From Patescibacteria group bacterium (GTDB lineage: Bacteria > Patescibacteriota > Microgenomatia > 2-02-FULL-39-11): DNA of 64,000 nt. Positions within the stretch are counted from its first letter, which is position 1, and every line of letters starts with the position of its first letter. Made by a program: the position numbers and the translations under genes. The notes beneath the pieces were generated by a model. It was not told where the DNA came from. It did no database searches and was given only the letters and a program-made list of their open reading frames with translations. Positions 1-64,000 of this stretch are shown one piece after another. The stretch lies in NCBI GenBank assembly GCA_023379265.1, contig JAMCUI010000009.1, positions 252,908 through 316,907 of the forward strand, written 5' to 3'.

Positions 1-1
1 A

Positions 2-769
2 GCAAAATCTTTTTCAGTCAGGCTTTTCAAACACGCATATACCGGTTTTGTGGAACCGGCCCGCAATTTCGCCATCTCCAAAGCCAAAGGCGATTGGGTT
101 TTGATACTTGATGCAGATGAGGAAATTCCCAAAACATTGGCAGATTACATTAAGGATATTGTACTGGGCAAGAAAGTTGATTTCTGCCGTATACCACGTA
201 AGAATATCATTTTTGACAAGTGGATAACGCATGCAGGATGGTGGCCGGATTACCAGATCAGATTTTTCAAAAAAGGCATGGTGACATGGACCGATAAGAT
301 TCATGGGATTCCTTTGACCCGGGGGAACGGTTTGGACTTTCCTGCTGAAGAGTCTTTAAGCATCGTCCATCATAATTATCAGACTATCGAGCAGTTTATT
401 GAAAGGCTGAATCGCTACTCGGGTATTGCTGCCAAGGAAATGTATCTTGCCGACAAGAGGTTTAAACCTGAATGTCTTTTTGACCTGCCTGTACGTGAGT
501 TTGTCCAAAGGTATTTTGTTCAGGAGGGTTATAAGGATGGAGTGCACGGTTTGGGTTTGTCTCTTTTGCAGTCTTTTTCGGAGATCTCTGTGTATCTGAA
601 GCTTTGGGAACTGGAAAACTTCAAAGAGGAAAAAATATCCGTTGAGGACGTACGGTCTATGATAGAAAATGAATACAGGCACAAAAGATATTGGCTATAC
701 GATCTTTTTCTTTCCAAGCCCCATTCCATCCTTGAGTCCTTAATCTGGCGCATAAAAAGAAAATTATGA
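2..769 (+). CDS. Family 2 glycosyltransferase (GT-A fold), 5'-truncated by the window edge
   Basis: The reading frame is open from nt 2 with no upstream stop, so the gene starts before the window. DXD-type motif 'GDWVLILDADEEI'. The C-terminal half is paralogous to ORFs 1671-2444 and 24229-25032 (shared 'W-PDY-R-F/Y-KG' and 'YLKLWE' segments). Confidence 0.7.
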   Translation, partial: AKSFSVRLFKHAYTGFVEPARNFAISKAKGDWVLILDADEEIPKTLADYIKDIVLGKKVDFCRIPRKNIIFDKWITHAGWWPDYQIRFFKKGMVTWTDKIHGIPLTRGNGLDFPAEESLSIVHHNYQTIEQFIERLNRYSGIAAKEMYLADKRFKPECLFDLPVREFVQRYFVQEGYKDGVHGLGLSLLQSFSEISVYLKLWELENFKEEKISVEDVRSMIENEYRHKRYWLYDLFLSKPHSILESLIWRIKRKL

Positions 770-1674
770 TTTCCAAAACAGCCGTAATTATACTTCACTA
801 CAAGAGTTGGAAGGATACAGCCGTATGTCTGTCTTCTATTTATTCGAGAGGATCCGATTTGGGGAATAAAAAGGTATATATTGTTTCCAATTCGGGAGAC
901 TTTGGAATTCCTTCTGAAATTGATAAACGGTATAAGGGAATAGAGCTTATTATTAATGATTCTAATATCGGTTACTCAGCTGCCAACAATGTGGGTTTGA
1001 GGAAAGCCTTACAGGATGGTTATAAATATTTCATATTACTGAACAATGATACTTTGGTATCTGCAAAATCATTAGACAACTTAGCCGCTTTTGGCTTTAA
1101 AAACCCCCAGGTAGGTCTTGTCTCTCCAAAGATTTATTTTGCCTCTGGCAGCGAATACCATTCACAAAGGTACACAGGGGATGAAAAGGGCCGTGTCATA
1201 TGGTATGCGGGAGGCCTTATAGACTGGAAAAACATTTATGCTTCGCACAGGGGAGTGGATGAGGTGGATACAGGTCAATATGATGAAATTTGCGATACCG
1301 GTTTTTCCACAGGCTGCTGTATGTTTATAAGTGGAAACGTTATAGATAAAATAGGTTTTCTTGATGAGAAGTATTTTCTCTATTTTGAGGATGTGGATTT
1401 TTCACTGAGGGCAAAAAGAGCAGGATTTGAAATAAAATATTATCCGGGGGTTTCCATATGGCACAAAAATGCAGAGACTTCAGGAAAACCGGGTTCAAAA
1501 CTGCACATTTATTACCAGCTTCGCAACAGGCTATATTTTGGCATCCGGTATGCTCCGCTTAGGGCAAAAAAATCCCTTCTTCTGGAAAGCTTCAGAGATT
1601 TATTTAAAGGAAACATCTTCAGACAGGCAGTAGCTGATTTTTATAAAGGTAAGATGGGTAAGGGAAAATTATGA
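766..1674 (+). CDS. Family 2 glycosyltransferase, rhamnosyl/galactosyltransferase-like
   Basis: 'VIILHYKS' N-terminal strand, 'NIGYSAANNVG' and 'LLNNDT' (DXD) motifs, and 'EKYFLYFEDVDFSLRAKRAGFEI' C-terminal GT2 signature. The start overlaps the upstream stop (ATGA). Confidence 0.75.
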   Translation: MISKTAVIILHYKSWKDTAVCLSSIYSRGSDLGNKKVYIVSNSGDFGIPSEIDKRYKGIELIINDSNIGYSAANNVGLRKALQDGYKYFILLNNDTLVSAKSLDNLAAFGFKNPQVGLVSPKIYFASGSEYHSQRYTGDEKGRVIWYAGGLIDWKNIYASHRGVDEVDTGQYDEICDTGFSTGCCMFISGNVIDKIGFLDEKYFLYFEDVDFSLRAKRAGFEIKYYPGVSIWHKNAETSGKPGSKLHIYYQLRNRLYFGIRYAPLRAKKSLLLESFRDLFKGNIFRQAVADFYKGKMGKGKL

Positions 1675-2444
1675 AAAACGCAGATATAAGCGCCATCATT
1701 ATAACCAAAAACGAAGAAAAAGACATAGAAGGTTGCATAAAAACATTGCCCTTTGCAAAAGAAATTATTGTTGTTGATAATGGTTCAACTGATAAGACAG
1801 TCGATAAGGCAAAATCTTTGGATGCAAAAGTGGTTGTAAGCGGTACTCTTGATTTTTCCTATCTGCGCAATCTGGGCCGCGAAAAGGCCGAACATGAATG
1901 GCTTTTTTATATTGATGCTGACGAAAGAGTGACGCCGCACCTCAAGGAAAGTCTTGTAAAAGCAGCAAAAAATATAAGGGGAAAATACTGTGCCTATGCT
2001 GTCAGGCGGAAAAATTATTACCTGGGAGTGGAATGGCCAAATGAGGAAAAGATGGTCAGACTGGTTAGGAAAAAGGATCTTCTGGGTTGGTACGGATCAC
2101 TGCACGAGACGCCCCAGGTGCTTGGTAAGGTAGACGATATAAAAGAGGGTATTTTACTCCATTTTGCTCATAACGACATTTCCGAGATGGTGGAAAAGAC
2201 AAATCAATGGTCCAACCTTGAGGCACAATTGCGCTACAAGAACAACCATCCTAATATGACTCCGTGGCGGTTTTTTAGGGTGATGTCGACTGCTTTTATG
2301 AAATCATATGTTACCGACGGAGGTTATAAAGCTGGCACTACCGGTCTTATAGAGAGTGTTTATCAGTCATTTAGCATGTTTATCACCTATGCTAAATTGT
2401 GGGAAAAGCAAAATGGCGATAAGTTGTATGATGAAGAAAAATAA
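1671..2444 (+). CDS. Family 2 glycosyltransferase
   Basis: 'ISAIIITKNEEKDIEGCIKTL...IIVVDNGSTDKT' and 'YIDADE' motifs. Paralog of ORFs 2-769 and 24229-25032. ATGA overlap with the upstream gene. Confidence 0.75.
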   Translation: MKNADISAIIITKNEEKDIEGCIKTLPFAKEIIVVDNGSTDKTVDKAKSLDAKVVVSGTLDFSYLRNLGREKAEHEWLFYIDADERVTPHLKESLVKAAKNIRGKYCAYAVRRKNYYLGVEWPNEEKMVRLVRKKDLLGWYGSLHETPQVLGKVDDIKEGILLHFAHNDISEMVEKTNQWSNLEAQLRYKNNHPNMTPWRFFRVMSTAFMKSYVTDGGYKAGTTGLIESVYQSFSMFITYAKLWEKQNGDKLYDEEK

Positions 2445-2457
2445 AGAGACCAAAAAG

Positions 2458-3528
2458 ATGAAAATAGGGATATACAGTCCTTATCTGGATACATTGGGGG
2501 GAGGGGAAAGGTATATATTGTCTATTGCCCGGTATTTGAAAAGCCAAAAAGACTATGCCGTCTATATCTATGGGGATGTGCGTCTGCGGGAGAAAATTGA
2601 ATCAATGTTAAGTATTGATCTTTCCGGTGTCTATTTTTTGCCTCAATCACAGATAATAAAAACTGGCCCTCTTTCCAAAATCATAAGACCTCGGATGTAT
2701 GACATTTTTTTTTACATGACGGACGGTAGCCTTTTTTTTCCGATTGCCAAGAGGAATTTTCTAATAATGCAATCACCTATTCATCTGACTAAAAAGTCAC
2801 TACTGAATAAAGTGAAATTGCATAATTGGGAAATTTTGTGCTATTCGGAATTTATGGCGGGTGTGATTTTTGACAGGTTGGGACTTGAAGCCACCGTTTT
2901 ATCCCCTCCGGTTGAGACTGAAAAGTTGCAATATAGTGGAGAAAAAAAACAAAATATAATTTTGTCTGTTGGCCGATTTTTTATAAATCCCCACAACAAG
3001 AAGCAGGAATTCCTTATAGACGTTTTCCGACGAAGCTATAAAAAATATTTTTCAGGATGGAAACTAATTCTTGCTGGAGGCTTCCTACCAAGTAAAAAAA
3101 CAAATATTGAAATGAACAGGTTGAAAGAGACAATCGGGAGCTTTCCTATAGAGTTCTATACAAACGTTAATTTCCACGAATTGGTAAGACTTTATAGAAA
3201 ATCAAAAATATATTGGCATGCGACTGGTTACGGTGAAGACTTACAGTTATATCCTGAAAGGGCGGAACACTTTGGTATTACTACTTTGGAGGCGATGTCA
3301 GCCCAGTGCGTACCGGTTGTTTTTAATGGCGGCGGTCAGGTGGATATAATAAATGACGGTATAGACGGTTATTTCTGGAAAAGCGAGAAGGAGTTGTTGT
3401 ATAAAACAACCATTTTAATGAAGGATGAAAGGCTCAGGAAAAAGATGTCTTTGGAATCAGTAAAAAGAGCAGCAGATTTCGGACCTAAAAAATTCTATGA
3501 AAAGATTGACCAAATTCTTTCAGAATAA
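2458..3528 (+). CDS. GT4-family (GT-B fold) glycosyltransferase
   Basis: 'MKIGIYSPYLDTLGGGERY' N-terminus and 'EHFGITTLEAMSAQCVPVVFNGGGQVDII' (glycos_transf_1 E-x7-E region). I prefer the ATG at 2458, just after the upstream stop (2444), over the extended track start at 2356. Confidence 0.75.
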   Translation: MKIGIYSPYLDTLGGGERYILSIARYLKSQKDYAVYIYGDVRLREKIESMLSIDLSGVYFLPQSQIIKTGPLSKIIRPRMYDIFFYMTDGSLFFPIAKRNFLIMQSPIHLTKKSLLNKVKLHNWEILCYSEFMAGVIFDRLGLEATVLSPPVETEKLQYSGEKKQNIILSVGRFFINPHNKKQEFLIDVFRRSYKKYFSGWKLILAGGFLPSKKTNIEMNRLKETIGSFPIEFYTNVNFHELVRLYRKSKIYWHATGYGEDLQLYPERAEHFGITTLEAMSAQCVPVVFNGGGQVDIINDGIDGYFWKSEKELLYKTTILMKDERLRKKMSLESVKRAADFGPKKFYEKIDQILSE

Positions 3529-5809
3529 TTTTTTCCCGCTTCTTATACTGTTATTGGTAATCATTTTTTTTTACCCGGTCTTTTTGCAGGGTAAACTTCC
3601 CATTCCTGCCGATACCATAACAGGTATGTATTATCCTTTTAAGGATGTGTCTTTTGCCGGCTATCCGTCAGGTGTGCCATACAAAAACTTTCTGACGACA
3701 GATCCTGTAAGACAACAATATGTCTGGCGGTATGCGGCAATGTCACAAATGGCAAAGGGTGAACTACCTCTTTGGAATCCTTACTCATTTTCCGGTACTC
3801 CTCTTTTGGCCAATTTCCAATCAGCACCTTTTTATCCCCTGAATGTCTTATTTATATTTCTGCCCTTTGATGTCGCCTGGACAATTCTTGTTATTGTTCA
3901 ACCTCTTCTTGCCGGTATATTTTTATATTTTTATTTGAAGGAAATCGGAACAGGAAAGATGGGTGCTTTCATAGGATCCATAGCGTTTGCCTTTTCAGGT
4001 TTCAGCATTGCCTGGTTGGAATGGAATACGGTTATACAAACCGCACTCTGGCTTCCATTATTATTGTTATCGATTGAGAGAATTATTCAGACTATCGGCA
4101 ATTTTCAAAATTCAAAACTGCAGGTAAGAAAAAGGAAGATAATTATTTGGGTGGGGATTTTTACTTTTTCCTTAATCTTCTCTTTTTTTGCCGGACATTT
4201 GCAAGTTCTCTTTTATGAGTTTCTAGTCACTAATTTTTATTTAACGATCAAAATTGTACTGGCGAGGAAAAATAAACTAAAGATTATTTTGCTCTTCGCA
4301 TTTAGTTATTTATTATTTGTTGTTTTGACGTCAATTCAATGGTTGCCTTTACTGCGCTTCATCATGCTTTCAGCCAGGAATGTCGATCAGGGAAACTATA
4401 CGCATGTTGCCGGCTGGTTTCTCCCTTGGCAAAACCTTGTTCAATTTATTGCTCCTGACTTTTTCGGTAATCCATCAACGAATAACTATTGGGGGATATG
4501 GAATTACGGTGAATTTATCGGTTTCATAGGTATTTTACCTCTTATTCTTGCTTTGTATGCGCTTGTATTTCGTTATAGCAAGAAGGCCCTTTTTTTCTCG
4601 ACCGTTTTTTTCCTAAGTCTTATTTTTTCCCTGCCAAATGTCTTTTCAATGCTGCCTTTCAGTTTGCATCTTCCTCTTCTTTCTTCAAGTCAGCCCACAA
4701 GATTGATGTTTCTTGTGGATTTTTCGCTCTCTATTCTGGCGGCATTTGGTTTTGATAATCTCTCATCAGATAAAAATATAAGGAAAATATTGTGGGTTTT
4801 AATTCCTGTTGCTGTCGTTTTTATTCTTCTTTGGATATTTGTTTTGAAGTTTCCCCTTTTTAATCTGAATATCTCTGCGGCGGACATTTCTGTTTCCAAA
4901 AGAAATCTTTTTTTGCCGAGTATAGTATATTTGTTTTCTGCGATATTATTGCTGGGGATAGCGTCAATGAAAATGAATAATAAAATCCCTCTATTTTTTT
5001 TGCTGATTATCATTTTTATTGCAGAGATTTTCAGGTTTGGCTGGAAATTTACCCCATTTTCCAAAAGCGAATTCCTTTATCCTCCAACAACTATCACTAA
5101 TTTTATAAAAAAAGACAAAAATAATTTTAGAATGATGACTACGGATAGACGAATAATGCCTTCGAATTTTTCTGTCTACTACGAATTGCAGGATGTAGCA
5201 GGATATGATCCTTTATATCTTCTGTCGTACAATCGGTTTGCGGCTTCGTGGGGAAGGGGAAAGACGGATATAGATGCCGCTTCCTTCAACAGGATTGTAA
5301 CTCCTTCAAATTACGACAGTTTCTTTTCAGATTTATTGGGGGTAAAGTATATAATGAGTTTCGGACCGCTAAAATCAGCAAAGTTAAAGCATATTATGAC
5401 TGAAGGAAATACTTATCTTTATGAAAATAAGAAAGTTTTCCCGAGAGCCTTTTTTGTAGGAAATATTGTCTTTGCATCAAATCCCCAGGAAGAGATGGAC
5501 AAGATGTATTCACTTGCCGATAATTTGCGAAATACCGCTGTGTTGAATAAGAATGTGAAAATCAAACCTCAGAAGAAAGGATTAGAAGATGATAAAGCAG
5601 AGATTGTTCATTATGAGGCAAATGATGTCCAGATTAAGGTTGTTACAACTGCAGAGAGATTGATGGTTTTGACTGATATTTATTATCCGTCGTGGAAGGC
5701 CTCAATCGATGGGAGACCTGCGGAAATTCTCAAGGCTGATTTCCTTTTGCGTGCGATTGTCGTACCAAAAGGCGAACACACAATAATGTTTTATACAAGC
5801 TTGATTTGA
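3497..5809 (+). CDS. YfhO-like polytopic membrane protein (GT-C-related, lipid-linked sugar transferase candidate)
   Basis: 770 aa with many hydrophobic segments. N-terminal 'FYPVFLQGKLPIPADTITGMYYPF' and 'LPLWNPYSFSGTPLLAN' resemble the YfhO family start. C-terminal soluble domain 'IYYPSWKASIDGRPAEI...KGEHTIMFY', shared with ORF 22580-24232. Confidence 0.55.
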   Translation: MKRLTKFFQNNFFPLLILLLVIIFFYPVFLQGKLPIPADTITGMYYPFKDVSFAGYPSGVPYKNFLTTDPVRQQYVWRYAAMSQMAKGELPLWNPYSFSGTPLLANFQSAPFYPLNVLFIFLPFDVAWTILVIVQPLLAGIFLYFYLKEIGTGKMGAFIGSIAFAFSGFSIAWLEWNTVIQTALWLPLLLLSIERIIQTIGNFQNSKLQVRKRKIIIWVGIFTFSLIFSFFAGHLQVLFYEFLVTNFYLTIKIVLARKNKLKIILLFAFSYLLFVVLTSIQWLPLLRFIMLSARNVDQGNYTHVAGWFLPWQNLVQFIAPDFFGNPSTNNYWGIWNYGEFIGFIGILPLILALYALVFRYSKKALFFSTVFFLSLIFSLPNVFSMLPFSLHLPLLSSSQPTRLMFLVDFSLSILAAFGFDNLSSDKNIRKILWVLIPVAVVFILLWIFVLKFPLFNLNISAADISVSKRNLFLPSIVYLFSAILLLGIASMKMNNKIPLFFLLIIIFIAEIFRFGWKFTPFSKSEFLYPPTTITNFIKKDKNNFRMMTTDRRIMPSNFSVYYELQDVAGYDPLYLLSYNRFAASWGRGKTDIDAASFNRIVTPSNYDSFFSDLLGVKYIMSFGPLKSAKLKHIMTEGNTYLYENKKVFPRAFFVGNIVFASNPQEEMDKMYSLADNLRNTAVLNKNVKIKPQKKGLEDDKAEIVHYEANDVQIKVVTTAERLMVLTDIYYPSWKASIDGRPAEILKADFLLRAIVVPKGEHTIMFYTSLI

Positions 5810-5824
5810 TATGAGAAGTTTAAT

Positions 5825-6748
5825 ATGAATAAAAAAATAAGCATTGTTATACCAAACTATAATGGCAGGAATTTGTTTATGAAAAACTTGCCTGAGGTTT
5901 TAAAAGCTGCGAGAGGTGCAGAGATTATAGTTGTGGATGATGCTTCAGAAGATGACAGCGTGGCAATGCTCCGAAAGAATTTTCCCCATATAAACGTTTT
6001 ACAAAGTGAAACCAATCGGGGATTTTCCACTGCGGTAAATAAGGGCGTGATGGCGGCAAAAGGAGAATTAGTGCTTCTTCTTAATAGCGATGTCTATCCA
6101 GAAACTGACTTTTTGGAATATCTTCTGCCCCATTTTGTCGATAATAAAGTTTTTGCAGTAGGATGCCTTCAGAAAAGCGAAGAAGAGAAAAACAGGACCG
6201 TACAGCGAGGCAGAGGTATTGGTGAATTTAAAAATGGATTTCTCATTCACTCAAAAGGAAAGCCCGATAAGAAAAATACTCTTTGGGTTTCAGGAGGAGC
6301 TGGGATTTTCAGAAAAGACTTGTGGAATGATCTGGGGGGGTTGCGGGAAATATATGACCCCTTTTATTGGGAGGATATAGACCTGTCTTACAGAGCGCTG
6401 AAAGCCGGATATAAAGTGGCATTTGAACCAAAAAGCACAGTTTGGCACAAACAAAGTACGGGGGCTATCCGAAACAAATATGACAGCAGTCGAATAAAGG
6501 CAATTTCATATAGGAATCAGATTCTTTTTGTCTGGATGAATATTACTGATTTTGGATTGCTGATTAATCATCTTTTATATTTGGTCTATATTACATCCAA
6601 ATCCATAATTAAGATTGATAAGTCTTTTATATCAGGGCTTTTACAGGCAATAGTAAGATTGCCCCAGGCGATGGTAGAGCGTTTCAAATTTAAGTCAATG
6701 ATTAAAATTAAAGACGAACAGATATTTCTCTTATTTAAGAAAGACTGA
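5825..6748 (+). CDS. Family 2 glycosyltransferase
   Basis: 'ISIVIPNYNGRNL', 'IIVVDDASEDDS', 'LLLNSDV' and 'FYWEDIDLSYRALKAGYKV' motifs. Confidence 0.75.
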   Translation: MNKKISIVIPNYNGRNLFMKNLPEVLKAARGAEIIVVDDASEDDSVAMLRKNFPHINVLQSETNRGFSTAVNKGVMAAKGELVLLLNSDVYPETDFLEYLLPHFVDNKVFAVGCLQKSEEEKNRTVQRGRGIGEFKNGFLIHSKGKPDKKNTLWVSGGAGIFRKDLWNDLGGLREIYDPFYWEDIDLSYRALKAGYKVAFEPKSTVWHKQSTGAIRNKYDSSRIKAISYRNQILFVWMNITDFGLLINHLLYLVYITSKSIIKIDKSFISGLLQAIVRLPQAMVERFKFKSMIKIKDEQIFLLFKKD

Positions 6749-6767
6749 GACGTAAGGCAAGCTGCTT

Positions 6768-6797
6768 TATTTGTTCAGCTTCATTTTGTGCTAAAAT
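6768..6797 (+). promoter_or_regulatory. Candidate promoter upstream of the GT-C array
   Basis: TTGTTC (6771-6776), a 15-nt spacer, then TAAAAT (6792-6797), inside the 82-nt gap before the ATG at 6831. The spacing is suboptimal. Confidence 0.25.
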
Positions 6798-6830
6798 ACT
6801 TGATATTTTGATTAGGTGTTTAGAGTAAAA

Positions 6831-8510
6831 ATGAGACGTCACATTTTTCTATTGGTATCGATTTTTATACTGGCATGTATTTTGCGGCTCTATCAGCTTG
6901 GCAAGACACCTATATCTCTAGAGTGGGATGAGGTAGCCATAGGCTATGACGCTTATTCAATACTGCATACGGGTCGGGATCAATTCGGCACGCTTTTGCC
7001 TTTGACATTCAGGTCTCTTGATGATTACAAGCCTCCAATTTATGAATATATTACAGTTCCTTCAGTGGCTATATTTGGACTAAACTCATTCGGAGTGAGA
7101 TTTCCCTCGGCATTTTTCGGGATACTGACAGTTATTGCCACCTATTTTCTGATCTTTACAATTATGTCGAAGGTGCCCAGGTTGGCAAAAGGAGCCTCAT
7201 ATATAGCTTTTCTTGCGGCATTTCTTCTTTCAGTGTCACCCTGGCATCTGCAGTTTTCCCGGGCGGCTTTTGAAGTAAATGTGTCCGTGTTTATTACAGT
7301 TGTGGCAGTGTATCTTTTTATTGCAGGTTTGGAAAAGTCGCGGCTTTTTGTACTGTCAGCTTTATTTTTCGGCCTTGATCTGTTTTCATATCACAGCACA
7401 AGAGTGGTTGCACCTCTTCTTCTGGTTTCACTTTTTCTTCTATTCAACCGATTGCTGCCGAAAAGAAAATATGTTGTCAGATTTAGTCTTATCTTTGCTG
7501 TATTTTTTGCCGGATTCATATCAATACTCCTTACGCCTGGGTCAGAGATTAGGTTTCAGGCAACAAACATATTCAACGCCGGCGCTAGGTATCTTAACGA
7601 GAAGGATCTTGAGAAAATATTTCTAGACCAGAGACTATTGGATGCGAAAGCGGGCTTTGCCCAGGCCGGAAAAATATTCCATAATCAGAGATTTATTTAT
7701 TCTGATTACGATACTTTGGTAAAAGCATTTAACCATTACCTGTCCAATTTCGGTTTTGAATTTCTGTTTATACGGGGTGATGCACCTTTGCACCATGCTC
7801 CTGGATTCGGACTCATATATGTTTGGGAGTTGCCATTTATACTATTGGGTATTTTGTATATTCTGAAAAACGGGTTAAACCGTTATTCTCTTATATTGCC
7901 CCTTTGGTTTCTTTTCGTGCCCATACCGGACGCCGTTACTCGTGAGGCTCCTCACGCGGTCAGGTCCGAGCTTTTTTTGCCTCTGTGGCAGACATTTGCC
8001 GCAATTGGATTATTTGTAGCCTTTGATTTTGTCAGGAAGGAGTCCCGCTGGGTGGTGGTATTTTCTGTGCTTTTTGCCTTGTCAACTTTTATGGTTGATA
8101 ACAGCTATTATCTGCACCAGTATTATGTGCATACCAATTACGAACTTTCAAAGAATTGGCTATACGGGAGAAAGCAGGCGGTGGAGTATACGGAGAACGT
8201 AAAAGGCAGTTATGATCACGTCTTGGTTTCTATGCATGTTGACATGCCATATATTTTCTGGCTTTTTTACTCCAAATACCCTCCGGCAAAATATCTGGCT
8301 GCGGGAGGTACGGTTTCCGGCGGTTTTGCTGATCAAAGAAATCATTTTGATAAGTATGAATTCAAAAATTTCAATTACAACAATCTGCCGACAAATGAAA
8401 CGTTGCTCTTGGTTGGTGTACCGGGAGATTTTCCGCCAGATGCAAGGATACTCAAAACCATAAGATATATTGACGGTACAAAGGCATTGGAAATAGTTGA
8501 GAATCGGTAG
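6831..8510 (+). CDS. GT-C fold glycosyltransferase, ArnT/PMT-like (GT39/GT83-type), array copy 1
   Basis: Polytopic membrane protein. First-loop 'SLEWDEVAIGYDAYSILHTGRDQFG', 'SVSPWHLQFSRAAFEVNV', 'APHAVRSELFLP', and C-terminal periplasmic domain 'GRKQAVEY...MPYIFWLFYSKYPPAKY'. The ATG at 6831 is preferred over the GTG at 6816. Confidence 0.7.
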   Translation: MRRHIFLLVSIFILACILRLYQLGKTPISLEWDEVAIGYDAYSILHTGRDQFGTLLPLTFRSLDDYKPPIYEYITVPSVAIFGLNSFGVRFPSAFFGILTVIATYFLIFTIMSKVPRLAKGASYIAFLAAFLLSVSPWHLQFSRAAFEVNVSVFITVVAVYLFIAGLEKSRLFVLSALFFGLDLFSYHSTRVVAPLLLVSLFLLFNRLLPKRKYVVRFSLIFAVFFAGFISILLTPGSEIRFQATNIFNAGARYLNEKDLEKIFLDQRLLDAKAGFAQAGKIFHNQRFIYSDYDTLVKAFNHYLSNFGFEFLFIRGDAPLHHAPGFGLIYVWELPFILLGILYILKNGLNRYSLILPLWFLFVPIPDAVTREAPHAVRSELFLPLWQTFAAIGLFVAFDFVRKESRWVVVFSVLFALSTFMVDNSYYLHQYYVHTNYELSKNWLYGRKQAVEYTENVKGSYDHVLVSMHVDMPYIFWLFYSKYPPAKYLAAGGTVSGGFADQRNHFDKYEFKNFNYNNLPTNETLLLVGVPGDFPPDARILKTIRYIDGTKALEIVENR

Positions 8511-8515
8511 ACAGT

Positions 8516-9385
8516 ATGAAAAAGATTTTTTTTCTGGTGCTGATTTTACTTAACACAGTTTTCTTGAGGATATATAAGATCGGGTTGGTTCCACCCCTAA
8601 AGTCACAAGCGGATTTGGATTTACGCTATTTATCTTCAATACTTGGGATACTTTCAGTTTTTTTAATATATTTTTATGTCAAAAAGATATTTCAAGAAAA
8701 CGTAAGGATGGGACTTTTGGGTGCCTGGGTATTCAGTTTGCTGCCTTGGACAATAGAACAAAACCGTATTATTTCCCAGCCGACGTATGCACTTTTCATA
8801 TTAATTATTGCTCTGTTAATTTCGTTGGTAAACAAAAATAAAATAATAAAATATGGAGTTTTTTTTGTTTTTGCCCTAATATTGTATTTTGTCTATCCCC
8901 AGTTCTGGCTTTTCAGACATTTTGCTCATCTTCCGGGGATAAAGGATGTTGCGGATAATGTTTTTATATTGGTTTCGCCTGATCTCCTTTTTTTCAAAAA
9001 TATTACTTTCTGGTGGGGCGGGGTAAGAGACTACGGAATTTTGCTTTTGGGTTTTTTGCCGTTTCTTCTTGTAGGATTTTACCGGGTTGTAGTTTCCCAA
9101 AAAAAGGAAATCCTTCTACCCTTTTTTTTGCTTCTAATGATTTCTGCTTTGAGCCCCTTTTTTCCTGAAAGCCGGGAATATTACCTTACATTACCTTTTA
9201 TTACGGTATTTATATCTGTAGGAATCTGGAATATTTTCCGTAATAAATATTTTTTAAGTAATGTTTTATCGGTTTTTCTTTTTCTTTTTTTAATATATGA
9301 TTTTGCCGGATTTCTTCATTTTTACCAAATACATTACCCGCAATTTATTATAGGTAACCTACACAATATACATGTACCATATTAA
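8516..9385 (+). CDS. Degenerate/truncated paralog of the GT-C array (possible gene remnant or non-catalytic subunit)
   Basis: 289 aa, hydrophobic. The N-terminus aligns with array paralogs ('FLRIYKIGLVPPLKSQADLDLRY' against 'VLRVWNTNYAPPGLNRDEAAIGY'), but the DE pair is replaced and the ~50-aa 'NAYSIL-TGKDEYG' loop is missing. 'SLLPWTIEQNRI' corresponds to the 'ISPWHI-FSR' motif. The conserved C-terminal domain is absent. Confidence 0.45.
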   Translation: MKKIFFLVLILLNTVFLRIYKIGLVPPLKSQADLDLRYLSSILGILSVFLIYFYVKKIFQENVRMGLLGAWVFSLLPWTIEQNRIISQPTYALFILIIALLISLVNKNKIIKYGVFFVFALILYFVYPQFWLFRHFAHLPGIKDVADNVFILVSPDLLFFKNITFWWGGVRDYGILLLGFLPFLLVGFYRVVVSQKKEILLPFFLLLMISALSPFFPESREYYLTLPFITVFISVGIWNIFRNKYFLSNVLSVFLFLFLIYDFAGFLHFYQIHYPQFIIGNLHNIHVPY

Positions 9386-11030
9386 ATTAAAAGCAGGAAT
9401 ATTACTTCTTGCAATCATAATTTTTTCCGCAGTTTTGCGTATTGTCTGGCTTGGTAACTTTCCTGCTTCTTTATATACGGATGAAGCTGACCAAGGATAT
9501 AATGCATATTCTATACTTTTGACGGGAAGAGACGAACATGGTGTATTTCTACCAGTATCGATGAGATCTTTTGGAGATTGGAAGCCGCCCCTACCGACCT
9601 ACCTTATGATTCCATTTATATATTTCTCAGACTTAAATAGTGTCGCCATCAGGATGCCTTCTGCTCTCTCGGGTGTAGGGACTATTGTTCTTACTTATTT
9701 ACTGGTTGTTGAACTTTTCTCCCGCCAAAAATATAAGACAAAAATTGCTCTTTTATCCGCATTTTTTTTATCAATCTCACCTTGGCATATTTTGCAAAGC
9801 CGATCGGCGATGCTTGTTGTCATAAGCCTTTTTTTTCTTGAAGCGGGAGTACTTTTTTTCCTTTGGTATAGGAAAAAGGCTTCAATGTTAATTTTTTCGG
9901 CTATCTTTTTTTCCTTATCAATTTACGCATATTACGGAATGCGTGTAATTACGCCTCTCGTAATCTTGCTTATGTATTTAAGAGAGAGGAAGAATATTGT
10001 TTTGCTATCTAAAGAGGTGATAGTCGGATTTCTGGCGGGAATAATCATTCTTATTCCTCTTTTTGCCGGCATTGTCAAAAATAAGGATGTTCTTTTGGGT
10101 CGCGCGCAGACCGTCAGTGTTTTTTACGACCAAGGTGTAAAACTTTTGCAGTGGGAATATATAGCCCAGGACGGGGTGAAGCAAGTTTCACCTACCATTA
10201 CAAGGTTATTTCATAACAACGTTACTATGTATGTACAGAATATAATCAGACGGTATCTTTCACATTTTGACGGTGATTACCTTTTCTTCACTGGTGACAA
10301 AGCAGAGCCTTTTGAAATACCCAATATGGGAATTTTATATATTCCCGACGGAATATTTATTCTGGCAGGAATAATATTATTGATAAAACGAGGATATAAA
10401 GGTATAGACTTACTGTTGGGATTTTTACTTATATCGTTCATACCTGCTGCATTTACATTTATGACTCCGTCAACTAATCGGACATTCAATGCCGTTGTGC
10501 CTTTGGTTATATTTTCGTCTGGGTGCGCTGTATATTTATCAAGCCTGATGAATAAAAGTATAATACCGGGTCTCGCAATAAGTTTGGTTTATACGGTTTT
10601 ATTTGCATATTTTATGCAGCAGTATTTTCTTGTCCTGCCCAAAAAACATTCCGATTGGTGGAATTGGGGTTGGAAGCAAGTGGTGAATTATGTCAGCGGA
10701 GTGGATAGTAGATACAATAATGTGATCGTTGCTGATGTGAATGGCATGCCGTATATATATTTTCTTTTCTATACTAAATATAATCCCGCGCTTTATCAAA
10801 AGCAAGCAGTAAGGCCATATGTGCCGGATCGATTTGGTTTCGAACATGTCGAAGGGTTCGGGAAATTCTGGTTCCCTAAAAATTTTGAATGGAAGTATGT
10901 AAAAAATGATCTGCAAAAGGATACTTTATACGTTGTGCCGGCAGATCAGGCTCCCGGGAATGACGGCTATATCAAAGAAATAGACAATCCTGCCGGTAAA
11001 CCGTTATTTAAAATTTTCAGCAGTTTATAA
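9372..11030 (+). CDS. GT-C fold glycosyltransferase, ArnT/PMT-like, array copy 2
   Basis: 'YTDEADQGYNAYSILLTGRDEHG', 'SISPWHILQSRSAM', and C-terminal 'GWKQVVNYV...MPYIYFLFYTKYNPALYQK'. Confidence 0.7.
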   Translation: MYHIKLKAGILLLAIIIFSAVLRIVWLGNFPASLYTDEADQGYNAYSILLTGRDEHGVFLPVSMRSFGDWKPPLPTYLMIPFIYFSDLNSVAIRMPSALSGVGTIVLTYLLVVELFSRQKYKTKIALLSAFFLSISPWHILQSRSAMLVVISLFFLEAGVLFFLWYRKKASMLIFSAIFFSLSIYAYYGMRVITPLVILLMYLRERKNIVLLSKEVIVGFLAGIIILIPLFAGIVKNKDVLLGRAQTVSVFYDQGVKLLQWEYIAQDGVKQVSPTITRLFHNNVTMYVQNIIRRYLSHFDGDYLFFTGDKAEPFEIPNMGILYIPDGIFILAGIILLIKRGYKGIDLLLGFLLISFIPAAFTFMTPSTNRTFNAVVPLVIFSSGCAVYLSSLMNKSIIPGLAISLVYTVLFAYFMQQYFLVLPKKHSDWWNWGWKQVVNYVSGVDSRYNNVIVADVNGMPYIYFLFYTKYNPALYQKQAVRPYVPDRFGFEHVEGFGKFWFPKNFEWKYVKNDLQKDTLYVVPADQAPGNDGYIKEIDNPAGKPLFKIFSSL

Positions 11031-12790
11031 TGAAAAGGAAATATCTTCTTATATTTCTTATCCTTATTTTGGGGTTTGTGCTCAGGGTGTGGAATACAAA
11101 TTATGCTCCTCCTGGTTTAAATCGTGATGAAGCCGCGATAGGTTACAATGCTTATTCAATACTGAGAACGGGAAAGGATGAATACGGGAAGTTTCTTCCT
11201 TTATCGTTCAAGTCTTTTGGTGACTGGAAGTTGCCATTCTATATTTATTTGGATGTTATTCCAGTAAAACTTTTTTCGCTGACGCCTTTTTCAGTCCGCC
11301 TTCCTTCTATATTTTTAGGCACTGCTACAATCCTGACTGTATATTTTTTGGTTAAGGAACTCTTAAGAAATAAAAGAAAATCAGATATTATTGCACTTTT
11401 GTCAGCATTTTTTATATCAATTTCTCCCTGGCATATACATTTTTCCCGGGTTGCCGCAGAAGCAAACGTAGCCGTATTTTTTGTCGTTTTGGGGTTGTAT
11501 TTCTTTATAAAAGGAATTAAAACACCAATTTACCTTTTATACTCGTCAACGAGTTTTGGTCTAAGCATGTATACTTATCACGGCAATCATGTATTTACTC
11601 CTCTTCTACTTTTGGCTCTTTTTGTTTATATCCTAAAATCCCATAGAGGGTTAAAAACTGTTTTCATGTTTATTTTGCCCGTATTTTTGTTGGGTTCAGT
11701 TGTATTTGCTAATACACTTTTGGGAGCGGACAGGACAAAAATTTCCGGCTTGACGCCCCTGTCGGATGTATCACTGGTATACCAGAAAGTAGCGTTACCG
11801 AGATTTGACCATACAAATCCGTATTCCAAACTGACTCTTGCCTACCATAATAAAATAACTTTTCTGATTGGAAGGTTTCTACAAGGGTATTATATGGGTT
11901 TTTCACCAGAATTTCTGTTCATAAAGGGAGGAAATAACCTGCAGCACAATATACCGGATTTCGGTAACCTTTATATGTGGGATGCGCCATTTTTTCTTTT
12001 GGGATTATTTTATATTTTAAGGGATAGATTGAGATGGCGCTATATATTGCTATTTTGGTTGCTGATTTCTCCGGTTGCAGCAGCCATTACTAAGGATGCA
12101 CCGCATTCAGCCAGGATGATTGCCTTTTTACCGTTACCGTATATTTTATCGGCAGTAGGATTTCTAGTATTGTCTAAGAGTATCAGGAAACGGGTATTAC
12201 AAGATATATTTTTGTTTGGGTCAGGAGTACTTCTCATCATCAATTTTACTTTTTACCTTGATCGGTATTTTATTCATTTCCCAAAATTATTGGAAGCACA
12301 GTGGGGAGGAGGGTACAAACAATTGGTTGAGGATGTAGATAGTTTATCTCCCAGATATAAGAATATAGTTATTGATAATCCTGACAATTCACCTTATATT
12401 TATTTTCTTTTTTATAAAAGAACTGACCCGAAACTATATCAGAAAAATGTCGTAAGATACCCTACAGATATAGAAGGATTCCAAAATGTCAAAAGTTTCG
12501 GAGGTATCACTTATAAGAAAATAGATTGGGCTGATGATTTGGTTATCCCCAACAGATTATTAATTTCCTGGGTTGATTCAACCCCGGCAGGTGCAACAGG
12601 AAGTGCTGTTCTTGTGACAAATAAACTTCTTTCACATGTTGAAGAAAAGTTCGGCGGCAGAAATTTTAATCTGGCAGTGGGGGATAAGGTGACAAGTAAA
12701 ATTCTCAAAACGATCAGACTTAAAAATGGAATTTCCCAGTTTTATATATTAGATATTGAGCGAACACCGGCTGCATTAATAAATAAATAA
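11030..12790 (+). CDS. GT-C fold glycosyltransferase, ArnT/PMT-like, array copy 3
   Basis: 'NRDEAAIGYNAYSILRTGKDEYG', 'SISPWHIHFSRVAAEANV', 'DAPHSARMIAFLP' and 'SPYIYFLFYKRTDPKLYQKN'. TAATG overlap with copy 2. Confidence 0.7.
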   Translation: MKRKYLLIFLILILGFVLRVWNTNYAPPGLNRDEAAIGYNAYSILRTGKDEYGKFLPLSFKSFGDWKLPFYIYLDVIPVKLFSLTPFSVRLPSIFLGTATILTVYFLVKELLRNKRKSDIIALLSAFFISISPWHIHFSRVAAEANVAVFFVVLGLYFFIKGIKTPIYLLYSSTSFGLSMYTYHGNHVFTPLLLLALFVYILKSHRGLKTVFMFILPVFLLGSVVFANTLLGADRTKISGLTPLSDVSLVYQKVALPRFDHTNPYSKLTLAYHNKITFLIGRFLQGYYMGFSPEFLFIKGGNNLQHNIPDFGNLYMWDAPFFLLGLFYILRDRLRWRYILLFWLLISPVAAAITKDAPHSARMIAFLPLPYILSAVGFLVLSKSIRKRVLQDIFLFGSGVLLIINFTFYLDRYFIHFPKLLEAQWGGGYKQLVEDVDSLSPRYKNIVIDNPDNSPYIYFLFYKRTDPKLYQKNVVRYPTDIEGFQNVKSFGGITYKKIDWADDLVIPNRLLISWVDSTPAGATGSAVLVTNKLLSHVEEKFGGRNFNLAVGDKVTSKILKTIRLKNGISQFYILDIERTPAALINK

Positions 12791-12794
12791 TATA

Positions 12795-14423
12795 ATGAAT
12801 AAGAAAAAAGTTTTATTTGTTCTGATACTTATCTTATCTGTCTTTCTTAGGTTCTATAAGATCTCGACAGTTCCCACGGGATTATACAGTGATGAAGCGG
12901 CGTATGGTTATAATGCCTATTCCATCCTGCTGACGGGTAAGGATGAATATGGTACCCATTTTCCTTTGGCATTCAAGTCCTTTGGTGACTACAAGACTCC
13001 TCTTTATATATATTTTATGGTTCCGTTTGTAAGAGTATTTGGACTGACTATAGAAGCAGTCAGATATTCCTCAGTATTTTTGGGTTTGGCTCTTATCGTT
13101 ATTGTTTATCTTCTCTCAGGCCGTATGTTCCAGAGATCCTCGGTTTCTCTTCTGAGTGCTTTTTTTGTTTCGGTATTTCCCTTCGGTCTACAATTCAACC
13201 GTATGGCGCATGAGAATAATTTGTCAGTCGTGCTTCTTTCTCTTGGGGTTTTGCTATTTTTATATTCTTTCGAGTACAAAAAGCTGATAATACTATCTTT
13301 TATTGCATTTGCCATGTCTATGTATGCGTATCATGACACCCGTGTTATTGTTCCGTGCCTTCTTGCAAGCCTTCTTATTATATTCAGAAGTCAGTTATAT
13401 GATATGAAAAAACAGATTGGAGTAGCAGTAGTTTCCGGCATAATCTTGTTGCTTCCGTTTGTGGATATTGTGAGATCTCCCGATTTCTGGTCAAGGCCTA
13501 GTTTCACCGCAGTTACAACAGACGCGGGTATAAGGAATGAAATTAATCAGGAAAGAGGCGAAGATAAACTATACGGCTTTTTACTTCCAGCCTTCTTTCA
13601 CAATAAACCTTTGTCATACGCATTTACTTTCTTAGATAATTATTTCAAACATTTTTCAGCAGATTTTTTCTTTTTCAGAGGGGATACTGTAACAATATAC
13701 AGAACTTTAGGAAACGGCGTGCTTTATATAGCAGTCCTGCCATTTCTTGTTTTCGGAGCATATTTTCTTGTAAGAAAGAAAAGTGTCTATAATCAGGTAA
13801 TTATTGCCTGGATGATAATTTCTCCGATTCCGGCAGCACTAACCAGATTTGTCCCATCAGCAAGCAGAACATTATCTCTATTACCTATTCTAAGTATCAT
13901 TGTTGCAATAGGAATTGTTTCACTAATTGATAACAAAAAATATTCAAATATTAATCGAGTAATTTATTTACTCATAACAGTGGTTATATCATTTAATGTG
14001 GCGTATTATTTACATATGTACTATTTCAACTCTCCTGTCAGATATGCAAAGGATTGGCATTTCGGGATGCAAACGGTTATAAATGAGGTTGTTAACCTTC
14101 AGTCTAAATATAAACAGGTTTGGTTTAGTCGTAATGCATGGGGATATATTTATCCGCTTTTCTATATGAAATACCCGCCAAGCGAATATCAAAAAGAAGC
14201 AAAATTAAGCAATCTGAACGAATACGGATTTGGCTGGGTTGACGGATTTGGCAAATACAAATTCGGGGATTTCCCTCCAAAATTTGAAAACATGAGAGAT
14301 ACGCTATTTGTTGGAACGCCAAATGACTTTCCTAAGTTAAATAATGCAATATATACAGAATATTATCCTGATAAAAGTAAAGCTTTTATATTGGCTGATT
14401 ACGATTCTCTTCACACAAAATGA
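12795..14423 (+). CDS. GT-C fold glycosyltransferase, ArnT/PMT-like, array copy 4
   Basis: 'YSDEAAYGYNAYSILLTGKDEYG', 'YHDTRVIVP' and 'GYIYPLFYMKYPPSEYQKE'. The 'SPWH' motif has diverged to 'FPFGLQFNR'. Confidence 0.65.
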   Translation: MNKKKVLFVLILILSVFLRFYKISTVPTGLYSDEAAYGYNAYSILLTGKDEYGTHFPLAFKSFGDYKTPLYIYFMVPFVRVFGLTIEAVRYSSVFLGLALIVIVYLLSGRMFQRSSVSLLSAFFVSVFPFGLQFNRMAHENNLSVVLLSLGVLLFLYSFEYKKLIILSFIAFAMSMYAYHDTRVIVPCLLASLLIIFRSQLYDMKKQIGVAVVSGIILLLPFVDIVRSPDFWSRPSFTAVTTDAGIRNEINQERGEDKLYGFLLPAFFHNKPLSYAFTFLDNYFKHFSADFFFFRGDTVTIYRTLGNGVLYIAVLPFLVFGAYFLVRKKSVYNQVIIAWMIISPIPAALTRFVPSASRTLSLLPILSIIVAIGIVSLIDNKKYSNINRVIYLLITVVISFNVAYYLHMYYFNSPVRYAKDWHFGMQTVINEVVNLQSKYKQVWFSRNAWGYIYPLFYMKYPPSEYQKEAKLSNLNEYGFGWVDGFGKYKFGDFPPKFENMRDTLFVGTPNDFPKLNNAIYTEYYPDKSKAFILADYDSLHTK

Positions 14424-16084
14424 AGATAAATTTTTTGATTGTTTTGATACTGATATTAAGCATTTTTCTGCGTTTTTGGCATCTTAATGAGTTCCCTGCA
14501 ACACTTTATGGAGATGAACAAGCTTTTGCCTGGAATGCTTACAATATCCTTTTGACCGGCAAGGATGAGTATGGGAAGCCCTTTCCTCTAGAATTCAGGT
14601 CGTTTGACGACTACAAAGCTCCAATCCCAGTATATATACTTGTGCCATTTTTCAAGGTGATGGGGATGAATATGTTTTCCATAAGGCTTCCAGTAGCAAT
14701 TTCTTCCGTAATAACGGTTTATGCAGTATATCTTCTTTCAGGATTATTTTTCAGGAAGAAAGCTTCGCTAATAATTACTTTTCTTATGGCAATTTCTCCA
14801 TGGCATATACATCTGTCCAGGGGTTATTTTGAGGCAACGATGAGTCTGTTGTTTTTTATACTGGGTATTTATTTCTATTTTGCCAGTAAGAATAGGTTGA
14901 AGATTATGTTTTTTGGGATATTTTTTTTCGCCCTATCGCTTTACACGTATTTCACCCCAAGAATTCTTGTACCCATTTTTCTTCTGTTTCTTTTTATTTA
15001 CAGCTATAAATATCGAGACCGGTTAGTAACAGCTAAAGAAATGTTGAAGAAGTTTACAGTCAGTTTCATATTTTTTATCATACTTATTTCTCCCCTTATT
15101 AAAGTAACATTTTTCGGAGAAGGATTATCACGTTTCAACAAACTTACTGGTTCGCTAGAATTAGAAGCAGTCCAAACTGTTGTTAAAGAAAGAAACACTT
15201 CAAATTTATCAGCCAGATGGAAACCTTTGTTTCATAATAGATATTTAGCAACGGTAAGATTGGTTGCCGATAATTATCTAGAGCTTTTGTCTCCAAACTT
15301 CTGGTACATTTATGGAGACAGTTCCTTGCGGTATTTTACCGGCAATATGGGTATGTTCTACCTTCTGGAGTTTCCGTTTTTTATTGTCGGAGCATATCTG
15401 CTGTTTGTTAAAAAAAGAAAAGTCGCCTTATTTTTCTTTGTGTGGATCCTCTTGGCGCCTATTCCAGCAGCTTTAGTAGGAAAACCATATGCAGTGCGGA
15501 CTCTGGCAATCCTTCCGGCGCCATTTATTTTTGTCGGATATGGAATATATAAAAGCTTTGATATGGTAAAGTATATGTTTGGCAGACGTATTCTTACAGT
15601 ATCATTGGTTTTACTTTTTACCCTCTCTCTTTTTACACTTCTAATAAGGTATTACATGGAATATCCGGTTTATGCTGCAACTTGGTGGGGGTGGGAAAAT
15701 AAAGCGGCTATAGATTATGCAATGGCACGGTCGACAAAATATAAGGATATATTCATTTCAAATTTTTACAGCGGCGCTACATTGGCTTTTGCCGTCTATA
15801 ATCATTATGATCCAATACAATACAGATATGCCATAAATCATCCTGTCACTATGGCTGACGGAAGACATCTTGTAAAACTGGGAAAGTATTATTTTGGTTC
15901 CTTGGATCTTAATAAAAATAGGTTAGAAGAGAAGATAATTCCTACCGACAGCCTTTATATAGGACGTCCCGAAGAACCAAGGGGAGAAGACCAAATAGTT
16001 GCTCCTGACGACGGAAGGCTAATTTTTGTCGTGCATGATACATTGCGTAAAAAATGTTATATTTATGCGAAAATTCCCTGCTGA
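14420..16084 (+). CDS. GT-C fold glycosyltransferase, ArnT/PMT-like, array copy 5
   Basis: 'YGDEQAFAWNAYNILLTGKDEYG', 'AISPWHIHLSRGYFEA' and 'KPYAVRTLAILP'. ATGA overlap with copy 4. Confidence 0.7.
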   Translation: MKINFLIVLILILSIFLRFWHLNEFPATLYGDEQAFAWNAYNILLTGKDEYGKPFPLEFRSFDDYKAPIPVYILVPFFKVMGMNMFSIRLPVAISSVITVYAVYLLSGLFFRKKASLIITFLMAISPWHIHLSRGYFEATMSLLFFILGIYFYFASKNRLKIMFFGIFFFALSLYTYFTPRILVPIFLLFLFIYSYKYRDRLVTAKEMLKKFTVSFIFFIILISPLIKVTFFGEGLSRFNKLTGSLELEAVQTVVKERNTSNLSARWKPLFHNRYLATVRLVADNYLELLSPNFWYIYGDSSLRYFTGNMGMFYLLEFPFFIVGAYLLFVKKRKVALFFFVWILLAPIPAALVGKPYAVRTLAILPAPFIFVGYGIYKSFDMVKYMFGRRILTVSLVLLFTLSLFTLLIRYYMEYPVYAATWWGWENKAAIDYAMARSTKYKDIFISNFYSGATLAFAVYNHYDPIQYRYAINHPVTMADGRHLVKLGKYYFGSLDLNKNRLEEKIIPTDSLYIGRPEEPRGEDQIVAPDDGRLIFVVHDTLRKKCYIYAKIPC

Positions 16085-16086
16085 AC

Positions 16087-17706
16087 ATGATTAAAAAAAA
16101 TATTGCAATTATATTTATAATTCTGTTATTGTCCGCAATGCTCAGGTTGTACAGGATAAACATAAATCCGCCATCACTTTCATGGGATGAAGCTTCACTC
16201 GGGTATAATGCATTTCTTATTGGGTCATCTCTTCATGATGAGCATGGGGAATACATTCCTTTGGCACGTTTTATTGCCTTTGGAGATTATAAACCTCCAG
16301 GATATATATATGCGGACGTTCTGCCCGTCCGTCTTTTAGGGCTGAATGAGTTTTCCGTCAGATTTCCGTCTGCTGTTTCCGGAATATTGATGGTTTTAGT
16401 GACATATCTTTTAGTAAAGGAATTATTCGGAAGCAAGAGAATCGCTCTACTAGCGTCTTTATTTATTGGTATCTCGCCATGGTCACTGCAACTTTCGCGG
16501 GCGGCATACGAGGCAAATATGGCGGCCTTTTTGAATTTGTCGGGAGTTTATTTTTTCCTCCTGTCACGGAAGAGGAAATGGTTTTTAGCTCTATCGGTAG
16601 TGTTATTCATTGCTTCATTTTATACTTTCAATGCCAACAGGATAATCGCACCGTTTCTTCTATTATTCCTATCAGTCTATTTTTGGAGGGATATGCTTTC
16701 AAATAAGAAGTGGGTCATTATTTCAGTGCTTATGGGTATGGTGTTAGTTTCTCCTAGCATACAGTATCTCTTAAGCCGTGAAAGCAAGCTTCGTTTGCAA
16801 GAAGTATCCATTTTCAATAATCTTGCTCCCTTAAAACAATCAAATGAAATGATAGCATATGATAAAGGAGCTTGGTGGGCAAAAATAATTCATAACAGAA
16901 GAGTGCTTTATGGAATGGATTTCCTGAAGCACTATTTTGACAATTTTACCGGTAGGTTTCTCTTTGTCGAAGGCGATGCAAATCCCAGGTTGTCAGTGCA
17001 AAACATGGGGGAACTTTATGTTTTTGATCTATTTTTTCTCATTGCTGGGGGATTCTGGTTATTTAAAAAGAAAAAAGATGTCTTCTGGCCTCTTATTTTT
17101 TGGATGATTATAGTACCAATTCCTTCAGCCTTGGCAAAGGAAACTCCACATGCTTTGAGGATTGTATCAATACTGCCAGTATACCAGATTATTATCGCCT
17201 ATGGGGTCTATATGACTTTTAATAAATTAAAAGTAAGATTACCTTTCAATATATTTCAAACCGCATTGGTTATGATTGTATTAGTTCTTACTGCCTGCGT
17301 CTATTATTATTTGCACAATTATTATATTCATTATCCAATTGACTGGAGTGGTGAATGGCAATACGGGTATAAACAGATGGTTTCCTATGTGACGCCGCTT
17401 GAAAGCAAGTATGACCATATTTTTGTGACAGAGTCTTATGGTAGGCCCTATATATATTTTGCTTTTTACAACAGGTATACGGAGGGTAAACTTCTTAAAA
17501 TAAAGAAAGGTTCCAGGGACTGGTTTGGTTTTTGGCACGTATCGGATCTGGGTAAGATACATTTCGGTTTTGACAATCTGCAAAAATCCAAAGGGAAAAT
17601 ACTGATTGTGACAACATCCGGTAATATGCCCGGAGGTTATAAAGAGATAAAGGAAATACCAAATCTTAAGGGCGACACTGTATTTATCATCGGAAAGAAA
17701 TTATGA
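16087..17706 (+). CDS. GT-C fold glycosyltransferase, ArnT/PMT-like, array copy 6
   Basis: 'SWDEASLGYNAFLIG', 'GISPWSLQLSRAAYEANM', 'ETPHALRIVSILP' and 'GYKQMVSYV...RPYIYFAFYNRY'. I chose the ATG at 16087 (MIKKNIAIIF), right after the upstream stop. Confidence 0.7.
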   Translation: MIKKNIAIIFIILLLSAMLRLYRININPPSLSWDEASLGYNAFLIGSSLHDEHGEYIPLARFIAFGDYKPPGYIYADVLPVRLLGLNEFSVRFPSAVSGILMVLVTYLLVKELFGSKRIALLASLFIGISPWSLQLSRAAYEANMAAFLNLSGVYFFLLSRKRKWFLALSVVLFIASFYTFNANRIIAPFLLLFLSVYFWRDMLSNKKWVIISVLMGMVLVSPSIQYLLSRESKLRLQEVSIFNNLAPLKQSNEMIAYDKGAWWAKIIHNRRVLYGMDFLKHYFDNFTGRFLFVEGDANPRLSVQNMGELYVFDLFFLIAGGFWLFKKKKDVFWPLIFWMIIVPIPSALAKETPHALRIVSILPVYQIIIAYGVYMTFNKLKVRLPFNIFQTALVMIVLVLTACVYYYLHNYYIHYPIDWSGEWQYGYKQMVSYVTPLESKYDHIFVTESYGRPYIYFAFYNRYTEGKLLKIKKGSRDWFGFWHVSDLGKIHFGFDNLQKSKGKILIVTTSGNMPGGYKEIKEIPNLKGDTVFIIGKKL

Positions 17707-19316
17707 AATATAAAATAGCCCTGATTTCAATTATTGCTCTTGCCTTTTTTCTCAGATTTTGGCAGTTGGGAGCCAATCCTGCGTCTTTGGATTGGGACGA
17801 GGCTTCATTGGGATACAATGCCTATTCGATATTGAAAACAGGACGTGATGAATATGGTAGGTTTTTGCCTTTATCGATAAAATCATTCGGAGATTATAAG
17901 CCGCCATTATATTCTTATTTGACTATAATTCCTGTGGCAATCCTTGGGCTGACTGAATTTTCGACACGGTTTACATCGGCATTCTTCGGATTCTTAGCTG
18001 TTATTGTAGCGTATTTCCTTATAAAGGAGCTTTTTCCAAAAAGAAGTCGCCGGTTTTATCTTTTTTTCACTTTTCTTTTCTCTATTTCTCCCTGGCAGAT
18101 ACAGTTTTCCCGCGTGGCTTTTGAAGCAAACCTAGGCCTTTTCTTTTTCATGGGAGGAGTATTATTTTTCCTCAAAGGCTTAAGAAAGAAATTGTGGTAT
18201 CTTTTTTCTGCATTTTTCTTTGCTTTATCAATTTATGCCTATCACAGCCCTAGGCTCATAAGCCCACTGATGCTTTTGGGACTTTTGTTTATTTTTAGAA
18301 AGTACGTTGTAAAAAATCTAAAATGGCTTGTGGTAAGTATTGTCGTTTTGGGTTTTCTTGTGGCGCCGGTTTATATAGAAATGAGAACTACAGGCGCAAG
18401 ACTTGGTTCGGTCACAATAATGAATGATCAGGAGAGGTTGGGTAACAGTATCGGCAAAATAGAATTTGATCGCGGGAGAAGTGATCTTTTGGGTGTTTTG
18501 ACACACAACAGACGTGTAGTATACGGATTTGATATTCTAGCTGGATATCTTGACCACTTTAACTTTGATTTTCTTTTCCTCTATGGTGATGCGCCTGGCC
18601 GCCACCATGCCCTGAATATGGGAATGCTTTATCTCTGGACTCTGCCGTTTATACTTTTTGGATTTTATTACATGTTAAACCATAGGGATGAAAGAGCATG
18701 CGTTATATTTCTGTGGTTTCTTCTGGCACCTGCCGCAGCCTCAATAACAACTGGTACTCCTCATGCGGTGCGCTCATTGGAGTTTATCCCTACTTACCAG
18801 ATTTTTACAGCTGTTGGATTTTTTGAACTTCTATATATTCTGAGGGAGAAAATAAGACCGGAATTTTATAAGTCTTTTGTATCCTTGGCTGTATTTCTAC
18901 TACTAGTAAACTTTTTTTATTATATGCAAATGTATTGGGTTCATACGCCGGTTATGGATTCCCAATCCTGGCAGTATGGATATAAACAGGCTGTTACTGT
19001 CGTAGATAAATATGCATCAAATTACAAAAGAATAATTGTAACTTATAGGTATGACCAGCCGTATGTATTTTTCCTTTTTTACAATAAAACTGATCCTGTT
19101 TGGTACCAAAAAAACTGGGGAAGTGGACAGATTCAGCGGGCAAACAGGTCGTTTGGCAAATATGAGTTTCGCAATATCGATTGGGCAATAGATTCAAAGT
19201 TGAGTGACACACTTCTAGTGGGTACTCCTGATGAAATTCCGCCCGGCGCAGGCAAGCTTCTATCTGAGATTCATTTTTTGGATGGCAGTGTTGCCTTCAG
19301 GATAGTGGGAAGGTAA
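17703..19316 (+). CDS. GT-C fold glycosyltransferase, ArnT/PMT-like, array copy 7
   Basis: 'DWDEASLGYNAYSILKTGRDEYG', 'SISPWQIQFSRVAFEANL', 'GTPHAVRSLEFIP' and 'GYKQAVTVV...QPYVFFLFYNKTDPVWYQKN'. ATGA overlap with copy 6. Confidence 0.7.
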   Translation: MKYKIALISIIALAFFLRFWQLGANPASLDWDEASLGYNAYSILKTGRDEYGRFLPLSIKSFGDYKPPLYSYLTIIPVAILGLTEFSTRFTSAFFGFLAVIVAYFLIKELFPKRSRRFYLFFTFLFSISPWQIQFSRVAFEANLGLFFFMGGVLFFLKGLRKKLWYLFSAFFFALSIYAYHSPRLISPLMLLGLLFIFRKYVVKNLKWLVVSIVVLGFLVAPVYIEMRTTGARLGSVTIMNDQERLGNSIGKIEFDRGRSDLLGVLTHNRRVVYGFDILAGYLDHFNFDFLFLYGDAPGRHHALNMGMLYLWTLPFILFGFYYMLNHRDERACVIFLWFLLAPAAASITTGTPHAVRSLEFIPTYQIFTAVGFFELLYILREKIRPEFYKSFVSLAVFLLLVNFFYYMQMYWVHTPVMDSQSWQYGYKQAVTVVDKYASNYKRIIVTYRYDQPYVFFLFYNKTDPVWYQKNWGSGQIQRANRSFGKYEFRNIDWAIDSKLSDTLLVGTPDEIPPGAGKLLSEIHFLDGSVAFRIVGR

Positions 19317-19317
19317 A

Positions 19318-19350
19318 CCCATCTTACTTTTCGTAGAAATGTTAGATGGG
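19318..19350 (+). terminator. Stem-loop immediately after the GT-C array stop (candidate terminator, no U-tract)
   Basis: CCCATCT (19318-19324) pairs with AGATGGG (19344-19350). An inner TTTTC/GAAA stem flanks a GTA loop. It lies 2 nt after the TAA of ORF 17703-19316. Confidence 0.3.
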
Positions 19351-19369
19351 TATATACTGAGTAACCAAG

Positions 19370-19397
19370 TTGCAGACCTGAGTTAAAGAAGTATAAA
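19370..19397 (+). promoter_or_regulatory. Candidate sigma70-like promoter for the galE-glf operon
   Basis: TTGCAG (19370-19375), a 16-nt spacer, then TATAAA (19392-19397). The ATG at 19408 is only ~4-10 nt from the predicted TSS, so the leader is short. Confidence 0.3.
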
Positions 19398-19407
19398 ATA
19401 TCAGAAT

Positions 19408-20337
19408 ATGAAAATCTTAGTTACTGGCGGAGCAGGATTTATTGCGTCACATATAGTTGATGCTTTTATAGCCAAAGGGTATGAAGTCTGTGTGGTTGAT
19501 AATTTATCCACAGGGCATAGGGACTTTGTAAATAAGAATGCGGTATTTTATGAGGCTGATATAAGAGACAGGAAAGCAATCGAAAAGATTTTTCAGAGAG
19601 AGAAACCAGATATTATAGATCATCATGCGGCACAAATAAGCGTACGTAATTCTGTTGATGATCCTATAAATGATGCGCAGGTAAATCTTCTTGGGCTCTT
19701 AAATCTTTTGGAGACAGGTAGAAAAACAGGTATAAAAAAAGTGATATTTGCTTCATCTGGCGGGGTCGTCTATGGCGAAGCAAAAAAGGTGCCAACGCCT
19801 GAAAGTTATAAACCGTTGCAGCCGTTGTCGCCGTATGGAGTCTCCAAATTGGCTTCCGAGTATTATCTCCATTTTTATCATAAGACCTACGGTATACCAT
19901 TTGTGGCCTTAAGATATTCCAATGTTTATGGACCCAGACAAAATCCGCATGGGGAAGCTGGAGTTGTTGCTATATTCAGTCTCAAGCTATTGTATGGGCA
20001 GGTACCTGTTATAAACGGCGATGGCAGGCAAACTAGGGATTATGTGTATGTAGCTGATGTGGTAAAGGCAAATGTTTTGGCTGCAAAAAAGTCTGTCGTT
20101 GGAGCTTTTAATATCGGGACGGGCAAAGAGACAGATGTGGTGAAAATTTATGAGAAAATCAGAAAATCTACCGATAGTCAGATAGTCGCAAAACACGGCC
20201 CAGCCAAGGATGGGGAGCAGAAGAGGAGTTGTTTAGATGCCTCAATGGCGGATGAAAAATTGGGTTGGGAACCGCAGGTAGATTTATCCAAAGGATTGGA
20301 CTTAACAGTGGCATATTTCAAAAATCTCAGACAATAA
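19408..20337 (+). CDS. NAD-dependent sugar-nucleotide 4-epimerase (UDP-glucose 4-epimerase GalE-like, short form)
   Basis: '[18 protein letters not shown]' Rossmann motif, 'YGVSKLASEYY' (YxxxK) and 'NVYGPRQNP'. The 'SSGGVVYG' pattern fits an epimerase rather than a 4,6-dehydratase. Confidence 0.7.
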   Translation: MKILVTGGAGFIASHIVDAFIAKGYEVCVVDNLSTGHRDFVNKNAVFYEADIRDRKAIEKIFQREKPDIIDHHAAQISVRNSVDDPINDAQVNLLGLLNLLETGRKTGIKKVIFASSGGVVYGEAKKVPTPESYKPLQPLSPYGVSKLASEYYLHFYHKTYGIPFVALRYSNVYGPRQNPHGEAGVVAIFSLKLLYGQVPVINGDGRQTRDYVYVADVVKANVLAAKKSVVGAFNIGTGKETDVVKIYEKIRKSTDSQIVAKHGPAKDGEQKRSCLDASMADEKLGWEPQVDLSKGLDLTVAYFKNLRQ

Positions 20338-20349
20338 AATTATTCTGCA

Positions 20350-21816
20350 ATGATAAAAAATTCAAAAAAAGTCGTAATTCTAGGAGCAGGATTGGCTGGT
20401 TTGGCCGCCGGATATGAATTGTCCAAAAAAGGGATAAACGTGGAGATCGTGGAAAAATGGGATGATGTGGGTGGTTTGGCTCGTACCATAAATGTAAATG
20501 ACTTTCAGTTTGATACTGGCCCGCACCGTTGGTATACCAAAAGCAATATGGTTAACCGGTGGATGTTGAAACTTCTTGGTAACGAGGTAATAAAAGTCCC
20601 AAGACTGACAAGGATATATTTTGACGGGAAATTCTTCTATTATCCCATAAAACTTATGAACGCCCTTTCGGGAATTGGTATATGGAAAGCCATAAAAGCC
20701 GTAATTGATTATATTTACGCCAGAATCCGCGCAAGGATTTTCCAGCCGAAACTATTAACCATGGAAGATGGCTATATTAATCAATTCGGCAAAACTCTGT
20801 ATGAACTTTTTTTCAAGCGTTATAGTGAGAAATTGTGGGGAGCGGACTGTCGAACTATTTCCATTGATTGGGTGGGACAGCGGACCCGCGGGCTGAATAT
20901 TTTTACCCTTATTAGAGAGACGTTGTTTAAGAGCAAAAGTGTAGTGTCTCTTGTGGATGAATTCTCTTACCCCAAAAAAGGAGTGGGTAGGCTAGCCCAG
21001 AAAATGGCTGAAGAAATAAAGAAAAAGGGAGGGAGAATATACTTGAGTGCTGAAGTGATCGGTATTTCCTGTGAAAAAAACAGCATTAAGTCAGTTGAAG
21101 TATCCTTTAAGAGTAAAAAGAAAACCAGACTTTTAGCTGATTATTTTATTTCAAGCATTCCCCTAAATGAATTGGTCAGCCGGATGACCCCACGCCTAGA
21201 CATTAAATATCTGAATTTAGCTTCAAAGCTCACCTACAGAGATGAATTACAGGTTGCGCTATTTGTAAAAAAAACGCATATTACTCCAGATACATGGATT
21301 TATGTCCATCCAAAGGAGATTCCATTTATGAGAGTGATGGAAATGGATAATTGGAGTGATGAATTATCTCCTGAAGGGACAACTACTTTAGTTTTTGAGG
21401 TGGCCTGTACGATGGGAGATGCCGTGTGGCGTAAAAATGATAAAAATGTCATTGATATGGTATCAAATTCTTATATAAAGGAGTTTAAGCTTATTAAAAA
21501 AAGCGATATATTGGGAGGATATGTCCACCGAGTACCCAAAGAATATCCTGTCTATCATGTTAATTATGATGACGATGTCTTAAAGATTAAAGATTTATTG
21601 AAACAATTTTCCAATCTTCAGATTATCGGCAGGAACGGTACTTTCCGTTATAACAATATGGATCATTCAATTGAGATGGGATTGTATGCCGCTTGGAATA
21701 TTATTGCTGGTCGGAAAAAATATGACATAGAGTCGGTAAATATTGAAAGAGAATATCTAGAGGAGAAAAAAATTGAGAATTTAGAGGATGAGACAGTTGA
21801 GACTGAAGATGAGTAA
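20350..21816 (+). CDS. Glf-family flavoenzyme (NDP-sugar pyranose/furanose mutase, UDP-galactopyranose mutase-like, long form with acidic C-tail)
   Basis: 'VVILGAGLAGLAAGYEL...GG' FAD dinucleotide fold, 'GPHRWYT' and 'FDGKFFYYPI', and 'LYELFFKRYSEKLWG', which closely matches the Glf 'LYEKFFRGYTEKQWG' region. 488 aa, with a C-terminal 'EDETVETEDE' tail. Confidence 0.6.
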   Translation: MIKNSKKVVILGAGLAGLAAGYELSKKGINVEIVEKWDDVGGLARTINVNDFQFDTGPHRWYTKSNMVNRWMLKLLGNEVIKVPRLTRIYFDGKFFYYPIKLMNALSGIGIWKAIKAVIDYIYARIRARIFQPKLLTMEDGYINQFGKTLYELFFKRYSEKLWGADCRTISIDWVGQRTRGLNIFTLIRETLFKSKSVVSLVDEFSYPKKGVGRLAQKMAEEIKKKGGRIYLSAEVIGISCEKNSIKSVEVSFKSKKKTRLLADYFISSIPLNELVSRMTPRLDIKYLNLASKLTYRDELQVALFVKKTHITPDTWIYVHPKEIPFMRVMEMDNWSDELSPEGTTTLVFEVACTMGDAVWRKNDKNVIDMVSNSYIKEFKLIKKSDILGGYVHRVPKEYPVYHVNYDDDVLKIKDLLKQFSNLQIIGRNGTFRYNNMDHSIEMGLYAAWNIIAGRKKYDIESVNIEREYLEEKKIENLEDETVETEDE

Positions 21817-21822
21817 ACATAT

Positions 21823-22593
21823 ATGACAAAAAATACCAAAGAAAAGAAAGTTGTAGTTGTTATGCCGGCATACAATGCCGAAAAGACAATAAAAAAAACC
21901 TACAATGATATCCCCCAAGACGCAGTAGACGAAGTGATAGTTGTAGATGATGATAGCGCTGACAGTACTGTGAAAATTGCCAAAAAGTTGAAACTTGCCG
22001 TATTTGTTCACGATAAAAATTTGGGATACGGAGGGAATCAGAAGACGTGTTATAGGGAGGCTTTGAGGAAAAATGCCGATATAATAGTGATGATTCATCC
22101 TGATTATCAGTATGATGCCACTTTGACTAAATATCTTGTACAACCAATCATTGACGGAAAGTTTGATATCATGTTAGGAAGCAGGATAAGAAGCAGAAAA
22201 GAGGCTCTTTCAGGAGGCATGCCTTTGTATAAATACATAAGCAACAGGGTTCTTACACTTTTTGAGAATATCATTCTTGATCTGAATCTTTCCGAATACC
22301 ATACAGGTTTTCGTGCTTTTAGCAGTAATGTTCTGAAGAGGTTGCCTTTAGATAAATTTTCAGATGACTTTGTTTTTGACCAGGAAATTCTAGTTAGTGC
22401 CCATGCTGCTGGTTTTACCATTGGAGAAATTGCAGTACCCGTGCGCTATTTTCCTGAAGCATCTTCAATAAATTTTATCCGTTCTACTAGATATGGAATA
22501 ATGATATTGTATACGCTGGTGAAGTATTTACTTAAAGATTACGGCATGGATTTTCCAATATTCCATTTTAAGGGAAAAAGTGAAAAAAACTGA
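21823..22593 (+). CDS. Polyprenyl-phosphate glycosyltransferase, GT2 Dpm1/GtrB/CsbB-like
   Basis: 'VVVVMPAYNAEKTI', 'VIVVDDDSADST' and 'GSRIRSRKEALSGGMPLYKYISNRVLTLFEN...YHTGFRAF' (the ArnC/GtrB-type R-x-R...S/T region). Immediately followed by a YfhO-like membrane protein. Confidence 0.65.
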   Translation: MTKNTKEKKVVVVMPAYNAEKTIKKTYNDIPQDAVDEVIVVDDDSADSTVKIAKKLKLAVFVHDKNLGYGGNQKTCYREALRKNADIIVMIHPDYQYDATLTKYLVQPIIDGKFDIMLGSRIRSRKEALSGGMPLYKYISNRVLTLFENIILDLNLSEYHTGFRAFSSNVLKRLPLDKFSDDFVFDQEILVSAHAAGFTIGEIAVPVRYFPEASSINFIRSTRYGIMILYTLVKYLLKDYGMDFPIFHFKGKSEKN

Positions 22594-24232
22594 CTTTATA
22601 GTTATTGCCTTAATTATCCTTTTTTCTGTACTTACCCTAAAGGATCTTTTTATTCCGGGATTTTATACAAGTCATGATGGCATTCACCAGATAGTCAGAC
22701 TGTATTATTTTGATAAACTCATGCATGATGGACAGTTTCCACCGCGTTATGTCGGAAACCTGTTGTACGGTTTTGGTTATCCTCTTTTCAGTTTTTCTTA
22801 CCAAATGCCGTGGTTTTTCGGGGAGCCTCTTCATTTTGCTGGATTGTCGGTAATTGATAGTGTAAAGATGACTTTTCTAGTCACTTATGTTCTTTCAGGA
22901 ATTGCTATGTTTATCTTCCAAAAAAAAGTATTTGGTACTTTACCAGCTATTGTAGGTACTGTTGTATACCAATATGCTCCCTACAGATTTTCCAATATTT
23001 TTGTCAGGGCGGCAATCGGGGATGCGACGTCGTTTATTTTTCCTCCACTTTTTTTCTTGGCCATTTATATGATTAAAAAAGGCAAAAAAATTAGTGGAAA
23101 ATGGATTTCACTCTCGGCATTATCCATTGCCGGCCTATTACTTTCCCATGCAATGGTATTTTTCTTATTTATTATTTGTATAGGTATCTATTTTATTTTG
23201 TCATATCTTTTTGTCCCAAATAAAAAACTATTCCTTGTATCTTTTATTTCCATCGGATTTCTAGCATCGGGTCTATCCGCTTATTATTTTTTTCCCTCTC
23301 TAATTGAAAGAAACTATACTGTATTTGCTTCTATATTTGGTCCTGAATTTGTCGGAAATACATTTTTGTCTATTAAAGACTTGATCTACTCTCCTTGGGG
23401 GTACGGTATGATGAACGCGAAAGAAGGAGCAATGTCTCTTCAGGTGGGAATTGGTCAATGGTTATCTGTTATTGCAGGTTTTATAGGATTGATTTGGCTT
23501 TCTTTGCGTCGCAATCTAAGTAATAAAGAAAAACTACTTAGAGGGGAAGCGTTTATTTTTCTTGTCATTTTTATTTTTTCTGTCTTTCTAATGCTTCCTT
23601 TATCGCTATTTTTATGGAAACTTATAAGCCGCTTCGCCATAGTTGATTTTACGTGGAGAGTATTGCCTGTGACAGTGTTAGCAGCATCATATCTGGCCGG
23701 ATTTTTATCATCTGTTGTTCACGGCAGAGAGTTTTTTGCGTTTTTATTAGTACTTATCACGTTATACGCGGTGAGAAATGATACTAGAATAAACCAGGTG
23801 CAGAACTGGTCGATGCCGTTTTACCTTAGTCTAGAATCGACTACTAATCAGAATGATGAATATACACCGCAGTGGGTTAGATCAGATCTGTTGAAACCCG
23901 GCTTACCCAAAGTAGAATTTTCCGGAAATAATGCCGTGATAGATATAAAAGACATGAAATCAAATTATATAAGTTTGGCGGAAAATGCTTCACAATCAGG
24001 CATTTTGCAGATAAACAGAGTTTATTATCCCGGGTGGGTGGCTTATGTCAACGGCCGGCAAGCTCAAATAAATTACAAAGATAACGGTTTTATGAAATTG
24101 CGCGTTGCCGCAGGAAGAAATCTTGTTGAGGCAAAGTTTATGGAGACGCCGCTTAGAAAGATAAGTGATATTCTATCGATCATCTCGCTTTTGGTCGCAT
24201 CATATCTCATAATTAGATACAGGAAAACATGA
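22580..24232 (+). CDS. Polytopic membrane protein, YfhO/GT-C-like (candidate lipid-linked sugar transferase partner of the upstream GT2)
   Basis: 550 aa. First-loop 'FYTSHDGIHQIVRLYYFDKLMHDGQFPPRYV...GFGYPLFSFSYQMPW'. Its C-terminal soluble domain 'VYYPGWVAYVNGRQAQI' shares a motif with the C-terminus of ORF 3497-5809. Confidence 0.45.
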   Translation: MKKTDFIVIALIILFSVLTLKDLFIPGFYTSHDGIHQIVRLYYFDKLMHDGQFPPRYVGNLLYGFGYPLFSFSYQMPWFFGEPLHFAGLSVIDSVKMTFLVTYVLSGIAMFIFQKKVFGTLPAIVGTVVYQYAPYRFSNIFVRAAIGDATSFIFPPLFFLAIYMIKKGKKISGKWISLSALSIAGLLLSHAMVFFLFIICIGIYFILSYLFVPNKKLFLVSFISIGFLASGLSAYYFFPSLIERNYTVFASIFGPEFVGNTFLSIKDLIYSPWGYGMMNAKEGAMSLQVGIGQWLSVIAGFIGLIWLSLRRNLSNKEKLLRGEAFIFLVIFIFSVFLMLPLSLFLWKLISRFAIVDFTWRVLPVTVLAASYLAGFLSSVVHGREFFAFLLVLITLYAVRNDTRINQVQNWSMPFYLSLESTTNQNDEYTPQWVRSDLLKPGLPKVEFSGNNAVIDIKDMKSNYISLAENASQSGILQINRVYYPGWVAYVNGRQAQINYKDNGFMKLRVAAGRNLVEAKFMETPLRKISDILSIISLLVASYLIIRYRKT

Positions 24233-25032
24233 ACAAAATATCCGTCGCCATAGCTACATATAATGAAGGGAAAAACATCAGCAAATGCTTGGAAAGTGTG
24301 AAAAGTTGGGTGGATGAGATTGTGATTGTGGATGGTACATCAACAGATGACACTGTTAAAATAGCCAAAGAGTTTGGCGCGAGTGTAATTTCTGCAGATA
24401 ATCCTGACATGTTTCATATAAACAAGCAGAAAGCCATAGACGCATGTAAATCTGGAAATTGGATACTCCAACTTGATGCAGACGAAGTAGTGTCAACCGA
24501 TTTGAAAAAAGAAATTATAGTTGCTATTAATAACCAACAACCAATAACTCATAGCTTACAATCAATCAATGGTTTCTGGCTTCCACGCAAGAATTTTTTC
24601 TTGGGAAGATTTTTTGAAAAAGGAGGACAGTATCCTGACTATACTTTGAGGTTATACCGTAAGGGAAAGGGCAAGTTGCCCTGTAAAAGCGTCCATGAAC
24701 AGGCGGTTGTAGAAGGAGAGACTGCATATCTTAAAAACCCTCTTTTGCACTACCCATATCCAAATTTCGCGCATTATTTAGAACATTTCAATAAATATAC
24801 CGATATATTTGCCGACGAGTTGATAGACAAGAAAATTTCAATTTCTTTTTCTTCTATAGTTTCTTTTATGTTTATAAAACCATTTTTATGGTTTCTTTTG
24901 ACTTTTGTAAGGCATAAAGGCTTCGTAGACGGTTTTCCCGGATTTGTTTTTTCCTTCTTTTCTGCTTTGCGATATCCTGTTTCCTATATTAAATATTGGG
25001 AAAAGAAGAAACTAGGAAATATTTCCAAGTAA
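24229..25032 (+). CDS. Family 2 glycosyltransferase with C-terminal membrane segment
   Basis: 'ISVAIATYNEGKNI', 'IVIVDGTSTDDT', 'QLDADE' and 'YPDYTLRLYRKGKG'. Paralog of ORFs 2-769 and 1671-2444. Hydrophobic C-terminus. Confidence 0.7.
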   Translation: MNKISVAIATYNEGKNISKCLESVKSWVDEIVIVDGTSTDDTVKIAKEFGASVISADNPDMFHINKQKAIDACKSGNWILQLDADEVVSTDLKKEIIVAINNQQPITHSLQSINGFWLPRKNFFLGRFFEKGGQYPDYTLRLYRKGKGKLPCKSVHEQAVVEGETAYLKNPLLHYPYPNFAHYLEHFNKYTDIFADELIDKKISISFSSIVSFMFIKPFLWFLLTFVRHKGFVDGFPGFVFSFFSALRYPVSYIKYWEKKKLGNISK

Positions 25033-25033
25033 A

Positions 25034-26095
25034 ATGATAAAAGGAAGAAAACTCAAAGTTGCAATTGTTGTTCCTCCGATTGCAGGCCACAAGATGCGCG
25101 GAACCGGCAATTACACTCAAAATCTATATACGGCTTTGAATAAGATTCAAGATGTTGAAGTAAGTTTAAAGACGATCGATGAAATTAGATATTGCACTGC
25201 CGATGTTATCCATTTTCCTTATTTTGACCCTTTTTTTTTGACTCTTCCCTTCATAAAGTCAAAGCCTACAGTAGTCACGGTTCATGATCTTATCCCTCTT
25301 CGTTACCCGAGTCATTTTCCATCCGGTTTAAAGGGTTTTCTAAAATGGAATCTGCAGAAAATTTCTCTTTGGAGCGTCGACGCAGTCATTACTGACTCTG
25401 TTTCATCACAGAATGATATTGAAGGATTTGCCGATATTAAAAAGGAGAAAATACATGTGATCTATCTGGGGGTAACACCGGAATTTAGCAAAGCATACTC
25501 CAAAGATTATAAAGAAAAAGTAATAAAAAGTTTGTCGCTTCCCCAAAAGTTCGTACTAAATGTGGGGGATATCAATTACAATAAAAACATCCCTGGGTTA
25601 TTGAAGGCTTTTTCAGTTTTAGTTTCAAGGAATTCTGGATTGAAATTAATCTTAGTAGGTGAAGGATTTACGCGGCCATCGACAGAATTGGTTCAGATGA
25701 CGGAGTTGATGAGAGAGATGGAAATAGAAGATAAGGTATTGAGAGTTAGTTCATTGGATGTACTCGAATTGGCAGTTGTATATCAACTAGCACAAGTGTA
25801 TGTGCAGCCATCATTTGCTGAGGGATTTGGTCTTCCCGTTCTTGAGGCTTTTGCTGCCGGGTGTCCAGTGGTAGTTGCAAACACCACCAGTCTCCCCGAG
25901 GTGGTAGGTAGTGCCGCCGTTATGTTTAACCCACAGAATACGGATACGCTTGTAAAGTCAATTTCCCTCCTCTTAAAAGACAAGGGTAAAAGAGATTACT
26001 TTATATCCCAGGGAAAGAAGAGAGCAAAATTATTTACTTGGGAAAAATGTGCCAGAGAGACAGCGGAAATTTACAGAAAATTTATCCATAATTAA
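25034..26095 (+). CDS. GT4-family glycosyltransferase
   Basis: 'SFAEGFGLPVLEAFAAGCPVVVANTTSLPEVVG' (glycos_transf_1 signature). Confidence 0.75.
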   Translation: MIKGRKLKVAIVVPPIAGHKMRGTGNYTQNLYTALNKIQDVEVSLKTIDEIRYCTADVIHFPYFDPFFLTLPFIKSKPTVVTVHDLIPLRYPSHFPSGLKGFLKWNLQKISLWSVDAVITDSVSSQNDIEGFADIKKEKIHVIYLGVTPEFSKAYSKDYKEKVIKSLSLPQKFVLNVGDINYNKNIPGLLKAFSVLVSRNSGLKLILVGEGFTRPSTELVQMTELMREMEIEDKVLRVSSLDVLELAVVYQLAQVYVQPSFAEGFGLPVLEAFAAGCPVVVANTTSLPEVVGSAAVMFNPQNTDTLVKSISLLLKDKGKRDYFISQGKKRAKLFTWEKCARETAEIYRKFIHN

Positions 26096-26202
26096 ATAGG
26101 AGCTACGCATTCCAATATCATGCTGAATTTGTTTGTGATTCCGAGACTAGTTCGGGATGACAATCTAAACTACGATTTATTGCGTAACTCCTGATTAAAA
26201 TA

Positions 26203-27399
26203 ATGTTTATTTTTATTACTTTTTTAATCTGGAGAGTAGGTTTATTTTCATTGGCCGCTTTAGGTTCAAATTTATTGCCTTTCGCGCCCCGTTTTCCTTA
26301 TGCGGATATGCTTCTTATTCCCTCAGGTCTTCCGTCATGGTTTTGGTCGTTTGCCAATTTTGATGGAGTACATTATCTGACTATTGCCAAAGAAGGTTAT
26401 AGTGCCCAATATACTCAAGTGTTTTTTCCATTTTTTCCTCTAGTATTGAGATTTTTTCAAAATTTGATCTTTTTTGCTAGTCCTGTTTTTGTTGGAATAA
26501 CTTTATCAAGCCTTATATTTCTGGCGTCTTTATATGTTTTGGGAAAGTTAATGTCGCTTGATTATAAAAAAAGTGAAGTGAAATGGATAATTCTTTTTTT
26601 TGTTTTTTTTCCAACATCATTTTTTTTTGGTAGCCTTTATACCGAAGGTATTTTTCTTTTATTTATGCTCAGTGCATTTTATGAGGCTAGAAGAAAACAT
26701 TTCAGACTGGCGGCAGTTTTGGGTACTCTTGCTTCAGCGACGAGACTTGTTGGCATATTTCTCATTCTTGCCTTATGGTGGGAAGAAATTATTGCAAAGA
26801 GGGAGAAGATGGGCCCAAAAGGTTCAAAAACAATTAAATTAGAGACAAAGTACACGGGATATTTTGAAGTTATAATCAATTATTTGAATTATATCGTTCA
26901 CTCTCCAATAACATATATTCTTCCCATAGGACTTCTGGCCTATATGATTTTTCTACAGTGGCAATATGGGGATTTTCTATATTTCTGGCATGCACAGCCG
27001 GTTTTTGGCGCCCAGAGAAGCGGAGCAGGCATAATACTTTTGCCACAGGTAGTTTGGAGATATTTCAAGATTTTTTCAAATTTAAGTCCGCTTAAAGAAC
27101 CTTTTATTATTGCGTTTACTGAATTTGTAGCAACGATATTATCAATAGTTCTCTTAATTATTGCTTATTTGAAGAAAGTTCGGCTTTCATATCTTATCTT
27201 TTCTTGTTTGACGATATTGGTACCAACGCTTACCGGAACCTTTTCTAGTATGCCTCGATATATATTGGTAGCGTTCCCCCTTTTTATAGTTCTTGGGCTT
27301 ATTAAGAACAAATGGTTGAAGATAGTATTGTTGACGATTTTTATCGTACTTCTTTCTTTTTACACAATACTTTTTACAAGAGGTCACTGGGTAAGCTGA
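26203..27399 (+). CDS. GT-C fold mannosyltransferase-like membrane protein, PIG-V/Gpi18 (GT76)-like
   Basis: 'FANFDGVHYLTIAKEGYSAQYTQVFFPFFPL' matches the PIG-V 'WD--HFL-IAEHGY--EH--AFFPGFPL' signature. 398 aa, polytopic. Confidence 0.55.
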   Translation: MFIFITFLIWRVGLFSLAALGSNLLPFAPRFPYADMLLIPSGLPSWFWSFANFDGVHYLTIAKEGYSAQYTQVFFPFFPLVLRFFQNLIFFASPVFVGITLSSLIFLASLYVLGKLMSLDYKKSEVKWIILFFVFFPTSFFFGSLYTEGIFLLFMLSAFYEARRKHFRLAAVLGTLASATRLVGIFLILALWWEEIIAKREKMGPKGSKTIKLETKYTGYFEVIINYLNYIVHSPITYILPIGLLAYMIFLQWQYGDFLYFWHAQPVFGAQRSGAGIILLPQVVWRYFKIFSNLSPLKEPFIIAFTEFVATILSIVLLIIAYLKKVRLSYLIFSCLTILVPTLTGTFSSMPRYILVAFPLFIVLGLIKNKWLKIVLLTIFIVLLSFYTILFTRGHWVS

Positions 27400-27434
27400 T
27401 TGAATACATCTTAATTCTCCTATAAAATTAAGCA

Positions 27435-28115
27435 ATGAGACTTTTGATAGGGATACCTGCCTATAATGAAGAAAAAATGATTGGGGTTGTTATTTCATCT
27501 TTGCCTAAAAGACTTACGGGAGTTGATAAGGTTGATATAGTGGTGGTTGACGATGGGTCTGAAGATAGAACTGGAGAAATTGCCCAATCTAAAAGGGTTA
27601 CAGTTCTGCGTCATATCATAAACAGAGGATTGGGTGGAGCGTTAAAAACTATATTTGCATTTGCATTAGAGAGAAATTATGATATTTTAGTGACTTTTGA
27701 CGCTGATGGACAACATGAGTCAAAATATATATCTGATGTTATTAAACCTATTCTTTCACAAAAATCAGATGTGGTTATAGGTACCAGATGGAAAAGTAAG
27801 GCACATGTACCCTTTTCCCGAAGATTGATAAACCAATTAGCAAACGTAATAACTTTTATTCTTTACCATGTTTGGACTTCTGATTCTCAATCGGGATTTC
27901 GGGCATTTAATAAAAACTCAATAAACAAAATTAAATTGCAGACTGACGGAATGGAAGTTTCTAGTGAATTTTTTAAGGAGATAAAAAGTAATAATCTGAG
28001 ATTTTCTGAAATATCCATAATTCCTGTTTATTCTGATTATTCATTAGAGAAAGGCCAAAGATTGAGTAATGCTCCTTCAGTAATGATAAATTTACTTTTG
28101 AGGCTATTAAGATAG
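27435..28115 (+). CDS. Polyprenyl-phosphate glycosyltransferase, GT2 Dpm1/GtrB-like (soluble form)
   Basis: 'LLIGIPAYNEEKMI', 'VVVDDGSEDRT', 'FDADGQHE' and 'GTRWKSKAHVPFSRRLINQLANVI...SGFRAF'. Confidence 0.65.
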   Translation: MRLLIGIPAYNEEKMIGVVISSLPKRLTGVDKVDIVVVDDGSEDRTGEIAQSKRVTVLRHIINRGLGGALKTIFAFALERNYDILVTFDADGQHESKYISDVIKPILSQKSDVVIGTRWKSKAHVPFSRRLINQLANVITFILYHVWTSDSQSGFRAFNKNSINKIKLQTDGMEVSSEFFKEIKSNNLRFSEISIIPVYSDYSLEKGQRLSNAPSVMINLLLRLLR

Positions 28116-28119
28116 ATCT

Positions 28120-28485
28120 ATGCATTTAGTATTTACACAAGTTGTCTTAAGTATTTTTATTGTATTTGCTCTATCGCGTGTTTTTTTGCGGTTCAAAAGC
28201 GGAGAAGTGACATTTTTGGGATTCCTATTTTGGATTTTGCTTTTCGGATCTGCTTTGGCAATTATCATTTATCCGCCCATTTCTGGGGGTATCGCCAGAA
28301 TATTGGGTATAGGCCGTGGAGTAGATCTTGTTATTTATACTTCAATCGTACTTCTTTTTTATCTTGTTTTTAGACTTTATGTCTATCTTCAAGATATGCG
28401 TCATGAACTGACGAAATTGGTACAGAAGCTGGCTATGAAGGAGTTGGATGAAAAAAATGAAAAAAAACCCTCTTCCCAAAATTAG
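28120..28485 (+). CDS. Small 4-TM membrane protein, DUF2304-like (commonly paired with Dpm1-like GT2)
   Basis: 121 aa. 'GIGRGVDLVIYTSIVLLFYLVFRLYVYLQD' followed by a charged C-terminal tail. Directly downstream of the GT2. Confidence 0.4.
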   Translation: MHLVFTQVVLSIFIVFALSRVFLRFKSGEVTFLGFLFWILLFGSALAIIIYPPISGGIARILGIGRGVDLVIYTSIVLLFYLVFRLYVYLQDMRHELTKLVQKLAMKELDEKNEKKPSSQN

Positions 28486-29233
28486 TGTAATTACCCCCTC
28501 ATTCAATCAGGGTAACTTTATTGCAGAAACTATAGACTCGGTTCTTTCCCAGGGATATAAGAATTTGGAGTATTGGATAATTGATGGAGGTTCAACAGAT
28601 GATACAATTTCGGTACTAAAAAGATACGGTAAGAAAATCCAATGGATGTCCAAAAAAGATAAAGGTCAAACAGATGCGATAAATAAAGGGATGGAAAAAG
28701 TGAGTGGGGATATAGTTACTTATCTTAACTCAGATGATATTTTATTACCGGGAAGTATAGAAAAAATTGCTGACTTTTTTTCTGTAAATCCGGATATATT
28801 CTGGATTACTGGGAAATGCAAGATAATAGATGAAAAAGGTAATGAAATAAGGAAACTGGTTACATTATACAAAAACTTCTGGCTGAAATATTCCAGAAAT
28901 CCAATATTTCTCTCTATTTTGAATTTCATTTCCCAGCCTGCGACTTTCTGGAGAGCAGAAGTAATAAAATCAGTCGGTTTATTTGACGCCAGTCTTTATT
29001 ACACTATGGACTATGATTATTGGTTAAGAATGAGTAGAATATATAAACTGGGTTTTATCGATGATTATCTAGCATCATTCAGGTTTCATGATAAATCAAA
29101 AAGCTCAAAAAATGTTAAGAAATTGATTGAAGAAGGTTATAAGGTGGTCAAAGGACATGATAAGGGAATGTTGCCGACAATACACAGGTTACACGATATT
29201 TTCACTCTAACCGCTTACTCTATTATTAAATAA
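28448..29233 (+). CDS. Family 2 glycosyltransferase
   Basis: 'ISVITPSFNQGNFIAETIDSVLSQ', 'YWIIDGGSTDDT' and 'YLNSDD'. The start could instead be 28457; it overlaps the upstream ORF. Confidence 0.75.
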   Translation: MKKMKKNPLPKISVITPSFNQGNFIAETIDSVLSQGYKNLEYWIIDGGSTDDTISVLKRYGKKIQWMSKKDKGQTDAINKGMEKVSGDIVTYLNSDDILLPGSIEKIADFFSVNPDIFWITGKCKIIDEKGNEIRKLVTLYKNFWLKYSRNPIFLSILNFISQPATFWRAEVIKSVGLFDASLYYTMDYDYWLRMSRIYKLGFIDDYLASFRFHDKSKSSKNVKKLIEEGYKVVKGHDKGMLPTIHRLHDIFTLTAYSIIK

Positions 29234-30187
<954 letters not shown>

Positions 30188-30199
30188 AATTTTGTATTT

Positions 30200-31222
30200 A
30201 TGGTTAGCAAGAGATTCTGGAAAAAGAAAAAAGTACTCGTAACAGGTGCTTCATTTATAGGGTCACATCTTATAGATAGACTGGTGGATATGGGAACGAA
30301 GGTAAGAGTAGTAAATATAAGTAAAAAACATCTACCCTTTTTTTCTAAACTAGTGAGAAGTGGCAGCGTTGAATTCATATCTAGAGATCTTCGTAATTTA
30401 GAAAATGCGCAAAAAAGTGTAAGAGGAATTGATATTGTTTTTCACCTTGCCTGTAATTACGGAGGTAGAGGATACATAGATTTACATCAGGGTTCTACCT
30501 CATCTAATTTGCTTCTTGATGGATCTGTATTTTTGGCTTCACTAAATGAAAGAGTGGAGAAAGTGGTTTTTGCCTCTTCAGGTTGTGTTTATCCAAATTT
30601 TTTACAGACTGATCCGAATAAAACAATATATCTCAAGGAAGAAATGGTGAAACCTCCATATGATGTAGATAATATGTACGGATGGGCAAAACTTATGGGT
30701 GAGATGACTTTGCGTGCATATTATAGAGATTTCGGATTAAAGTCCGTTTCATGCAGGTATTTTTCCGTCTATGGAGAAAGAGAGGCAGAGAACCATGCGG
30801 TGATCGCCATGATTGCCAAAGCCTTCATTAGACAAAATCCTTATGAAATCTGGGGTACGGGAGAACAGATAAGAAATTGGACTTATGTAGCCGATACTGT
30901 GGAAGGTACGCTTTTAGCTGCAGAAAAGATAAATGACGCAACATCGGTAAATCTTGGAACTACTGAGAGAACAAAAGTAATTGATGCGGCTCGGGAGATT
31001 TTACGTTGTACGGGATCTAATGCTAAAATAAAAGTTTTACCATCCATGCCTACAGGACCTTACAATAGGGTAGCCGATAACCGGCTGGCAAAAAAGCTTT
31101 TAGGTTGGGAGCCTCAGGTGAAGTTTATGGATGGGTTACATAGGACAATAGAATGGTATTTTGCCAACAAAAATGAAAATCAGATCAGAAATTGCTTAAA
31201 AAAGATTCTTTTAGGGAGCTAA
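30200..31222 (+). CDS. NAD-dependent epimerase/dehydratase family protein, diverged paralog of fcl
   Basis: The N-terminus '[21 protein letters not shown]' parallels fcl '[22 protein letters not shown]' but lacks one Gly of the Rossmann motif. 'YGWAKL' supplies YxxxK. 340 aa. Confidence 0.6.
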   Translation: MVSKRFWKKKKVLVTGASFIGSHLIDRLVDMGTKVRVVNISKKHLPFFSKLVRSGSVEFISRDLRNLENAQKSVRGIDIVFHLACNYGGRGYIDLHQGSTSSNLLLDGSVFLASLNERVEKVVFASSGCVYPNFLQTDPNKTIYLKEEMVKPPYDVDNMYGWAKLMGEMTLRAYYRDFGLKSVSCRYFSVYGEREAENHAVIAMIAKAFIRQNPYEIWGTGEQIRNWTYVADTVEGTLLAAEKINDATSVNLGTTERTKVIDAAREILRCTGSNAKIKVLPSMPTGPYNRVADNRLAKKLLGWEPQVKFMDGLHRTIEWYFANKNENQIRNCLKKILLGS

Positions 31223-31231
31223 CTTTCCCCT

Positions 31232-31259
31232 TTTACACGACCACCGGTTTTTATATACT
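31232..31259 (+). promoter_or_regulatory. Candidate sigma70-like promoter
   Basis: TTTACA (31232-31237), a 16-nt spacer, then TATACT (31254-31259), in the gap between the stop at 31222 and the ATG at 31279. Confidence 0.35.
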
Positions 31260-31278
31260 TACGTTATTCCATTTGCAT

Positions 31279-32934
31279 ATGTTACGAATGTTTTCCTCAA
31301 CAATAAAAAAACATACTCCACTTTTTTTTATAATTTTTGCTTATATACTTCTTATTTACCGATATTCCGGTTTCGTGCCACTTTGGGATTCTTTCGAGTA
31401 TGTCAATACTCATATGTACAAAGCCGTGATTTCACAATTTAGCCTGCTGAATTTTAACTTTGCCGAGCATGTTTCTTTTGCCTGGACACTACTTACCAGC
31501 TGGCCTCAGTATTTAAGCTTTGGAAATATGACTCTTCTTCATTTTACTGTAGCCTTTTTTACTGTTCTTTCAATTATTTCATTTTACGGTATATTAAAAC
31601 ACCTTTTTTCCGGCAATAAGCATAATATTGAAGTAAATCTATTGACATTCCTATACGCTTTCTATCCTCCTTTTGTAGCAAATGCCCTGCAATATAGTCC
31701 TGATTACGGAGTTTTGGTTTTCTATACAATTTTTCTTTATTTTTTGATTACTAAACATAAAAAACTTACCATTTTGTCGGGTCTATGTCTCGTATTTACA
31801 AAAGAAACAGGTATTGTCTTATACATAATAAGCATATTTATACTCCATCTTTTTACTATATTTGAACAAAGACTGAATAGAAAAAATATACAAAATTTCA
31901 TATGGAATTTTTCAGCATACATATTGCCTTTTTTATTCTATGTTTTTTTTCAGTTTATTAAGGTTTTGAATTTTAGGCAAGAAGTTTTACCTTGGTATTT
32001 AGATCCAATGTCAGGAAAATTGCAAATGCCGTTATTTCCGGCAAGTGTTGTCCAAAAAATCCCCTTTTCTTATTTTTTGGGGATTTTTGTAATAAATTTT
32101 AATTGGATCTTATCTACGTTCCTCATAATAGGATTGGTACTCAGTTTATTCCATTTTTTCTCTCAAAATAGCATGAAATCCGGAAAAACTTGGGGCATAA
32201 ATAAGTCAATTTCCTATTTATATATAGTTTTTCTTAGTGCAACGGCTATTTTCAGCCTTTATAAAATCTTTACCAATCTGAGATATTTTTTGCCGCTTTA
32301 TGTTTTTATGATTATATTATTTTATTTTGGTTTGAAATCTGTTTTTCGAAAAAGGCGTATTGTAATTTTCATATTATCGATTATAGTTATAGTTTTTTTT
32401 ATATCCTGTTTTAGGACTGTAGATCCGGTTTCAAGGAAAATTTACGGTACTTTCAAATTCGGAAATCACGACATTCTGGATATGACGTCGATTACAGGAG
32501 AATGTTGCGGATATGGACGTGATCAACTCGTATATAATCTTGAGTATACTCATTTACACTACCTTTTAAATGATTTGCTCCATAATATTCGTCCTCCCAA
32601 CGAAGATGCTTTTGCCTATAATCTTCATGCAGGACCATTTCTATTTCCAGTTTGGGATAAAAGCAATTTTTCCAGAACTGTAAGCCATAAGAATGTACAC
32701 CCGGTATATATAATCAACTGGTATAGTTATCTTTATAATAAGCCTAAAATAATCTATTATATTGAAATGCCCAATACTGACAATACAAATTATCTCCAGT
32801 GGTATGAGACCAGAATGTATAGCCCGACTTTGAAATTACATTATGCTTTAGTGAAAGAAATGAGTTTTGATGATGACGGATACGCCCTTAAAGTATATAA
32901 GTTGAAATATAAAAGTGAGACACCTACCAGATAG
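31279..32934 (+). CDS. Polytopic membrane protein of unknown family (possible GT-C-like transferase or polymerase)
   Basis: At least 12 hydrophobic segments and a soluble C-terminal ~150 aa. 'VPLWDSFEYVNTHMY' acidic/aromatic first loop. Start chosen at the first ATG after the upstream stop; the track ORF begins at 31192. Confidence 0.35.
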   Translation: MLRMFSSTIKKHTPLFFIIFAYILLIYRYSGFVPLWDSFEYVNTHMYKAVISQFSLLNFNFAEHVSFAWTLLTSWPQYLSFGNMTLLHFTVAFFTVLSIISFYGILKHLFSGNKHNIEVNLLTFLYAFYPPFVANALQYSPDYGVLVFYTIFLYFLITKHKKLTILSGLCLVFTKETGIVLYIISIFILHLFTIFEQRLNRKNIQNFIWNFSAYILPFLFYVFFQFIKVLNFRQEVLPWYLDPMSGKLQMPLFPASVVQKIPFSYFLGIFVINFNWILSTFLIIGLVLSLFHFFSQNSMKSGKTWGINKSISYLYIVFLSATAIFSLYKIFTNLRYFLPLYVFMIILFYFGLKSVFRKRRIVIFILSIIVIVFFISCFRTVDPVSRKIYGTFKFGNHDILDMTSITGECCGYGRDQLVYNLEYTHLHYLLNDLLHNIRPPNEDAFAYNLHAGPFLFPVWDKSNFSRTVSHKNVHPVYIINWYSYLYNKPKIIYYIEMPNTDNTNYLQWYETRMYSPTLKLHYALVKEMSFDDDGYALKVYKLKYKSETPTR

Positions 32935-32955
32935 TTATATCCGGAGGAGGAGATA

Positions 32956-34236
32956 TCAGAATCTTTTAAGAAATCTTTCTATCATCCTTTTGGTATATTC
33001 GATCATATCAGAGTTTATTCCTGGAAAAACTCCCAACCAGAAAGCTCGCGCCATCACTTCGTCGGCATTTACTATTTTTCCTGCAGTTTTATATTTTATT
33101 TTCAGGTACGCCGGATGCCGCAGAAGGTTTCCTGAAAAGACATTTCTGGTACCTATTCTTTCTTTTTCCAGATATTCAGTAAGCTGATTTCTGGTAAACG
33201 GTGCTTCCTTTCTGACAAGAAGTGGAAATCCAAACCAGCAAGGATCTTCTTTATCTGTTGGAGTAAGAAGTTCGAAGAATTTGATATATTTACTGAAGAA
33301 TTTATATAACTTTTTATAATTCTCTTTCCTTATTTTTATAAAATACGGCAGTTTTGAGAGTTGAGCCAAGCCAATGGCGGCTTGGAAATCCGTAAGTTTC
33401 AGATTGAAACCTATTTGTGAATAGATATATTTATGGTCGTAGCCTGCCGGCAACTCTCCCATCTTCCAGCCAAACCTCTTGCCGCATGTATCATCTTTTC
33501 CCGTATCACACCAGCAGTCCCTGCCCCAGTCGCGAAATTGCCTGATTGAGCGGTGGATAAGGGGGTTATTGGTAACTACCGCTCCTCCTTCACCCATTGT
33601 AATCTGATGAGCAGGATAAAAGGAGAATGTGGATATATCGCCATATGTTCCCACCATTTTCCCGTCATAACGGCTTCCCAAGGCATCGCAGCAGTCCTCA
33701 ATCAACCATAGATGGTATTTTTTGGCTAGTGCCACTATTTTATCCAGATTATAGGGATTACCAAGGGTGTGAGCGACCATTATCAGTTTTGTCTTTTTGG
33801 TTATCGCTTTTTCGATTTTGTCCGTGTCGATGTTAAGAGAAGAAAGTTCGGCGTCCACAAAGACAGGCGTCATGCCAAAGATGATGCCGGGGTTGACGGT
33901 CGTGGGGAAGGCGACAGCGCCGGTAATGAACTCATCACCTTTTTGTAAACGCCTTTCACCAAAAACTTTTGATGTAAGGGAAAAAAAGGCAGCCAGATTG
34001 GCAGAAGAGCCTGAGTTTACCAATGAAACATAACGTACTCCAAGGAAACGCGCGAATTCCCTTTCAAACTCTTTGGCAAATCGTCCTTCTGTCCACCAAC
34101 CATCTTTTGCTGCTGAGACGGCATTTTCTATTTCGTTTTCGTCAAATACTTTTCCAGAAGCTGGAATATAAGTCTTTCCCGGTATAAATGTTGTATCGTA
34201 AGGCATAGAGTATATTAACTTTGTATTATAATACAT
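32956..34236 (-). CDS. ddhC: CDP-6-deoxy-D-xylo-4-hexulose 3-dehydrase (E1; PMP-dependent Fe-S enzyme, DegT/DnrJ/EryC1 superfamily)
   Basis: Collinear with Salmonella RfbH: 'PASGKVF', 'GSSANL', 'AFPTTVNP', 'LIMVAHTLGN' (His in place of the PLP lysine), 'LIEDCCDALG', 'FYPAHQITMGEGGAV' and 'RDWGRDCWCDTGKDDTCGKRFG' (Fe-S cysteine cluster). Confidence 0.85.
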   Translation of the reverse strand: MYYNTKLIYSMPYDTTFIPGKTYIPASGKVFDENEIENAVSAAKDGWWTEGRFAKEFEREFARFLGVRYVSLVNSGSSANLAAFFSLTSKVFGERRLQKGDEFITGAVAFPTTVNPGIIFGMTPVFVDAELSSLNIDTDKIEKAITKKTKLIMVAHTLGNPYNLDKIVALAKKYHLWLIEDCCDALGSRYDGKMVGTYGDISTFSFYPAHQITMGEGGAVVTNNPLIHRSIRQFRDWGRDCWCDTGKDDTCGKRFGWKMGELPAGYDHKYIYSQIGFNLKLTDFQAAIGLAQLSKLPYFIKIRKENYKKLYKFFSKYIKFFELLTPTDKEDPCWFGFPLLVRKEAPFTRNQLTEYLEKERIGTRNVFSGNLLRHPAYLKIKYKTAGKIVNADEVMARAFWLGVFPGINSDMIEYTKRMIERFLKRF

Positions 34237-34265
34237 GGCAATTACTTATAGAAATTAATTTCCAG

Positions 34266-34973
34266 ATGGGAACTGCTTCACTATCAATAATTTTGCCGGT
34301 ATTCAATGAAAAAGAAGTTATAGAATATGTCCTTTCGGAATGGAAAACGCTTCTCGAAAAAAACAAAATCCCTTTCAATTTCGTCATTTGTGAGGATGGC
34401 TCAACTGATGGAACAAAAGAATTATTAAAAAGACTAAAATTGAATTATCCTATTATCCTCAATCAGAAAAGGAAAAGGAGAGGTTACGGTAATGCAGTAC
34501 TTGATGGTATAAAGTCTGCATTGTCAGAGTTTTTACTTTGTGTCGATTCTGACGGTCAATGTGATCCAGAAGATTTTCTTAAGTTTTGGAAGGAGAGAAT
34601 GTCGGCAGACATACTGATTGGGAGGAGACGGGAAAGGTCCGATCCTCTACAAAGAAAAGTATTTTCTAATTTATTTAGAATAGTCCATAAAACACTTTTT
34701 ACAACGTCTATACATGATCCATCTACTCCCTTTGTCTTATTTAGAAAGAAGGTAGTTACTCCCTATATAAATTATTTGACTTACTTAAACGAAGGATTTT
34801 GGTGGGGTTTTATAGCTATGGCTGTTAAGGCTAAATTATCCGTAAATGAAATACCGATTAACCATCGTAAAACACTATGTAGTGTCAAGACAAAGGTCTA
34901 TACACTAGATAAAATTCCGTCTATTGCTTTCAGAAATCTGTTAGGACTTTTTCGTTTATACTTTACAAAATAA
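34266..34973 (+). CDS. Polyprenyl-phosphate glycosyltransferase, GT2 Dpm1/GtrB-like
   Basis: 'SLSIILPVFNEKEVI', 'FVICEDGSTDGT', 'VDSDGQCDPED' and 'GRRRERSDPLQRKVFSNLFRIV...DPSTPFVLFRKKVV' (ArnC/GtrB-type). The track ORF starts at a TTG at 34221; the ATG at 34266 is preferred. Confidence 0.6.
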   Translation: MGTASLSIILPVFNEKEVIEYVLSEWKTLLEKNKIPFNFVICEDGSTDGTKELLKRLKLNYPIILNQKRKRRGYGNAVLDGIKSALSEFLLCVDSDGQCDPEDFLKFWKERMSADILIGRRRERSDPLQRKVFSNLFRIVHKTLFTTSIHDPSTPFVLFRKKVVTPYINYLTYLNEGFWWGFIAMAVKAKLSVNEIPINHRKTLCSVKTKVYTLDKIPSIAFRNLLGLFRLYFTK

Positions 34974-34986
34974 ACGCTTATTGATT

Positions 34987-36045
34987 TCAAAAAGTAATTA
35001 TTTTATTTTTTAAGCCAAGTTTTTTTATATCTTTTAGAATTTCCTTCTTAAAGCGGAATGAGGAGACGAGTATCGGTTCTTTGTAATTCTCTAGATTTTC
35101 TGGCGGGATTATATCAATTCCTTTTAATTTTTTTCCTTGAAGATTTGTATTCCTATCTGCTAATTTAATAGTTTTTTGGGCAAGATTAGTGGTTGAAAGT
35201 AAGCGTTCGGTAAGAGATCCTGCACCCCAAACAATTATTCTTTCAGGAGCGGCATCAATAACCCGGTTTATCCTATCCATTTTTGATTGTGATAATTGGA
35301 TATACTTGACCATAGAATTTCTTACGCCTCCATCTTTTTGCCACACTGAATAGATAGCCTTCCCGTCTGAAGATACATACAACGGAAAAAATTCATACAT
35401 TAGAGAATGAAGTGAGGATTTGCCAAAAAAATTGATATGTTCCAGTGAAAATTCTCCAAAAGGTTCTTCGAAATTTCTGTAAAAATTATCTGCATCAGGT
35501 ACGCATATGAATATTTTCCCTCCATCATTTATAAGACTGCCCAGTATGTGTATGGCTAAAGTGACTTTATCCAGATGTTCAAGAACGGCCGAAAGAATAA
35601 GGAAGTCATATTTTTTAGTGCCTGATTTCAGGTTGAACAGATCATTTGTTTCTACAGTAATGCCGTATTTCTTTTTTGCCATTTCTTTGCAGCGGGGAGC
35701 GGGGTCGACTCCGGAAAGGTTTTTGAAACCGTCTGTTTTGAGGAGATAAAGGAGATGTCCGGTTGAGCAGCCTATGTCCATGATGCGGTCTGATTTGTTT
35801 ATAAATTGTTCAATTATTTTAACGCAGTCTTTATGCAACTGGAAGTCCCGCGTGTCTTCATATTTTGACATTTTTTCATAATATTTGGCATAGTAAGTCT
35901 GTCTTGGGGAATTATTTACAAAAACAAATCCGCACCTGTTACATAAGGCAATATTATGTATTAGACCACCAACAAATTTCTGCGTAAACAATACGGTATT
36001 ATTTCTGCTGGTACAGATAGGACATGGTCTAACAGTCTGTCTCAT
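34987..36045 (-). CDS. NDP-hexose C-methyltransferase family protein (TylC3/EvaC-like): Zn-ribbon + class I SAM MTase + C-methyltransferase C-terminal domain
   Basis: N-terminal 'CPIC...CNRCGF' four-Cys ribbon. 'IMDIGCSTGHLLYLL...LSGVDPAPRCKEMAKKKYGI' SAM fold. C-terminal 'IIVWGAGSLTERLL...ADRNTNLQGKKLKGIDIIPPENL' resembles the Methyltransf_14 domain. Confidence 0.6.
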   Translation of the reverse strand: MRQTVRPCPICTSRNNTVLFTQKFVGGLIHNIALCNRCGFVFVNNSPRQTYYAKYYEKMSKYEDTRDFQLHKDCVKIIEQFINKSDRIMDIGCSTGHLLYLLKTDGFKNLSGVDPAPRCKEMAKKKYGITVETNDLFNLKSGTKKYDFLILSAVLEHLDKVTLAIHILGSLINDGGKIFICVPDADNFYRNFEEPFGEFSLEHINFFGKSSLHSLMYEFFPLYVSSDGKAIYSVWQKDGGVRNSMVKYIQLSQSKMDRINRVIDAAPERIIVWGAGSLTERLLSTTNLAQKTIKLADRNTNLQGKKLKGIDIIPPENLENYKEPILVSSFRFKKEILKDIKKLGLKNKIITF

Positions 36046-36977
36046 TTATTCTTGTTTCCAATAATTTTATCGATGATATAAGTCGGCCTGGCTTTGGTTT
36101 CTTCCACTATTACCTGTATATATTTGCCTATTATACTGATGGCCAAAAGCTGTATTCCTCCAAAAAAGACGATTGAAACTAATATGGTGACAGCACCCTT
36201 TATTGGGTTGCCGTAAATAATACTTATGAGGATATATAAGATAATAAAAAGAAATGACAAGATTACCAATATGAATCCGAAATAAGCCATCAGATCCAAT
36301 AGTAGGTATGAAAATCCAAATACACCCCTTTCAGCATGCTTAAAGTAATCGAGTATGTTATAAGAACTTTTACCTTTTTTTCTTTTGGGCCGGTCGTACA
36401 AGACATAAGCCGTATCAAATCCTACCCATGCCCTGAGTCCTCTGAAAAATCTGTATTTTTCTGGTAATGATTTGATAGCCTGCTGCACCTTTTTATCCAT
36501 AAGTCCATATCCGCTGGCGTTTACCGGAATTTCGATATTTGATATGAGCTTAAAAATTTTGTAGAAAAGCTTTCTGAAAAATATGGTGATAAAATAGTCA
36601 TCAATCTTTTTATACACTCCAACAACAACCTGGTAACCTTTTTCCCATCTTTTAATAAATTCCTTGATGAGATCCGGAGGGTCTTGAAGGTCTGCAGCAA
36701 AGCCGATTATTGCCTCACCTGTAGCCTGATCATATCCCGCCTGAGCAGAAGCTTCCGCGCCGAAATTTCGTGAAAGGAATATTCCTGTAACCCTTCTATC
36801 TTTTCTGACTATTTTGGAGATTATGTCCCTGGAGTTGTCGCTGCTGCCATTATCCACAAAAACAAATTCATAAGAATATTTGGGAATCTGCTTTGTTACT
36901 CTCAATAGGGTTTTATAAGCATTTTCCAAATTTAATTCTTCGTTGAAGCAGGGGATGACAAAAGAAATTTTCTTCAT
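36042..36977 (-). CDS. Membrane-anchored polyprenyl-phosphate glycosyltransferase (GtrB/ArnC-like GT2 with two C-terminal TM helices)
   Basis: 'ISFVIPCFNEELNL', 'FVFVDNGSSDNS', 'FAADLQDPPDLI' and two C-terminal hydrophobic helices ('FILVILSFLFIILYILISII' and 'VTILVSIVFFGGIQLLAISIIG'). Confidence 0.7.
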   Translation of the reverse strand: MKKISFVIPCFNEELNLENAYKTLLRVTKQIPKYSYEFVFVDNGSSDNSRDIISKIVRKDRRVTGIFLSRNFGAEASAQAGYDQATGEAIIGFAADLQDPPDLIKEFIKRWEKGYQVVVGVYKKIDDYFITIFFRKLFYKIFKLISNIEIPVNASGYGLMDKKVQQAIKSLPEKYRFFRGLRAWVGFDTAYVLYDRPKRKKGKSSYNILDYFKHAERGVFGFSYLLLDLMAYFGFILVILSFLFIILYILISIIYGNPIKGAVTILVSIVFFGGIQLLAISIIGKYIQVIVEETKARPTYIIDKIIGNKNK

Positions 36978-36990
36978 ACGAGGTAAAAAT

Positions 36991-37809
36991 TTATTTTATG
37001 AGATTTCGGATTCTTTTTACTGCCGTCTTAAAACCAGCAAAACCGTCCGTATATCCAAGCCAGATTTCAGGGACGATCATTCCTTTATATTTTTTTAATT
37101 TCTCAAAGATTGGTTTGAAATTTATTTCCCCATCGCCAATTTGCACACCCTCGCCATCCTCACCTGTTGCATCTGCGATGTGAAGATGAGCCATATTCTG
37201 GATAAAAATCTCAAATTGAGCCATAAAATCCTTTTTTGCATAATTACAATACAATTTGGAGTGAGAAATGTCGTAGCAGATTTTTCTTTTTGTAGTTTTG
37301 CAAAACTCACCGATTTCCTCACCATCCATAAATATATTCGAGTTCCATTGCCCACCGAAATACCAGGGAAGAGGAGGCAGATTTTCTACCAGAATTTCAG
37401 AATTTTCGGTTCGTAAGAGAGATAGACTCTTTATGAGCGTTTCCATCCTGTAAATGTTATTCTTGGGTATATCTTTTTCATATGACATGCCTCCGGGATG
37501 CAAGATAAAAATATTTCTTTCATTAGTGAAATAGCTGAAAAATTTTTCGCTTTTAGAAATTATATTTTGCAGAATATCAAGTGATTCATTTAGAGGTAAT
37601 ACCTGATTCTCCGGTTTAATGTTTGAGATGTCTATCAAGTGTCCGCTCCAAAATTCGGGGAGATGGATTATGGCAGGAATAGGATATTTTATTTTTGGGG
37701 AAAAAGGGTAATCTGCATCTTTGTCAGAGAATTGGAATTCCACAAATTCTGGATCAAGTTCCATGACTTGGTCAAAATCTGAAAATCTGGTTTTCAAACC
37801 TATTTTCAT
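36991..37809 (-). CDS. Xylose isomerase-like TIM-barrel protein (sugar phosphate isomerase/epimerase family)
   Basis: 'NMAHLHIADATGEDGEG' (metal-binding H-x-H-x-x-D type) and 'MIVPEIWLGY'. 272 aa. Confidence 0.5.
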   Translation of the reverse strand: MKIGLKTRFSDFDQVMELDPEFVEFQFSDKDADYPFSPKIKYPIPAIIHLPEFWSGHLIDISNIKPENQVLPLNESLDILQNIISKSEKFFSYFTNERNIFILHPGGMSYEKDIPKNNIYRMETLIKSLSLLRTENSEILVENLPPLPWYFGGQWNSNIFMDGEEIGEFCKTTKRKICYDISHSKLYCNYAKKDFMAQFEIFIQNMAHLHIADATGEDGEGVQIGDGEINFKPIFEKLKKYKGMIVPEIWLGYTDGFAGFKTAVKRIRNLIK

Positions 37810-37815
37810 ATCTAA

Positions 37816-38862
37816 TCATTGAATATCGCTATGGATGAAATAATCATTTTTAGCTATATTTCTTTTTGTTTTTTTACCTATAAGCTTATCAATGAGCTGG
37901 GGACTGAGACCTTTACCCGGGCTTTTTACATCAATCATTCTGTGAGTAATTACTTCTCCTGCCTTTATTGGGACTGCGGCCACCAGACTTTTGCCAAAGA
38001 CTTCCCTAGTCAATATTTCCCCTCTGGCTATAGTTCTTATGCCGTTTCCTATTGCCACTTCTGCGACTCGAATTCTGTCCACCATTTTCTTTAACCCTTC
38101 GGGCATGATAGATAAATTATGATCGGGTCCGTCCATAGAGCGGTCAAGCGTAAAATGCTTCTCAATAATGTTTGCTCCCAATGCTACTGCACAGACTGCA
38201 ACAGTGATTCCTCTTTCATGTCCAGAGTAACCTACCGGTACTTTATACGTTTCTTTTAAGACATTAATCATCTTTAAGTTAACATCCTTGAAATTGGCCG
38301 GGTAAGTACTTACGCAATGCATAAGTGCGAATTTAGCTTTGTTTTTGTTGAGAAATTTTACCGTATAGTCTATTTCTGACGGATTTGACATACCTGTTGA
38401 AAGTATTATAGGTTTTTTAGTTTTAATAATTCGATGAATTAATGGTATATTTGTTAGATCTCCAGAGGCGATTTTATATAGAGGAACTTGAAGGGATTCT
38501 AAAAATTCTACGCTTTCCAAATCAAATGGTGTCGCAAAAAAAATAATCCCTATTTCGTCACAGTACTTTTTCAATTCTATATATTCACTTTTATCAAGTT
38601 CATATTTCTTAAATATGGAAAATAGATATACTGTTGATTGACTATCCTGGTTGGGATCGTTGTATACATCTTCTTTGTATATCGCCTTCAAATCCCTTTT
38701 TTGAAACTTTACCGCATCAGCGCCGCTGTCTTTAGCCAGTTTTATCATTTTCTTAGCCAGCGAAAGATTACCGTTATGGTTTAAGCCTATTTCTGCCACT
38801 ACAAATGTAGGATGCCCTTCACCTATCAGTCTTCCGTTTATATTCAGAGTACGGTCATTCAT
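37816..38862 (-). CDS. NeuB-family nonulosonic acid (sialic/pseudaminic/legionaminic-type) synthase with C-terminal SAF domain
   Basis: 'GHPTFVVAEIGLNHNGNLSLAKKMIKLAKDSGADAVKFQKR', 'LMHCVSTYPA' and 'GYSGHERG', plus a C-terminal antifreeze-like domain 'VAAVPIKAGEVIT'. Confidence 0.8.
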   Translation of the reverse strand: MNDRTLNINGRLIGEGHPTFVVAEIGLNHNGNLSLAKKMIKLAKDSGADAVKFQKRDLKAIYKEDVYNDPNQDSQSTVYLFSIFKKYELDKSEYIELKKYCDEIGIIFFATPFDLESVEFLESLQVPLYKIASGDLTNIPLIHRIIKTKKPIILSTGMSNPSEIDYTVKFLNKNKAKFALMHCVSTYPANFKDVNLKMINVLKETYKVPVGYSGHERGITVAVCAVALGANIIEKHFTLDRSMDGPDHNLSIMPEGLKKMVDRIRVAEVAIGNGIRTIARGEILTREVFGKSLVAAVPIKAGEVITHRMIDVKSPGKGLSPQLIDKLIGKKTKRNIAKNDYFIHSDIQ

Positions 38863-38940
38863 AAAAAGTTATTATACATTTTATTTTTTCTTATGACCAG
38901 CTGGCTAATTAAAAACCGATTGTACTGTTACTCTTACACT

Positions 38941-39828
38941 TTATGGATTAAGGTTCTTTTTTTTGAAAATAGATTTGTTATCTAAATAATAACGGTACAG
39001 TTGATCAATTGCTGATGTGAAAGGAGTAAATTTGAAACCTGATAATTCAGACAGTAATCTCTGATTATTACATGTATATTCCATATTATATCCCTGTTTT
39101 AAAATCTTTATGGGATGAGGATTATGTGTAGTTTTTTTAACTATCTCAGCCAGCGAGATTAAATCAATTTTTTCGCCTTTTCCGGCATTGTAGTGAGTAT
39201 ATTTCATGTTGTGAATAAGACAATATTCCACAATTTTTACCAGATCGTCAATGTAAATATAATCGAAAAAGACATTCTGTCTTATAACAACTGGTAAACC
39301 CAGAATTGACCGGCAGATAGCCTGGGAAATAAATCTTCTGGTATAATCCTCGTATTTTCCATAAACTCCAAAAAGTCTCAATACTACCGCATTGTCTGTT
39401 TTCTTCATAATTCTGGAAATGGTATATTTCAGTAGTCCATAATCATCTTTTGGAAGCGATAGACCGCTTTCCTTTTCAGATACATTGATAATTGGTTTTG
39501 ATTTATCGTATTCCGCTCCTGATCCGAAAACTATCACTTTGGTATCAGGATGCCTTTGTTCAAGAAGATTGTAGAAAATAGTCAAATTTTTTCCCAACAT
39601 ATCAGAAGAAAATACTCTTTTATCAGATCCTACATATAAGGCTGCATGAATTATGGCGTCGGGATTGTGTTCTTTCAAATATTCTTTGACTTTTTTCCTG
39701 TCAAGAAGATCTAGTTGCGAGTGTGATGGCGATATGGTGGAGAATTTATGTTTCAATTGTTCTGCAAGGTTATGCCCGATAAAGCCGTTTGCGCCCGTAA
39801 TCAGAATTTTTAAGTTTCTTTTATTCAT
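38941..39828 (-). CDS. NAD(P)-dependent sugar-nucleotide epimerase/reductase (RfbJ/RfbS-size; possible CDP-4-keto-dideoxyhexose reductase)
   Basis: 'KILITGANGFIGHNLAEQL' Rossmann motif. 295 aa. 'HAALYVGS'. Confidence 0.55.
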   Translation of the reverse strand: MNKRNLKILITGANGFIGHNLAEQLKHKFSTISPSHSQLDLLDRKKVKEYLKEHNPDAIIHAALYVGSDKRVFSSDMLGKNLTIFYNLLEQRHPDTKVIVFGSGAEYDKSKPIINVSEKESGLSLPKDDYGLLKYTISRIMKKTDNAVVLRLFGVYGKYEDYTRRFISQAICRSILGLPVVIRQNVFFDYIYIDDLVKIVEYCLIHNMKYTHYNAGKGEKIDLISLAEIVKKTTHNPHPIKILKQGYNMEYTCNNQRLLSELSGFKFTPFTSAIDQLYRYYLDNKSIFKKKNLNP

Positions 39829-39831
39829 ATC

Positions 39832-41013
39832 TCAGACGGCAATGCAGATGGTATCTACAAGTTCATTTGAATAATGTCTAACAAAAAGTTTATATGAAGG
39901 ATTAAGTTTTTTAATAAGAAGTATAAGTTTCCAAAGATCAGCGGCATGGTGGTAAATGGAAATAATAAGTTTAGGTTTTGTTTGTCTGATTATTTTTTTT
40001 GCACCTAACAGCGCTTCCCTTTCAACTCCTTCTATATCCATTTTAATAATAGTAGGTTTTGGTTTATCTCGGAAGAAAAAATCTAATGATGATAGTCTAA
40101 TAGACTTTGTTTTTCCGGCGTTTCCCGCAGCGTGATTATTTGATAAATTTTTCTTAATAATTCGTGAGTCAACTGATGAATTCTCACTAAAATCTATTGT
40201 GCCTTCTTTATAAAACACACCTCTTTTTATTGGAATTATTCTTTTGTGATCAATTTTCCTGGAAATTTTTTGAAGTTTTATATAGTTTGCAGTATCAGGC
40301 TCAAAGGAGTAAATTTTCATGAATTTGTTTTTTACTGTTTTACAAAAACTAAGAACGGTATCACCGTCAAAGGCACCGCAGTCAGCCAGAATTTCCTGAG
40401 AATTTAATTTTAATATACTTTCGTCAAAATAAGTCTTTTTTGACGATTGTGCTAACTTTATATATTTTTTATCCAGTGATAACCTGAATTTGATTAGATT
40501 CTCAAAAATTTTCTTTGAGTTGCTTTCCGTCAGTATTTGTTCAGTTTGCAATATGTCTATTAAGTTTCGCTTGGAAAATAAAGAGTTAAACGTATTTTCA
40601 TATTCTGATGAGATAAATATATCAGGATACAGAATATTTAGATAACCCAGAGGATAAATATACTTAAAACCTGCCTTTTTAAGAAGAGAATAAATTTCAG
40701 ATTCATACATCAGGCTGGCAACAAGAATCGGTGTGGCAAGATACAGTTTTTTGGCTGTGACAAACGAAATGATTTTTGCTTCGCCAATTTTCCTGTCATG
40801 GAGTTTTGGATTGTTATCGACTATCGCTGAAACCTTGATATTTTTTGCCTGGAGATTTTCTACAAATATTTTTCCCATTCTGGCTGCACCAAACACGACA
40901 CAGGGGATATTCCTATTGCATATTAATTCCCTTGGAGGAAAGTGTTCTTGAAGCTGTGAAAGATAGTAATTTTTATTCTTTTCCAATAAATATTTAAGGC
41001 TATTTTTTGTCAT
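39832..41013 (-). CDS. FkbM-family SAM-dependent methyltransferase with N-terminal Rossmann-like domain
   Basis: 'ILADCGAFDGDTVLSF', 'YSFEPDTANY' and 'TIIKMDIEGVEREALLGAKKII' FkbM signature. The N-terminal 'PCVVFGAARMGKI' domain is extra. Confidence 0.65.
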   Translation of the reverse strand: MTKNSLKYLLEKNKNYYLSQLQEHFPPRELICNRNIPCVVFGAARMGKIFVENLQAKNIKVSAIVDNNPKLHDRKIGEAKIISFVTAKKLYLATPILVASLMYESEIYSLLKKAGFKYIYPLGYLNILYPDIFISSEYENTFNSLFSKRNLIDILQTEQILTESNSKKIFENLIKFRLSLDKKYIKLAQSSKKTYFDESILKLNSQEILADCGAFDGDTVLSFCKTVKNKFMKIYSFEPDTANYIKLQKISRKIDHKRIIPIKRGVFYKEGTIDFSENSSVDSRIIKKNLSNNHAAGNAGKTKSIRLSSLDFFFRDKPKPTIIKMDIEGVEREALLGAKKIIRQTKPKLIISIYHHAADLWKLILLIKKLNPSYKLFVRHYSNELVDTICIAV

Positions 41014-42814
41014 AAGAAAGTGGCTTGGCTATCATATTTTTGAAAAAAATTTCCCTTGGCAGATAAGGATACATATCCTCAAGCGGTTTTGAAATCATAC
41101 TGCCGTCTGGTAAAACTTCAGAACCGATTCTGGGTATAATTTCAACAGAAGGCGCCATGTTTACACGGCAAAGTACCGGACCTTTGTGTTCTAGAACTTT
41201 TTTTATACCTCTATGTAAATCGTTATGATTTTTTATTTCGATAAAGTGCATTCCGTAAGCGTAAGCAATTTTTGAAAGGTTAGGTATAACTACTCCTGAG
41301 TTGGCATCTGAGGCAAAAAACCTCTGGCCTGCAAATTTTTTTTGAGTATTTCTTATGGATAAATAACCCTTATTGTCATAAACAAAAATCTTTAGTGGTA
41401 GTTCGTAAGTGATGAGAGTCTGGAGTTCATGAATATTAAACTGTAGTGAACCGTCACCCACAATCACAATAACTGGTTTTTTACCGGAGGCGATACTGGC
41501 GCCGATACCTGAAGGTAGTTCATAACCCATCGGGCCGCAGCCGATATTGGCTAGGAATCTTTGGTTTTTTTTCAGTCTAGCCATAAGGAAGGCGGTGGCT
41601 GAAGTGACACCGCTGCAGGTAGTTAAAATATCTCCTTCCTTAAAATAAGAAGATAGTGTATGCATAAAAAAGTAGGGGTTGACATATTTATCGCCATCTT
41701 TTAGGTATTGCGGAAGAATTTTTGGAAAGAGCGTTGTCCACCTTTTACACTTGGTTACCCAAACATCATACTCTGGTAATTTTGATTTTTCAGATTGTTG
41801 GATTAATTCTTCGATAAAAACTTTTGCATCCGCTTCTACTTTCATATATGGATTGACTGTTTTTTTATTCAGTTCATTTGCATCAATATTTACAAAAATA
41901 ATCTTTGCTTCTCTAGCAAAAGCCTGATAATTAAAACCGGTGGTTTTGAAGTTTAACCTGGCGCCAATACTGAGAACTAAATCACTATTTTGAATTATAA
42001 AATTTGCGGTTCTGTCCCCGATTATGCCGGGGTTTCCGAAATACAAAGGATATTCTTCATACATCAGGTCATTGGCGCACGAGGCCGTCAATACCGGTAT
42101 TTTTAGTATATTTACCAATTTTAGAAATGACTTGTAAGCTCCAGAAATCCTAATTCCGTTTCCAGCCAGGATGACTGGCCGGTTGGATTTTTGGAGTAAT
42201 TTTAATATTTCGTTGATAGAGTCAGAGATACTTTTTGAAGTGGTTCGATTAGTCTCTAATTCTTCAGGATCAAATTTTACCATCGATTTTTCCTCTATCT
42301 GGTGCGCCTGGATATCCAACGGAACATCAATCCAAACGGGTCCTGGGCGGCCTGTTGTGGCAAGATAAATTGCTTTTTCCAGATGATAGCGGATGCTTTG
42401 CGGATCTGTAATTCTTACAGCATATTTTGTAACGGGTTTCACGATATCAGTGATATTCAGTTCCTGTTCACCAAGCTGGCGCAAATCTGAGCCTTCCGCG
42501 GAAATTTCTGTCCTGACCTGACCGGATATATAAAGTGCCGGGACTGAATCCTGCCATTGGCAGACGATTCCAGTAAGTGAGTTACTGCCTCCGGGACCTC
42601 CCGTGACTACACAGACACCCAGTTTTCCTGTAATCTTGGAGTAAGCTTCAGCAGCCATGGCAGCTGCCTGTTCGTGGAAGGTGCAATAGTATTTTATTTT
42701 TTTACTTCTGCCGAATGAATCATTCAGATGCATTGCCAAACCGCCGGAGATCATAAAAATATCTCTGACGCCGTAATTTTCCAGGAATCGGACAATATAG
42801 TCACTGAGTTTCAT
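41000..42814 (-). CDS. ThDP-dependent acetolactate-synthase-like enzyme (YerE-like sugar-nucleotide C-branching carboligase candidate)
   Basis: 604 aa. N-terminal Pyr domain 'GGLAMHL...HEQAAAMAAEAY...GVCVVTGGPGGSNSLTG'. C-terminal ThDP-binding 'VIVIVGDGSLQFNIHELQTLITYELPLKIFVYDNKGY' (GDG...N motif). Adjacent to the ddh genes and an SDR. ThDP-enzyme family confidence is about 0.85; the specific role about 0.5. Confidence 0.6.
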   Translation of the reverse strand: MKLSDYIVRFLENYGVRDIFMISGGLAMHLNDSFGRSKKIKYYCTFHEQAAAMAAEAYSKITGKLGVCVVTGGPGGSNSLTGIVCQWQDSVPALYISGQVRTEISAEGSDLRQLGEQELNITDIVKPVTKYAVRITDPQSIRYHLEKAIYLATTGRPGPVWIDVPLDIQAHQIEEKSMVKFDPEELETNRTTSKSISDSINEILKLLQKSNRPVILAGNGIRISGAYKSFLKLVNILKIPVLTASCANDLMYEEYPLYFGNPGIIGDRTANFIIQNSDLVLSIGARLNFKTTGFNYQAFAREAKIIFVNIDANELNKKTVNPYMKVEADAKVFIEELIQQSEKSKLPEYDVWVTKCKRWTTLFPKILPQYLKDGDKYVNPYFFMHTLSSYFKEGDILTTCSGVTSATAFLMARLKKNQRFLANIGCGPMGYELPSGIGASIASGKKPVIVIVGDGSLQFNIHELQTLITYELPLKIFVYDNKGYLSIRNTQKKFAGQRFFASDANSGVVIPNLSKIAYAYGMHFIEIKNHNDLHRGIKKVLEHKGPVLCRVNMAPSVEIIPRIGSEVLPDGSMISKPLEDMYPYLPREIFFKNMIAKPLSYDKK

Positions 42815-42898
42815 AGTATATAGAACTTATTTCAAAACCCTAGCTCGCCGGATTTGAGTTATTATCCGTTAGTAAACGGTTTAGTTTTACAACAGCTA

Positions 42899-43696
42899 CT
42901 AGTGGATAGTCCAGCCGCCGTCAACAAGAAGATTGTGTCCGGTAATGTATCCCGAGATGTCCGAAGCCAAGAATAGAGTTGGTCCGACTAAATCATCTGG
43001 ACTTGCCATTCTACCCAATGGAGTAAGTTTTTCATAATTTTTGATAAAGTCGGGATTTTGATTGGCTTTTACTCCGCCAGGACTTATACAATTGACTCTG
43101 ATGTCGTATTTCCCAAAATATGAAGCGAAATATTTTGTCATCATATTTACTCCACCTTTGATAAGAGCATAAGGGGAAGGTGAGGTCATTTCCGTATTGT
43201 TATAAATGGAGAATGTCGGTGCTACCGTACCATATATGGAACTGAAATTTATAATGTTTCCTCCTTGTGGAGATTTATTTTTCATATAAACGGCAATTTT
43301 TTGAGTACAGTGGTAATAACCGCCCAGATGCATGGCAAGATTTTTCTCTACAGATGAGTAGGGCATTTCTTCAACGTTTTTTGACCAATCCTCGGTTTTG
43401 GGCCAGCTGCAGTTGATAAAAACCTCAATTTTTCCCATTTTCTGGCAGGAAAATTCAATTAATTCATCAATTGATTTTTCTTTGGTCGTATCGAATTTAT
43501 AAAATATCACTTTATTTTTTGAAGATGTATTCACCTTTTCCAGAAATTTCTGATCAGTATTTACGTCGGCAATGATAAGTTTAGATCCAGAAGAGGAAAA
43601 TCCTTTAGCGAGAACTTTACCGATAAGTCCCATTCCGCCCACAATGAGTATAGGTTTATCCTGCAGATCTGAGAAATTATATTTATTTTTATCCAT
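42899..43696 (-). CDS. Short-chain dehydrogenase/reductase (SDR), YerF-like reductase candidate
   Basis: 'ILIVGGMGLIGKVLAKGF' (TGxxxGxG-like), 'NFSSIYG' and 'SPYALIKGG' (YxxxK). 265 aa. Confidence 0.7.
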   Translation of the reverse strand: MDKNKYNFSDLQDKPILIVGGMGLIGKVLAKGFSSSGSKLIIADVNTDQKFLEKVNTSSKNKVIFYKFDTTKEKSIDELIEFSCQKMGKIEVFINCSWPKTEDWSKNVEEMPYSSVEKNLAMHLGGYYHCTQKIAVYMKNKSPQGGNIINFSSIYGTVAPTFSIYNNTEMTSPSPYALIKGGVNMMTKYFASYFGKYDIRVNCISPGGVKANQNPDFIKNYEKLTPLGRMASPDDLVGPTLFLASDISGYITGHNLLVDGGWTIH

Positions 43697-43733
43697 AAAT
43701 ATTTGATTTACATTCTATTTAATTATAATCTAT

Positions 43734-44744
43734 TCAAACTATTACACTATCCATATCGATTATTCTTTTATACTTAATCGAATCATGTGTTGCTAAAAGA
43801 AGTCTCAAGTTGGCAATTCCATCTTCAAGAGATATGGATGGATGCTTTTTATTTTTGACCTTATCAATAAATTCTTTCACTTCATCATAAAACATATTAT
43901 TTCTATTAAAACCTTTTGAATAGTCGATTACTTGTTTTCTTGGCTGATCTTCTTTTTTGTTTTTGTTGAAAATATATAATTTATTGGCAAAAAAATCTAG
44001 TTCTATACGGCCCTTATCTCCAACTATTTCCCAATATCTTTTAGGCGGGTCAAGAATATAGTCAAGATGTATTTCGGCGAGAGTGTTACTACTATATTTC
44101 ATAAGTATTTCGACATTGTCTTCAGTATTTACTCCTGTAAGTGATTTTTTACCGTTCAGAGCAATTACACACGTGGGTAGACCGAAATACCAATAAAGTA
44201 TATCCAGATCATGACAGAGAGTGTTAATCGGACCTCCGCCCAATTCTTTATTTGCCGCATAGCTTTTCTTGTAATTTTCCCAAGGATGCCAGTTTGGTAG
44301 AAACTCGCCCCAGATTACGCGTGAATATACGGGATTTCCTATAATTTTATTCTTAAGAATTTTTTTGATTCTTATAAAGGCCGGGTGATAACGGTGCATA
44401 AAGCCAATTTGGACAATTAGTTCTTTTTGTCTGACAATTTCCTGCAGTTTTTTTACTCCTTCTGTGCTATCTGATAAAGGTTTTTCTATAAAAAGGTGAC
44501 AATCTGCCTGGGCCAGTTTATTTGCCAGGTCTATATGGAGTGAGGAAGGGTTAGTGATAAAAGCAACGTCGGGTTTTTGCTTTATAGCATCTCCGAAATC
44601 CGAAAAGGTTTTAATCTCTTGTCTGACAAATCTTAACGGTTGGGTAGTGGTGCGGTAGGCGATAATATCCTTTTCGCCCATTTTTAATAGATTGTTTAAA
44701 TGTTGTTGTCCGATTGATCCTAGACCGCAAAAAAGAAATTTCAT
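43734..44744 (-). CDS. Gfo/Idh/MocA-family NAD(P)-dependent oxidoreductase
   Basis: 'MKFLFCGLGSIGQQHLNNL' and 'LFIEKPLSDSTEGVKKL' (EKP motif). 336 aa. Confidence 0.7.
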   Translation of the reverse strand: MKFLFCGLGSIGQQHLNNLLKMGEKDIIAYRTTTQPLRFVRQEIKTFSDFGDAIKQKPDVAFITNPSSLHIDLANKLAQADCHLFIEKPLSDSTEGVKKLQEIVRQKELIVQIGFMHRYHPAFIRIKKILKNKIIGNPVYSRVIWGEFLPNWHPWENYKKSYAANKELGGGPINTLCHDLDILYWYFGLPTCVIALNGKKSLTGVNTEDNVEILMKYSSNTLAEIHLDYILDPPKRYWEIVGDKGRIELDFFANKLYIFNKNKKEDQPRKQVIDYSKGFNRNNMFYDEVKEFIDKVKNKKHPSISLEDGIANLRLLLATHDSIKYKRIIDMDSVIV

Positions 44745-45716
44745 TTATTTTGAGTAATAATTGGTATACCAGTTATAGATATTTTTCATGGTATTTTTGA
44801 TCGTATACTCCGGTTTCCAGCCGACTGTTTTTCTGATTTTAGTCCAATCAAGCGACTGGTAAGGAATCTCGTTTTTGGCAGTATTTATAATCTTATATTT
44901 TATCTTCATATCCAAAACTTTTTCCAAAAGTCCAATGAGATCTAACACTGAAAACGAATCATCTGAGCCGAAATTGTAGGCTTCGCCTTTGGTCTTTGCT
45001 ATATTTTGCGCCAAAAGCAGATAGCCCCTGACGACATCTTTAACATATAAATAATCCCTTATATATTTGCCATTGCTTCTAATAAGAAATGTTTGTTTCT
45101 TAACTATTGCTTCCATTATTCCGGGAATTATCCTGGAAAAATGCATATCTCCCTCACCGTAAATATTGCCAAAGCGAGTGATTGTTGTTGGTAAACCGTA
45201 TGTTTTGTAATAAGAATAGGAGATCAGGTCCGCAGATGATTTTGAAACCTCATAGGGATGGTCGCCACGGAGGGGATCGGATTCAGAATATTTTAATTGA
45301 GAATTGAGAATTTTACCGTATGCCTTGTCGGAAGACGCAACGATAATAGCATGAGTTTTACCAAATAGCCTTGTTGCTTCAAGGAGATTTATTGTACCGA
45401 CTATGTTTGAGTAAAGTGTGGTTTTGGGGTTTTTATAAGCGATATCTACTAAAGGTTGGGCGGCTAGATGAAAGATGCAGTCTGGTTTGACATTGAAAAC
45501 CATTTTTTCTACTGCTTTATAACCTGACAGTTCAATCCTGATGATCTTTGTTTTTCGTTCAAGACCCTGAGTAGCAAAATAGGAATTGGTTGGTATATTA
45601 TGGTGAGTGGTGACGGTGATGTCTGCTTTTGTTTTTGCCAATTCTTCAGCTAGATGCGATCCGACAAATCCAGTCGCTCCGGTTATAAGTATGTTTTTAT
45701 AGTTGAAATTTGTCAT
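44745..45716 (-). CDS. ddhB: CDP-glucose 4,6-dehydratase
   Basis: 'KNILITGATGFVGSHL', 'FHLAAQPLVDIAYKNPKTTLYSNIVGTINLLEA', 'SSDKAYG' and 'PYEVSKSSADL' parallel RfbG. The ATG at 45716 is 1 nt after the ddhA stop; the track ORF extends further. Confidence 0.8.
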   Translation of the reverse strand: MTNFNYKNILITGATGFVGSHLAEELAKTKADITVTTHHNIPTNSYFATQGLERKTKIIRIELSGYKAVEKMVFNVKPDCIFHLAAQPLVDIAYKNPKTTLYSNIVGTINLLEATRLFGKTHAIIVASSDKAYGKILNSQLKYSESDPLRGDHPYEVSKSSADLISYSYYKTYGLPTTITRFGNIYGEGDMHFSRIIPGIMEAIVKKQTFLIRSNGKYIRDYLYVKDVVRGYLLLAQNIAKTKGEAYNFGSDDSFSVLDLIGLLEKVLDMKIKYKIINTAKNEIPYQSLDWTKIRKTVGWKPEYTIKNTMKNIYNWYTNYYSK

Positions 45717-45717
45717 C

Positions 45718-46497
45718 TCACTTCCATACCTTCCACGGCGGATTTTCGCTGTTCCAGATGCCGTTGAGCTCGTCATATTCCTTGTTAGTGTCGACAGCAT
45801 ACCAGAAGCCGGTATGCTTGTAGATGGAAAGCTGAGAAATTTTGGCCAGTCGGGTGAGGGCCGCATGTTCCAACTCTGCCGGTTTCTGGTACTTAAAATA
45901 ATCCCTCTTGAAGACCATATATCCGCCGTTTGCCCAGTCGGACATATAAGGTTTTTCCTTAAACTCCACGATTTTGCTGTCGTTTCCTACTTTTACCACT
46001 CCAAACTTAAATTTTGGATGGATTCCAGTGATGGTTCCTATCGTGTTTTGTTTCTTATGGAACTGCACCAGTTTTCCGATATCAAGGTTCGTCACCCCGT
46101 CTCCATAAGTCACCATAAAATTTTTATCACTTTTAGGGATATAACTTTCACAAAGAAGAATCCTTTCTCCCGGAAGGGTATCCATACCCGTATCTACAAA
46201 AGTGATTTTGAAATCGTCTATTTCTTTTCTGTGTTCCCAGTGATAGGCGGTTTTGTGGGTTTTTGTCTCGAGTGTAAAATCTGTGGTAAAAGCTTTCTGG
46301 TTGAGGAAAAAATCCTTGATATAGTTGGCCTTATAACCTAAAGCCAAAATAAATTCGTTAAAGCCGTAATGGGCGTATATTTTCATAATATGCCAGATTA
46401 TTGGTTTTCCGCCAATATTTATCATCGGTTTTGGTTTGTATTCAGTTTCCTCTTTGAGTCTGGTACCTGTACCACCGCATAAAATTATTGTTTTCAT
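45718..46497 (-). CDS. ddhA: Glucose-1-phosphate cytidylyltransferase
   Basis: 'MKTIILCGGTGTRLKEETEYKPKPMINIGGKPIIWHIMKIYAHYGFNEFILALGYK' is near-identical in pattern to RfbF '[42 protein letters not shown]'. Confidence 0.85.
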   Translation of the reverse strand: MKTIILCGGTGTRLKEETEYKPKPMINIGGKPIIWHIMKIYAHYGFNEFILALGYKANYIKDFFLNQKAFTTDFTLETKTHKTAYHWEHRKEIDDFKITFVDTGMDTLPGERILLCESYIPKSDKNFMVTYGDGVTNLDIGKLVQFHKKQNTIGTITGIHPKFKFGVVKVGNDSKIVEFKEKPYMSDWANGGYMVFKRDYFKYQKPAELEHAALTRLAKISQLSIYKHTGFWYAVDTNKEYDELNGIWNSENPPWKVWK

Positions 46498-46659
46498 ACA
46501 GCCTGGATTATAGCAGAACTGGTTGTAAGTTGTTAGTTTTGGGTTGTGAGTGGAGAATGGCTAAATTTTATTATTTAAGAATTAGTAAATTTGTTCATTG
46601 ATCAAAAATTAGAAATTATAATTGAAAATTATACTTGGGCATTATGAGTAGTTCTATAG

Positions 46660-46665
46660 TATAAT
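46660..46665 (+). promoter_or_regulatory. Candidate -10 element (TATAAT) in the divergent intergenic region
   Basis: TATAAT at 46660-46665 within 'tctatagtataattatg', 12 nt upstream of the ATG at 46678. The 180-nt AT-rich spacer separates the minus-strand ddhA start from the plus-strand carbamoyltransferase start. Confidence 0.3.
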
Positions 46666-46677
46666 TATGAAGTTTTT

Positions 46678-48393
46678 ATGGGTACTGACGGTAAAATGCA
46701 TATTACTGTTTTGGGCATCCATGACGGGCACAATAGTGGAGCTGCTTTAGTGCGAGACGGTAAGGTTCTCTCGGCCATATCGGAGGAGAGACTGAATAAT
46801 ATAAAGAATTATTCCGGAGTGCCAGTACTTTCCATTGCCAAGGTTTTTGAAATTGCCGAAATACCTCCTGAGGAAACCGATCTTATCGCAATAGGATGTT
46901 TCGTCCGTGTGGGGCCACCCTATGCTGATATAAATTGGTTAGGTAGAATTCAGGTAGAATTGGCACCATATCTTCATTCACACTTATTTGCTAAAACATA
47001 TGTGAAATTGCTGCACAAATTCAGACAAACAGGTCGATTGAAGGATTTATTTGAAAGTTTGGGAATAGGGGATAAAAAAATCATATTTATAGAACACCAT
47101 CTAAGTCATGCAGCATGTGCTTATTACGGGTCAGGTTTCAAGGATGAGACACTGATTCTCACTCTTGACGGGTCAGGGGATGGGCTATCAGCGACTGTCT
47201 CAGTAGGAAAAGACTGTAGAATCAAAAGGATTGCCGAGACGACATTCTATGACAGTTTGTCAAACAATATATACAGTGAAATCACAGGGTACTTGGGGAT
47301 GAAGAGGTGGGAACATGAATACAAGGTGATGGGTCTTGCTCCATATGGTAGAGATGACGGTTTGGTAGATGAATTTAAAAAAATTGTCAGGATAAATCCG
47401 GCAAAAACTCTGGAGTTTCAGAATATTTTCGGCGCCTATTTATACGATGTTACCAAAAACTTGGTTCCAATTTTAGCCGGGCGGCGATTTGACAATATTG
47501 CTTGGGCGACTCAGAAATATTTTGAAGATTTGGTTTCCCAGTGGGTAAAAAATGCGATAGATCAGACCGGTGTTCATAATGTAGTCTGTAGTGGCGGGTC
47601 ATTTCTGAACGTTAAGGCGAATAAGGTGATAAGGGAATTGCCTGAAGTGAAAAAAGTCTTTTTTTACCCGGCCGCTGATGATGGCGGGACTCCGGCGGGG
47701 GCTGCCATTGAAGGGTATGTCAGGTTGTGCAGGGAAAAGAAAATAAAACCGGTGGTTGAGCCGATTGGTGATTTATATTTTGGTCAGCAATATTCTGACG
47801 AAAAGATAAGCGCTATTTTGAAAAAATCAAATTGGAAAAAAAAGGCAGTAAATTTAGGAAAAGGGATAGCAAAAGAGGTTGCTAGATTACTAGGTAAAGG
47901 AAAGATTGTCGCCAGGTTTGCCGGACGGGATGAGTGGGGTCCAAGAGCATTGGGAAATCATAGTATATTGGCAGATCCCCGCGATCTGCGTGTAATTTCA
48001 AAACTGAATTTTGCTATCAAACAGAGAGATTTCTGGATGCCTTTTGCCGCGTCCATTCTGGAGGAGGATGCTGGAGAATATTTGAAGGATTATAGGGGAC
48101 AAGCAAGATATATGATTGAAGCTTTCGATACAAAAGAAAAAGCAGCTGAAATTACGGCAGCTCTCCATCCTTACGACCTGACATGCCGGCCTCAGACAGT
48201 AAACGATTGGAATCCCGGTTACAGAAGTATATTGACGGAATTTAAAAAACTGACGGGAGTCTCAGGAATTCTAAATACTTCATTTAACCTGCACGGGTTT
48301 CCAATGGTGGGTACTCCTGACGTTGCTCTTTCCACTTTTGAAAATTCAGGATTGGATGCGCTTATTCTTGAAAATTTCTTAATTACTAGATGA
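46678..48393 (+). CDS. NodU/CmcH-family carbamoyltransferase
   Basis: 'ITVLGIHDGHNSGAALVRDGKVLSAISEERLNNIK' N-terminal signature. 571 aa; 'EHHLSHAACAYY'. Confidence 0.7.
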   Translation: MGTDGKMHITVLGIHDGHNSGAALVRDGKVLSAISEERLNNIKNYSGVPVLSIAKVFEIAEIPPEETDLIAIGCFVRVGPPYADINWLGRIQVELAPYLHSHLFAKTYVKLLHKFRQTGRLKDLFESLGIGDKKIIFIEHHLSHAACAYYGSGFKDETLILTLDGSGDGLSATVSVGKDCRIKRIAETTFYDSLSNNIYSEITGYLGMKRWEHEYKVMGLAPYGRDDGLVDEFKKIVRINPAKTLEFQNIFGAYLYDVTKNLVPILAGRRFDNIAWATQKYFEDLVSQWVKNAIDQTGVHNVVCSGGSFLNVKANKVIRELPEVKKVFFYPAADDGGTPAGAAIEGYVRLCREKKIKPVVEPIGDLYFGQQYSDEKISAILKKSNWKKKAVNLGKGIAKEVARLLGKGKIVARFAGRDEWGPRALGNHSILADPRDLRVISKLNFAIKQRDFWMPFAASILEEDAGEYLKDYRGQARYMIEAFDTKEKAAEITAALHPYDLTCRPQTVNDWNPGYRSILTEFKKLTGVSGILNTSFNLHGFPMVGTPDVALSTFENSGLDALILENFLITR

Positions 48394-49577
48394 AAATTCT
48401 TCAATTAGTCCCCTACTTTTATCCAGCTCTTTCAGTTGGAGGAAGCGCGACAGCGGTCTATAGTCTCTCCGGAGAGTTGGTCAAGCGTGGTCACAAAGTA
48501 ACCGTATATACGACTGATGTTAACCATAGCATGCCGGAAAAGAAAATGCTGGTAAATAAAAGAGTCAGGATTGGTGGTTTTGATGTTTATTATTTCAGAA
48601 ATATATCAAATAGTCTTGCGTTTAGAAACCATATTTTTTTCCCTCCCTATTTTTTCACTGAGATAATCAGACACATTACCGATTTTGATATTGTCCATAT
48701 GCATGAAATTTACACCCTTATGCATCTCTGGACAGCTTTTTTGGCAAGAAAACAGGGGATTCCGTATATTTTGACAGGACACGGTACGGCAGTGTTGGGT
48801 GAAAAAGAAGGTAATATGGGAAGAAAAAAGTTGTTTTACTCTTTTGGAGGAAAAAAACTTCTATTGGGTGCATCAAGGATTGTCGCTTTGACTGAGAAGG
48901 AAAAAAGGTCTTACCTTAAACTGGGAGTGGAAGAAAAAAATATTAGGGTTATCCCAAACGGTATAAACCCAGAATTATTCCACAAACTGCCTAAAAAAGA
49001 AGTGTTTAGAAATAAAATGCGACTAGTGAAGGATGATTGTGTCATACTTTATCTAGGAAGACTTCATGCAAAAAAAGGAATTGAGCTTTTGATAAAATCC
49101 TTAAAACTCCTAAAGAATGAGCATTTGTTAGTAAAGTTGGTGATTGCGGGCCCAGTGGAGCAGGAGGATTATCTTAAAAGGCTAAAAACCATTATAGAGA
49201 AAGAAGGTCTTTCCCAAAACGTGATTTTTACAGGCAACCTGACAGGAAAAGAAAAAATGGAAGCTTATTCCAGTGCGGATATATTTGCTCTGACATCGTA
49301 CTCCGAAGGACTGCCCGTTTCGGTTCTGGAGGCCGCTGTCTGCGGACTTCCACTTCTTTTATCCGAAAATTCAGGGGTGCCGATGATAGAAAAATATAAC
49401 GCCGGGGTATTAGTGAAAAATGATTTAGACAGTATTGTAAAAGGTCTGGAAAGAATTTTGAAAAAGGATAATTTCCGCAGATATTACGGAGATAATGCCA
49501 AAAAGATGGCGCAAAAAGAATATTCTATTTCCCGGACAGCTTTTATGATTGAAAAAGTTTATAAAGAGTTTGTGTAA
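48390..49577 (+). CDS. GT4-family glycosyltransferase
   Basis: 'MKILQLVPYFYPALSVGGSATAVYSLSGEL' and 'SYSEGLPVSVLEAAVCGLPLLLSENSG'. ATGA overlap. Confidence 0.75.
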   Translation: MKILQLVPYFYPALSVGGSATAVYSLSGELVKRGHKVTVYTTDVNHSMPEKKMLVNKRVRIGGFDVYYFRNISNSLAFRNHIFFPPYFFTEIIRHITDFDIVHMHEIYTLMHLWTAFLARKQGIPYILTGHGTAVLGEKEGNMGRKKLFYSFGGKKLLLGASRIVALTEKEKRSYLKLGVEEKNIRVIPNGINPELFHKLPKKEVFRNKMRLVKDDCVILYLGRLHAKKGIELLIKSLKLLKNEHLLVKLVIAGPVEQEDYLKRLKTIIEKEGLSQNVIFTGNLTGKEKMEAYSSADIFALTSYSEGLPVSVLEAAVCGLPLLLSENSGVPMIEKYNAGVLVKNDLDSIVKGLERILKKDNFRRYYGDNAKKMAQKEYSISRTAFMIEKVYKEFV

Positions 49578-49579
49578 TT

Positions 49580-51532
49580 ATGTGCGGAATTGCAGGAATC
49601 TATAATTTCGATAAAAGAAGTGTTGAGTCTTATGTTATTCACAGGATGAACAATGTCATGGTGCATAGAGGTCCTGATGGTCAAGGTGAACATTTGGAAG
49701 AAAATATCGGCTTGGCAAACCGCAGGCTGGCAATTATTGATCCTACAACAGCCGGAAACCAACCCATGGCGACCGCTGATGGGACACTCTGGATTACGTT
49801 TAATGGAGAGATATTTAATTTCGAAAAGCTGAAAAAAGATTTAATAGGTAGGGGTTATCATTTCAGATCACACACTGATACTGAGGTAGTATTAAACGGA
49901 TACAGGGAATACGGACACATGTTTGTAAAAAAACTTATCGGCCAGTTTGCCTTTTGCATCTGGGACAGGAGACAATCAAGGTTTATACTGGCCCGTGACC
50001 AGTTGGGCGTAAATCCTCTCTACTGGACCAGAATAGGTAACGCTTTTATTTTTGCCTCAGAATTGAAGGCAATATTGGCGTCAGGGCTGGTCAAAAAGGA
50101 GATAAACCCCGAGGCTTTACATCATTATCTTTCTATATTTTCCATCCCCAGTCCCATGACGATAATAAAAGGTGTAAATAGTCTTTTGCCGGGTAGAGTG
50201 ATGACGGTGGATAAAGGAGGCGTCAGGATAGAAAAGTACTGGGAACTCCCCGTTGGTTTATGGCAGAATAAAAACATTTCGGAAGGAGAGGAGATAGAGG
50301 AATTAAAAAGTCAACTGGTATCTGCAGTATCCTATGCCAAGGTATCAGATGTGCCGGTAGGCGCGTATCTCTCAGGTGGCGTGGATTCCTCGACAGTTGT
50401 TGCGCTTCTTTCCATGTCGCAAACCAAGCCCGTAAGGACATATTCTCTCTGGTCAGAGGGTGGTGAGGCTTATGATGAAAGAAAATACGCCAGCCTCGTT
50501 GCAAAACGTTACGGGACTGTTCATACAGAGTTTACGGTATCTCAAAGTGATTTAATAAGCAGCCTTCCTGAAATTATCTATTACTTTGATCAGCCAACAG
50601 GTGGATCACTCGAGACTTATTTTATCTCCCGATTGGCAGCCAAAGACGTAAAAGTTGCATTATCTGGACTCGGGGGCGATGAACTTTTTGCCGGATATCA
50701 TAGTGAACTATACAATACCAAGTCTATAGGAGACATATACAACCATATTCCTCCGGCTCTCCGTTCACTCCTTTTTTTACTGATGAAAAGAATTGCTTTC
50801 CGGTCAGACTGGAAAAAAGTTTTGTCAGTATCACAGGATTTTTTTAACCTGCCGACTCTGGTACGGCGTAGCCTTTATCTTTATTTTGCTTATCAGGAGG
50901 AAGAGAAAAAAAATCTTTATAGCAAGTCTTATCTTTCGCTGCAAAAGGGGAGTTACAGTACTCAAAGTTACTTCGAAGGACTTTATCAGAAAATAAAAGG
51001 CTGGCATCCGGTAGATCAACTAAACTATATTGACCTGAAAAGCTATACCAGAGACGATTTGCTTTTGGGTATGAATATGATGAGTATGGCAAATTCTCTC
51101 GAGGCAAGAGTGCCCCTTCTTGACCCCAGACTGGTTGAGTTTTCCGCCAGAATCCACCCTTCCCGTAAATATAGAGATGGAATTTCCAAATATATTCTCA
51201 AGAAAGCCGTAGCGGACTGGTTGCCAAAGGAAGTGGTAAATCACAAAAAAACCGGTTTTGCCATTCCTAGAGTGATTTATATGAAAGGAATATTGAAACC
51301 TTATATAAAATCAGTTTTGAGCCCAGAGTCCTTAAAGAACAGAGGAATATTCAATGATAAATATATTACCGAAGTGGTGAATAAATTTTATGGTTCAAAA
51401 CAGGGCAAGATGCTCTGGAGTGAGCATTTGCGCGTCTGGATACTTTTTGTATTTGAGCTCTGGTGCCGGATCTATCTGGATAATACAAAAATCGCCAAAC
51501 CGGCAGTCACGTTGGATGATCTTGCCATATGA
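49580..51532 (+). CDS. Asparagine synthase (glutamine-hydrolysing)-like amidotransferase (AsnB/WbpS type)
   Basis: 'MCGIAGIYNF' Ntn Cys nucleophile, 'HRGPDGQG', 'RRLAIIDP', and 'YLSGGVDSS' PP-loop ATP pyrophosphatase motif. Confidence 0.8.
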   Translation: MCGIAGIYNFDKRSVESYVIHRMNNVMVHRGPDGQGEHLEENIGLANRRLAIIDPTTAGNQPMATADGTLWITFNGEIFNFEKLKKDLIGRGYHFRSHTDTEVVLNGYREYGHMFVKKLIGQFAFCIWDRRQSRFILARDQLGVNPLYWTRIGNAFIFASELKAILASGLVKKEINPEALHHYLSIFSIPSPMTIIKGVNSLLPGRVMTVDKGGVRIEKYWELPVGLWQNKNISEGEEIEELKSQLVSAVSYAKVSDVPVGAYLSGGVDSSTVVALLSMSQTKPVRTYSLWSEGGEAYDERKYASLVAKRYGTVHTEFTVSQSDLISSLPEIIYYFDQPTGGSLETYFISRLAAKDVKVALSGLGGDELFAGYHSELYNTKSIGDIYNHIPPALRSLLFLLMKRIAFRSDWKKVLSVSQDFFNLPTLVRRSLYLYFAYQEEEKKNLYSKSYLSLQKGSYSTQSYFEGLYQKIKGWHPVDQLNYIDLKSYTRDDLLLGMNMMSMANSLEARVPLLDPRLVEFSARIHPSRKYRDGISKYILKKAVADWLPKEVVNHKKTGFAIPRVIYMKGILKPYIKSVLSPESLKNRGIFNDKYITEVVNKFYGSKQGKMLWSEHLRVWILFVFELWCRIYLDNTKIAKPAVTLDDLAI

Positions 51533-52689
51533 AAATTGTTCACCTTATTGATTATTTCCAGCCCCAAGTAGGTTACCAGGAGACATTTTTGGCAAAAGAG
51601 CATAGAAAAGCAGGGCATGACGTATGTGTGGTAACGTCAGACAGGTATTTCCCTTTTGAAGGATACAGATCATCATATTTTTCTCTTTTGGGTGAGAGAT
51701 ATGTGGGGGAGGGAGAAAGAAATGAGAATGGGATAAGGACTGTGAGATTAAAGAATATTGAATTTCCCGGGACAAATCTGATTTATCTCTTGAAATTAAA
51801 AAGGACATTAGCAGATATTTCACCTGACGCAGTTTTTTGTCATGGGATGTATTCTATTACGTCTTATTTTGCAGCCAAAATCAAAAATGAGTTGGGATAT
51901 AAGCTGGTTTATGATACTCATGCGGCGGGATTTAATACACAATTTGGTACTTTTTTGAAAAAGGCTTACCGTTTTTTCTTTCGAAAATTTGCCGTGCCCC
52001 TCATCAAAGATCAGGCTGACAGTATTTTTGCCATAGGCGAAGCGGAGCAGGATTTTATCTGCACTGAATTCGGGTTAAATCGGAATCACGTTTCAATAAT
52101 AAGGCTTGGGGTGGATACCGAATTATTTACGGCAAGTGTGGTTAAAAGAAAGGAAATAAGGAAAAAAATGGGAGTTGCGGCTGACGGTGTTGTCTGTATT
52201 TTCTCAGGGAAAATCAGTCCCAGAAAAGATATTGAGACTCTACTTCTGGCGGTTAAAAAAATAAATGATACTAAAATCAAGGTACTTCTGGTGGGAGGCG
52301 GTAAAACGAATCATGTATCAGACCTGAAAAAGATTCTTGACGCAAAAGAGCTGATTGTTGAACATTTTGTAAGCAATGATAAATTACCCGATTATTACAG
52401 CGCCGCCGATATTGCGGTCTGGCCGGGAGACCCGTCACAGGGGATGCTTGAAGCAATGTCCTCTTCACTGCCGCTTATAGTTCCTGAATGGTACGGTTCT
52501 GAATTTTTGCAAAAAAGCGGGGGCGTACTTTTTTTCAAAAGAAAAGATATTCGTGGTTTAGCACAAAAAATAGCCAAATTATCGTATAATAAGAACAAAA
52601 GAAAGGAAATCGGAATGAATGCCCGATATTATATCGGGAGGTATTTCAGTTGGAAAGAAATTGCACGGCAGACTTTATCTCTCTTGTGA
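51529..52689 (+). CDS. GT4-like (GT-B fold) glycosyltransferase
   Basis: 'MKIVHLIDYFQPQVGYQE...GHDVCVVT' and 'DPSQGMLEAMSSSLPLIVPEW'. Confidence 0.65.
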   Translation: MKIVHLIDYFQPQVGYQETFLAKEHRKAGHDVCVVTSDRYFPFEGYRSSYFSLLGERYVGEGERNENGIRTVRLKNIEFPGTNLIYLLKLKRTLADISPDAVFCHGMYSITSYFAAKIKNELGYKLVYDTHAAGFNTQFGTFLKKAYRFFFRKFAVPLIKDQADSIFAIGEAEQDFICTEFGLNRNHVSIIRLGVDTELFTASVVKRKEIRKKMGVAADGVVCIFSGKISPRKDIETLLLAVKKINDTKIKVLLVGGGKTNHVSDLKKILDAKELIVEHFVSNDKLPDYYSAADIAVWPGDPSQGMLEAMSSSLPLIVPEWYGSEFLQKSGGVLFFKRKDIRGLAQKIAKLSYNKNKRKEIGMNARYYIGRYFSWKEIARQTLSLL

Positions 52690-52699
52690 AAAGGAAAAG

Positions 52700-53524
52700 A
52701 TGGATACTAAAGAAATTGTCATCAGGCCCAAATCATCATGGAATTTTATCGATTTTGCAGAGCTTTGGCGGTTCCGGGAGCTTTTCTATGTTTTTGCATG
52801 GAGGGATATAAAAGTCCGTTATAAACAGACTTTGTTGGGAATACTATGGGTAGTTTTCCAGCCTTTGGTGAGCACATTCATTTTTACCGTCTTTTTCGGC
52901 AACCTGGCCAAAATTTCTTCAGGCAAACTGCCTTATGCGCTTTTTGTGCTGGCTGGTCTGGTTTTCTGGAACTTTTTCTCCAGCGCACTCTCCCACGCTG
53001 CGACCAGTATGGTAGGAAGCGCCAATATTTTTCAAAAAGTATATTTCCCCAAAATGATTCTGCCCCTGTCAGCCATTTTGACCAGTTTTGTCGATTTTCT
53101 TATAAATTTAGCTATGCTACTTCTGGCGGCTATTGTGTTGGGGTATTACCCCAGTCTATCAGCGCTGATAATTTTTCCCATGGCGGTTGTAGTGACCGCC
53201 ATTACTGCAGCCGGTCTGGGACTTCTATTGACCTCCATAAACATCAAATATAGGGATGTGGGGTACATTTTGCCTTATTTTATACAGCTTCTTTTGTTTC
53301 TGACTCCGGTCATTTATCCCATTACAATTCTTTCCCAAAGCCACAGGTTTATTATGGCCTTAAACCCCATGACTTCCGTCATTGAGGCTTCCCGGACAGT
53401 TTTTTCCGGAGCAACTTACGATCCTGTTTATATGGTGGTTTCATTTATATCTGCCCTGGTAATCCTGTCCGTAGGGATTTTGTATTTTAATAAAACTGAA
53501 CAGTTTTTTGCAGATATTGTTTAA
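52700..53524 (+). CDS. wzm: ABC-2 type polysaccharide exporter permease (Wzm/TagG/KpsM-like)
   Basis: 'WRDIKVRYKQTLLGILWVVFQPLVSTFIFTVFFG' and six hydrophobic segments. ATG at 52700 with an AAGGAAAAGA RBS, right after the upstream stop. Confidence 0.75.
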   Translation: MDTKEIVIRPKSSWNFIDFAELWRFRELFYVFAWRDIKVRYKQTLLGILWVVFQPLVSTFIFTVFFGNLAKISSGKLPYALFVLAGLVFWNFFSSALSHAATSMVGSANIFQKVYFPKMILPLSAILTSFVDFLINLAMLLLAAIVLGYYPSLSALIIFPMAVVVTAITAAGLGLLLTSINIKYRDVGYILPYFIQLLLFLTPVIYPITILSQSHRFIMALNPMTSVIEASRTVFSGATYDPVYMVVSFISALVILSVGILYFNKTEQFFADIV

Positions 53525-53527
53525 GAT

Positions 53528-54817
53528 ATGGAAACAATGATCAAAGTCAATAAATTGTCTAAAAAATACAGGTTCGGGCAAAACCAGCCGTACAATACTT
53601 TGCGCGATACTCTGGTTGGTCTGGTGCATAACCCCAAAAATATTTTCGGAAAAAGGAAGCATGAGGAAGGACAGTTGGCCGAAAATGAATTCTGGGCCCT
53701 CAAAAACATTTCCTTTGATGTTGGCGAAGGGGAAGTGTTGGGGATAATAGGAAAAAACGGTGCGGGCAAAAGTACTCTTCTTAAGGTTCTTAGCCGCATT
53801 ACCCCTCCAACAGAAGGTGAAATTAGGCTAAGGGGAAGAGTGTCAAGTCTGCTTGAGGTGGGTACGGGTTTTTCGGGAGAATTAAGCGGTAGGGAGAATA
53901 TATATCTAAACGGAGCCATATTAGGAATGACTAGGAATGAAATTAGGCGCAAGTTTTCCCAAATTGTGGATTTTGCCGAAGTGGGAAAATTTATCGATAC
54001 GCCGGTAAAATATTATTCTTCAGGCATGTATGTCAGGCTGGCATTTGCGGTGGCGGCACACCTTGAACCGGAAATACTTCTGGTGGATGAAGTGTTGGCG
54101 GTGGGAGATGTTGGTTTTAGGAAAAAAAGCATGGGGAAGATGAGGGAGATATCCAAATCATCGGGGCGTACTATACTTTTTGTCAGTCATGATATGTCTT
54201 CAATCCAAAATATATGTTCACGGGCAATTTTGCTAAGAGACGGAAAATTAGCATACAGCGGTTATGCCGATGAGACTATAAAAAAATATCTTGAGGAAAG
54301 CGGGGGAGAGACTGCCGATAAATGGTTGGAATGGAAACCCGAAGCTTCAGGAAGATATCCTTACGGTGAAATTATAAAACTTAAAAAGTTTTATATTAGC
54401 GATGTTGCCGGGAAGACGGTAAAAGGCAGATTGTTTAATAGCAAGCAGTATTTCGTCAATATTGACGCTGATTTTAAAAAAAGGGACTCGCGTCTGGTTT
54501 TTGCCGTTGCCTTTTATGATGAAAAGCAGACAGTACTTTTTGCCTCAGATATAAACGATAACGGTTTAGTTGATTTTGGAACTATAAAACCGGGTCATAT
54601 CAAACTTCAATTCCTCCTGCCGGTCGAATTACTTTCAAATGAAACATACGAAATTGAGTTGTTGTGCGCTTTGCATCACGTCGGTTGGATATTTCCGCCC
54701 AACAACGACTGCCGTCTGAAGTTTAGTTTTTTCCGGGACAAGGATGACAATCCTTATTCCAGTGATACGCGAATGGGGCTTTTGGCACCGGTATTAAAAT
54801 GGTCGGTTATTACCTGA
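53528..54817 (+). CDS. wzt: ABC exporter ATPase (Wzt/TagH-like) with ~170-aa C-terminal carbohydrate-binding-type extension
   Basis: Walker A 'GIIGKNGAGKST', signature 'YSSGMYVRLAF' and Walker B 'ILLVDEVLAVGD'. The C-terminal tail beyond the ~250-aa NBD is predicted beta-rich ('KLQFLLPVELLSNETYEIELLC'). Confidence 0.8.
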   Translation: METMIKVNKLSKKYRFGQNQPYNTLRDTLVGLVHNPKNIFGKRKHEEGQLAENEFWALKNISFDVGEGEVLGIIGKNGAGKSTLLKVLSRITPPTEGEIRLRGRVSSLLEVGTGFSGELSGRENIYLNGAILGMTRNEIRRKFSQIVDFAEVGKFIDTPVKYYSSGMYVRLAFAVAAHLEPEILLVDEVLAVGDVGFRKKSMGKMREISKSSGRTILFVSHDMSSIQNICSRAILLRDGKLAYSGYADETIKKYLEESGGETADKWLEWKPEASGRYPYGEIIKLKKFYISDVAGKTVKGRLFNSKQYFVNIDADFKKRDSRLVFAVAFYDEKQTVLFASDINDNGLVDFGTIKPGHIKLQFLLPVELLSNETYEIELLCALHHVGWIFPPNNDCRLKFSFFRDKDDNPYSSDTRMGLLAPVLKWSVIT

Positions 54818-54824
54818 GAATTTT

Positions 54825-55685
54825 ATGGCTGATAGTGTTTCCAAAAAGAGTGATTATTCAATAGGGGTTGTAACCTTTCTTGATAGATACGAAGAGACTT
54901 TCAAAAAACTGGCAATAGATTTGGCCAGGTATTTCCCTGATGTGGAAAAAAACGTTATACTGAACGGTTTTCCCGACAAAAACAGGCAGCTTAAGTATCT
55001 TAAAGAAGCCACAGGTTTTCTTTCCGGTCTTGGTTTTAACCATGTTTTAACATTTGAAACGCACCAGTCTTTAGCCAGAGGTTGGAATCTGCTTGTTATA
55101 TTATCCTCAAAATCCAAGGTTCTCATATTAAATGATGATTGCCTGATGGGGCCTGGTTTTCGTAAGGAGTTTGAGACACAAAAGGGAAATAGAGATTGGA
55201 TTTTTATAAACGAGTCATACAGCCATTTTATGACTTCCAAAAACGTGGTTAGGAAAGTGGGTTGGTTTGACGAAAGGTTCAAAGGGATAGGCCACGAGGA
55301 TGGGGATTTTTCCAGACGTTGTGCTCTGGCCGGTTATCCATACGATGTAGGAATTGATTGTCCCACCCTGAAAAATCTTAAAGTAGAAAGCAGAGAAGTA
55401 AGCTATTTGGAAACAGATAACAATAACAAGAAAGGATTTCTAGGAAAAGTCAGGAATTATCTAAATAGAGAAAAGTCCGGCAGAAGCGGAAATTACTCCA
55501 CCTATAATGAATATTTTTTCAGAAAAAAGTGGAAACATGCCGACAGGCCGTTACCCGGCTATACGCTAATTCCCATCCGCCATCTGAAGAAATACCGCGG
55601 TATCAAGCCGGGCGCAGGCGCTTATTGCAAGCTGGCTCCCGGTATGGAAACACCGCTTTTTTATCCTCTTGATATTCTTAATTAA
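54825..55685 (+). CDS. GT-A fold glycosyltransferase (GT2-like)
   Basis: 'IGVVTFLDRY', 'LILNDDC' (DXD) and 'GWFDERFKGIGHEDGDFSRRCALAGY', which parallels the GT2 'G-FDE-F--Y-ED-D---R---AG' block. Confidence 0.5.
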   Translation: MADSVSKKSDYSIGVVTFLDRYEETFKKLAIDLARYFPDVEKNVILNGFPDKNRQLKYLKEATGFLSGLGFNHVLTFETHQSLARGWNLLVILSSKSKVLILNDDCLMGPGFRKEFETQKGNRDWIFINESYSHFMTSKNVVRKVGWFDERFKGIGHEDGDFSRRCALAGYPYDVGIDCPTLKNLKVESREVSYLETDNNNKKGFLGKVRNYLNREKSGRSGNYSTYNEYFFRKKWKHADRPLPGYTLIPIRHLKKYRGIKPGAGAYCKLAPGMETPLFYPLDILN

Positions 55686-55693
55686 AGCCGCCT

Positions 55694-56647
55694 ATGCAAA
55701 AAACCAAACTAGTTATCTATATTCCTTCCTACAACAGAGGACAAGTGTTGTCAGAACAGCTGGAAAGGATAGTAAACCAGTGGGGAAAATACAGGGATAG
55801 GATTCGTCTGGTAATCAGCGATAACTTTTCCAGTGATCCGGTATATAAAACATTGTCAGCTAAATTTATCCAAAAGAACATATCTTTCAGGCGAAACATC
55901 TCCAATATAGGTGGCAATGAGAATATTATGCAAGGGTTCCTTACTGCCGGGGAGGATGATTATCTATGGATACTTTCGGATGATGATATGCTGACTTCTT
56001 CTGCTCTTGAAGAGATTTTCTGGGGAATAGATAAGAATACAGATATTATACATATTGGTGAGACCGAAAGGATAATCCAAACAGAGTTAAGCCTGAATAA
56101 TGTTTTTACAATAACAAAAGGGGCAGGGTTTGGATTGACCAGCGTGGTAATTTTCAGCGTGAACTTCATAAAAGATTTTATATACTACGGCTTTGAGTAT
56201 ATGGATTCTTCTTTTCCCCATTTTGCCATACTTCTTTCTTCCCTGAGGGAACATAAAAAAGCCAAATTGACTATAGTCAGGCATAAATACGTTTTTACCA
56301 AAGAAACGGTTGCGACACACGGTTCCGGGGATTATTTTTTGAGCGCAGTGGGTTTTGGTTATTTGTCTGATTTTCTTGAGAAACCTAACCAGCGGAAATT
56401 TCTTTGGGATTGGATTACATCTACCTGGCCGCTATATTTTGCTGCCAGAAGACATTATCCTGCCGCTTTCCACAAATCTGAAGGTTATCTAAGGTCATTT
56501 GGATTACGATTTTTCTTTTTCCTTTTTTTTGCGGGAATACTTTACGGTTTGCAATCCGCGCAGAAAAAAATTCTTATGGCAGCTGTAGTTGAGGCAAAAA
56601 AATCCTCTTTTGGCCGAAGTATAATAGAGAGTTTGAAAAAACTTTAA
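55694..56647 (+). CDS. Family 2-like glycosyltransferase
   Basis: 'LVIYIPSYNRGQVL', 'LVISDNFSSD' and 'WILSDDDM'. Confidence 0.55.
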   Translation: MQKTKLVIYIPSYNRGQVLSEQLERIVNQWGKYRDRIRLVISDNFSSDPVYKTLSAKFIQKNISFRRNISNIGGNENIMQGFLTAGEDDYLWILSDDDMLTSSALEEIFWGIDKNTDIIHIGETERIIQTELSLNNVFTITKGAGFGLTSVVIFSVNFIKDFIYYGFEYMDSSFPHFAILLSSLREHKKAKLTIVRHKYVFTKETVATHGSGDYFLSAVGFGYLSDFLEKPNQRKFLWDWITSTWPLYFAARRHYPAAFHKSEGYLRSFGLRFFFFLFFAGILYGLQSAQKKILMAAVVEAKKSSFGRSIIESLKKL

Positions 56648-56845
56648 TAGTGATTAATCAATAAATAAGAAATTATTATTGTTTGGGCATAAAAATCAGT
56701 ATTTAAAAAGTGAAATCCTTACTTTTGAATATGTAATAAACATTAGTTTGTTTAAAAATTAATAAGTAAAGCGGTTTGTCTCAAGAAAAGGATTAAAAGT
56801 CCCAAAATAGTCAGCATACATACAATAGATTAAATTTCCGTTAAT

Positions 56846-57547
56846 ATGGTTAGAAAATACATCAATTCAGTTATAAGAATAATAGACAATTTATGGCAAA
56901 AAAATGATGATCTGCGACAGTTAATCTTTAGGCGAATGAAAAGATCTTACAGCCAATATTTCGAAGATTTAGAACTGGATAAAGCTTTTAAAAATAAAAC
57001 TCTTGGTTTTTATGTAGATGTTGGGGCAAACGACCCAAGAATTCTTTCCAATACGTATCATTTCTACTTAAAAGGATGGAGAGGAATAAACATAGAGCCT
57101 GATACAGATTTGTTTACAAAGTTGGAAAAATATAGAAAAGAAGATATAAATTTGAATATAGGAATAGCAAGAAGAAGAGGAAAAAGAAAATTCTTTAATA
57201 TTTCGGCTCCTACACTTTCTACTTTCTCCGAAATAACTGCAATAAGGTCAGAATCGGAAGGCTATAAGATAAACGAAATTAAATATATAGACGTAATTCC
57301 ACTGTCACAAATATTAGATAAGTATTTGGTTAATGGAAAGGTGGATTTTTTTTCTATAGATGTAGAAGGATATGAATCTGAAGTGCTTAGAAGTAATAAT
57401 TGGCGAAAATACAGACCTGAATTTATTATTATCGAAATAAACAGAAGTGGAAAGGAGATAAAATCATTCTTAGAATCAAAAATGTACAGACAGATTTTCG
57501 AAAATGGTACTAACGCAATATTTAGAGATAATAATCTTAAAAATTAA
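56846..57547 (+). CDS. FkbM-family SAM-dependent methyltransferase
   Basis: 'GFYVDVGANDPRILSN', 'NIEPDTDLF' and 'VDFFSIDVEGYESEVL'. Visibly lower GC than the neighbours and flanked by ~200-nt and ~115-nt AT-rich spacers. Confidence 0.65.
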   Translation: MVRKYINSVIRIIDNLWQKNDDLRQLIFRRMKRSYSQYFEDLELDKAFKNKTLGFYVDVGANDPRILSNTYHFYLKGWRGINIEPDTDLFTKLEKYRKEDINLNIGIARRRGKRKFFNISAPTLSTFSEITAIRSESEGYKINEIKYIDVIPLSQILDKYLVNGKVDFFSIDVEGYESEVLRSNNWRKYRPEFIIIEINRSGKEIKSFLESKMYRQIFENGTNAIFRDNNLKN

Positions 57548-57661
57548 GATTGCTAATACAAAGAAATTATTTATGAAATGTACGGTGCTAATGAAGTAAA
57601 AATCTGACAGGAAAAGATATAGTCATTCTTGAAAATTTTGGAGGAAGGTTAATACAAACTG

Positions 57662-58792
57662 ATGAATTTTATTCTAGCAATTTGCGTAGATATTCAGGCA
57701 TTCTATAAAAATAAAATTTTGGATGGTAATTATGCCCGTAAGTTTCCAGGCGCAGGTTGGGTATCAGAATTTCTTCCTTTAGCCAAAAAACGAGACGTCG
57801 ATGTAGCGACTGGAGACATTGCTTTAGAGATGGTACATGCCGGGAAATGGAAAGCTAAGGATATATTTGTAATTTCGGAACTTGATGCCAGCCAGGCAAA
57901 AGAACTGATTGGGCTCGGCGCCCGGCCATTTATACTTTCTGCTTTCGAATCACCCCTTATTGCCTATAATTTTTACGATAAACTGAAAGATTTATCGGTA
58001 AAGTTTCCTTATAGACTTCTTTTCCCGGGAGCTTTCGGGTTAGCAGCGGGAGATGGCAAAAACATGAGGGCGTATTTTCCGAATTTTGACCCGTCTGAAA
58101 TAAAAAGGCCTGTCGCGTGGGACAAAAGGAAATTTATTTGTATGGTGGCGGCAAATAAATTCTGGCGGGAAAAATTCGTTTTCCCTTTATATTTGTCACC
58201 TTTAAGGTACGCCAAGTGGCTGGCGTTTCAGCGGGAAAAAGTAACTTCTCCAACAAGAAGGTACGCAATAAAAAATGAGTTGCAGTCAAAGAGGTTTGAA
58301 GCAATTGAGTATTTCGGGAAAAGAAAAGAATTGGATTTATTTGGTTACGGTTGGAAGGATAGGGAGAGATTACCTGACGGTTTTAGAGAAAGATTAGATC
58401 CAATTCTTGATAAGATTAAACCAAATTCGTGTAAGGATAAAAATAGAACTATTTCGGGATATAAATATGCCGTCTGTTTCGAAAATACCGCATATCCGGG
58501 GTATATTACGGAGAAAATTATCGACTGTTTTACGGCAGGGGTGATACCGGTATACCTGGGAGCGCCGGATGTGGAAAAGTATATACCTCCTGAAACATTT
58601 GTCGATATGCGCAAATTTGATTCATGGGAGAAACTTGAGAGGAAATTAAAACGCATAAACGAACAAGAGGCTAAAAGGATGATTGAGGCAGGCAGAAAAT
58701 TCTTGATGGGCAAAGAGGGTATAAAATACAGCTTTTCCGGTTTTGCTAAAGATATTGATGATTTAGTTCAGAAAGAAATAAACAATCTATGA
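57662..58792 (+). CDS. GT10-family alpha-1,3(/4)-fucosyltransferase
   Basis: 'YKYAVCFENTAYPGYITEKIIDCFTAGVIPVYLGAPDVEKYIPPETFVDMRKFDSW' matches the FucT alpha-1,3 motif (compare Helicobacter FutA 'FHLCFENSQGYGYVTEKIIDAYFSHTIPIYWGSPSV'). A GGAGGAAGG sequence lies upstream. Confidence 0.8.
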   Translation: MNFILAICVDIQAFYKNKILDGNYARKFPGAGWVSEFLPLAKKRDVDVATGDIALEMVHAGKWKAKDIFVISELDASQAKELIGLGARPFILSAFESPLIAYNFYDKLKDLSVKFPYRLLFPGAFGLAAGDGKNMRAYFPNFDPSEIKRPVAWDKRKFICMVAANKFWREKFVFPLYLSPLRYAKWLAFQREKVTSPTRRYAIKNELQSKRFEAIEYFGKRKELDLFGYGWKDRERLPDGFRERLDPILDKIKPNSCKDKNRTISGYKYAVCFENTAYPGYITEKIIDCFTAGVIPVYLGAPDVEKYIPPETFVDMRKFDSWEKLERKLKRINEQEAKRMIEAGRKFLMGKEGIKYSFSGFAKDIDDLVQKEINNL

Positions 58793-59721
58793 AATATTCA
58801 AACGAAGATTTAGGAGTATTTATTCTTACTTATAATAGGCCGCGGTTATTGGAGCAGACGTTATTGAGCTTTGTTCACCAGACTATTAAGGGATTTAAAC
58901 TAACAGTGATTGATAATGGATCAACAGATAGAGAAATGAAGCAAATGAAAAAGAAAATTATTAATTGGGGATATAACTATATGAGACTCAGGAAAAATTT
59001 AAACCCAAGTCTGATCTTGGAACCAATAAAGCCGAAAATGAAAACAAAATTATTTATGCTTTTTCATGATGATGATTTAATACACCCTGATTACTTAAGA
59101 CAAGCAATAAATTTGTTCAACCGTTACCCTGAGACAATATTTATCGGCTCCGCAATGTCTTTTGACAGTCAGCCTGAAAAGTTATCTTGGCCTAATTTTA
59201 CTGGTGAGTTTGAGGTGTTTGATACAGTAAATGACTTTGCTGCATTTATTTATAAAGGATTTCCGCTTCATTTTGCTTCCGTCGTTTACGTAACTAGATA
59301 TTTCAAAGAGGCATGCAATCCTTTTGACGTGTATGGCAAAATAGCTGACAGACCTTTTTTATTTGATATGGCTGGAAATAAAAAGAGAGAGATAATTGTA
59401 CTAACGGAATGTTATATCAGATATCGTACTCACTATAACCAGGATTCGCAGAATGTAAATACCGGTCCTTTCAAGGATCAGCTTTTTGCACTGCACAGAA
59501 GATATCGCGAGCTTTTGGGTGATAATATTTTGACCGCAAACGGTAGGATTTTTGTCAGAAAAAATTACGAGTATTTATATTTAGAAGCGTTAAAATTAAA
59601 AAAAACCACATCCCCGGAAGAATATATTATAGAAGCTTTGGAAAAAGGCGCGACGACCCGGTTGGCTATAAATTACGGCAGACTGCATTTATATCTAAAA
59701 AGATTGCTAGGATATGGGTAA
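58789..59721 (+). CDS. Family 2 glycosyltransferase
   Basis: 'LGVFILTYNRPRLLEQTL', 'LTVIDNGSTD' and 'LFHDDDL'. ATGA overlap. Confidence 0.65.
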   Translation: MKYSNEDLGVFILTYNRPRLLEQTLLSFVHQTIKGFKLTVIDNGSTDREMKQMKKKIINWGYNYMRLRKNLNPSLILEPIKPKMKTKLFMLFHDDDLIHPDYLRQAINLFNRYPETIFIGSAMSFDSQPEKLSWPNFTGEFEVFDTVNDFAAFIYKGFPLHFASVVYVTRYFKEACNPFDVYGKIADRPFLFDMAGNKKREIIVLTECYIRYRTHYNQDSQNVNTGPFKDQLFALHRRYRELLGDNILTANGRIFVRKNYEYLYLEALKLKKTTSPEEYIIEALEKGATTRLAINYGRLHLYLKRLLGYG

Positions 59722-60715
59722 GAAAAAGAATATTAACATAATCTCAGAATCTGCAAAGTCTGGCAAAATTACGGGTCCGTATAAGGTATTCCTTAATACT
59801 TGCAAAGGGTTTGGCCAAATCGGCCAGCCATATACGGTTAATCACAATATTTATAGTTGCGAAAGGAATTGGATACACGATTCGGTCGGCGGATTTATGG
59901 AGATGGCAGTATCAGGTTTGCCGGGAGTGGTTGGACCCAACATATTTATTTTGCCAGATGATATTCCAAAGTATCGGCCCAAACTCAAAAACTGCATTTA
60001 TGTCCATCCAAGTGTTTGGCCGATAAGATTGTGGGAGAGATTAGGGTTTGATGAGTGTAAATTAGAAATATGGTCAGCAGGCATTGATATAGATTATTTT
60101 ATTCCGGAAAAAAAAGAAAAATCAAAACAGGTAATGGTATATTTTAAGGAACGTGAGGCCAAATTACTGGATAAAGTTTTGGAAGTTTTATCCTCAGAAA
60201 AAATTGAACCGGCTGTCATAAATTACGGTAATTACAAAGAAGACTATTATTTGGATACATTACAAAACTCAATTTTCGGAATTTGGCTGGGACGACACGA
60301 AAGCCAGGGTATAGCGATGCTAGAGGCGCTTTCGGCAGGATTGCCGCTTTTGGTGATTGACGTGAACTCTCTTTTTGAGGTATCCGCAGAAAACCATTAC
60401 AGGTTTCCTCCGGGTCTGAAGAATTTCCGTGTAACTAGCGCGCCATACTTCAGTGACAGATGCGGAATTATCATAAAGGATATAGGCAGATTGGAAGGGA
60501 CAGTTAGACAAATGACGGAAAACTACAAGAAATATAACCCTCGACAGTACATATTGGAAAATTTATCTCTAAGAAAATCAGCCCAAAGAATAGTAGGCCT
60601 GTTTGATAAATTGGAGAATGACGGATTTTTGCAAAAGTTTACAGGGTCGGTTGACAAAGAATTTCAATTAAGCGTCAGGTCAAAATTGTTACTCAAAATA
60701 AATAAATTTTTATGA
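59714..60715 (+). CDS. GT-B fold (GT4-like) glycosyltransferase
   Basis: 'GRHESQGIAMLEALSAGLPLLVIDVNSL' C-terminal GT-B motif. Confidence 0.55.
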   Translation: MGKKKNINIISESAKSGKITGPYKVFLNTCKGFGQIGQPYTVNHNIYSCERNWIHDSVGGFMEMAVSGLPGVVGPNIFILPDDIPKYRPKLKNCIYVHPSVWPIRLWERLGFDECKLEIWSAGIDIDYFIPEKKEKSKQVMVYFKEREAKLLDKVLEVLSSEKIEPAVINYGNYKEDYYLDTLQNSIFGIWLGRHESQGIAMLEALSAGLPLLVIDVNSLFEVSAENHYRFPPGLKNFRVTSAPYFSDRCGIIIKDIGRLEGTVRQMTENYKKYNPRQYILENLSLRKSAQRIVGLFDKLENDGFLQKFTGSVDKEFQLSVRSKLLLKINKFL

Positions 60716-61389
60716 GAGAAAATGTAAAAATCACAAATGTCCGGAAACTGCACCTGGGTTGCGGGGAAATATACCTGCCCGGTTATATAAACATAGATTT
60801 TCCCCAAAGCAAGCATACTGTCCAGGAAAATGCGAAAGTCGATCTTTATGCTGATATAAATAAGCTTAAATATAAGCCAAATTCAATAGGTGAGATAAGG
60901 TTGCACCATGTATTTGAGCATTTTGAGAGACCGGTAGCCTGCGCGCTTTTGGTTTCGTGGCGATCCTGGTTGACTGTAGGAGGAAGACTAAGAATTGAAG
61001 TGCCTGATTTTGACAGGACCGCATTGAATGTAATCAATCCCTTCACTAGTTTCCGGACGAAAACCGTGGCACTGAGGCATATTTTCGGCTCAAATGAAGC
61101 TTTGTGGGCGGTACACTTTGAAGGATGGTCAAAAAATCGGTTAACGGAAATTCTTGAGACGATCGGATTCAGATTGGTTAAAACGAGAAAGAATTCCTGG
61201 AAAGGAACATATAATATTGATATTACCGCAGTTAAGACGGAATCTGTTTTAAGTGTGGCAGATTATTATCGTCAGGTAAGGGATTATCTCGGTAATTTTA
61301 CCCTGGATGAGTCGGAAGGGGAAAAGCGCATACTGATGGTCTGGATGCAGAAATATAATAGACAGATTAAGTTATCATTTGCCAAATGA
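60712..61389 (+). CDS. Class I SAM-dependent methyltransferase
   Basis: 'KLHLGCGEIYLPGYINID' (motif I), 'LHHVFEHF' and 'GGRLRIEVPDF'. Confidence 0.6.
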   Translation: MRENVKITNVRKLHLGCGEIYLPGYINIDFPQSKHTVQENAKVDLYADINKLKYKPNSIGEIRLHHVFEHFERPVACALLVSWRSWLTVGGRLRIEVPDFDRTALNVINPFTSFRTKTVALRHIFGSNEALWAVHFEGWSKNRLTEILETIGFRLVKTRKNSWKGTYNIDITAVKTESVLSVADYYRQVRDYLGNFTLDESEGEKRILMVWMQKYNRQIKLSFAK

Positions 61390-62192
61390 AAAAAATAAGC
61401 GTAATTATTCCGACTTTCAACAGATCAAAAAGTTTGATCCGTGCAGTAAAAAGTGTAATTGGTCAAACGGTCAAACCTTTTGAGATTATTGTTTCTGACG
61501 ACGGGTCAAATGATGGTAGTGAAAAAATCGTAGGCAGGATTGGTGATCCGATAGTAAAATGGATAAGCGCAAAACATACAGGACTTCCGGCCGCCGTGCG
61601 AAACAAAGGCATAAAAAAATCCAGGGGAGACTGGCTTGCATTTCTGGACAGTGATGATAAGTGGGAAGAAAACAAGTTGGAAGAACAAATAGAGATTATT
61701 GATAAGTATAAATGCGGAGCTGTTTGTGCCAACTCTTCAAGAGTAACTAATAATGCTAGTAAAGCAGGTTTTGTTTCCCCTTTTTCCGGCAGAATTATCC
61801 GCTTAACTGATTTGTTAAAAGAAAATTATGTCGTCACCAGTTCTGTTTTGATAAGGAAAGATTTGATTCAAAGGACAGGAGGTTTTCCTGAAGATAAGAA
61901 TTTATTGGTGGGTGAGGATTATGCCTTGTGGCTTAGGGTTGCTGCCGAGACAGATTTTTACTTTATTAATAAACCTCTTTTAAGGTATACCGATAACCCT
62001 AAAAGCAGTATAAGAAAGCTTGGCAAAGATGATTTTTTACAAAGGGTGGAAGTATTGGAAAATTTCAGCCGTTATCTGGCCGAAAAAAAATACCCATTTG
62101 GTATGAGACTAAAAACACATATATATAAGACATTATTGTATTACTTTTTTTACACTAACCTACTGATAAGGAAAACTAAATATTTGATATGA
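61386..62192 (+). CDS. Family 2 glycosyltransferase
   Basis: 'ISVIIPTFNRSKSL', 'IIVSDDGSNDGS' and 'FLDSDDKW'. Confidence 0.75.
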   Translation: MKKISVIIPTFNRSKSLIRAVKSVIGQTVKPFEIIVSDDGSNDGSEKIVGRIGDPIVKWISAKHTGLPAAVRNKGIKKSRGDWLAFLDSDDKWEENKLEEQIEIIDKYKCGAVCANSSRVTNNASKAGFVSPFSGRIIRLTDLLKENYVVTSSVLIRKDLIQRTGGFPEDKNLLVGEDYALWLRVAAETDFYFINKPLLRYTDNPKSSIRKLGKDDFLQRVEVLENFSRYLAEKKYPFGMRLKTHIYKTLLYYFFYTNLLIRKTKYLI

Positions 62193-63367
62193 AAATACTA
62201 CATGCAGTCCAGTTCTATTTTCCCGCTACCGGAGGGATGCAGGAAGCAGTCAGGCAAATTTCCGAGAACCTCGCCCGACTTGGACATGACGTGACGGTAG
62301 TTACCTCAAAAGATACTAAGAGGAAGAAAGGGATGGTAAACGGGGTCAAAATTGAAGAATTTGATATAACGGGAAATGCGGTAGTAGGGATAAAAGGAGA
62401 GATTGAACGTTTTAGGAAATATCTGACGGATTCCCGCTTTGATATCGTCACAAATTTTGCCGCGACCCAATGGGCGACGGACATAATGCTGCCTATCCTT
62501 TCCAGAGTAAAGGCCAAAAAGGTATTTGTGCCGACCGGTTTTTCCATGCTTTACACGCCTTCCTATTCGCAATATTTCAGGGAGATGAAAAGCTGGATGA
62601 AGGAATATGATATGAATGTTTTTTTATCAGAAAACTATCGGGATATAAATTTTGCCAGGGAAAACGGGATTAAAAAGATACGTATTATCCCAAACGGAGC
62701 CAGCAGGGAAGAGTTTGGAGAAAAAGTGAAAATCGATATAAAAAAAAAGCTGGGAATTCCTAAAAACCATTTACTTATCCTTCATGTTGGTTCTCATACG
62801 GGAGCCAAGGGTCACAGTGAAGGAATCCGCATATTTGACAAAGCGGATATTAATAACGCAACATTTCTCATTATTGGAAACAAAACAACCAAAGGATGTT
62901 ATAGAAGCTGCAAGTTGAGAGAACTGGCATTTGCAATAAAGCCCAAAAACAGGAGAAAAGAAAAAAGGCTGAAAATTATGGAGTTTGACAGAGCTCATAC
63001 AATTGCGGCATACCAGGCTGCCGATCTCTTTCTTTTTCCCTCAAATATAGAGTGTTCTCCTCTTGTGCTTTTTGAGTGTATGGCTTCAAGAACCCCATTT
63101 TTAACGGCTGACACGGGAAACGCCAGGGAGATAATCGATTGGTCACATTCGGGGGTATTATTACCCACCATTATTGACACGCTAGGCTATAGTCATGTTG
63201 ATGAAAAAGAATCCGCGGGTATTTTGGAGAAAATGGTAAACAATAAACCACAGCTTCAAAAAATGGCAGGTAATGGTTTCATAGCCTGGAAAAATAAATT
63301 CACCTGGGAAAAAATTGCAATAAAGTATGAAAATCTTTATAAGGAATTGTTATGCAAAAAAAATTAA
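62189..63367 (+). CDS. GT4-family glycosyltransferase
   Basis: 'MKILHAVQFYFPATGGMQEAV...GHDVTVVTS' and 'NIECSPLVLFECMASRTPFLTADTGNAREII'. Confidence 0.7.
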   Translation: MKILHAVQFYFPATGGMQEAVRQISENLARLGHDVTVVTSKDTKRKKGMVNGVKIEEFDITGNAVVGIKGEIERFRKYLTDSRFDIVTNFAATQWATDIMLPILSRVKAKKVFVPTGFSMLYTPSYSQYFREMKSWMKEYDMNVFLSENYRDINFARENGIKKIRIIPNGASREEFGEKVKIDIKKKLGIPKNHLLILHVGSHTGAKGHSEGIRIFDKADINNATFLIIGNKTTKGCYRSCKLRELAFAIKPKNRRKEKRLKIMEFDRAHTIAAYQAADLFLFPSNIECSPLVLFECMASRTPFLTADTGNAREIIDWSHSGVLLPTIIDTLGYSHVDEKESAGILEKMVNNKPQLQKMAGNGFIAWKNKFTWEKIAIKYENLYKELLCKKN

Positions 63368-64000
63368 TGAATTATTTCCTAAAAGAAGCAGTATCAGCAT
63401 ATCATTTTTTATTCTATTTCTATGAAATTTTCGGCATGCCGCGGCCAACACAGGAATATTATAAAGATATGGGTTATTTTTACAAAAATGATCCTTACAC
63501 CAGACAATACCGTTTTTCAAATTGGGGAAGCAGAAAATGGGAGTACAGATATGCACAGGGAATTCTTGAAGAGATTGGAATAAAAGATAAAAACGTGGTT
63601 GATGTCGGGATCGGCATTCCGTCTGATTATGATTTTTATAAATATTATTTGAAATCTGGTTGCCATCTTTGGGCGTTTGATCCGGATGGCAGGTTGCCAA
63701 AAGTATTAAACTTGTCGGAAAAATGCCGGATTTTCAATAAATCAGCAGAGAAAATCAACATTCCTCCAAAATCATGCGATGTTGTAGTCTGCATATCGGC
63801 TTTTGAGCATTTTCCTTTCAGGATATTTCAAAAAACAGTGAAGGAGGTCTATAGAATATTAAAGAAAAACGGGCATTTTATCATAACTTTGGACTTGACT
63901 CATGATAAAAAGAAATCAGCCAGGTGGGCAATTTTGGAGAAAACACTAAACGGACTGCCAGAATATGAAAATGATATCGGACTGAAAACTCACGACAAAC
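63367..64000 (+). CDS. Class I SAM-dependent methyltransferase, 3'-truncated by the window edge
   Basis: This ORF is not in the supplied track because it has no stop in the window. Translation from the ATG at 63367 (TAATG overlap) gives 'MNYFLKEAV...VVDVGIGIPSDYDF...CDVVVCISAFEHFP...LKKNGHFIITLD', i.e. SAM fold motifs I to III. Confidence 0.55.
   Translation, partial: MNYFLKEAVSAYHFLFYFYEIFGMPRPTQEYYKDMGYFYKNDPYTRQYRFSNWGSRKWEYRYAQGILEEIGIKDKNVVDVGIGIPSDYDFYKYYLKSGCHLWAFDPDGRLPKVLNLSEKCRIFNKSAEKINIPPKSCDVVVCISAFEHFPFRIFQKTVKEVYRILKKNGHFIITLDLTHDKKKSARWAILEKTLNGLPEYENDIGLKTHDK

Follow-up and report, generated by a model that had tools for sequence, protein, structure and literature searches.

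RgtA and RgtB of Rhizobium are encoded by tandem genes and draw on a dodecaprenyl-phosphate-GalA donor, and ArnT (GT83; PDB 5ezm/5f15) is the undecaprenyl-phosphate-L-Ara4N:lipid A transferase. CPR bacteria (Patescibacteria), a large part of bacterial diversity, combine tiny genomes with a life attached to other cells; their surface chemistry is barely known, and their envelope is of a Gram-positive type that is not known to contain LPS or a lipid A acceptor. The two Rhizobium enzymes are ArnT-family paralogues that put GalA on different positions of one acceptor (PMC4402001), and more generally a GT2 lipid-sugar synthase, a flippase and a GT-C enzyme form a three- or four-component scheme (PMC9574508). 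We analysed a 64-kb stretch of CPR DNA (hereafter the window) in which positions 6831–19316 of the (+) strand hold seven ORFs of 537–586 aa and one of 289 aa. The ORF list and alignments bear out the original prediction of a tandem array of eight paralogues: all eight proteins are mutually homologous, with pairwise identities of 27–40%, far above chance and close to the 30–40% previously judged by eye. The literature searched on CPR, Gottesmanbacteria and Microgenomates contained no relevant description of such arrays. The array and the hairpin that follows it comprise these features:

6831–8510, + strand: W1, GT-C (PMT_2) paralogue, 559 aa; PF13231 35.2 bits, DE motif present
8516–9385, + strand: Wx, short GT-C-derived membrane protein, 289 aa; PF13231 20 bits, below the gathering score
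9372–11030, + strand: W2, GT-C paralogue, 552 aa; PF02366 (PMT) 33.8 bits, own orthogroup
11030–12790, + strand: W3, GT-C paralogue, 586 aa; PF13231 33.7 bits, own orthogroup
12795–14423, + strand: W4, GT-C paralogue, 542 aa; PF13231 38.6 bits, own orthogroup
14420–16084, + strand: W5, GT-C paralogue, 554 aa; PF13231 41.4 bits, own orthogroup
16087–17706, + strand: W6, GT-C paralogue, 539 aa; PF02366 47.3 bits, PF13231 46.3 bits, own orthogroup
17703–19316, + strand: W7, GT-C paralogue, 537 aa; structure modelled with AF2
18951–19313, + strand: region encoding the C-terminal alpha/beta domain of W7
19317–19351, + strand: hairpin after W7, without a U-tract; found by folding, not reported as a terminator by the terminator scan

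From their coordinates, the junctions are, in order, a 5-nt gap, a 14-nt overlap, a 1-nt TAATG overlap, a 4-nt gap, ATGA, a 2-nt gap and ATGA. The earlier description of ATGA/TAATG overlaps or spacings of at most 5 nt holds for six of these, and missed the 14-nt overlap between Wx and W2. This spacing suggests that the array may be a single transcription unit; promoter-like and terminator-like matches within it occurred at background frequency only. The stem-loop previously placed at 19318–19350 exists, with a 91-nt stretch of the region folding at −23.9 kcal/mol (z = −4.1), and the absence of a U-tract rules it out as a canonical intrinsic terminator. Alternative starts are present for two genes, a GTG at 6816 for W1 and an upstream ATG at 16054 for W6, the latter of which would give a 31-nt overlap with W5. 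The gene call for the related locus L001 starts the W6 counterpart so as to yield 539 aa.

Seven of the eight array proteins exceeded the gathering threshold for Pfam PMT_2 or PMT, W1 and W3–W7 through PF13231 (32.6–46.3 bits, threshold 26.1) and W2 through PF02366 (threshold 22.7), as the GT-C call had anticipated for an HMM search. The array proteins are polytopic membrane proteins with a GT-C fold. When the W7 model (pLDDT 91.7, pTM 0.91, with confidence lowest at residues ~230–260) was compared with the PDB by Foldseek, the best 44 matches were all GT-C and no transporter was among the significant matches, which speaks against the transporter alternative to that call. The fold match of W7 to ArnT was strong, yet no better than that to STT3, ALG12 or PMT. 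In profile searches against the PDB, ArnT was the sole GT-C match (E 0.025–0.09), besides one or two chance matches, and E. coli ArnT reached Prob 12% in hhalign. Because these sequence-only links to solved structures are marginal, the GT-C assignment rests on Pfam and fold, and homology does not reveal the donor or the acceptor. Scores against Agl23 (TIGR03663) were 30–42 bits, below the NCBIfam cut-off of 126. The superfamily is a known one, and its members in the array already carry the annotation 'GT39 family'.

Residues D32, E33, D49, D64, K66, R137, H268, N269 and R357 (W7 numbering) are invariant across the seven long copies and 60 homologues. D32-E33 is the GT-C acidic motif of the first extracytoplasmic loop, found in all seven long copies and not in Wx; as expected from a comparison with validated ArnT, it lines up with E. 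coli ArnT D31-E32, and D-Y-K-P-P with ArnT F-E-K-P, in local alignments that are collinear and statistically weak. The other motifs first quoted for the family also appear in the alignments, with variation towards the C-terminus in W4 and W5: an ISPWHIxFSR-like segment is seen in the long copies (SPWH is changed to FPFG in W4), and most copies carry GYKQ and PYIYFLFY, replaced by GMQT/GYIYPLFY in W4 and by WENK/GATLAFAVY in W5, the most divergent copy (27–31% identity to the others), whose C-terminal motifs are degenerate. The C-terminal domain proved to be shorter than the proposed 150 aa, at ~120 aa (121–168), with a ~45 aa insertion in W3; it is a small alpha/beta fold without similarity to carbohydrate-binding modules, for which a search had been proposed. 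Among the paralogues the first loop is the best-conserved region (60% mean pairwise identity) and residues 201–260 the least conserved (15–18%), as would suit enzymes with a common chemistry whose acceptor recognition has diverged.

The short copy, first taken for a degenerate one, instead represents a distinct conserved family. Wx aligns with the long family over three deletions that include the catalytic loop (hhalign Prob 99.7, E 6e-27). Missing from it are the first extracytoplasmic loop, with DE, D49, D64 and K66, a segment in the middle and the C-terminal domain, and because of these losses it is predicted to be non-catalytic. Short homologues of 259–321 aa formed 43 clusters, and the Wx family as a whole comprises 95 clusters of constant length, ~290 aa (50% identity clustering, E<=1e-30), with invariant motifs NITFWWGGVREFG and SPFFPESREFY. 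Its dN/dS of 0.156 indicates purifying selection. Its position is conserved as well: of the seven loci with a Wx gene, all have the W2 orthologue immediately behind it, and six have a W1 orthologue immediately before it. Having retained the membrane core, Wx is probably an accessory or scaffold subunit of an adjacent enzyme. A further candidate relative elsewhere in the window, the 580-aa ORF at 31192–32934, was rejected as a ninth family member (hhalign Prob 2%, Pfam match absent).

Related loci were identified by a genome scan with the 60-sequence alignment as query. The array copies have one-to-one orthologues, in conserved order, in other Gottesmanbacteria, and the long copies fall into seven orthogroups whose members are only 44–59% identical across species (W1, for example, has orthologues in loci L002, L007, L010 and L083), in line with the old duplications proposed from the sequence; the neighbour-joining tree carries no bootstrap support values. 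All eight genes have dN/dS of 0.08–0.16 (W1, 0.08 against the close relative L087; W2, 0.08). Against L087, dS is uneven, at 0.2 in the flank and 1.2–1.3 in W2 and W3, and array composition differs somewhat between genomes, as L002 and L008 show with extra or missing members and gene insertions. Arrays of two to seven full-size copies are common in Microgenomates. Eight genes in a row, described at first as unusual, are so by comparison with model bacteria, whereas Microgenomates as a rule have such arrays. The present one has been inherited, as a trait of the bacterial group and not a one-off.

Candidate genes for the supply of sugar donors lie downstream of the array:

19408–20337, + strand: UDP-glucose 4-epimerase (GalE-like); full-length match to PDB 4zrm, E 1.2e-95
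20350–21816, + strand: UDP-galactopyranose mutase (UGM)-like flavoenzyme; T. cruzi UGM 4dsg, residues 6–451, E 2e-22
21823–22593, + strand: GT2 with a Dol-P-Man-synthase (DPMS)-like catalytic domain; sole PDB sequence match DPMS 5mlz, E 1.3e-6
27435–28485, + strand: DPMS-like GT2 (27435–28115; DPMS 5mlz, E 4.6e-15) and DUF2304 membrane protein (28120–28485; PF10066, 72 bits)
36042–36977, − strand: GtrB orthologue (polyisoprenyl-phosphate hexosyltransferase); Synechocystis GtrB 5ekp, full length, E 1.3e-70

The GalE-like protein has homologues in 28 of 81 related loci; in L002 and L087 the gene comes directly after the W7 orthologue. In 11 loci of the Gottesmanbacteria type the UGM-like gene is found a short way downstream of the W7 orthologue. 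The GT2 at 21823–22593, 74–76% identical in related loci, is a candidate lipid-sugar synthase. The pair at 27435–28485 is a candidate two-part polyprenyl-phosphate-sugar synthase, which we take to be comparable to GacI/GacJ. The GtrB orthologue also matches ArnC (E 1e-28), has a hydrophobic C-terminus with membrane helices, and provides the nearby GT2 polyprenyl-phosphate-sugar synthase gene that is characteristic of three-component systems. No GtrA- or Wzx-type flippase was matched by Pfam in any ORF >=150 aa of the 64-kb window; the flippase may be encoded elsewhere, like CflA in Lactococcus lactis (PMC9574508). The GT2 directly upstream of the array (5825–6748) was rejected as a lipid-sugar synthase: it has no membrane segment, its best PDB matches are to chondroitin synthase and soluble GT2s of the GalT1 type, its identity to ArnC is just 26% over the N-terminal half, and it looks like an ordinary soluble GT2. 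The remainder of the window is devoted to glycan biosynthesis, including many GT2/GT4 genes, nucleotide-sugar enzymes, YfhO-type GT-Cs and a Wzm/Wzt ABC exporter, a potential source of acceptor polymer; in all, the 64 kb of this ~1-Mb genome hold, besides the array, at least three more proteins of GT-C type and over 20 other glycosyltransferase genes.

Given that lipid-sugar synthases share the island and that genes for UDP-galactofuranose lie directly downstream, we favour a function in envelope-glycan synthesis. Taken together, we consider it fairly likely that the array comprises seven active enzymes and a non-catalytic relative, all from one GT-C (PMT_2-type) subfamily, and that it acts in this Gottesmanbacteria-like CPR bacterium as a set of extracytoplasmic, polyprenyl-phosphate-sugar-dependent transferases on envelope glycans, which probably build or decorate a cell-surface sugar coat. 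Each active enzyme would have ~11 membrane helices; its conserved first extracytoplasmic loop would hold the catalytic Asp-Glu pair together with a phosphate-binding-like motif, D-x-K-P-P, and a variable long loop (residues ~200–270) and the small C-terminal alpha/beta domain would be exposed to the outside. The polyprenyl-monophosphate-sugar donor would be made on the cytoplasmic face by the GtrB-like or DPMS-like GT2 enzymes of the island and flipped across the membrane, where the GT-C enzyme would take the sugar from it and pass it to an envelope glycoconjugate outside the membrane. By analogy with described enzyme series, the seven copies most likely differ in linkage or acceptor site on one surface glycan.

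A more specific version, which we judge quite unlikely, would make the array extracytoplasmic galactofuranosyltransferases that use polyprenyl-phosphate-galactofuranose, with Wx as an obligatory non-catalytic subunit in a heteromeric complex with W1 and/or W2. The conserved genes directly downstream would then act in turn, GalE converting UDP-Glc to UDP-Galp, UGM converting this to UDP-Galf and the DPMS-like GT2 following, and a branched galactofuranan would result on the surface of the CPR cell. Mycobacterial arabinan, built from decaprenyl-phosphate-arabinofuranose, offers the analogy; we know of no lipid-linked Galf donor described so far. That the seven enzymes are instead bacterial PMT-like protein O-glycosyltransferases, each modifying Ser/Thr of different surface or secreted proteins (S-layer proteins or pilins, for example) and not a polysaccharide or lipid-linked glycan, is possible, if on the whole unlikely. 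The fold does not discriminate, as the matches to ArnT, STT3 and ALG12 are of the same or better quality. Pfam found no MIR domain, a feature of eukaryotic PMTs, in the array proteins; since bacterial PMTs are likewise not known to carry MIR, the acceptor may still be a protein. The genomic context, with its ABC exporter, many GT2/GT4 genes and nucleotide-sugar enzymes, is of the polysaccharide type, and seven conserved paralogues would, by analogy, better suit stepwise glycan assembly.

The uneven dS against L087 could reflect recombination at a surface-antigen locus, and this, with the variable composition of the array in L002 and L008, would be expected if the copies were interchangeable surface-variation cassettes, used according to condition to evade phages or hosts and not jointly, comparable to the Gtr clusters responsible for serotype conversion in Shigella and Salmonella. 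One-to-one orthogroups that keep their order across species at 44–59% identity, uniformly low dN/dS in all copies and tight junctions of the translational-coupling type, which argue for stable joint use, make this very unlikely. We give almost no credence to a redundant or decaying duplication without specific biology, in which the short ORF would be a pseudogene fragment: that ORF lacks catalytic residues and falls under the Pfam threshold, and W4 and W5 carry degraded forms of some family motifs, but the eight ORFs are intact under dN/dS of 0.08–0.16, every copy has orthologues in many species, and the short family, with invariant motifs of its own, comprises 95 clusters of constant length.

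For a ~1-Mb genome, seven individually conserved GT-C paralogues and a non-catalytic relative, together with the other GT-C-type and glycosyltransferase genes of the window, mean that a great deal is invested in assembling glycans outside the cytoplasm. The locus offers CPR-envelope biochemistry seven enzyme orthogroups, a candidate accessory subunit and candidate donors, and Wx may be a natural case of a catalytically dead GT-C kept as a partner protein. The advance lies in organisation and evolution and not in a new enzyme class. ArnT, to which the sequence similarity of the array is marginal (E 0.025), is one gene against seven paralogues, and the ORFs of the window yielded no ArnA formyltransferase/decarboxylase, no ArnD deformylase and no protein of the ArnE/F type. 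RgtA/RgtB act on the LPS core of a Gram-negative bacterium, number two or three genes against seven, and lack a non-catalytic paralogue. With the three-/four-component Gram-positive systems (a GtrB/CsdA/GacI-type GT2, a flippase and a GT-C such as CsdB, GacL or YfhO; PMC9574508), the island shares a GtrB orthologue, a DPMS-like GT2 with a DUF2304 partner, polytopic GT-Cs and an ABC-exported polymer; those systems have one GT2 per GT-C, whereas here seven tandem GT-Cs stand with a non-catalytic paralogue and a flippase gene was not found in the window. Protein O-mannosyltransferases (PMT, GT39) have Pfam PMT/PMT_2, the DE motif and the fold in common with the array, and differ in the MIR domain, absent from the array proteins, and in the polysaccharide-like gene context of the array; eukaryotic PMTs are dimers of paralogues (Pmt1-Pmt2, PDB 6p25/6p2r), a precedent for paralogue complexes. 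Mycobacterial EmbA/B/C and AftA-D and eukaryotic ALG3/9/12 belong to Pfam families other than those of the array, and Emb and AftD bear large carbohydrate-binding C-terminal domains in place of the small 120-aa alpha/beta fold. It is the Emb/Aft or ALG3/9/12 series to which we liken the array, in which each copy would, by this analogy, most likely serve a separate linkage or acceptor site.

Eight + strand ORFs stand in a row from 6816/6831 to 19316 in the ORF list, which bears out the predicted eight-gene tandem array. Seven encode long paralogues of 537–586 aa (W1 to W7), and the second gene encodes a short member, Wx:

6831-8510, + strand: W1 (alternative start 6816)
8516-9385, + strand: Wx (289 aa)
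9372-11030, + strand: W2
11030-12790, + strand: W3
12795-14423, + strand: W4
14420-16084, + strand: W5
16087-17706, + strand: W6
17703-19316, + strand: W7

The junctions are, in array order, a 5-nt gap, a 14-nt overlap, a 1-nt overlap, a 4-nt gap, ATGA, a 2-nt gap and ATGA; the earlier description of them as overlaps or at most 5 nt fits most, but one is a 14-nt overlap. W6 also has an in-frame ATG upstream at 16054, which would give a 31-nt overlap with W5; the start at 16087 is preferred by gene callers and by the lengths of the orthologues. The spacer 5′ of the array is 67–82 nt, depending on the W1 start, and the 3′ spacer is 91 nt. The stem-loop noted after the array is a real hairpin (19317-19351, folding z = −4.1), but it has no U-tract and the terminator scan gives no call there. 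We infer that the eight genes are co-transcribed.

We found 27–40% pairwise identity among W1 to W7 (MAFFT alignments and BLASTP; about 30–40% was first estimated by eye), and the motifs originally quoted were present in the MAFFT alignments, with SPWH altered in W4 and the C-terminal motifs degraded in W5. In Pfam, six long copies match PMT_2 (PF13231) at 32.6–46.3 bits (threshold 26.1) and W2 matches PMT (PF02366) at 33.8 bits (threshold 22.7); Wx scores 20 bits, under threshold, and NCBIfam returned Agl23 matches only, all sub-threshold. An AlphaFold2 model of W7, built from a 60-sequence alignment, had a pLDDT of 91.7 and a pTM of 0.91. Its top 44 PDB matches in Foldseek were all members of the GT-C superfamily of integral-membrane glycosyltransferases, including AglB/STT3/PglB, ArnT (TM 0.55/0.55), Pmt4, ALG9, AftA, Emb and DPY19, and no transporter in the PDB matched significantly, transporters appearing at non-significant E-values only. 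By sequence, the proteins match solved structures only marginally (ArnT, E 0.025–0.09). Local alignments place the putative catalytic Asp-Glu (DE) pair of W1, W5 and W7 on D31-E32 (QPDETRYAEI) of the validated E. coli ArnT, and in the alignable part of this marginal similarity the family's D64-Y-K66-P-P falls on ArnT F-E-K-P. Across the seven copies and 60 homologues, D32, E33, D49, D64, K66, R137, H268, N269 and R357 (W7 numbering) are invariant. The GT-C reading thus withstood both tests proposed with it, HMM placement against other classes such as transporters and comparison of the DE motif with validated ArnT, because of the Pfam matches, the fold, and the alignment and conservation of the pair: the long copies are GT-C enzymes, and the DE pair in their first loop is conserved. 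The predicted fold is assigned at the GT-C level only, without discrimination among ArnT, PMT, STT3 and ALG12. Modelled alone, the C-terminal domain (W7 residues 417–537) is a small alpha/beta domain (pLDDT 91.7) of about 120 aa rather than the 150 aa or so first proposed.

Profile-profile comparison relates Wx to the long family (Prob 99.7%, E 6e-27) and shows where Wx is shorter. In three deletions it lacks the entire first extracytoplasmic loop, and with it DE, D49, D64 and K66; a segment in the middle of the protein; and the C-terminal domain. Homologues of Wx form 43 clusters of 259–321 aa at 31–80% identity. When 1.84 billion representatives were searched with a profile, 95 clusters scored E<=1e-30. 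Almost all of these are 260–305 aa long and matched end to end, and a score gap separates them from full-length GT-Cs, whose matches are in broken stretches only. Two near-invariant motifs, NITFWWGGVREFG and SPFFPESREFY, are peculiar to the Wx family; dN/dS is 0.156 against the related locus L087; and at each of the seven loci where Wx was seen it sits directly 5′ of the W2 orthologue, at six of them also directly 3′ of a W1 orthologue. This length-constant family, with its own motifs, its dN/dS and its fixed position, contradicts the original prediction that the short copy is degenerate. Currently labelled 'hypothetical protein', Wx is best described, judging by its sequence, as a conserved GT-C-derived membrane protein, presumptively without catalytic activity. 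By analogy with Pmt1-Pmt2 paralogue complexes, it might serve as an accessory subunit.

The window matches a metagenomic contig identically, and the long proteins are in NCBI, from a Patescibacteria MAG, as 'glycosyltransferase family 39 protein'. Homologues of W7 number more than 3600, the closest (50–63% identity) being from Candidatus Gottesmanbacteria. Gene order in related loci agrees with that of the window, both within the array and in the genes that follow it, and one-to-one orthologues are 44–59% identical in BLASTP, against 27–40% between paralogues. Sixty-five family members, drawn from the window and 11 related genomes, fell into seven orthogroups in a neighbour-joining tree computed without bootstrap values, with one window copy in each. 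Scanning a single genome for each species confirmed at least 596 relatives, and the labels of the best 80 loci are all Microgenomates-type CPR, or generic or doubtful. Many species-representative MAG records with typical Microgenomates loci (L007, L011, L013, L016 and others) bear the title 'uncultured Gammaproteobacteria bacterium' (TPA assemblies) and one 'Limnocylindrales'; on such contigs these titles look wrong. By HMM count within 10 kb on each side at 81 loci, the median was three full-size copies, with at least five at 16 loci and at least six at eight; L014 has an eight-gene layout identical to the window's. Because of the orthogroups, the synteny and the copy counts, we conclude that the duplications are old, as originally proposed, and that the clade has inherited the array as a trait. 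Eight in a row, first judged unusual, is indeed the upper end of the range, but of a common multi-copy pattern. Some related genomes have unrelated large membrane-protein genes inside the array (L002 3401-8409; L004/L008 6447-8396); the interrupting genes are an opposite-strand PTPS_related protein and ORFs of 520, 560 and 649 aa without a Pfam match. The array slot tolerates inserted genes, which may be GT-C-like.

The whole 64-kb window consists of glycan biosynthesis genes: about a dozen GT2s, several GT4s, one GT10-like enzyme, two YfhO-type proteins (one over and one under the Pfam cut-off), one PIG-V-type GT-C, epimerases/dehydratases, an aminotransferase, a NeuB-like synthase, methyl- and carbamoyl-transferases, and a Wzm/Wzt ABC exporter.

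3497-5809, co-directional gene run: YfhO (90 bits)
19408-22593, directly 3′ of the array: GalE (E 1e-95), UDP-galactopyranose mutase (E 2e-22, full length, eukaryote-type) and a DPMS-like GT2, in that order
22580-24232, co-directional gene run: weak YfhO-like membrane protein
26203-27399, co-directional gene run: PIG-V-like mannosyltransferase
27435-28115: DPMS-like protein, then a DUF2304 membrane protein
32956-46497, − strand: DegT aminotransferase, GtrB orthologue, NeuB-family synthase with SAF domain, TPP-dependent enzyme, FkbM-type and other methyltransferases, SDR and GFO/IDH oxidoreductases, 4,6-dehydratase-like protein, nucleotidyltransferase
36042-36977, − strand: the GtrB orthologue (full length, E 1.3e-70 to 5ekp; C-terminal membrane helices)
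46678-63367: carbamoyltransferase, GT4s, asparagine synthase-like amidotransferase, Wzm/Wzt ABC exporter with a sub-threshold Wzt_C domain match, GT10 fucosyltransferase-like protein, FkbM methyltransferase, further GT2/GT4 genes

The YfhO, YfhO-like and PIG-V-like proteins of the co-directional run are three further membrane proteins of GT-C type. Among 81 Microgenomates loci, 58–63 have homologues of the YfhO-like protein and of the GT2 encoded at 24229-25032. The only PDB relative of the GT2 third after the array is Dol-P-Man synthase, and at 11 Gottesmanbacteria-type loci the mutase occurs close by, 3′ of the W7 orthologue. GalE, mutase and GT2 behind the array point to galactofuranose in a surface glycan; more speculatively, they possibly supply a lipid-linked Galf donor. 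We found no GtrA- or Wzx-type flippase among the ORFs of at least 150 aa in the 64-kb window. The ORF at 31192-32934 encodes 580 aa with about 9–11 hydrophobic segments and no Pfam match. It scores a Prob of 2% against the array family in hhalign, its positional counterpart in L002 has a weak PMT_2 match, and it may be another divergent GT-C. The divergently oriented block at 32956-46497 is one for modified or nonulosonic sugars. The third block, 46678-63367, is an ABC-transporter-dependent polysaccharide pathway, from which the acceptor polymer could come.

The evidence best supports a battery of GT-C transferases that would depend on polyprenyl-phosphate-sugars and act outside the cytoplasm on an envelope glycoconjugate, each transferase serving one linkage or acceptor site. 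Among the paralogues, conservation is highest in the first loop (60% mean pairwise identity) and lowest over residues 201–260 (15–18%), which fits common donor chemistry with divergent acceptor recognition; the W7 model is also at its least confident at residues 230–260 or so. The acceptor, glycan or protein, and the sugar are our inference, and we consider protein O-glycosylation by these enzymes possible, at roughly one chance in four. Against L087, a close relative (80–91% protein identity), dN/dS is 0.08–0.16 for all eight genes, and we hold an array in decay to be very improbable. In the same comparison dS is 0.20 for the flanking GT2 (5825-6748) and 0.34 for YfhO (3497-5809), 0.50 for W7, about 0.85 for W1, Wx and W4 to W6, and 1.2–1.3 for W2 and W3. 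This unevenness over 3497-19316 suggests recombination or allele replacement at the array centre; that the copies are alternative surface-variation cassettes seems to us doubtful.

The superfamily of the array enzymes is a known one, and the enzymes already carry a generic annotation; to our knowledge, no member of their subfamily has been characterised, and no description of such arrays was found in the literature searched. What is new is the seven anciently fixed orthogroups, with order conserved across Gottesmanbacteria; a widespread, selected short paralogue without the catalytic loop as an array member; and the synteny with UDP-Galf synthesis genes. As a battery of envelope transferases, the array would follow the three- and four-component logic of the extracytoplasmic glycosylation systems reviewed in PMC9574508.

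Follow-up and report, generated by a model that had tools for sequence, protein, structure and literature searches.

A short GT-C paralogue without the first extracytoplasmic loop is maintained beside a full-length glycosyltransferase in Patescibacteria

The 64,000-nucleotide stretch of a Patescibacteria group bacterium analysed here (the window) carries an array of seven GT-C copies, the last ending at 19316. Between copies 1 and 2 lies S, a short GT-C paralogue encoded by a real ORF of 289 amino acids (ATG 8516 to TAA 9385, + strand). Is S a duplicate in decay or a protein with a task of its own? Many glycans of the cell surface are made by GT-C enzymes, among them N- and O-glycans, lipid A modifications and the cell wall of mycobacteria, and we know of no such enzyme whose catalytic base is placed outside the first external loop. 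The array is organized as follows.

6816..8510, + strand: GT-C copy 1, 564 aa, commonly but not always the gene next upstream of S
8516..9385, + strand: S, a mini-GT-C with 9 transmembrane (TM) helices, 289 aa
9372..9385, + strand: 14-nt overlap of the S stop codon and the copy 2 start codon, ATGTACCATATTAA
9372..11030, + strand: GT-C copy 2, 552 aa, PMT and PMT_2, the near-invariant neighbour downstream of S and its proposed partner
11030..19316, + strand: GT-C copies 3-7, 537-586 aa, full-length, with D-E loop and C-terminal domain intact

All seven full-length copies (~540-586 aa, PMT_2/PMT-type) match Pfam PMT_2 and/or PMT. The cluster also holds many GT2 genes, which are candidate lipid-sugar synthases, and ten GT-C-type genes. 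The first-pass annotation correctly described S as open and hydrophobic, but its 13-nt overlap with the next gene, presented as a repeated style, is in fact 14 nt long and unique within the array, whose other junctions are overlaps of 1, 4, 4 and 31 nt or small gaps. The 14-nt overlap is found again at the orthologous S/copy 2 junction of loci L001, L008, L010 and L011. The idea that a frameshift joins S and copy 2 into one product, with S at its N-terminus, was rejected because copy 2 is a complete GT-C with its own TM1 and D-E loop.

BLASTP of S against the paralogues yields three collinear blocks with E-values down to 1e-9. Comparison of the short and full-length families with hhalign places short positions 4-284 on full-length positions 3-423, collinearly, with a probability of 99.96% and an E-value of 5.5e-39. 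The homology of S with the seven flanking paralogues extends over its whole length and is far beyond chance, and the N-terminal match seen earlier holds, with TM1 aligned. S scores 20.0 bits against Pfam PMT_2 (PF13231), under the gathering threshold of 26.1, and does not match PMT (PF02366); at E<=0.01 the two models recognize 3 and 10, respectively, of 44 short-family members. The NCBIfam search with S gave no meaningful match, and the family-profile sequence search against the PDB returned chance matches only (estrogen receptor, E about 0.5), the link of S to solved structures being by fold comparison only. Its AF2 model predicts a confident, compact fold of the polytopic GT-C transmembrane type. 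Profile comparisons of S with copies 1 to 7 are about equal (21-26% identity, copy 4 slightly best), so that no particular paralogue can be named as its source. S forms a separate branch of long standing and is an ancient paralogue of the polyprenyl-phosphate-sugar-dependent glycosyltransferases beside it.

The short family comprises at least 119 homologues, mostly of ~285-300 aa and 22-100% identical to S, to which the counts given below refer. The protein is divided as follows.

8519..8572, + strand: TM1, aa 2-19, aligned with paralogue TM1, R18 kept (100/119)
8573..8605, + strand: loop 1 remnant, aa 20-30, in place of the ~65-residue paralogue loop
8606..8689, + strand: TM2, aa 31-58, with the near-invariant R37 (117/119), corresponding to R90 of the full-length family
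8741..8767, + strand: motif LPWTIEQNR, aa 76-84, outer end of TM3 and loop 2
8777..8893, + strand: TM4 (aa 88-105) and TM5' (aa 109-126), followed in the paralogues by two more TM helices and proximal loop 4 (AF2 models, alignments)
8894..9046, + strand: distal loop 4, aa 127-177, with YPQFW and DNVFILVSPDLLFFKNITFWWGGVRDYG
9047..9148, + strand: equivalents of TM8 and TM9, aa 178-193 and 197-211 (AF2 models, hhalign)
9152..9184, + strand: loop 5 motif SPFFPESREYY, aa 213-223, aligned with the enzymes' PHAxR
9176..9355, + strand: TM10 and TM11, aa 221-242 and 246-280, including YDFAGFLHFYQIHYP at aa 261-275

S is missing the entire extracytoplasmic loop 1, two TM helices, proximal loop 4 and the C-terminal extracytoplasmic domain, deletions that leave the membrane topology intact. 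In the paralogues loop 1 carries D33/E34, D50 and Y73. None of the invariant and near-invariant loop-1 positions of the full-length family, D33, E34, A41, G48, D50, G53, P57 and Y73, has a counterpart in S, where the remnant of 11 residues has no helix and no acid conserved across the 119 members; the arrangement of two loop 1 helices, the first bearing a catalytic Asp/Glu base, is absent. The absence of a loop of ~50 residues had been recognized in the first-pass annotation, but the D-E pair that it described as replaced (A-D / L-D) is deleted with the whole loop. The QADLDLRY stretch of S, whose D residues are not conserved in the short family, aligns ~53 residues further on with ...AVRY/SVRLPS (R37 = R90). 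A second internal deletion of ~100-120 residues, which had been overlooked, spans two TM helices and proximal loop 4. Five helices precede loop 4 in S versus seven in copy 4 (AF2 helix maps, hhalign), and S does not have the conserved module that seven TM helices form at the N-terminus (PMC13503287). MAFFT and hhalign place helix 109-126 differently, making it ambiguous which two of TM5-7 were lost. S ends 9 residues after TM11 while the paralogues run on into an alpha/beta domain of ~125 aa, the C-terminal conserved domain already reported as gone.

The full-length-family residues retained in S are R19, P27, R90, P129, W130, R136, G308, G321, P354, G373 and Y409. Within LPWTIEQNR, P77, W78 and R84 are common with the SPWHIxFSR of the enzymes while E81 and Q82 occur in the short family only. 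These two motifs do align, as had been noted, but the idea that one is a degraded form of the other does not hold: the short family has its own conserved motif, LPWxxEQGR (P 116/119, W 105/119, E 95/119, R 118/119). Distal loop 4 is its most extensive conserved block (S154 117/119, N162 115/119, R/K171 112/119, G174 118/119). In the loop 5 motif P217 is common with the enzymes, the Arg is kept with a shift of one position (R/K220, 106/119), and E218 and E221 are found in the short family only; the putative equivalence of R/K220 and R/K171 to the phosphate-holding residues of the enzymes is based on alignment. Y261, H268, Y270 and H273 of YDFAGFLHFYQIHYP are near-invariant. Mean conservation in the short family reaches 2.15 bits in extracytoplasmic loops, 1.86 in TM helices and 1.08 in cytoplasmic loops. 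Outer-face residues are kept and in places sharpened, namely R37, P77-W78-R84, distal loop 4, the loop 5 Arg and H268/Y270/H273. The conserved residues of S lie at the extracytoplasmic side, which is also where the lipid-phosphate donor binds in GT-C enzymes.

Each gene array has exactly one S. In 14 of 15 context loci the next gene downstream of S is the copy 2 orthologue; the gene upstream of S varies. A 376-aa gene found between S and copy 2 in L007 was rejected as a second S, being a distant PMT_2-type insert. A metagenome survey seeded with copy 2 alone, and not with S, recovered 38 orthologue loci, 35 of them with upstream DNA; among these, 29 have an intact S, 3 have one cut by a contig end, 2 have a shortened one and 1 has none. 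Of 41 loci with more distant paralogues in the same survey, only 2 carry S. Its distance matrix correlates best with that of copy 2 (r 0.78; partial r 0.60 vs 0.41 for the upstream gene), a modest mirror-tree signal with two confounders, shared phylogeny and upstream genes that are not orthologous. Locus L049 has a degenerate S remnant of 166 aa and L044 has no S, showing that S is dispensable in some backgrounds.

Those two loci, with the Pfam score of S below threshold, are what speaks for a decaying duplicate whose frame is still open by chance, as the first-pass annotation had suggested. Such erosion, motifs included in the L049 remnant, is confined to rare lineages, and for S in the window the pseudogene reading is refuted. 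Clustering at 90% leaves 44 homologues of S with 259-321 aa, and the 50%-identity library contributes 95 representatives at E<=1e-30, mostly of ~260-313 aa with a few fragments. A score gap separates the short representatives from the enzymes of 490-590 aa, which match in 2-4 collinear stretches. Constancy of length across at least 119 diverse homologues, the confident compact predicted fold and the invariant motifs specific to the family all argue against decay. The comparison of dN/dS with orthologues that had been called for gives 0.156 (window vs L001) and 0.247 (L026 vs L028), from the two pairs with unsaturated dS, the remaining pairs being too divergent. The flanking enzymes have values of 0.08-0.18, and S evolves ~1.75 times faster than its neighbours. 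The accompanying check of intactness and synteny found S intact in all context loci, and in relatives the ORF is intact, constant in length and syntenic down to about 26% identity. It is present in 34 of the 35 copy-2 loci with upstream DNA. No dN/dS near 1, frameshifts or stops, variable length or lost synteny, as expected of a pseudogene, characterize S, which is a functional, selectively maintained mini-GT-C with a membrane core of 9 helices.

What could this core do? Residues of loops 4 and 5 hold the donor phosphate of ALG3, whose catalytic base belongs to the first helix in loop 1 (PMC13503287); in MtPMT the base is D74 of loop 1 and the phosphate is bound by R441/Y444 of loop 5 (PMC12331936). 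PIG-U, a GT-C relative whose first lumenal loop has no DxD/DE motif, has been proposed to bind GPI and present it (PMC6056205); S, likewise, has a GT-C fold without an acidic loop 1 motif. In our preferred reading, about as likely as not, S is a non-catalytic, lipid-carrier-binding partner of copy 2 and thereby a bacterial analogue of PIG-U. S would no longer transfer sugar but, judging from positional equivalence in the alignments, would still bind a polyprenyl-phosphate-linked sugar or glycan at the phosphate head-group. It may form a membrane complex with the copy 2 enzyme at 1:1 stoichiometry, an association suggested indirectly by gene adjacency and overlap, co-occurrence and correlated distances. 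In such a complex S could keep the lipid-linked donor or acceptor in place or present it, or else lend stability to the copy 2 enzyme; the precedent would be PIG-U, the GT-C-derived, DxD-less subunit proposed to do this with GPI for the GPI transamidase. The first-pass annotation offered a retained non-catalytic membrane subunit as its other choice: retention and full loss of the catalytic-base loop are borne out; the lack of catalysis and a scaffold or regulator role stay inferential.

Loss of catalysis by S is not proven because acidic and histidine residues of the outer face (E81 95/119, E218 108/119, E221 93/119, H268 and H273 118/119) could form a relocated active site. S might then still be a glycosyltransferase or another lipid-phosphate-dependent enzyme (hydrolase, ligase) with catalysis rebuilt from E81/Q82, E218/E221 and H268/H273, acting on a small or membrane-embedded acceptor for which loop 1 and the C-terminal domain are both dispensable. 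Conservation of these polar residues is very strong among 119 sequences with identity down to 22% and is highest in extracytoplasmic loops 2, 4 and 5, exceeding the need of a passive scaffold. Acidic residues of loops 2 and 5 are reported as catalytic in some GT-C enzymes, as D154/D156 and E319 of PglB. MtPMT also uses a loop 2 residue, D176 (PMC12331936). We consider this reading unlikely nonetheless: ALG3, ALG9, ALG12 and MtPMT have the catalytic base in loop 1, which is wholly gone in S, and S has Q or P where the enzymes have the E of SRxxxExN. Moreover H268, Y270 and H273 are conserved in full-length enzymes too and are thus no new invention, and the dN/dS of S is above that of the enzymes.

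One copy per array, operon coupling and evolution faster than that of the enzymes would also suit a protein with a purely structural part in the membrane, as scaffold or assembly factor of the GT-C array, with no ligand site of its own. This is very unlikely in our view, as conservation is highest at polar or charged residues of outer-face loops, in positions homologous to the substrate region of the enzymes, and not at helix-helix packing surfaces. Such densely conserved polar residues argue for a specific putative ligand site over a plain scaffold.

S could alternatively be a GT-C-derived translocator or recycler of lipid carriers that has kept the polyprenyl-phosphate groove and lost the transfer machinery, moving polyprenyl-phosphate-sugars outward or spent polyprenyl phosphate inward for the seven extracytoplasmic enzymes. 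The GT2 and GT-C-type gene content of the cluster fits this, and extracytoplasmic glycosylation as a rule depends on a GT-C together with a synthase and a flippase (PMC11127046). The Pfam scan of most ORFs up to about 46 kb of the window found no GtrA-type flippase. There is also a precedent in archaeal Agl23, a reported hexose-P-dolichol flippase which moves lipid-linked glycan in proteoliposomes (PMC11182771), and copy 1 matches its NCBIfam model TIGR03663 weakly (E 1.9e-7, below the cut-off). S itself has no match to that model at E<=1. The role could be filled by the DUF2304 small membrane protein encoded at 28120-28485 in the window, or by products of the Wzx-type flippase genes upstream in the relatives L007 and L008. 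The cytoplasmic loops of S are minimal and unconserved, and such close tracking of a single orthogroup is not what one expects of a protein supplying all seven enzymes. We judge translocation by S distinctly unlikely.

Independently of its precise role, the short family is widespread, well folded and selectively maintained, and keeps the GT-C membrane core and outer-face residues without loop 1, two helices and the external domain. As a natural minimal version of GT-C it could serve to separate lipid-carrier binding from catalysis. S and copy 2 form a conserved gene pair inside very large surface-glycan islands of Microgenomates/Gottesmanbacteria. Genome annotations currently miss the short family, since its members lie under the Pfam and NCBIfam thresholds and are annotated only as 'hypothetical protein'. 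Were the pseudoenzyme reading true, the GT-C core could function without loop 1 and a minimal lipid-phosphate-binding unit would be defined. More tentatively, and with doubt prevailing, S may found a bacterial class of GT-C pseudoenzymes, a minimal 9-TM lipid-carrier module without glycosyl transfer that serves multi-enzyme extracytoplasmic glycan assembly, either by presenting donor or acceptor to copy 2 or by translocating or recycling the carrier lipid.

A search of one literature library retrieved nothing relevant on truncated or non-catalytic bacterial GT-C proteins or on GT-C arrays in CPR/Patescibacteria. The closest known systems are the GT-C(A) enzymes of PMT_2/PMT type that use polyprenyl-phosphate-sugars, such as ArnT and the protein O-mannosyltransferases, with ALG12 and STT3/AglB as fold relatives. 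S differs from them by the absence of loop 1 with its two helices and catalytic Asp/Glu, by 5 instead of 7 TM helices before loop 4 and by the lack of a C-terminal extracytoplasmic domain; it is half their size and below the Pfam threshold. Agl23 of Haloarcula hispanica (TIGR03663) shows that one member of the wider group can act in the handling of lipid-linked glycan and not in transfer (PMC11182771). Its model has 435 positions, and the stretch matched by copy 1 spans the loop-1 region. PIG-U/Gab1 is a GT-C-derived non-catalytic subunit of GPI transamidase, of which S would be the first bacterial counterpart if the proposed role is true. Unlike S, PIG-U is eukaryotic, derives from the PIG-M/ALG9-like branch, has about 420 aa and a first loop that is still present; its partner is a transamidase and not a GT-C, and it has no specific sequence relationship to S. 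The paralogous GT-C pairs Pmt1-Pmt2 and EmbA-EmbB have two full-length, catalytically competent partners, while in the S-copy 2 pair one partner is stripped of its catalytic parts.

In the window, a run of same-strand genes for glycan synthesis is composed of three GT2 genes, a GT1 gene, YfhO, a further GT2, seven tandem GT-C genes, an epimerase and a FAD enzyme. The short gene S lies within the tandem array:

6816-19316: copies 1-7, seven tandem full-length GT-C genes of 537-586 aa each, 7/7 matching Pfam PMT_2 and/or PMT
6816-8510: copy 1
8516-9385, + strand: S, from ATG at 8516 to TAA at 9385, 289 aa, between copy 1 and copy 2
9372-11030: copy 2

S starts 5 nt after the stop codon of copy 1 and overlaps the start of copy 2 by 14 nt, not by the 13 nt that the first-pass annotation took for a shared style; such an overlap is found at no other junction of the array. 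The same length recurs in L001, the locus of the closest relative, and in homologous loci L008, L010 and L011. The listed start of copy 6 (16054-16086) overlaps copy 5 by 31 nt and prepends MLYLCENSLLN to a paralogue-like MIKKN sequence; the ATG at 16087, inside the listed ORF, is the probable true start.

S alone stays under the PMT_2 threshold of Pfam (20 bits versus 26.1; E 8.7e-4). BLASTP aligns it to copies 3 and 4 in three collinear blocks (aa 2-26/3-27, 35-100/88-156 and 147-278/281-421), and comparison of the profile of 44 short homologues with that of 45 full-length relatives is collinear from short 4-284 to full 3-423 (probability 99.96%, E 5.5e-39). The AlphaFold2 model of copy 4 (pLDDT 94.4, pTM 0.93) has 11 transmembrane (TM) helices and a carboxyl terminal alpha/beta domain (aa 425-540); its first external loop consists of two helices and a hairpin (aa 21-85), and its loop 4 is long and helical (aa 229-311). 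The model of S (pLDDT 93.3, pTM 0.91) has 9 TM helices: a loop of 11 residues separates TM1 from TM2-TM4 and an additional helix, after which come 51 residues left of loop 4, the counterparts of TM8-TM11 and a tail of 9 residues. S thus lacks three modules: loop 1 in its entirety, a pair of TM helices together with proximal loop 4, and the carboxyl terminal domain. The topology of S is preserved because the number of deleted helices is even, and its Lys/Arg distribution, read against the helix map, agrees with an N-terminus-in orientation. The first-pass view of S as a GT-C paralogue with internal and carboxyl terminal losses was correct in substance, supported by the BLASTP blocks, the profile comparison and the models. 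It overlooked the second internal deletion (helices and proximal loop 4), however, and described as substituted a D-E pair that is in fact deleted, its local alignment past 'PP' being out by about 53 residues.

A word-indexed search gave 44 homologues of S (31-100% identity), all of 259-321 aa and aligned over the full query. When 1.84 billion cluster representatives were searched exhaustively with the profile, 95 matched at E<=1e-30, mostly of ~260-313 aa apart from some fragments; below a gap in score come proteins of 490-590 aa that match in 2-4 separate collinear stretches. This search also returned P0127 (421 aa), with a shortened loop 1 carrying 'HE', a central deletion and the carboxyl terminal domain, and P0132 (320 aa), without loop 1 and carboxyl terminal domain and with the enzyme-type SPWHIQFSR. 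Either could be an evolutionary intermediate or an independently reduced form. S scores similarly against each orthogroup of copies 1-7 (21-26% identity in profile comparison) and is therefore an old separate branch rather than a recent derivative of one neighbour.

Among 119 short members, the most distant of which is 22% identical to S, near-invariant residues are R37 (117), P77 (116), R84 (118), S87 (115), S154 (117), N162 (115), G174 (118), E218 (108), Y261 (115), H268 (118), Y270 (117) and H273 (118). The family has long motifs of its own: LPWxxEQGRIxSQ, YPQFW, NNLFILxSPDFLFFKNITFWWGGVREFG, SPFFPESREFY and YExxQFxHYYxVHYPQQI. The LPWTIEQNR of S, earlier regarded as degraded, belongs to a motif conserved across the short family. 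Between the window and L001 (80% amino acid identity) the dN/dS of S is 0.156 (dN 0.135, dS 0.86), versus 0.08-0.105 for the seven enzymes and 0.11-0.26 for upstream genes; between L026 and L028 it is 0.247, versus 0.114 and 0.176 for neighbours. S is under purifying selection, somewhat weaker than the enzymes, and evolves ~1.75 times faster than its neighbours (30 loci). In the same window/L001 comparison, dS is 0.19-0.37 for the upstream GT2/GT1/YfhO genes (766-6748) and 0.5-1.34 for the GT-C array, which looks like mosaic divergence, possibly by recombination or a different mutation/selection regime on the array.

Enzymes of the GT-C(A) class have an amino terminal conserved module of seven TM helices; their catalytic base sits on the first of the two helices in luminal loop 1, loop 4 spans the donor groove, and ALG3 holds the donor phosphate with residues from loops 4 and 5 (PMC13503287). 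In MtPMT the base is D74 of loop 1, assisted by D176 of loop 2, and R441/Y444 of loop 5 bind the phosphate (PMC12331936). Invariant or near-invariant positions of the full-length family in the window include D33, E34, D50 and Y73 in loop 1, and R19, P27, R90, P129, W130, R136, G308, G321, P354, R358, G373 and Y409 beyond it. S has no equivalent of any of the loop 1 positions and keeps nearly all the others; its loop 5 Arg is displaced by one residue, and the Glu in SRxxxExN of the enzymes is aligned to Gln or Pro. S has lost the canonical catalytic apparatus together with the acceptor-side domains. Judged from the alignments, it retains the membrane core and the outer-face positions that contact lipid phosphate in solved relatives. 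A retained or new activity seems unlikely: the conservation of the family-specific acids E81, E218 and E221 and of H268 and H273 would suffice for an active site, but loop 1 is missing altogether and H268, Y270 and H273 are common to S and the enzymes. Conservation of S peaks in external loops 2, 4 and 5 and falls to its minimum in the cytoplasmic loops, which are very short (2.15 versus 1.08 bits). Such polar, loop-centred conservation fits poorly with a passive scaffold, which is improbable.

Exactly one short gene is found per array, with full-length genes on both sides (8 loci reached through short-protein homologues and 5 species-representative loci). Across genomes, best-hit classification assigns copies 1-7 to clean orthogroups. 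In 14/15 loci, S is followed directly by the copy 2 orthologue; in the exception, L007, an unrelated, distant PMT_2-type gene of 376 aa is inserted (L007:10873-12003), whose match to the full-length profile is limited to TM2-TM6 (hhalign probability 89%). The upstream gene varies, being mostly copy 1, an extra copy-7-like gene in L005 and L013, or a copy-5-like gene in L016. To escape circularity, metagenome contigs were searched with an alignment of copy 2 orthologues alone, S being counted as intact at >=270 aa:

Loci whose matched gene is >=40% identical to copy 2 (n=38): S intact 29, cut by contig end 3, shortened 2, absent despite upstream DNA 1 (L044), no upstream DNA 3
Distant-paralogue loci, <40% (n=41): S intact 2, cut by contig end 0, shortened 0, absent despite upstream DNA 31, no upstream DNA 8

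From these counts and the best-hit order, S and copy 2 are a conserved gene pair, and their genetic coupling is strict. Distance matrices of S correlate with those of copy 2 (r 0.78, partial r 0.60) more than with those of the upstream gene (r 0.69, partial r 0.41), which is only suggestive. Two ORFs take the place of a single copy 2 orthologue in L011:1222-2865 (S intact) and L045:632-2352 (S cut by the contig end), which could reflect frameshift, pseudogene or assembly error. A variant of 252 aa (L032:2295-3053) lost two more TM helices in frame (HMM positions 87-122) and kept every motif; it would be a 7-TM version of this mini-GT-C. At L049:5505-6005 only 166 aa are left of S, and the motifs are eroded (WWGGVRE to IFQNIGKE; FPESRE to PGQLIKLE). 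This remnant and the absence of S at L044 show that S is dispensable in some backgrounds. The decaying duplicate offered as an alternative by the first-pass annotation is refuted for the window by dN/dS, length, synteny and near-invariant residues; a pseudogene, whose probability here is close to nil, would concern at most rare lineages such as L049.

The favoured reading, with about even chances, is that S acts as the lipid-carrier-binding partner of copy 2 within a complex: sugar transfer would be lost, and binding of a sugar or glycan linked to polyprenyl phosphate would persist. Of the earlier proposal of a retained non-catalytic membrane subunit, retention (selection, synteny) and loss of the catalytic loop (no loop 1 counterpart) stand, while the lack of catalysis itself is presumed. 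Translocation of the lipid carrier by S is quite unlikely. Extracytoplasmic glycosylation requires a flippase (PMC11127046), no GtrA-like ORF was found among those scanned with Pfam (most ORFs up to about 46 kb of the window), and flippase activity is known for Agl23 (PMC11182771), to whose NCBIfam model copy 1 has a weak match. Yet S has no match to the Agl23 model, its specific tie to copy 2 fits poorly, and the role could fall instead to a DUF2304 protein encoded in the window or to Wzx-type genes that relatives carry upstream. The DUF2304 ORF (28120-28485, +; 121 aa, hydrophobic, E 4e-20), between two GT2 genes, may serve a lipid-sugar synthase as a small membrane partner or as a flippase.

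The array belongs to a glycan island of >45 kb (1-46000), a large share of a small CPR genome, with at least 10 GT2 and 2 GT1/GT4 genes. It codes also for two YfhO-type GT-Cs (3497-5809 and 22580-24232), a PIG-V-like one (26203-27399), several epimerases/dehydratases, a DegT aminotransferase, NeuB (37816-38862) and methyltransferases. Within the island, an ORF of 580 aa that starts with TTG (31192-32934, +) matches no Pfam family at E<=1e-4.

The short family is taxonomically narrow and confined to one uncultivated lineage: only five GTDB species representatives carry it, two of them labelled Microgenomates or Gottesmanbacteria. The MAG records of L009, L010 and L013, with a Microgenomates-type locus, are titled 'uncultured Gammaproteobacteria bacterium', probably a mislabel of TPA assemblies. 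Family members are named 'hypothetical protein' in databases, as is S in its NCBI entry ('Patescibacteria group bacterium'), and the searchable literature yielded no account of an S-like protein or of these CPR GT-C arrays. S offers a clean example of a minimal GT-C core that can be put to the test and, with copy 2, of a conserved enzyme/pseudo-enzyme gene pair.

S is homologous to the PMT_2/PMT-type GT-C enzymes. In contrast to GT-C(A) enzymes, it has neither the seven-helix conserved module nor the loop 1 bearing the catalytic base, and its scores stay below the Pfam thresholds; it is therefore not classed as a glycosyltransferase. By analogy of function S would be most like a PIG-U-type pseudo-GT-C, although S and PIG-U have the fold in common and are otherwise unrelated.

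Follow-up and report, generated by a model that had tools for sequence, protein, structure and literature searches.

Fungi and parasites use UDP-galactopyranose mutases (UGMs), which also occur in bacteria, to contract the six-membered ring of galactose to a five-membered one. In these enzymes a histidine loop lies over the flavin, and two essential arginines and three tyrosines hold the diphosphate of UDP (PMC3624792, PMC3322874). Such a mutase, Glf, is part of lactococcal PSP, where WpsA/WpsB prime C55-P, Galf is added in the cytoplasm to the C55-P-linked glycan and a GT-C then transfers (PMC10821137). In the three-component systems (GtrA/GtrB/GtrC; CsbB/YfhO; GacI/GacJ/GacK/GacL; PpgS/Rv3632/Rv3779), a DPMS-like GT2 is paired with a polytopic GT-C; GacJ is a DUF2304 protein and PpgS is stimulated by Rv3632 (bioRxiv 10.1101/180810). 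Furanoses carried on a polyprenyl monophosphate, with a GT-C acting outside, are known as decaprenyl-P-Araf in Corynebacterineae and as undP-Ribf. Both donors derive from PRPP through UbiA-like phosphoribosyltransferases and a phosphatase (and DprE1/E2), not through a flavin mutase and a GT2, and the paper on the undP-Ribf three-component system mentions neither hexofuranoses nor mutases (PMC11127046).

We analyzed a window of 64 kb, that is, the whole stretch of DNA presented above. The four ORFs of the original prediction are all present on the plus strand at 19408-24232, and encode a short GalE, a flavoprotein, a GT2 and a polytopic GT-C (Table 1). The surrounding sugar-assembly island spans about 33 kb, contains more than 10 GT-C genes and belongs to a Microgenomates/Gottesmanbacteria-like genome. 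The SDR and the flavoprotein are separated by 12 nt. Downstream of the flavoprotein, gaps of only 6 to 13 nt had been described; this holds for the junction with the GT2 (6 nt), but the GT2 and the GT-C overlap by 14 nt, as counted from the sole available GT-C start (GTG at 22580, with AAGGGA before it). The next GT2 (24229-25032) in turn shares 4 nt with the end of the GT-C gene, and the plus-strand gene array is uninterrupted from about 50 to 32934. The operon, which was thought to end at 24232, therefore goes on beyond this position. A scan for promoter and terminator consensus sequences returned nothing exceeding the shuffled expectation.

Table 1. Genes of the sugar-assembly island discussed in the text, in window positions
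Feature	Position	Strand	Supporting match
Four tandem PMT_2/ArnT-like GT-C paralogues, directly upstream of GalE	12795..19316	+	ORFs; Pfam PMT_2 for 17703-19316
Short-type UDP-hexose 4-epimerase (GalE-like SDR), 309 aa	19408..20337	+	Pfam Epimerase, PDB 4zrm
Homologue of FAD-dependent UGM-type NDP-sugar pyranose/furanose mutases, 488 aa, PRK07208 clade, eukaryote-type long form	20350..21816	+	
DPMS-like GT2, 256 aa, probable polyprenyl-phosphate hexose synthase, 0 predicted TM helix	21823..22593	+	
Polytopic GT-C-like membrane protein, 550 aa, YfhO/PTPS_related group	22580..24232	+	
GT2 (267 aa) and GT4 (353 aa), Leloir-type transferases, candidate UDP-furanose users	24229..26095	+	Pfam Glycos_transf_2, Glycos_transf_1
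PIG-V/Mannosyl_trans2-like GT-C, 398 aa	26203..27399	+	Pfam PF04188, 27.6 bits (above the cut-off of 22.4)
PpgS/GacI-like GT2 (226 aa) and DUF2304 (GacJ/Rv3632-like) small membrane partner	27435..28485	+	NCBIfam PpgS, Pfam DUF2304

The same SDR-flavoprotein-GT2 order, with overlapping or near-abutting ORFs, recurs in related loci (L001-L003, L004, L005, L090, L092 and L093), and the flavoprotein-GT2 part is present in L088, where the contig end cuts off the upstream gene. This arrangement is not due to chance. The mutase lies immediately upstream of the GT2 in every mutase-containing cluster examined (the window, L001-L005, L088, L090, L092 and L093), often with overlapping ORFs, and most of these clusters have a GT-C after the GT2. 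Every syntenic locus keeps the GT2 and GT4 pair immediately downstream.

The flavoprotein had been proposed to be a long-form mutase of the Glf family. The three signature motifs originally quoted are all found in it (GPHRWYT at residues 57-63, FDGKFFYYPI at 91-100 and LYELFFKRYSEKLWG at 150-164). With 488 aa it exceeds E. coli Glf (367 aa) by 121 aa, in agreement with the reported surplus of about 100 aa over bacterial UGMs, and its C-terminus (...ENLEDETVETEDE) is acidic, as described. The kinship with long-form UGMs stands, and neither the FAD motif nor any catalytic Arg, Tyr or His is lost, but the protein fails the bacterial Glf models and belongs instead to the PRK07208 clade. In particular, it scores below the cut-offs of PF03275 GLF (20.2 versus 26.3 bits) and TIGR00031 (57 versus 303.75 bits, over residues 7-172 only), and passes that of NCBIfam NF005548 (PRK07208.1-4, 'hypothetical protein'; 462.5 versus 389 bits), with residues 5-477 covering profile positions 3-475 of 488. 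In phmmer comparisons it aligns over its full length to the UGMs of T. cruzi (TcUGM, E 2e-22) and A. fumigatus (UgmA, hereafter AfUGM), whereas bacterial UGMs (E. coli K-12, K. pneumoniae, M. tuberculosis and D. radiodurans) and C. jejuni UNGM resemble it only over the N-terminal 165 residues or so (about 4-170). Scores across the family show the same trend, with a median of 31 bits for E. coli Glf against 70-73 bits for eukaryotic UGMs. Judged by sequence, the protein is a long-form UGM relative outside the bacterial Glf family as Pfam and TIGRFAM define it, and no other known prokaryotic group comes closer to eukaryotic UGMs than the large, uncharacterised PRK07208 clade. The flavoprotein nevertheless differs clearly from the eukaryotic enzymes. 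Identity to the enzymes of A. fumigatus, T. cruzi and L. major is only 20-21%; where they have G-G-H-V-I-F, the histidine loop is G-P-H-R-W-Y, its Pro shared with bacterial UGMs and its Arg peculiar to the clade; and the position of AfUGM residue 458 holds Met, the prokaryotic state, and not Gln (PMC3322874). The flavoprotein also has an extra conserved C-terminal N-x-E-x-EY-L-E helix besides the acidic tail, and is encoded in a prokaryotic operon.

To compare active sites, we verified the residue mapping against the published AfUGM numbering and took residue roles from PMC3624792 (Table 3) and PMC3322874. AfUGM H63, Y104, F158, W167, R182, W315, Y317, R327, Y419, R447, Y453, N457 and S461 correspond to H59, Y98, F154, W163, R178, W316, Y318, R328, Y399, R428, Y434, N436 and S440 of the flavoprotein. 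All are conserved, and the mapped positions are kept at 88-100% among 129 family representatives (30-58% identity); for the catalytic histidine (H59), the two arginines (R178 and R328) and the three tyrosines (Y318, Y399 and Y434) the count is 126-129 out of 129. The glycines of the N-terminal GxGxxG (G12, G14 and G17) are invariant, and the FAD ligands L43, R428 and S440 match AfUGM L46, R447 and S461. With the active-site Arg and Tyr residues and the FAD motif all kept, the mutase call is not weakened. The protein also has the three-domain UGM fold, and its AF2 model (pLDDT 86.3) is of low confidence only in the tail and at residues 180-202, the counterpart of the mobile UGM substrate flaps. 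No TM or amphipathic anchor is predicted in it. The substrate pocket is less faithful to the fungal enzyme. Among the galactose contacts (AfUGM R182, N207 and N457), R178 and N436 are kept, but N207 is replaced by V202, within the low-confidence loop, and by V, I or A in the PRK07208 family. Arg60, next to the catalytic histidine, is specific to the family and invariant in 125 of the 129 representatives, and the uracil ligand Q107 of AfUGM is not conserved. Because of these three changes, the substrate may be other than UDP-Gal.

The gene before the mutase was predicted to encode a GalE-like 4-epimerase, and this is well supported. The SDR matches Pfam Epimerase (E 9e-63) and, over its full length, the UDP-glucose 4-epimerase of T. 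maritima (PDB 4zrm, E 1.2e-95, residues 1-306 to 4-309). Aligned with E. coli GalE, its GxxGxxG (G7, G8, G10), S116/S117 and Y143-x3-K147 are invariant. Although it falls under the TIGR01179 cut-off (200 versus 262 bits), these features identify it as a genuine short GalE. The gatekeeper Y299 of E. coli GalE aligns with a Ser, and a small residue at this position goes with acceptance of N-acetylated substrates. A Sphingomonadales protein combines a GalE-like SDR and the mutase in a single fusion.

The 256-aa GT2 was originally described as a GtrB-like polyprenyl-P-sugar synthase. Its nearest relatives are indeed polyprenyl-P-hexose synthases, but it lacks the C-terminal TM pair of GtrB: no TM segment is predicted, a threshold of 1.6 giving no hydrophobic segment and one of 1.2 a single weak one. 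The top three NCBIfam models are all lipid-phosphate glycosyltransferases, each below its equivalog cut-off (AglJ, 85 versus 325 bits; PpgS, 60 versus 370 bits; Dol-P-hexose transferase, 44 bits). A profile of 28 orthologues searched against the PDB finds P. furiosus DPMS (5mlz) as the best match (E 1e-10), the next being N-terminal only (3e-6), and in the GT-A catalytic domain the invariant HPDYQYD corresponds to DPMS DADLQH, the D-x-Q metal/donor motif. The enzyme is thus a probable DPMS-like polyprenyl-phosphate hexose synthase. The following GT-C has 9-13 hydrophobic segments and an Asp33 in the first loop that is invariant among its relatives. It can be placed in the YfhO/PTPS_related group through these relatives (six of nine orthologues and paralogues match PF10131 PTPS_related, best E 7e-10, and three YfhO, best E 7e-9), but the window protein itself, called YfhO-like at the outset, matches Pfam YfhO only in its C-terminal part and under the cut-off (23.4 versus 28.5 bits). 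No PDB sequence match was found for it, profile search included. The gene is absent from L001 and duplicated in L005, L088 and L090.

A DPMS-like GT2 followed by a polytopic GT-C recalls the three-component systems. As in Gac and PpgS, the array also contains a second, PpgS/GacI-like GT2 (NCBIfam PpgS 141.8 bits, under the cut-off) with a DUF2304 partner (Pfam, 72 bits), the only small multi-TM ORF of the window; by similarity, the pair is probably a second lipid-P-sugar synthase, and its sugar probably HexNAc. The four tandem GT-Cs upstream of GalE, whose orthologues match PMT/PMT_2 in L001, L004, L089 and L093, are potential consumers of lipid-P-sugar donors. Unlike the three-component systems, the locus has a GT2 without C-terminal TM helices and a ring mutase before it, and for over 10 GT-Cs there are two or three candidate synthases at most. 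Moreover, among the 50 ORFs scanned (up to 52689) there was no GtrA or Polysacc_synt Pfam match indicating a GtrA/GtcA-type or Wzx flippase.

Taken as a whole, the locus is tentatively best read, with somewhat less than even confidence, as one in which a UGM-type mutase and GalE provide the island with UDP-Galf or UDP-GalfNAc, while the GT2 independently makes an ordinary lipid-P-hexose. The short GalE would convert the gluco-epimer to UDP-Gal (or UDP-GalNAc), from which the mutase would form UDP-Galf (or UDP-GalfNAc) in the cytoplasm: reduced FAD would attack C1 of the NDP-sugar, the nucleotide would leave, the ring would contract on the flavin and the nucleotide would re-attach. One of the glycosyltransferases of the envelope-glycan island around the mutase would then use the furanose; none of them was recognised as a dedicated furanosyltransferase. 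The adjacent GT2 would most likely make, independently of the mutase, a common lipid-P-hexose donor for the many GT-Cs. Lactococcal PSP is the closest known model, since the island likewise combines a GacI/GacJ-like primer pair, a putative UDP-Galf supply, Leloir transferases and GT-Cs in one locus. The lactococcal (Firmicutes) system, however, has a canonical short Glf and a Wzx, whereas the present mutase belongs to the long PRK07208 clade and no Wzx occurs in the ORFs scanned.

Members of the mutase family are also found fused to other domains, and their neighbours are exclusively sugar nucleotide and glycosyltransferase genes. The fusions comprise mutase and GT2 (P0201), mutase, GT2 and PMT_2 GT-C (P0202/RNC81890.1, from a 3.26-Mb contig of a Phycisphaera MAG), mutase and a flippase-like domain (Promethearchaeota MAG), and RmlD-like, GFO_IDH_MocA and EamA-like domains. 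In distant loci, a specific membrane GT2 type directly adjoins the mutase (28 out of 80), a PMT_2 GT-C is no more than 7 kb away (16 out of 80), and in L050 a GT2-GT-C fusion stands beside it. The constant place of the mutase just upstream of the GT2, together with the GT2/GT-C fusions, favours a direct hand-over to the adjacent GT2 and speaks against the reading above.

Such a hand-over is the core of the original prediction: UDP-Galf would be converted by the DPMS-like GT2 to polyprenyl-P-Galf and flipped, and the YfhO/PTPS_related GT-C (perhaps with other GT-Cs) would galactofuranosylate outside the cytoplasm. It would follow the logic of decaprenyl-P-Araf and undP-Ribf, and is in line with the abutting mutase and GT2, the GT-C that usually comes next, and the fusions and neighbours of other phyla. 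The UGM equilibrium lies on the pyranose side, so that coupling to a transferase makes sense. The distribution of the GT2, however, argues against this coupling. Of the 60 informative metagenome loci with its homologues (54-73% identical in the best tblastn segment), 57 have no mutase within 3.5 kb, at identities as high as among mutase-linked copies, and a PMT_2 GT-C is directly downstream of the mutase-less GT2 in all four loci examined. At the positions invariant in mutase-linked GT2s, mutase-less copies differ only conservatively, with no divergence of a specificity type. L089 has an otherwise syntenic SDR-GT2-GT-C without the mutase; as it keeps every transferase, it does not discriminate which of them takes the furanose. 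Since the GT2 is DPMS-like and its family is widespread, mostly mutase-less and typically accompanied by a PMT_2 GT-C downstream, and since L089 is as described, the lipid-P-Galf route is weakened. In addition, the GT2 fused or adjacent to the mutase in other phyla is of a different subtype, absent from this island, L001 has no YfhO-like GT-C, the scanned ORFs contain no GtrA-type or Wzx flippase, and no mention of a lipid-P-Galf donor was found in the literature searched. We therefore consider this route unlikely, if still a serious candidate. The undiverged GT2 would be explained if the ring contracted on the lipid carrier after the GT2 had acted (polyprenyl-P-Galp to polyprenyl-P-Galf), with the same GT2 serving with or without the flavoprotein; fusions to membrane domains (flippase-like, EamA-like, GT2 and GT-C) would also be accounted for. 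Yet the residues with which UGMs bind UDP-sugars are kept (all five diphosphate ligands and those stacking on uracil), the flavoprotein has no predicted anchor, and a monophosphate would be a worse leaving group than UDP. We know of no precedent for such a reaction, and regard it as hardly likely at all.

Two other explanations concern the flavoprotein itself. A true ring mutase might act on another NDP-sugar (UDP-GalNAc, UDP-L-Ara or a 6-deoxyhexose), as do UNGM, the C. jejuni UDP-Arap mutase, Fcf2 and CDP-fucose mutases; flavin mutases for several NDP-sugars are described. The Ser at the GalE gatekeeper is consistent with the GalNAc type that had been offered as an alternative, the lost N207 contact and the new Arg60 fit a substrate other than UDP-Gal, and the RmlD-like and GFO_IDH_MocA fusions suggest different sugar chemistries in some family members. 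GalE adjacency, the GalE-mutase fusion and the retained uridine-stacking residues Y98, F154 and W163 indicate, however, a galacto-configured UDP-sugar, and we regard a different substrate as improbable. Database labels ('FAD-dependent oxidoreductase', 'protoporphyrinogen oxidase', 'amine oxidase') would instead agree with a conventional redox flavoenzyme that has the amine-oxidase/protoporphyrinogen-oxidase fold and whose substrate is a sugar or lipid intermediate. We consider this very unlikely, as phmmer matches to these oxidases are confined to the Rossmann motif in the first 60-100 residues or so while UGMs match end to end, the catalytic residues specific to UGMs hardly vary among family members, and the gene neighbours all belong to sugar nucleotide metabolism and glycosyl transfer.

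A lipid-linked ring-contracted sugar is unproven, as the neighbouring lipid-sugar GT2 usually works without a mutase. These results suggest that an envelope-sugar cluster of Patescibacteria carries an uncharacterised bacterial relative of the enzyme with which fungi and parasites contract six-membered galactose rings to five-membered ones.

The flavoprotein of the cluster had been read in the original prediction as a long-form Glf-family mutase. The Glf-type motifs quoted for it are present in the 488-aa product (residues 57-63, 91-100 and 150-164), as is the acidic tail. The protein scores below the cut-offs of Pfam GLF (20.2 versus 26.3 bits) and TIGR00031 (57 versus 303.75 bits), and above those of Pfam Amino_oxidase and NCBIfam NF005548 (PRK07208.1-4, 'hypothetical protein'; 462.5 versus 389 bits). 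When all PDB sequences are searched with phmmer, the best match is the UDP-galactopyranose mutase (UGM) of T. cruzi (E 2e-22, residues 6-451 to 10-451), followed by that of A. fumigatus (AfUGM), which aligns end to end. Bacterial UGMs align to residues ~4-170 only, and PPO, amine oxidases and phytoene desaturases over the dinucleotide-binding motif only. A 100% identical NCBI entry is named 'FAD-dependent oxidoreductase [Patescibacteria group bacterium]', and the closest named relatives are Gottesmanbacteria/Microgenomates.

We mapped AfUGM residues onto the flavoprotein by HMMER alignment, where 31 out of 31 probed residues match the published numbering after removal of a 3-residue tag, and took their functional roles from the literature (PMC3624792 Table 3; PMC3322874). 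The active-site arginines and tyrosines are all kept, namely the two essential arginines (R178 and R328) and the three diphosphate tyrosines (Y318, Y399 and Y434). So are the catalytic histidine (H59), the uracil-stacking Y98 and F154, the substrate-binding W163 (AfUGM W167), W316 (AfUGM W315), the galactose ligand N436 and the FAD ligands L43, R428 and S440. Ahead of the catalytic histidine, Pro58 replaces AfUGM G62; the corresponding sequence of E. coli Glf is GAH, while GPH is known from other bacterial UGMs. Met437 stands in place of Q458 and is the prokaryotic UGM state (PMC3322874). The flavoprotein also differs from AfUGM in having Arg60 in place of V64 and no equivalent of N207 and Q107. 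Across 129 family representatives (30-58% identity) aligned with MAFFT, conservation of the catalytic set is 88-100%; 125 of these sequences have Arg60, and the N207 position is I, V or A. Past the UGM core lies a C-terminal extension (residues 464-488) that eukaryotic UGMs do not have. Its motif, N-x-E-R-E-Y-L-E-E, is invariant across the Microgenomates clade and precedes the acidic tail. Even when 10 sequences at 39-57% identity are aligned, Y469 and E471 do not vary. A helix is predicted there with low confidence, and the extension may be a partner-docking site.

The family holding this protein, hereafter the PRK07208 clade, is large. HMMER, run exhaustively against 1.84 billion representatives, returned 1,514 clusters (at 50% identity) at E <=1e-30 and 5,036 at E <=1e-10. 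Against the best 150 family representatives, the median score is 70 bits for AfUGM and 73 bits for the T. cruzi enzyme, over nearly their full length, whereas for E. coli Glf it is 31 bits, over the N-terminus only; AfUGM and E. coli Glf give 13.5 bits. By these scores the clade is clearly nearer to the eukaryotic UGMs than canonical Glf is. Scanning one genome per species with a 10-sequence alignment, we found members at 35-42% identity in Thermomicrobiales, Cyanobacteria (Microcoleus, Oscillatoria and Chroococcidiopsis), Acidobacteriota, Gemmatimonadota, Planctomycetota, Proteobacteria, Bacillota and others. The family also spans Patescibacteria, Chloroflexota and one Asgard archaeon. The names given to it in curated databases are 'hypothetical protein' and 'amine/protoporphyrinogen oxidase'. 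A literature search found no paper on the family and no report of a UGM in Patescibacteria, absences that are weak evidence.

The enzyme predicted to supply the substrate is well supported. The 309-aa SDR ahead of the mutase is a close homologue of short GalE enzymes: it matches T. maritima UDP-glucose 4-epimerase (4zrm) over its full length (E 1.2e-95), followed in the PDB by T. thermophilus GalE and another short GalE. It shares with E. coli GalE the Rossmann glycines, the Ser and Y143-x3-K147, so that the catalytic residues are kept. Its score is under the TIGR01179 cut-off, which we attribute to the short GalE subtype. At the gatekeeper position, Y299 in E. coli GalE, the SDR has Ser, and in GalE classes such a small residue goes with accepting UDP-GlcNAc/GalNAc too. 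The flavoprotein is quite likely to be a ring mutase acting on the GalE product. We also considered that the two proteins form a DprE1/DprE2-like pair epimerizing a lipid-linked sugar by oxidation and reduction. This was rejected because the SDR is a close GalE homologue and the active site of the flavoprotein is UGM-type, not oxidase-type.

All four predicted ORFs were found on the plus strand exactly where predicted, within one unbroken array (see the table below). Short gaps separate the SDR from the flavoprotein (12 nt) and the flavoprotein from the GT2 (6 nt), but the GT2 and the GT-C overlap by 14 nt. The GT-C starts at a GTG preceded by AAGGGA, and its stop is overlapped by 4 nt by the next GT2. 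A promoter and terminator consensus scan of positions 17500-28500 returned sites no more numerous than in shuffled sequences, and yielded no operon boundaries.

Features of the sugar-assembly island and the adjoining genes
Feature	Coordinates	Strand	Content
Array	~50-32934	+	unbroken
Array, first part		+	GT2 x3, GT4, 770-aa YfhO protein, GT2
Array, second part		+	seven PMT/PMT_2-like GT-Cs
Six of these seven, back to back	9372-19316	+	PMT/PMT_2-like GT-Cs
Array, third part	19408-24232	+	the four genes under study
GalE-like SDR	19408-20337	+	309 aa
Flavoprotein	20350-21816	+	488 aa
C-terminal extension	21739-21816	+	residues 464-488
GT2	21823-22593	+	256 aa
GT-C	22580-24232	+	550 aa
Array, fourth part		+	GT2, GT4, PIG-V-like GT-C
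Array, fifth part		+	PpgS-like GT2 with DUF2304, GT2, two SDRs
PpgS/GacI-like pair	27435-28485	+	GT2, then at once a three-TM DUF2304 protein (GacJ/Rv3632-type)
Array, last ORF	31192-32934	+	580-aa hydrophobic membrane protein, no Pfam match
GT-C-bearing segments	3497-19316, 22580-24232, 26203-27399	+	770-aa YfhO, seven PMT/PMT_2-like, one YfhO/PTPS_related, one PIG-V-like
NDP-sugar block, part 1	32956-46497 (parts 1-3)	-	nucleotidyltransferase, 4,6-dehydratase, GFO_IDH_MocA oxidoreductase, SDR, three-domain thiamine-diphosphate enzyme
NDP-sugar block, part 2		-	FkbM methyltransferase, SDR, NeuB-like synthase with SAF domain
NDP-sugar block, part 3		-	xylose-isomerase-like TIM barrel, GT2, methyltransferase, DegT aminotransferase
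Genes in a row	46678-52689		carbamoyltransferase, GT4, asparagine synthase (glutamine-hydrolysing), GT4

The island is very dense in GT-C genes, at least 10 of which are supported by Pfam or orthologues in ~24 kb, alongside only two or three candidate lipid-P-sugar synthases. The convergent minus-strand block encodes an NDP-sugar tailoring pathway, where the thiamine-diphosphate enzyme suggests a branched-chain or two-carbon-extended sugar and the NeuB-like synthase a nonulosonic acid. Carbamoylation and amidation of the glycan are possible functions of the genes that follow.

The last two proteins of the cluster had been labelled GtrB-like and YfhO-like. The sole Pfam match of the 256-aa GT2 is Glycos_transf_2, and its top three NCBIfam matches (AglJ, PpgS and a haloarchaeal Dol-P-hexose transferase) are all under cut-off. 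A profile of 28 GT2 orthologues retrieves P. furiosus dolichol-P-mannose synthase (DPMS) from the PDB at E 1e-10, with the next match at 3e-6 and restricted to the N-terminus. The invariant HPDYQYD aligns to DADLQH of DPMS, with Asp and Gln kept. In the 550-aa GT-C, 9-13 segments are hydrophobic, and Asp33, which lies in the first loop, is invariant. Among nine of its orthologues and paralogues, six match PTPS_related and three YfhO; sequence and profile searches found no PDB relatives. Both labels therefore proved loose: the GT2 is DPMS-like but has no predicted TM helix, and the GT-C is polytopic but matches the YfhO model below threshold, in its C-terminal part only. A DPMS-like synthase plus GT-C is a reasonable description of the pair.

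Turning to the predicted coupling of mutase and GT2, their adjacency is real. The mutase is directly followed by a window-type GT2 in the related loci L001-L005, L088, L090, L092 and L093, where the two genes overlap or lie <=45 nt apart, and the SDR precedes the mutase wherever the upstream region is readable. The YfhO-like GT-C is missing in L001 and present in two copies in L005, L088 and L090. In a metagenome scan with the GT2, which returned 80 loci at 54-73% tblastn identity (best segment), 60 loci have >=700 nt upstream of the homologue. A mutase is near in three of these, but none is found within 3.5 kb in the other 57. Locus L089 reads PMT_2 x4 - SDR - GT2 - GT-C - GT2 - GT4, with no mutase and 10 nt between SDR and GT2; since it keeps all transferases of the island, it does not tell which of them would use a furanose. 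A stand-alone paralogue (L091) comes from the same sample as the full mutase cluster L093, and from the same Gottesmanbacteria genome going by the NCBI names for P0044 and P0328. We rejected the idea that mutase-less copies form a separate specificity clade. By identity they interleave with linked copies, those of L089 and L091 (70-77% identical to the window GT2) being closer to it than the linked copies of L004 and L005 (52-55%), and at positions invariant in the linked set they show only I/L, F/Y, V/I and I/M changes. At such identity levels the GT2 most likely has one conserved donor. In four out of four mutase-less loci examined (L142, L161, L168 and L102) the next gene is a PMT_2 GT-C, followed in L142 by MurJ. 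Three of the four carry C-terminal TPR repeats, reminiscent of eukaryotic TMTC O-mannosyltransferases. These pairs are a hint at the product of the GT2, which may be polyprenyl-P-mannose or another common donor of that kind. Since the GT2 usually occurs without a mutase, its donor is probably a common nucleotide sugar.

In other phyla, too, the mutase family occurs together with glycosylation functions. Pfam and NCBIfam searches of its representatives identified fusions of the mutase with a GalE-like SDR in Sphingomonadales (32% identical to the window SDR), with RmlD-like reductase and GFO_IDH_MocA oxidoreductase domains in metagenomic proteins (P0251 and P0205), and with an EamA-like domain. 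The RmlD-like and GFO_IDH_MocA fusions suggest that some members act on products of 6-deoxy or keto-sugar pathways or, alternatively, that the NAD(P)H enzyme fused to the mutase serves to keep its flavin reduced. The mutase is fused to a GT2 in P0201, and to a GT2 and a PMT_2 GT-C in P0202 (RNC81890.1), a 1409-1438-aa protein on a 3.26-Mb contig of a Phycisphaera MAG, with 15 hydrophobic segments downstream of the GT2 part. An Asgard archaeon (Promethearchaeota MAG, P0137, GAB4305232.1) encodes a fusion to a flippase-like membrane domain (LPG_synthase_TM / TIGR00374). This fusion may be informative on where eukaryotic UGMs come from and on a connection with lipid-linked sugars. Outside Patescibacteria, 37 out of 80 genome loci of the family contain one membrane GT2 subtype with C-terminal TM helices (SYDD-type, ...GSYDDAPG...YRNLLHHYVHQ...IEDIELGYRL...), whose scores are bimodal (>=194 bits versus <=121 for other GT2s). 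It directly adjoins the mutase on the same strand in 28 loci, and is the GT2 part of P0201 and P0202. One cyanobacterial pair of mutase and SYDD-type GT2 lies at about 5.73 Mb in Microcoleus vaginatus CP031705. A PMT_2-like GT-C lies <=7 kb from the mutase in 16 of the 80. On an Abditibacteriaceae chromosome (OZ255721.1, L050 3677-6772), the ORF just upstream of the mutase homologue is 1032 aa long, fuses a SYDD-type GT2 to a PMT_2-like GT-C, and is a second, independent GT2-GT-C fusion beside a mutase. We infer a strong enrichment of such neighbours over a rough expectation from general gene frequencies. Given these recurrent neighbours and fusions, the PRK07208 family as a whole is tied to membrane glycosylation. 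A PDB search with the SYDD-type GT2 gave generic GT-A N-terminal matches only and no GlfT2, and is uninformative on a furanosyl donor. The fused GT2s are not orthologous to the 256-aa GT2, and therefore back the principle and not this pairing.

On balance, we favor a GT2 that works independently of the mutase. It would be a lipid-P-hexose synthase serving the many GT-Cs of the island, and a Leloir transferase would bring the furanose into the glycan. The lactococcal PSP pathway is of this kind: a GacI/GacJ-type pair primes a glycan on C55-P, which receives Galf from UDP-Galf while still in the cytoplasm and is a substrate for GT-Cs at a later stage (PMC10821137). The island likewise holds such a pair, which is kept in the syntenic loci L001, L004 and L005 and looks like a second, mutase-independent polyprenyl-P-HexNAc synthase. 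That the adjacent GT2 instead loads the mutase product on a lipid, giving polyprenyl-phosphate-galactofuranose, seems rather unlikely: the adjacency is invariable in this lineage and mutase-GT2(-GT-C) fusions occur in other phyla, but most of the GT2 family is without a mutase, and L089 is otherwise syntenic. The known lipid-P-furanose donors differ, being pentofuranoses made from PRPP (PMC11127046), and the literature search found no report of a lipid-P-Galf donor, again weak evidence. Overall, the four-gene cluster is borne out as an observation, and its lipid-linked Galf interpretation is supported in part only.

We tentatively extend the lipid-linked alternative to a prokaryotic pathway for a lipid-phosphate-linked hexofuranose donor, which as a whole is doubtful. 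A PRK07208-type mutase would pass its NDP-furanose straight to a partner GT2, which would load it on polyprenyl phosphate for GT-Cs outside. In the island, the adjacent DPMS-like GT2 would act as partner; Cyanobacteria, Planctomycetota, Gemmatimonadota and others would use the SYDD-type membrane GT2, and the Phycisphaera MAG would have all three activities on one polypeptide. The clade would also be the prokaryotic stock of eukaryotic UGMs. If true, the pathway would be the counterpart, for a hexose, of the lipid donors of Araf and Ribf that derive from PRPP. Because the mutase is repeatedly found next to, or fused with, GT2, GT-C and flippase-like domains, a lipid-P-hexofuranose donor is a testable hypothesis.

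The most valuable element is the clade and not the operon model. We recognize it as a large family of predicted UGMs of the eukaryotic type, which in different phyla is connected with GT2, GT-C and flippase modules. UGMs are conventionally split into short prokaryotic and long eukaryotic enzymes, and this locus reveals a large prokaryotic family with an apparently complete UGM catalytic apparatus and the long architecture. Mammals have no galactofuranose, and UGM is a drug target in fungi, trypanosomatids and mycobacteria. The surface of Patescibacteria is presumed to be central to their epibiotic lifestyle, and the island offers concrete candidates for the chemistry of their envelope glycans. 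An activity assay on one family member would allow thousands of genes to be re-annotated, and would also show whether the envelopes of uncultured bacteria commonly contain furanoses.
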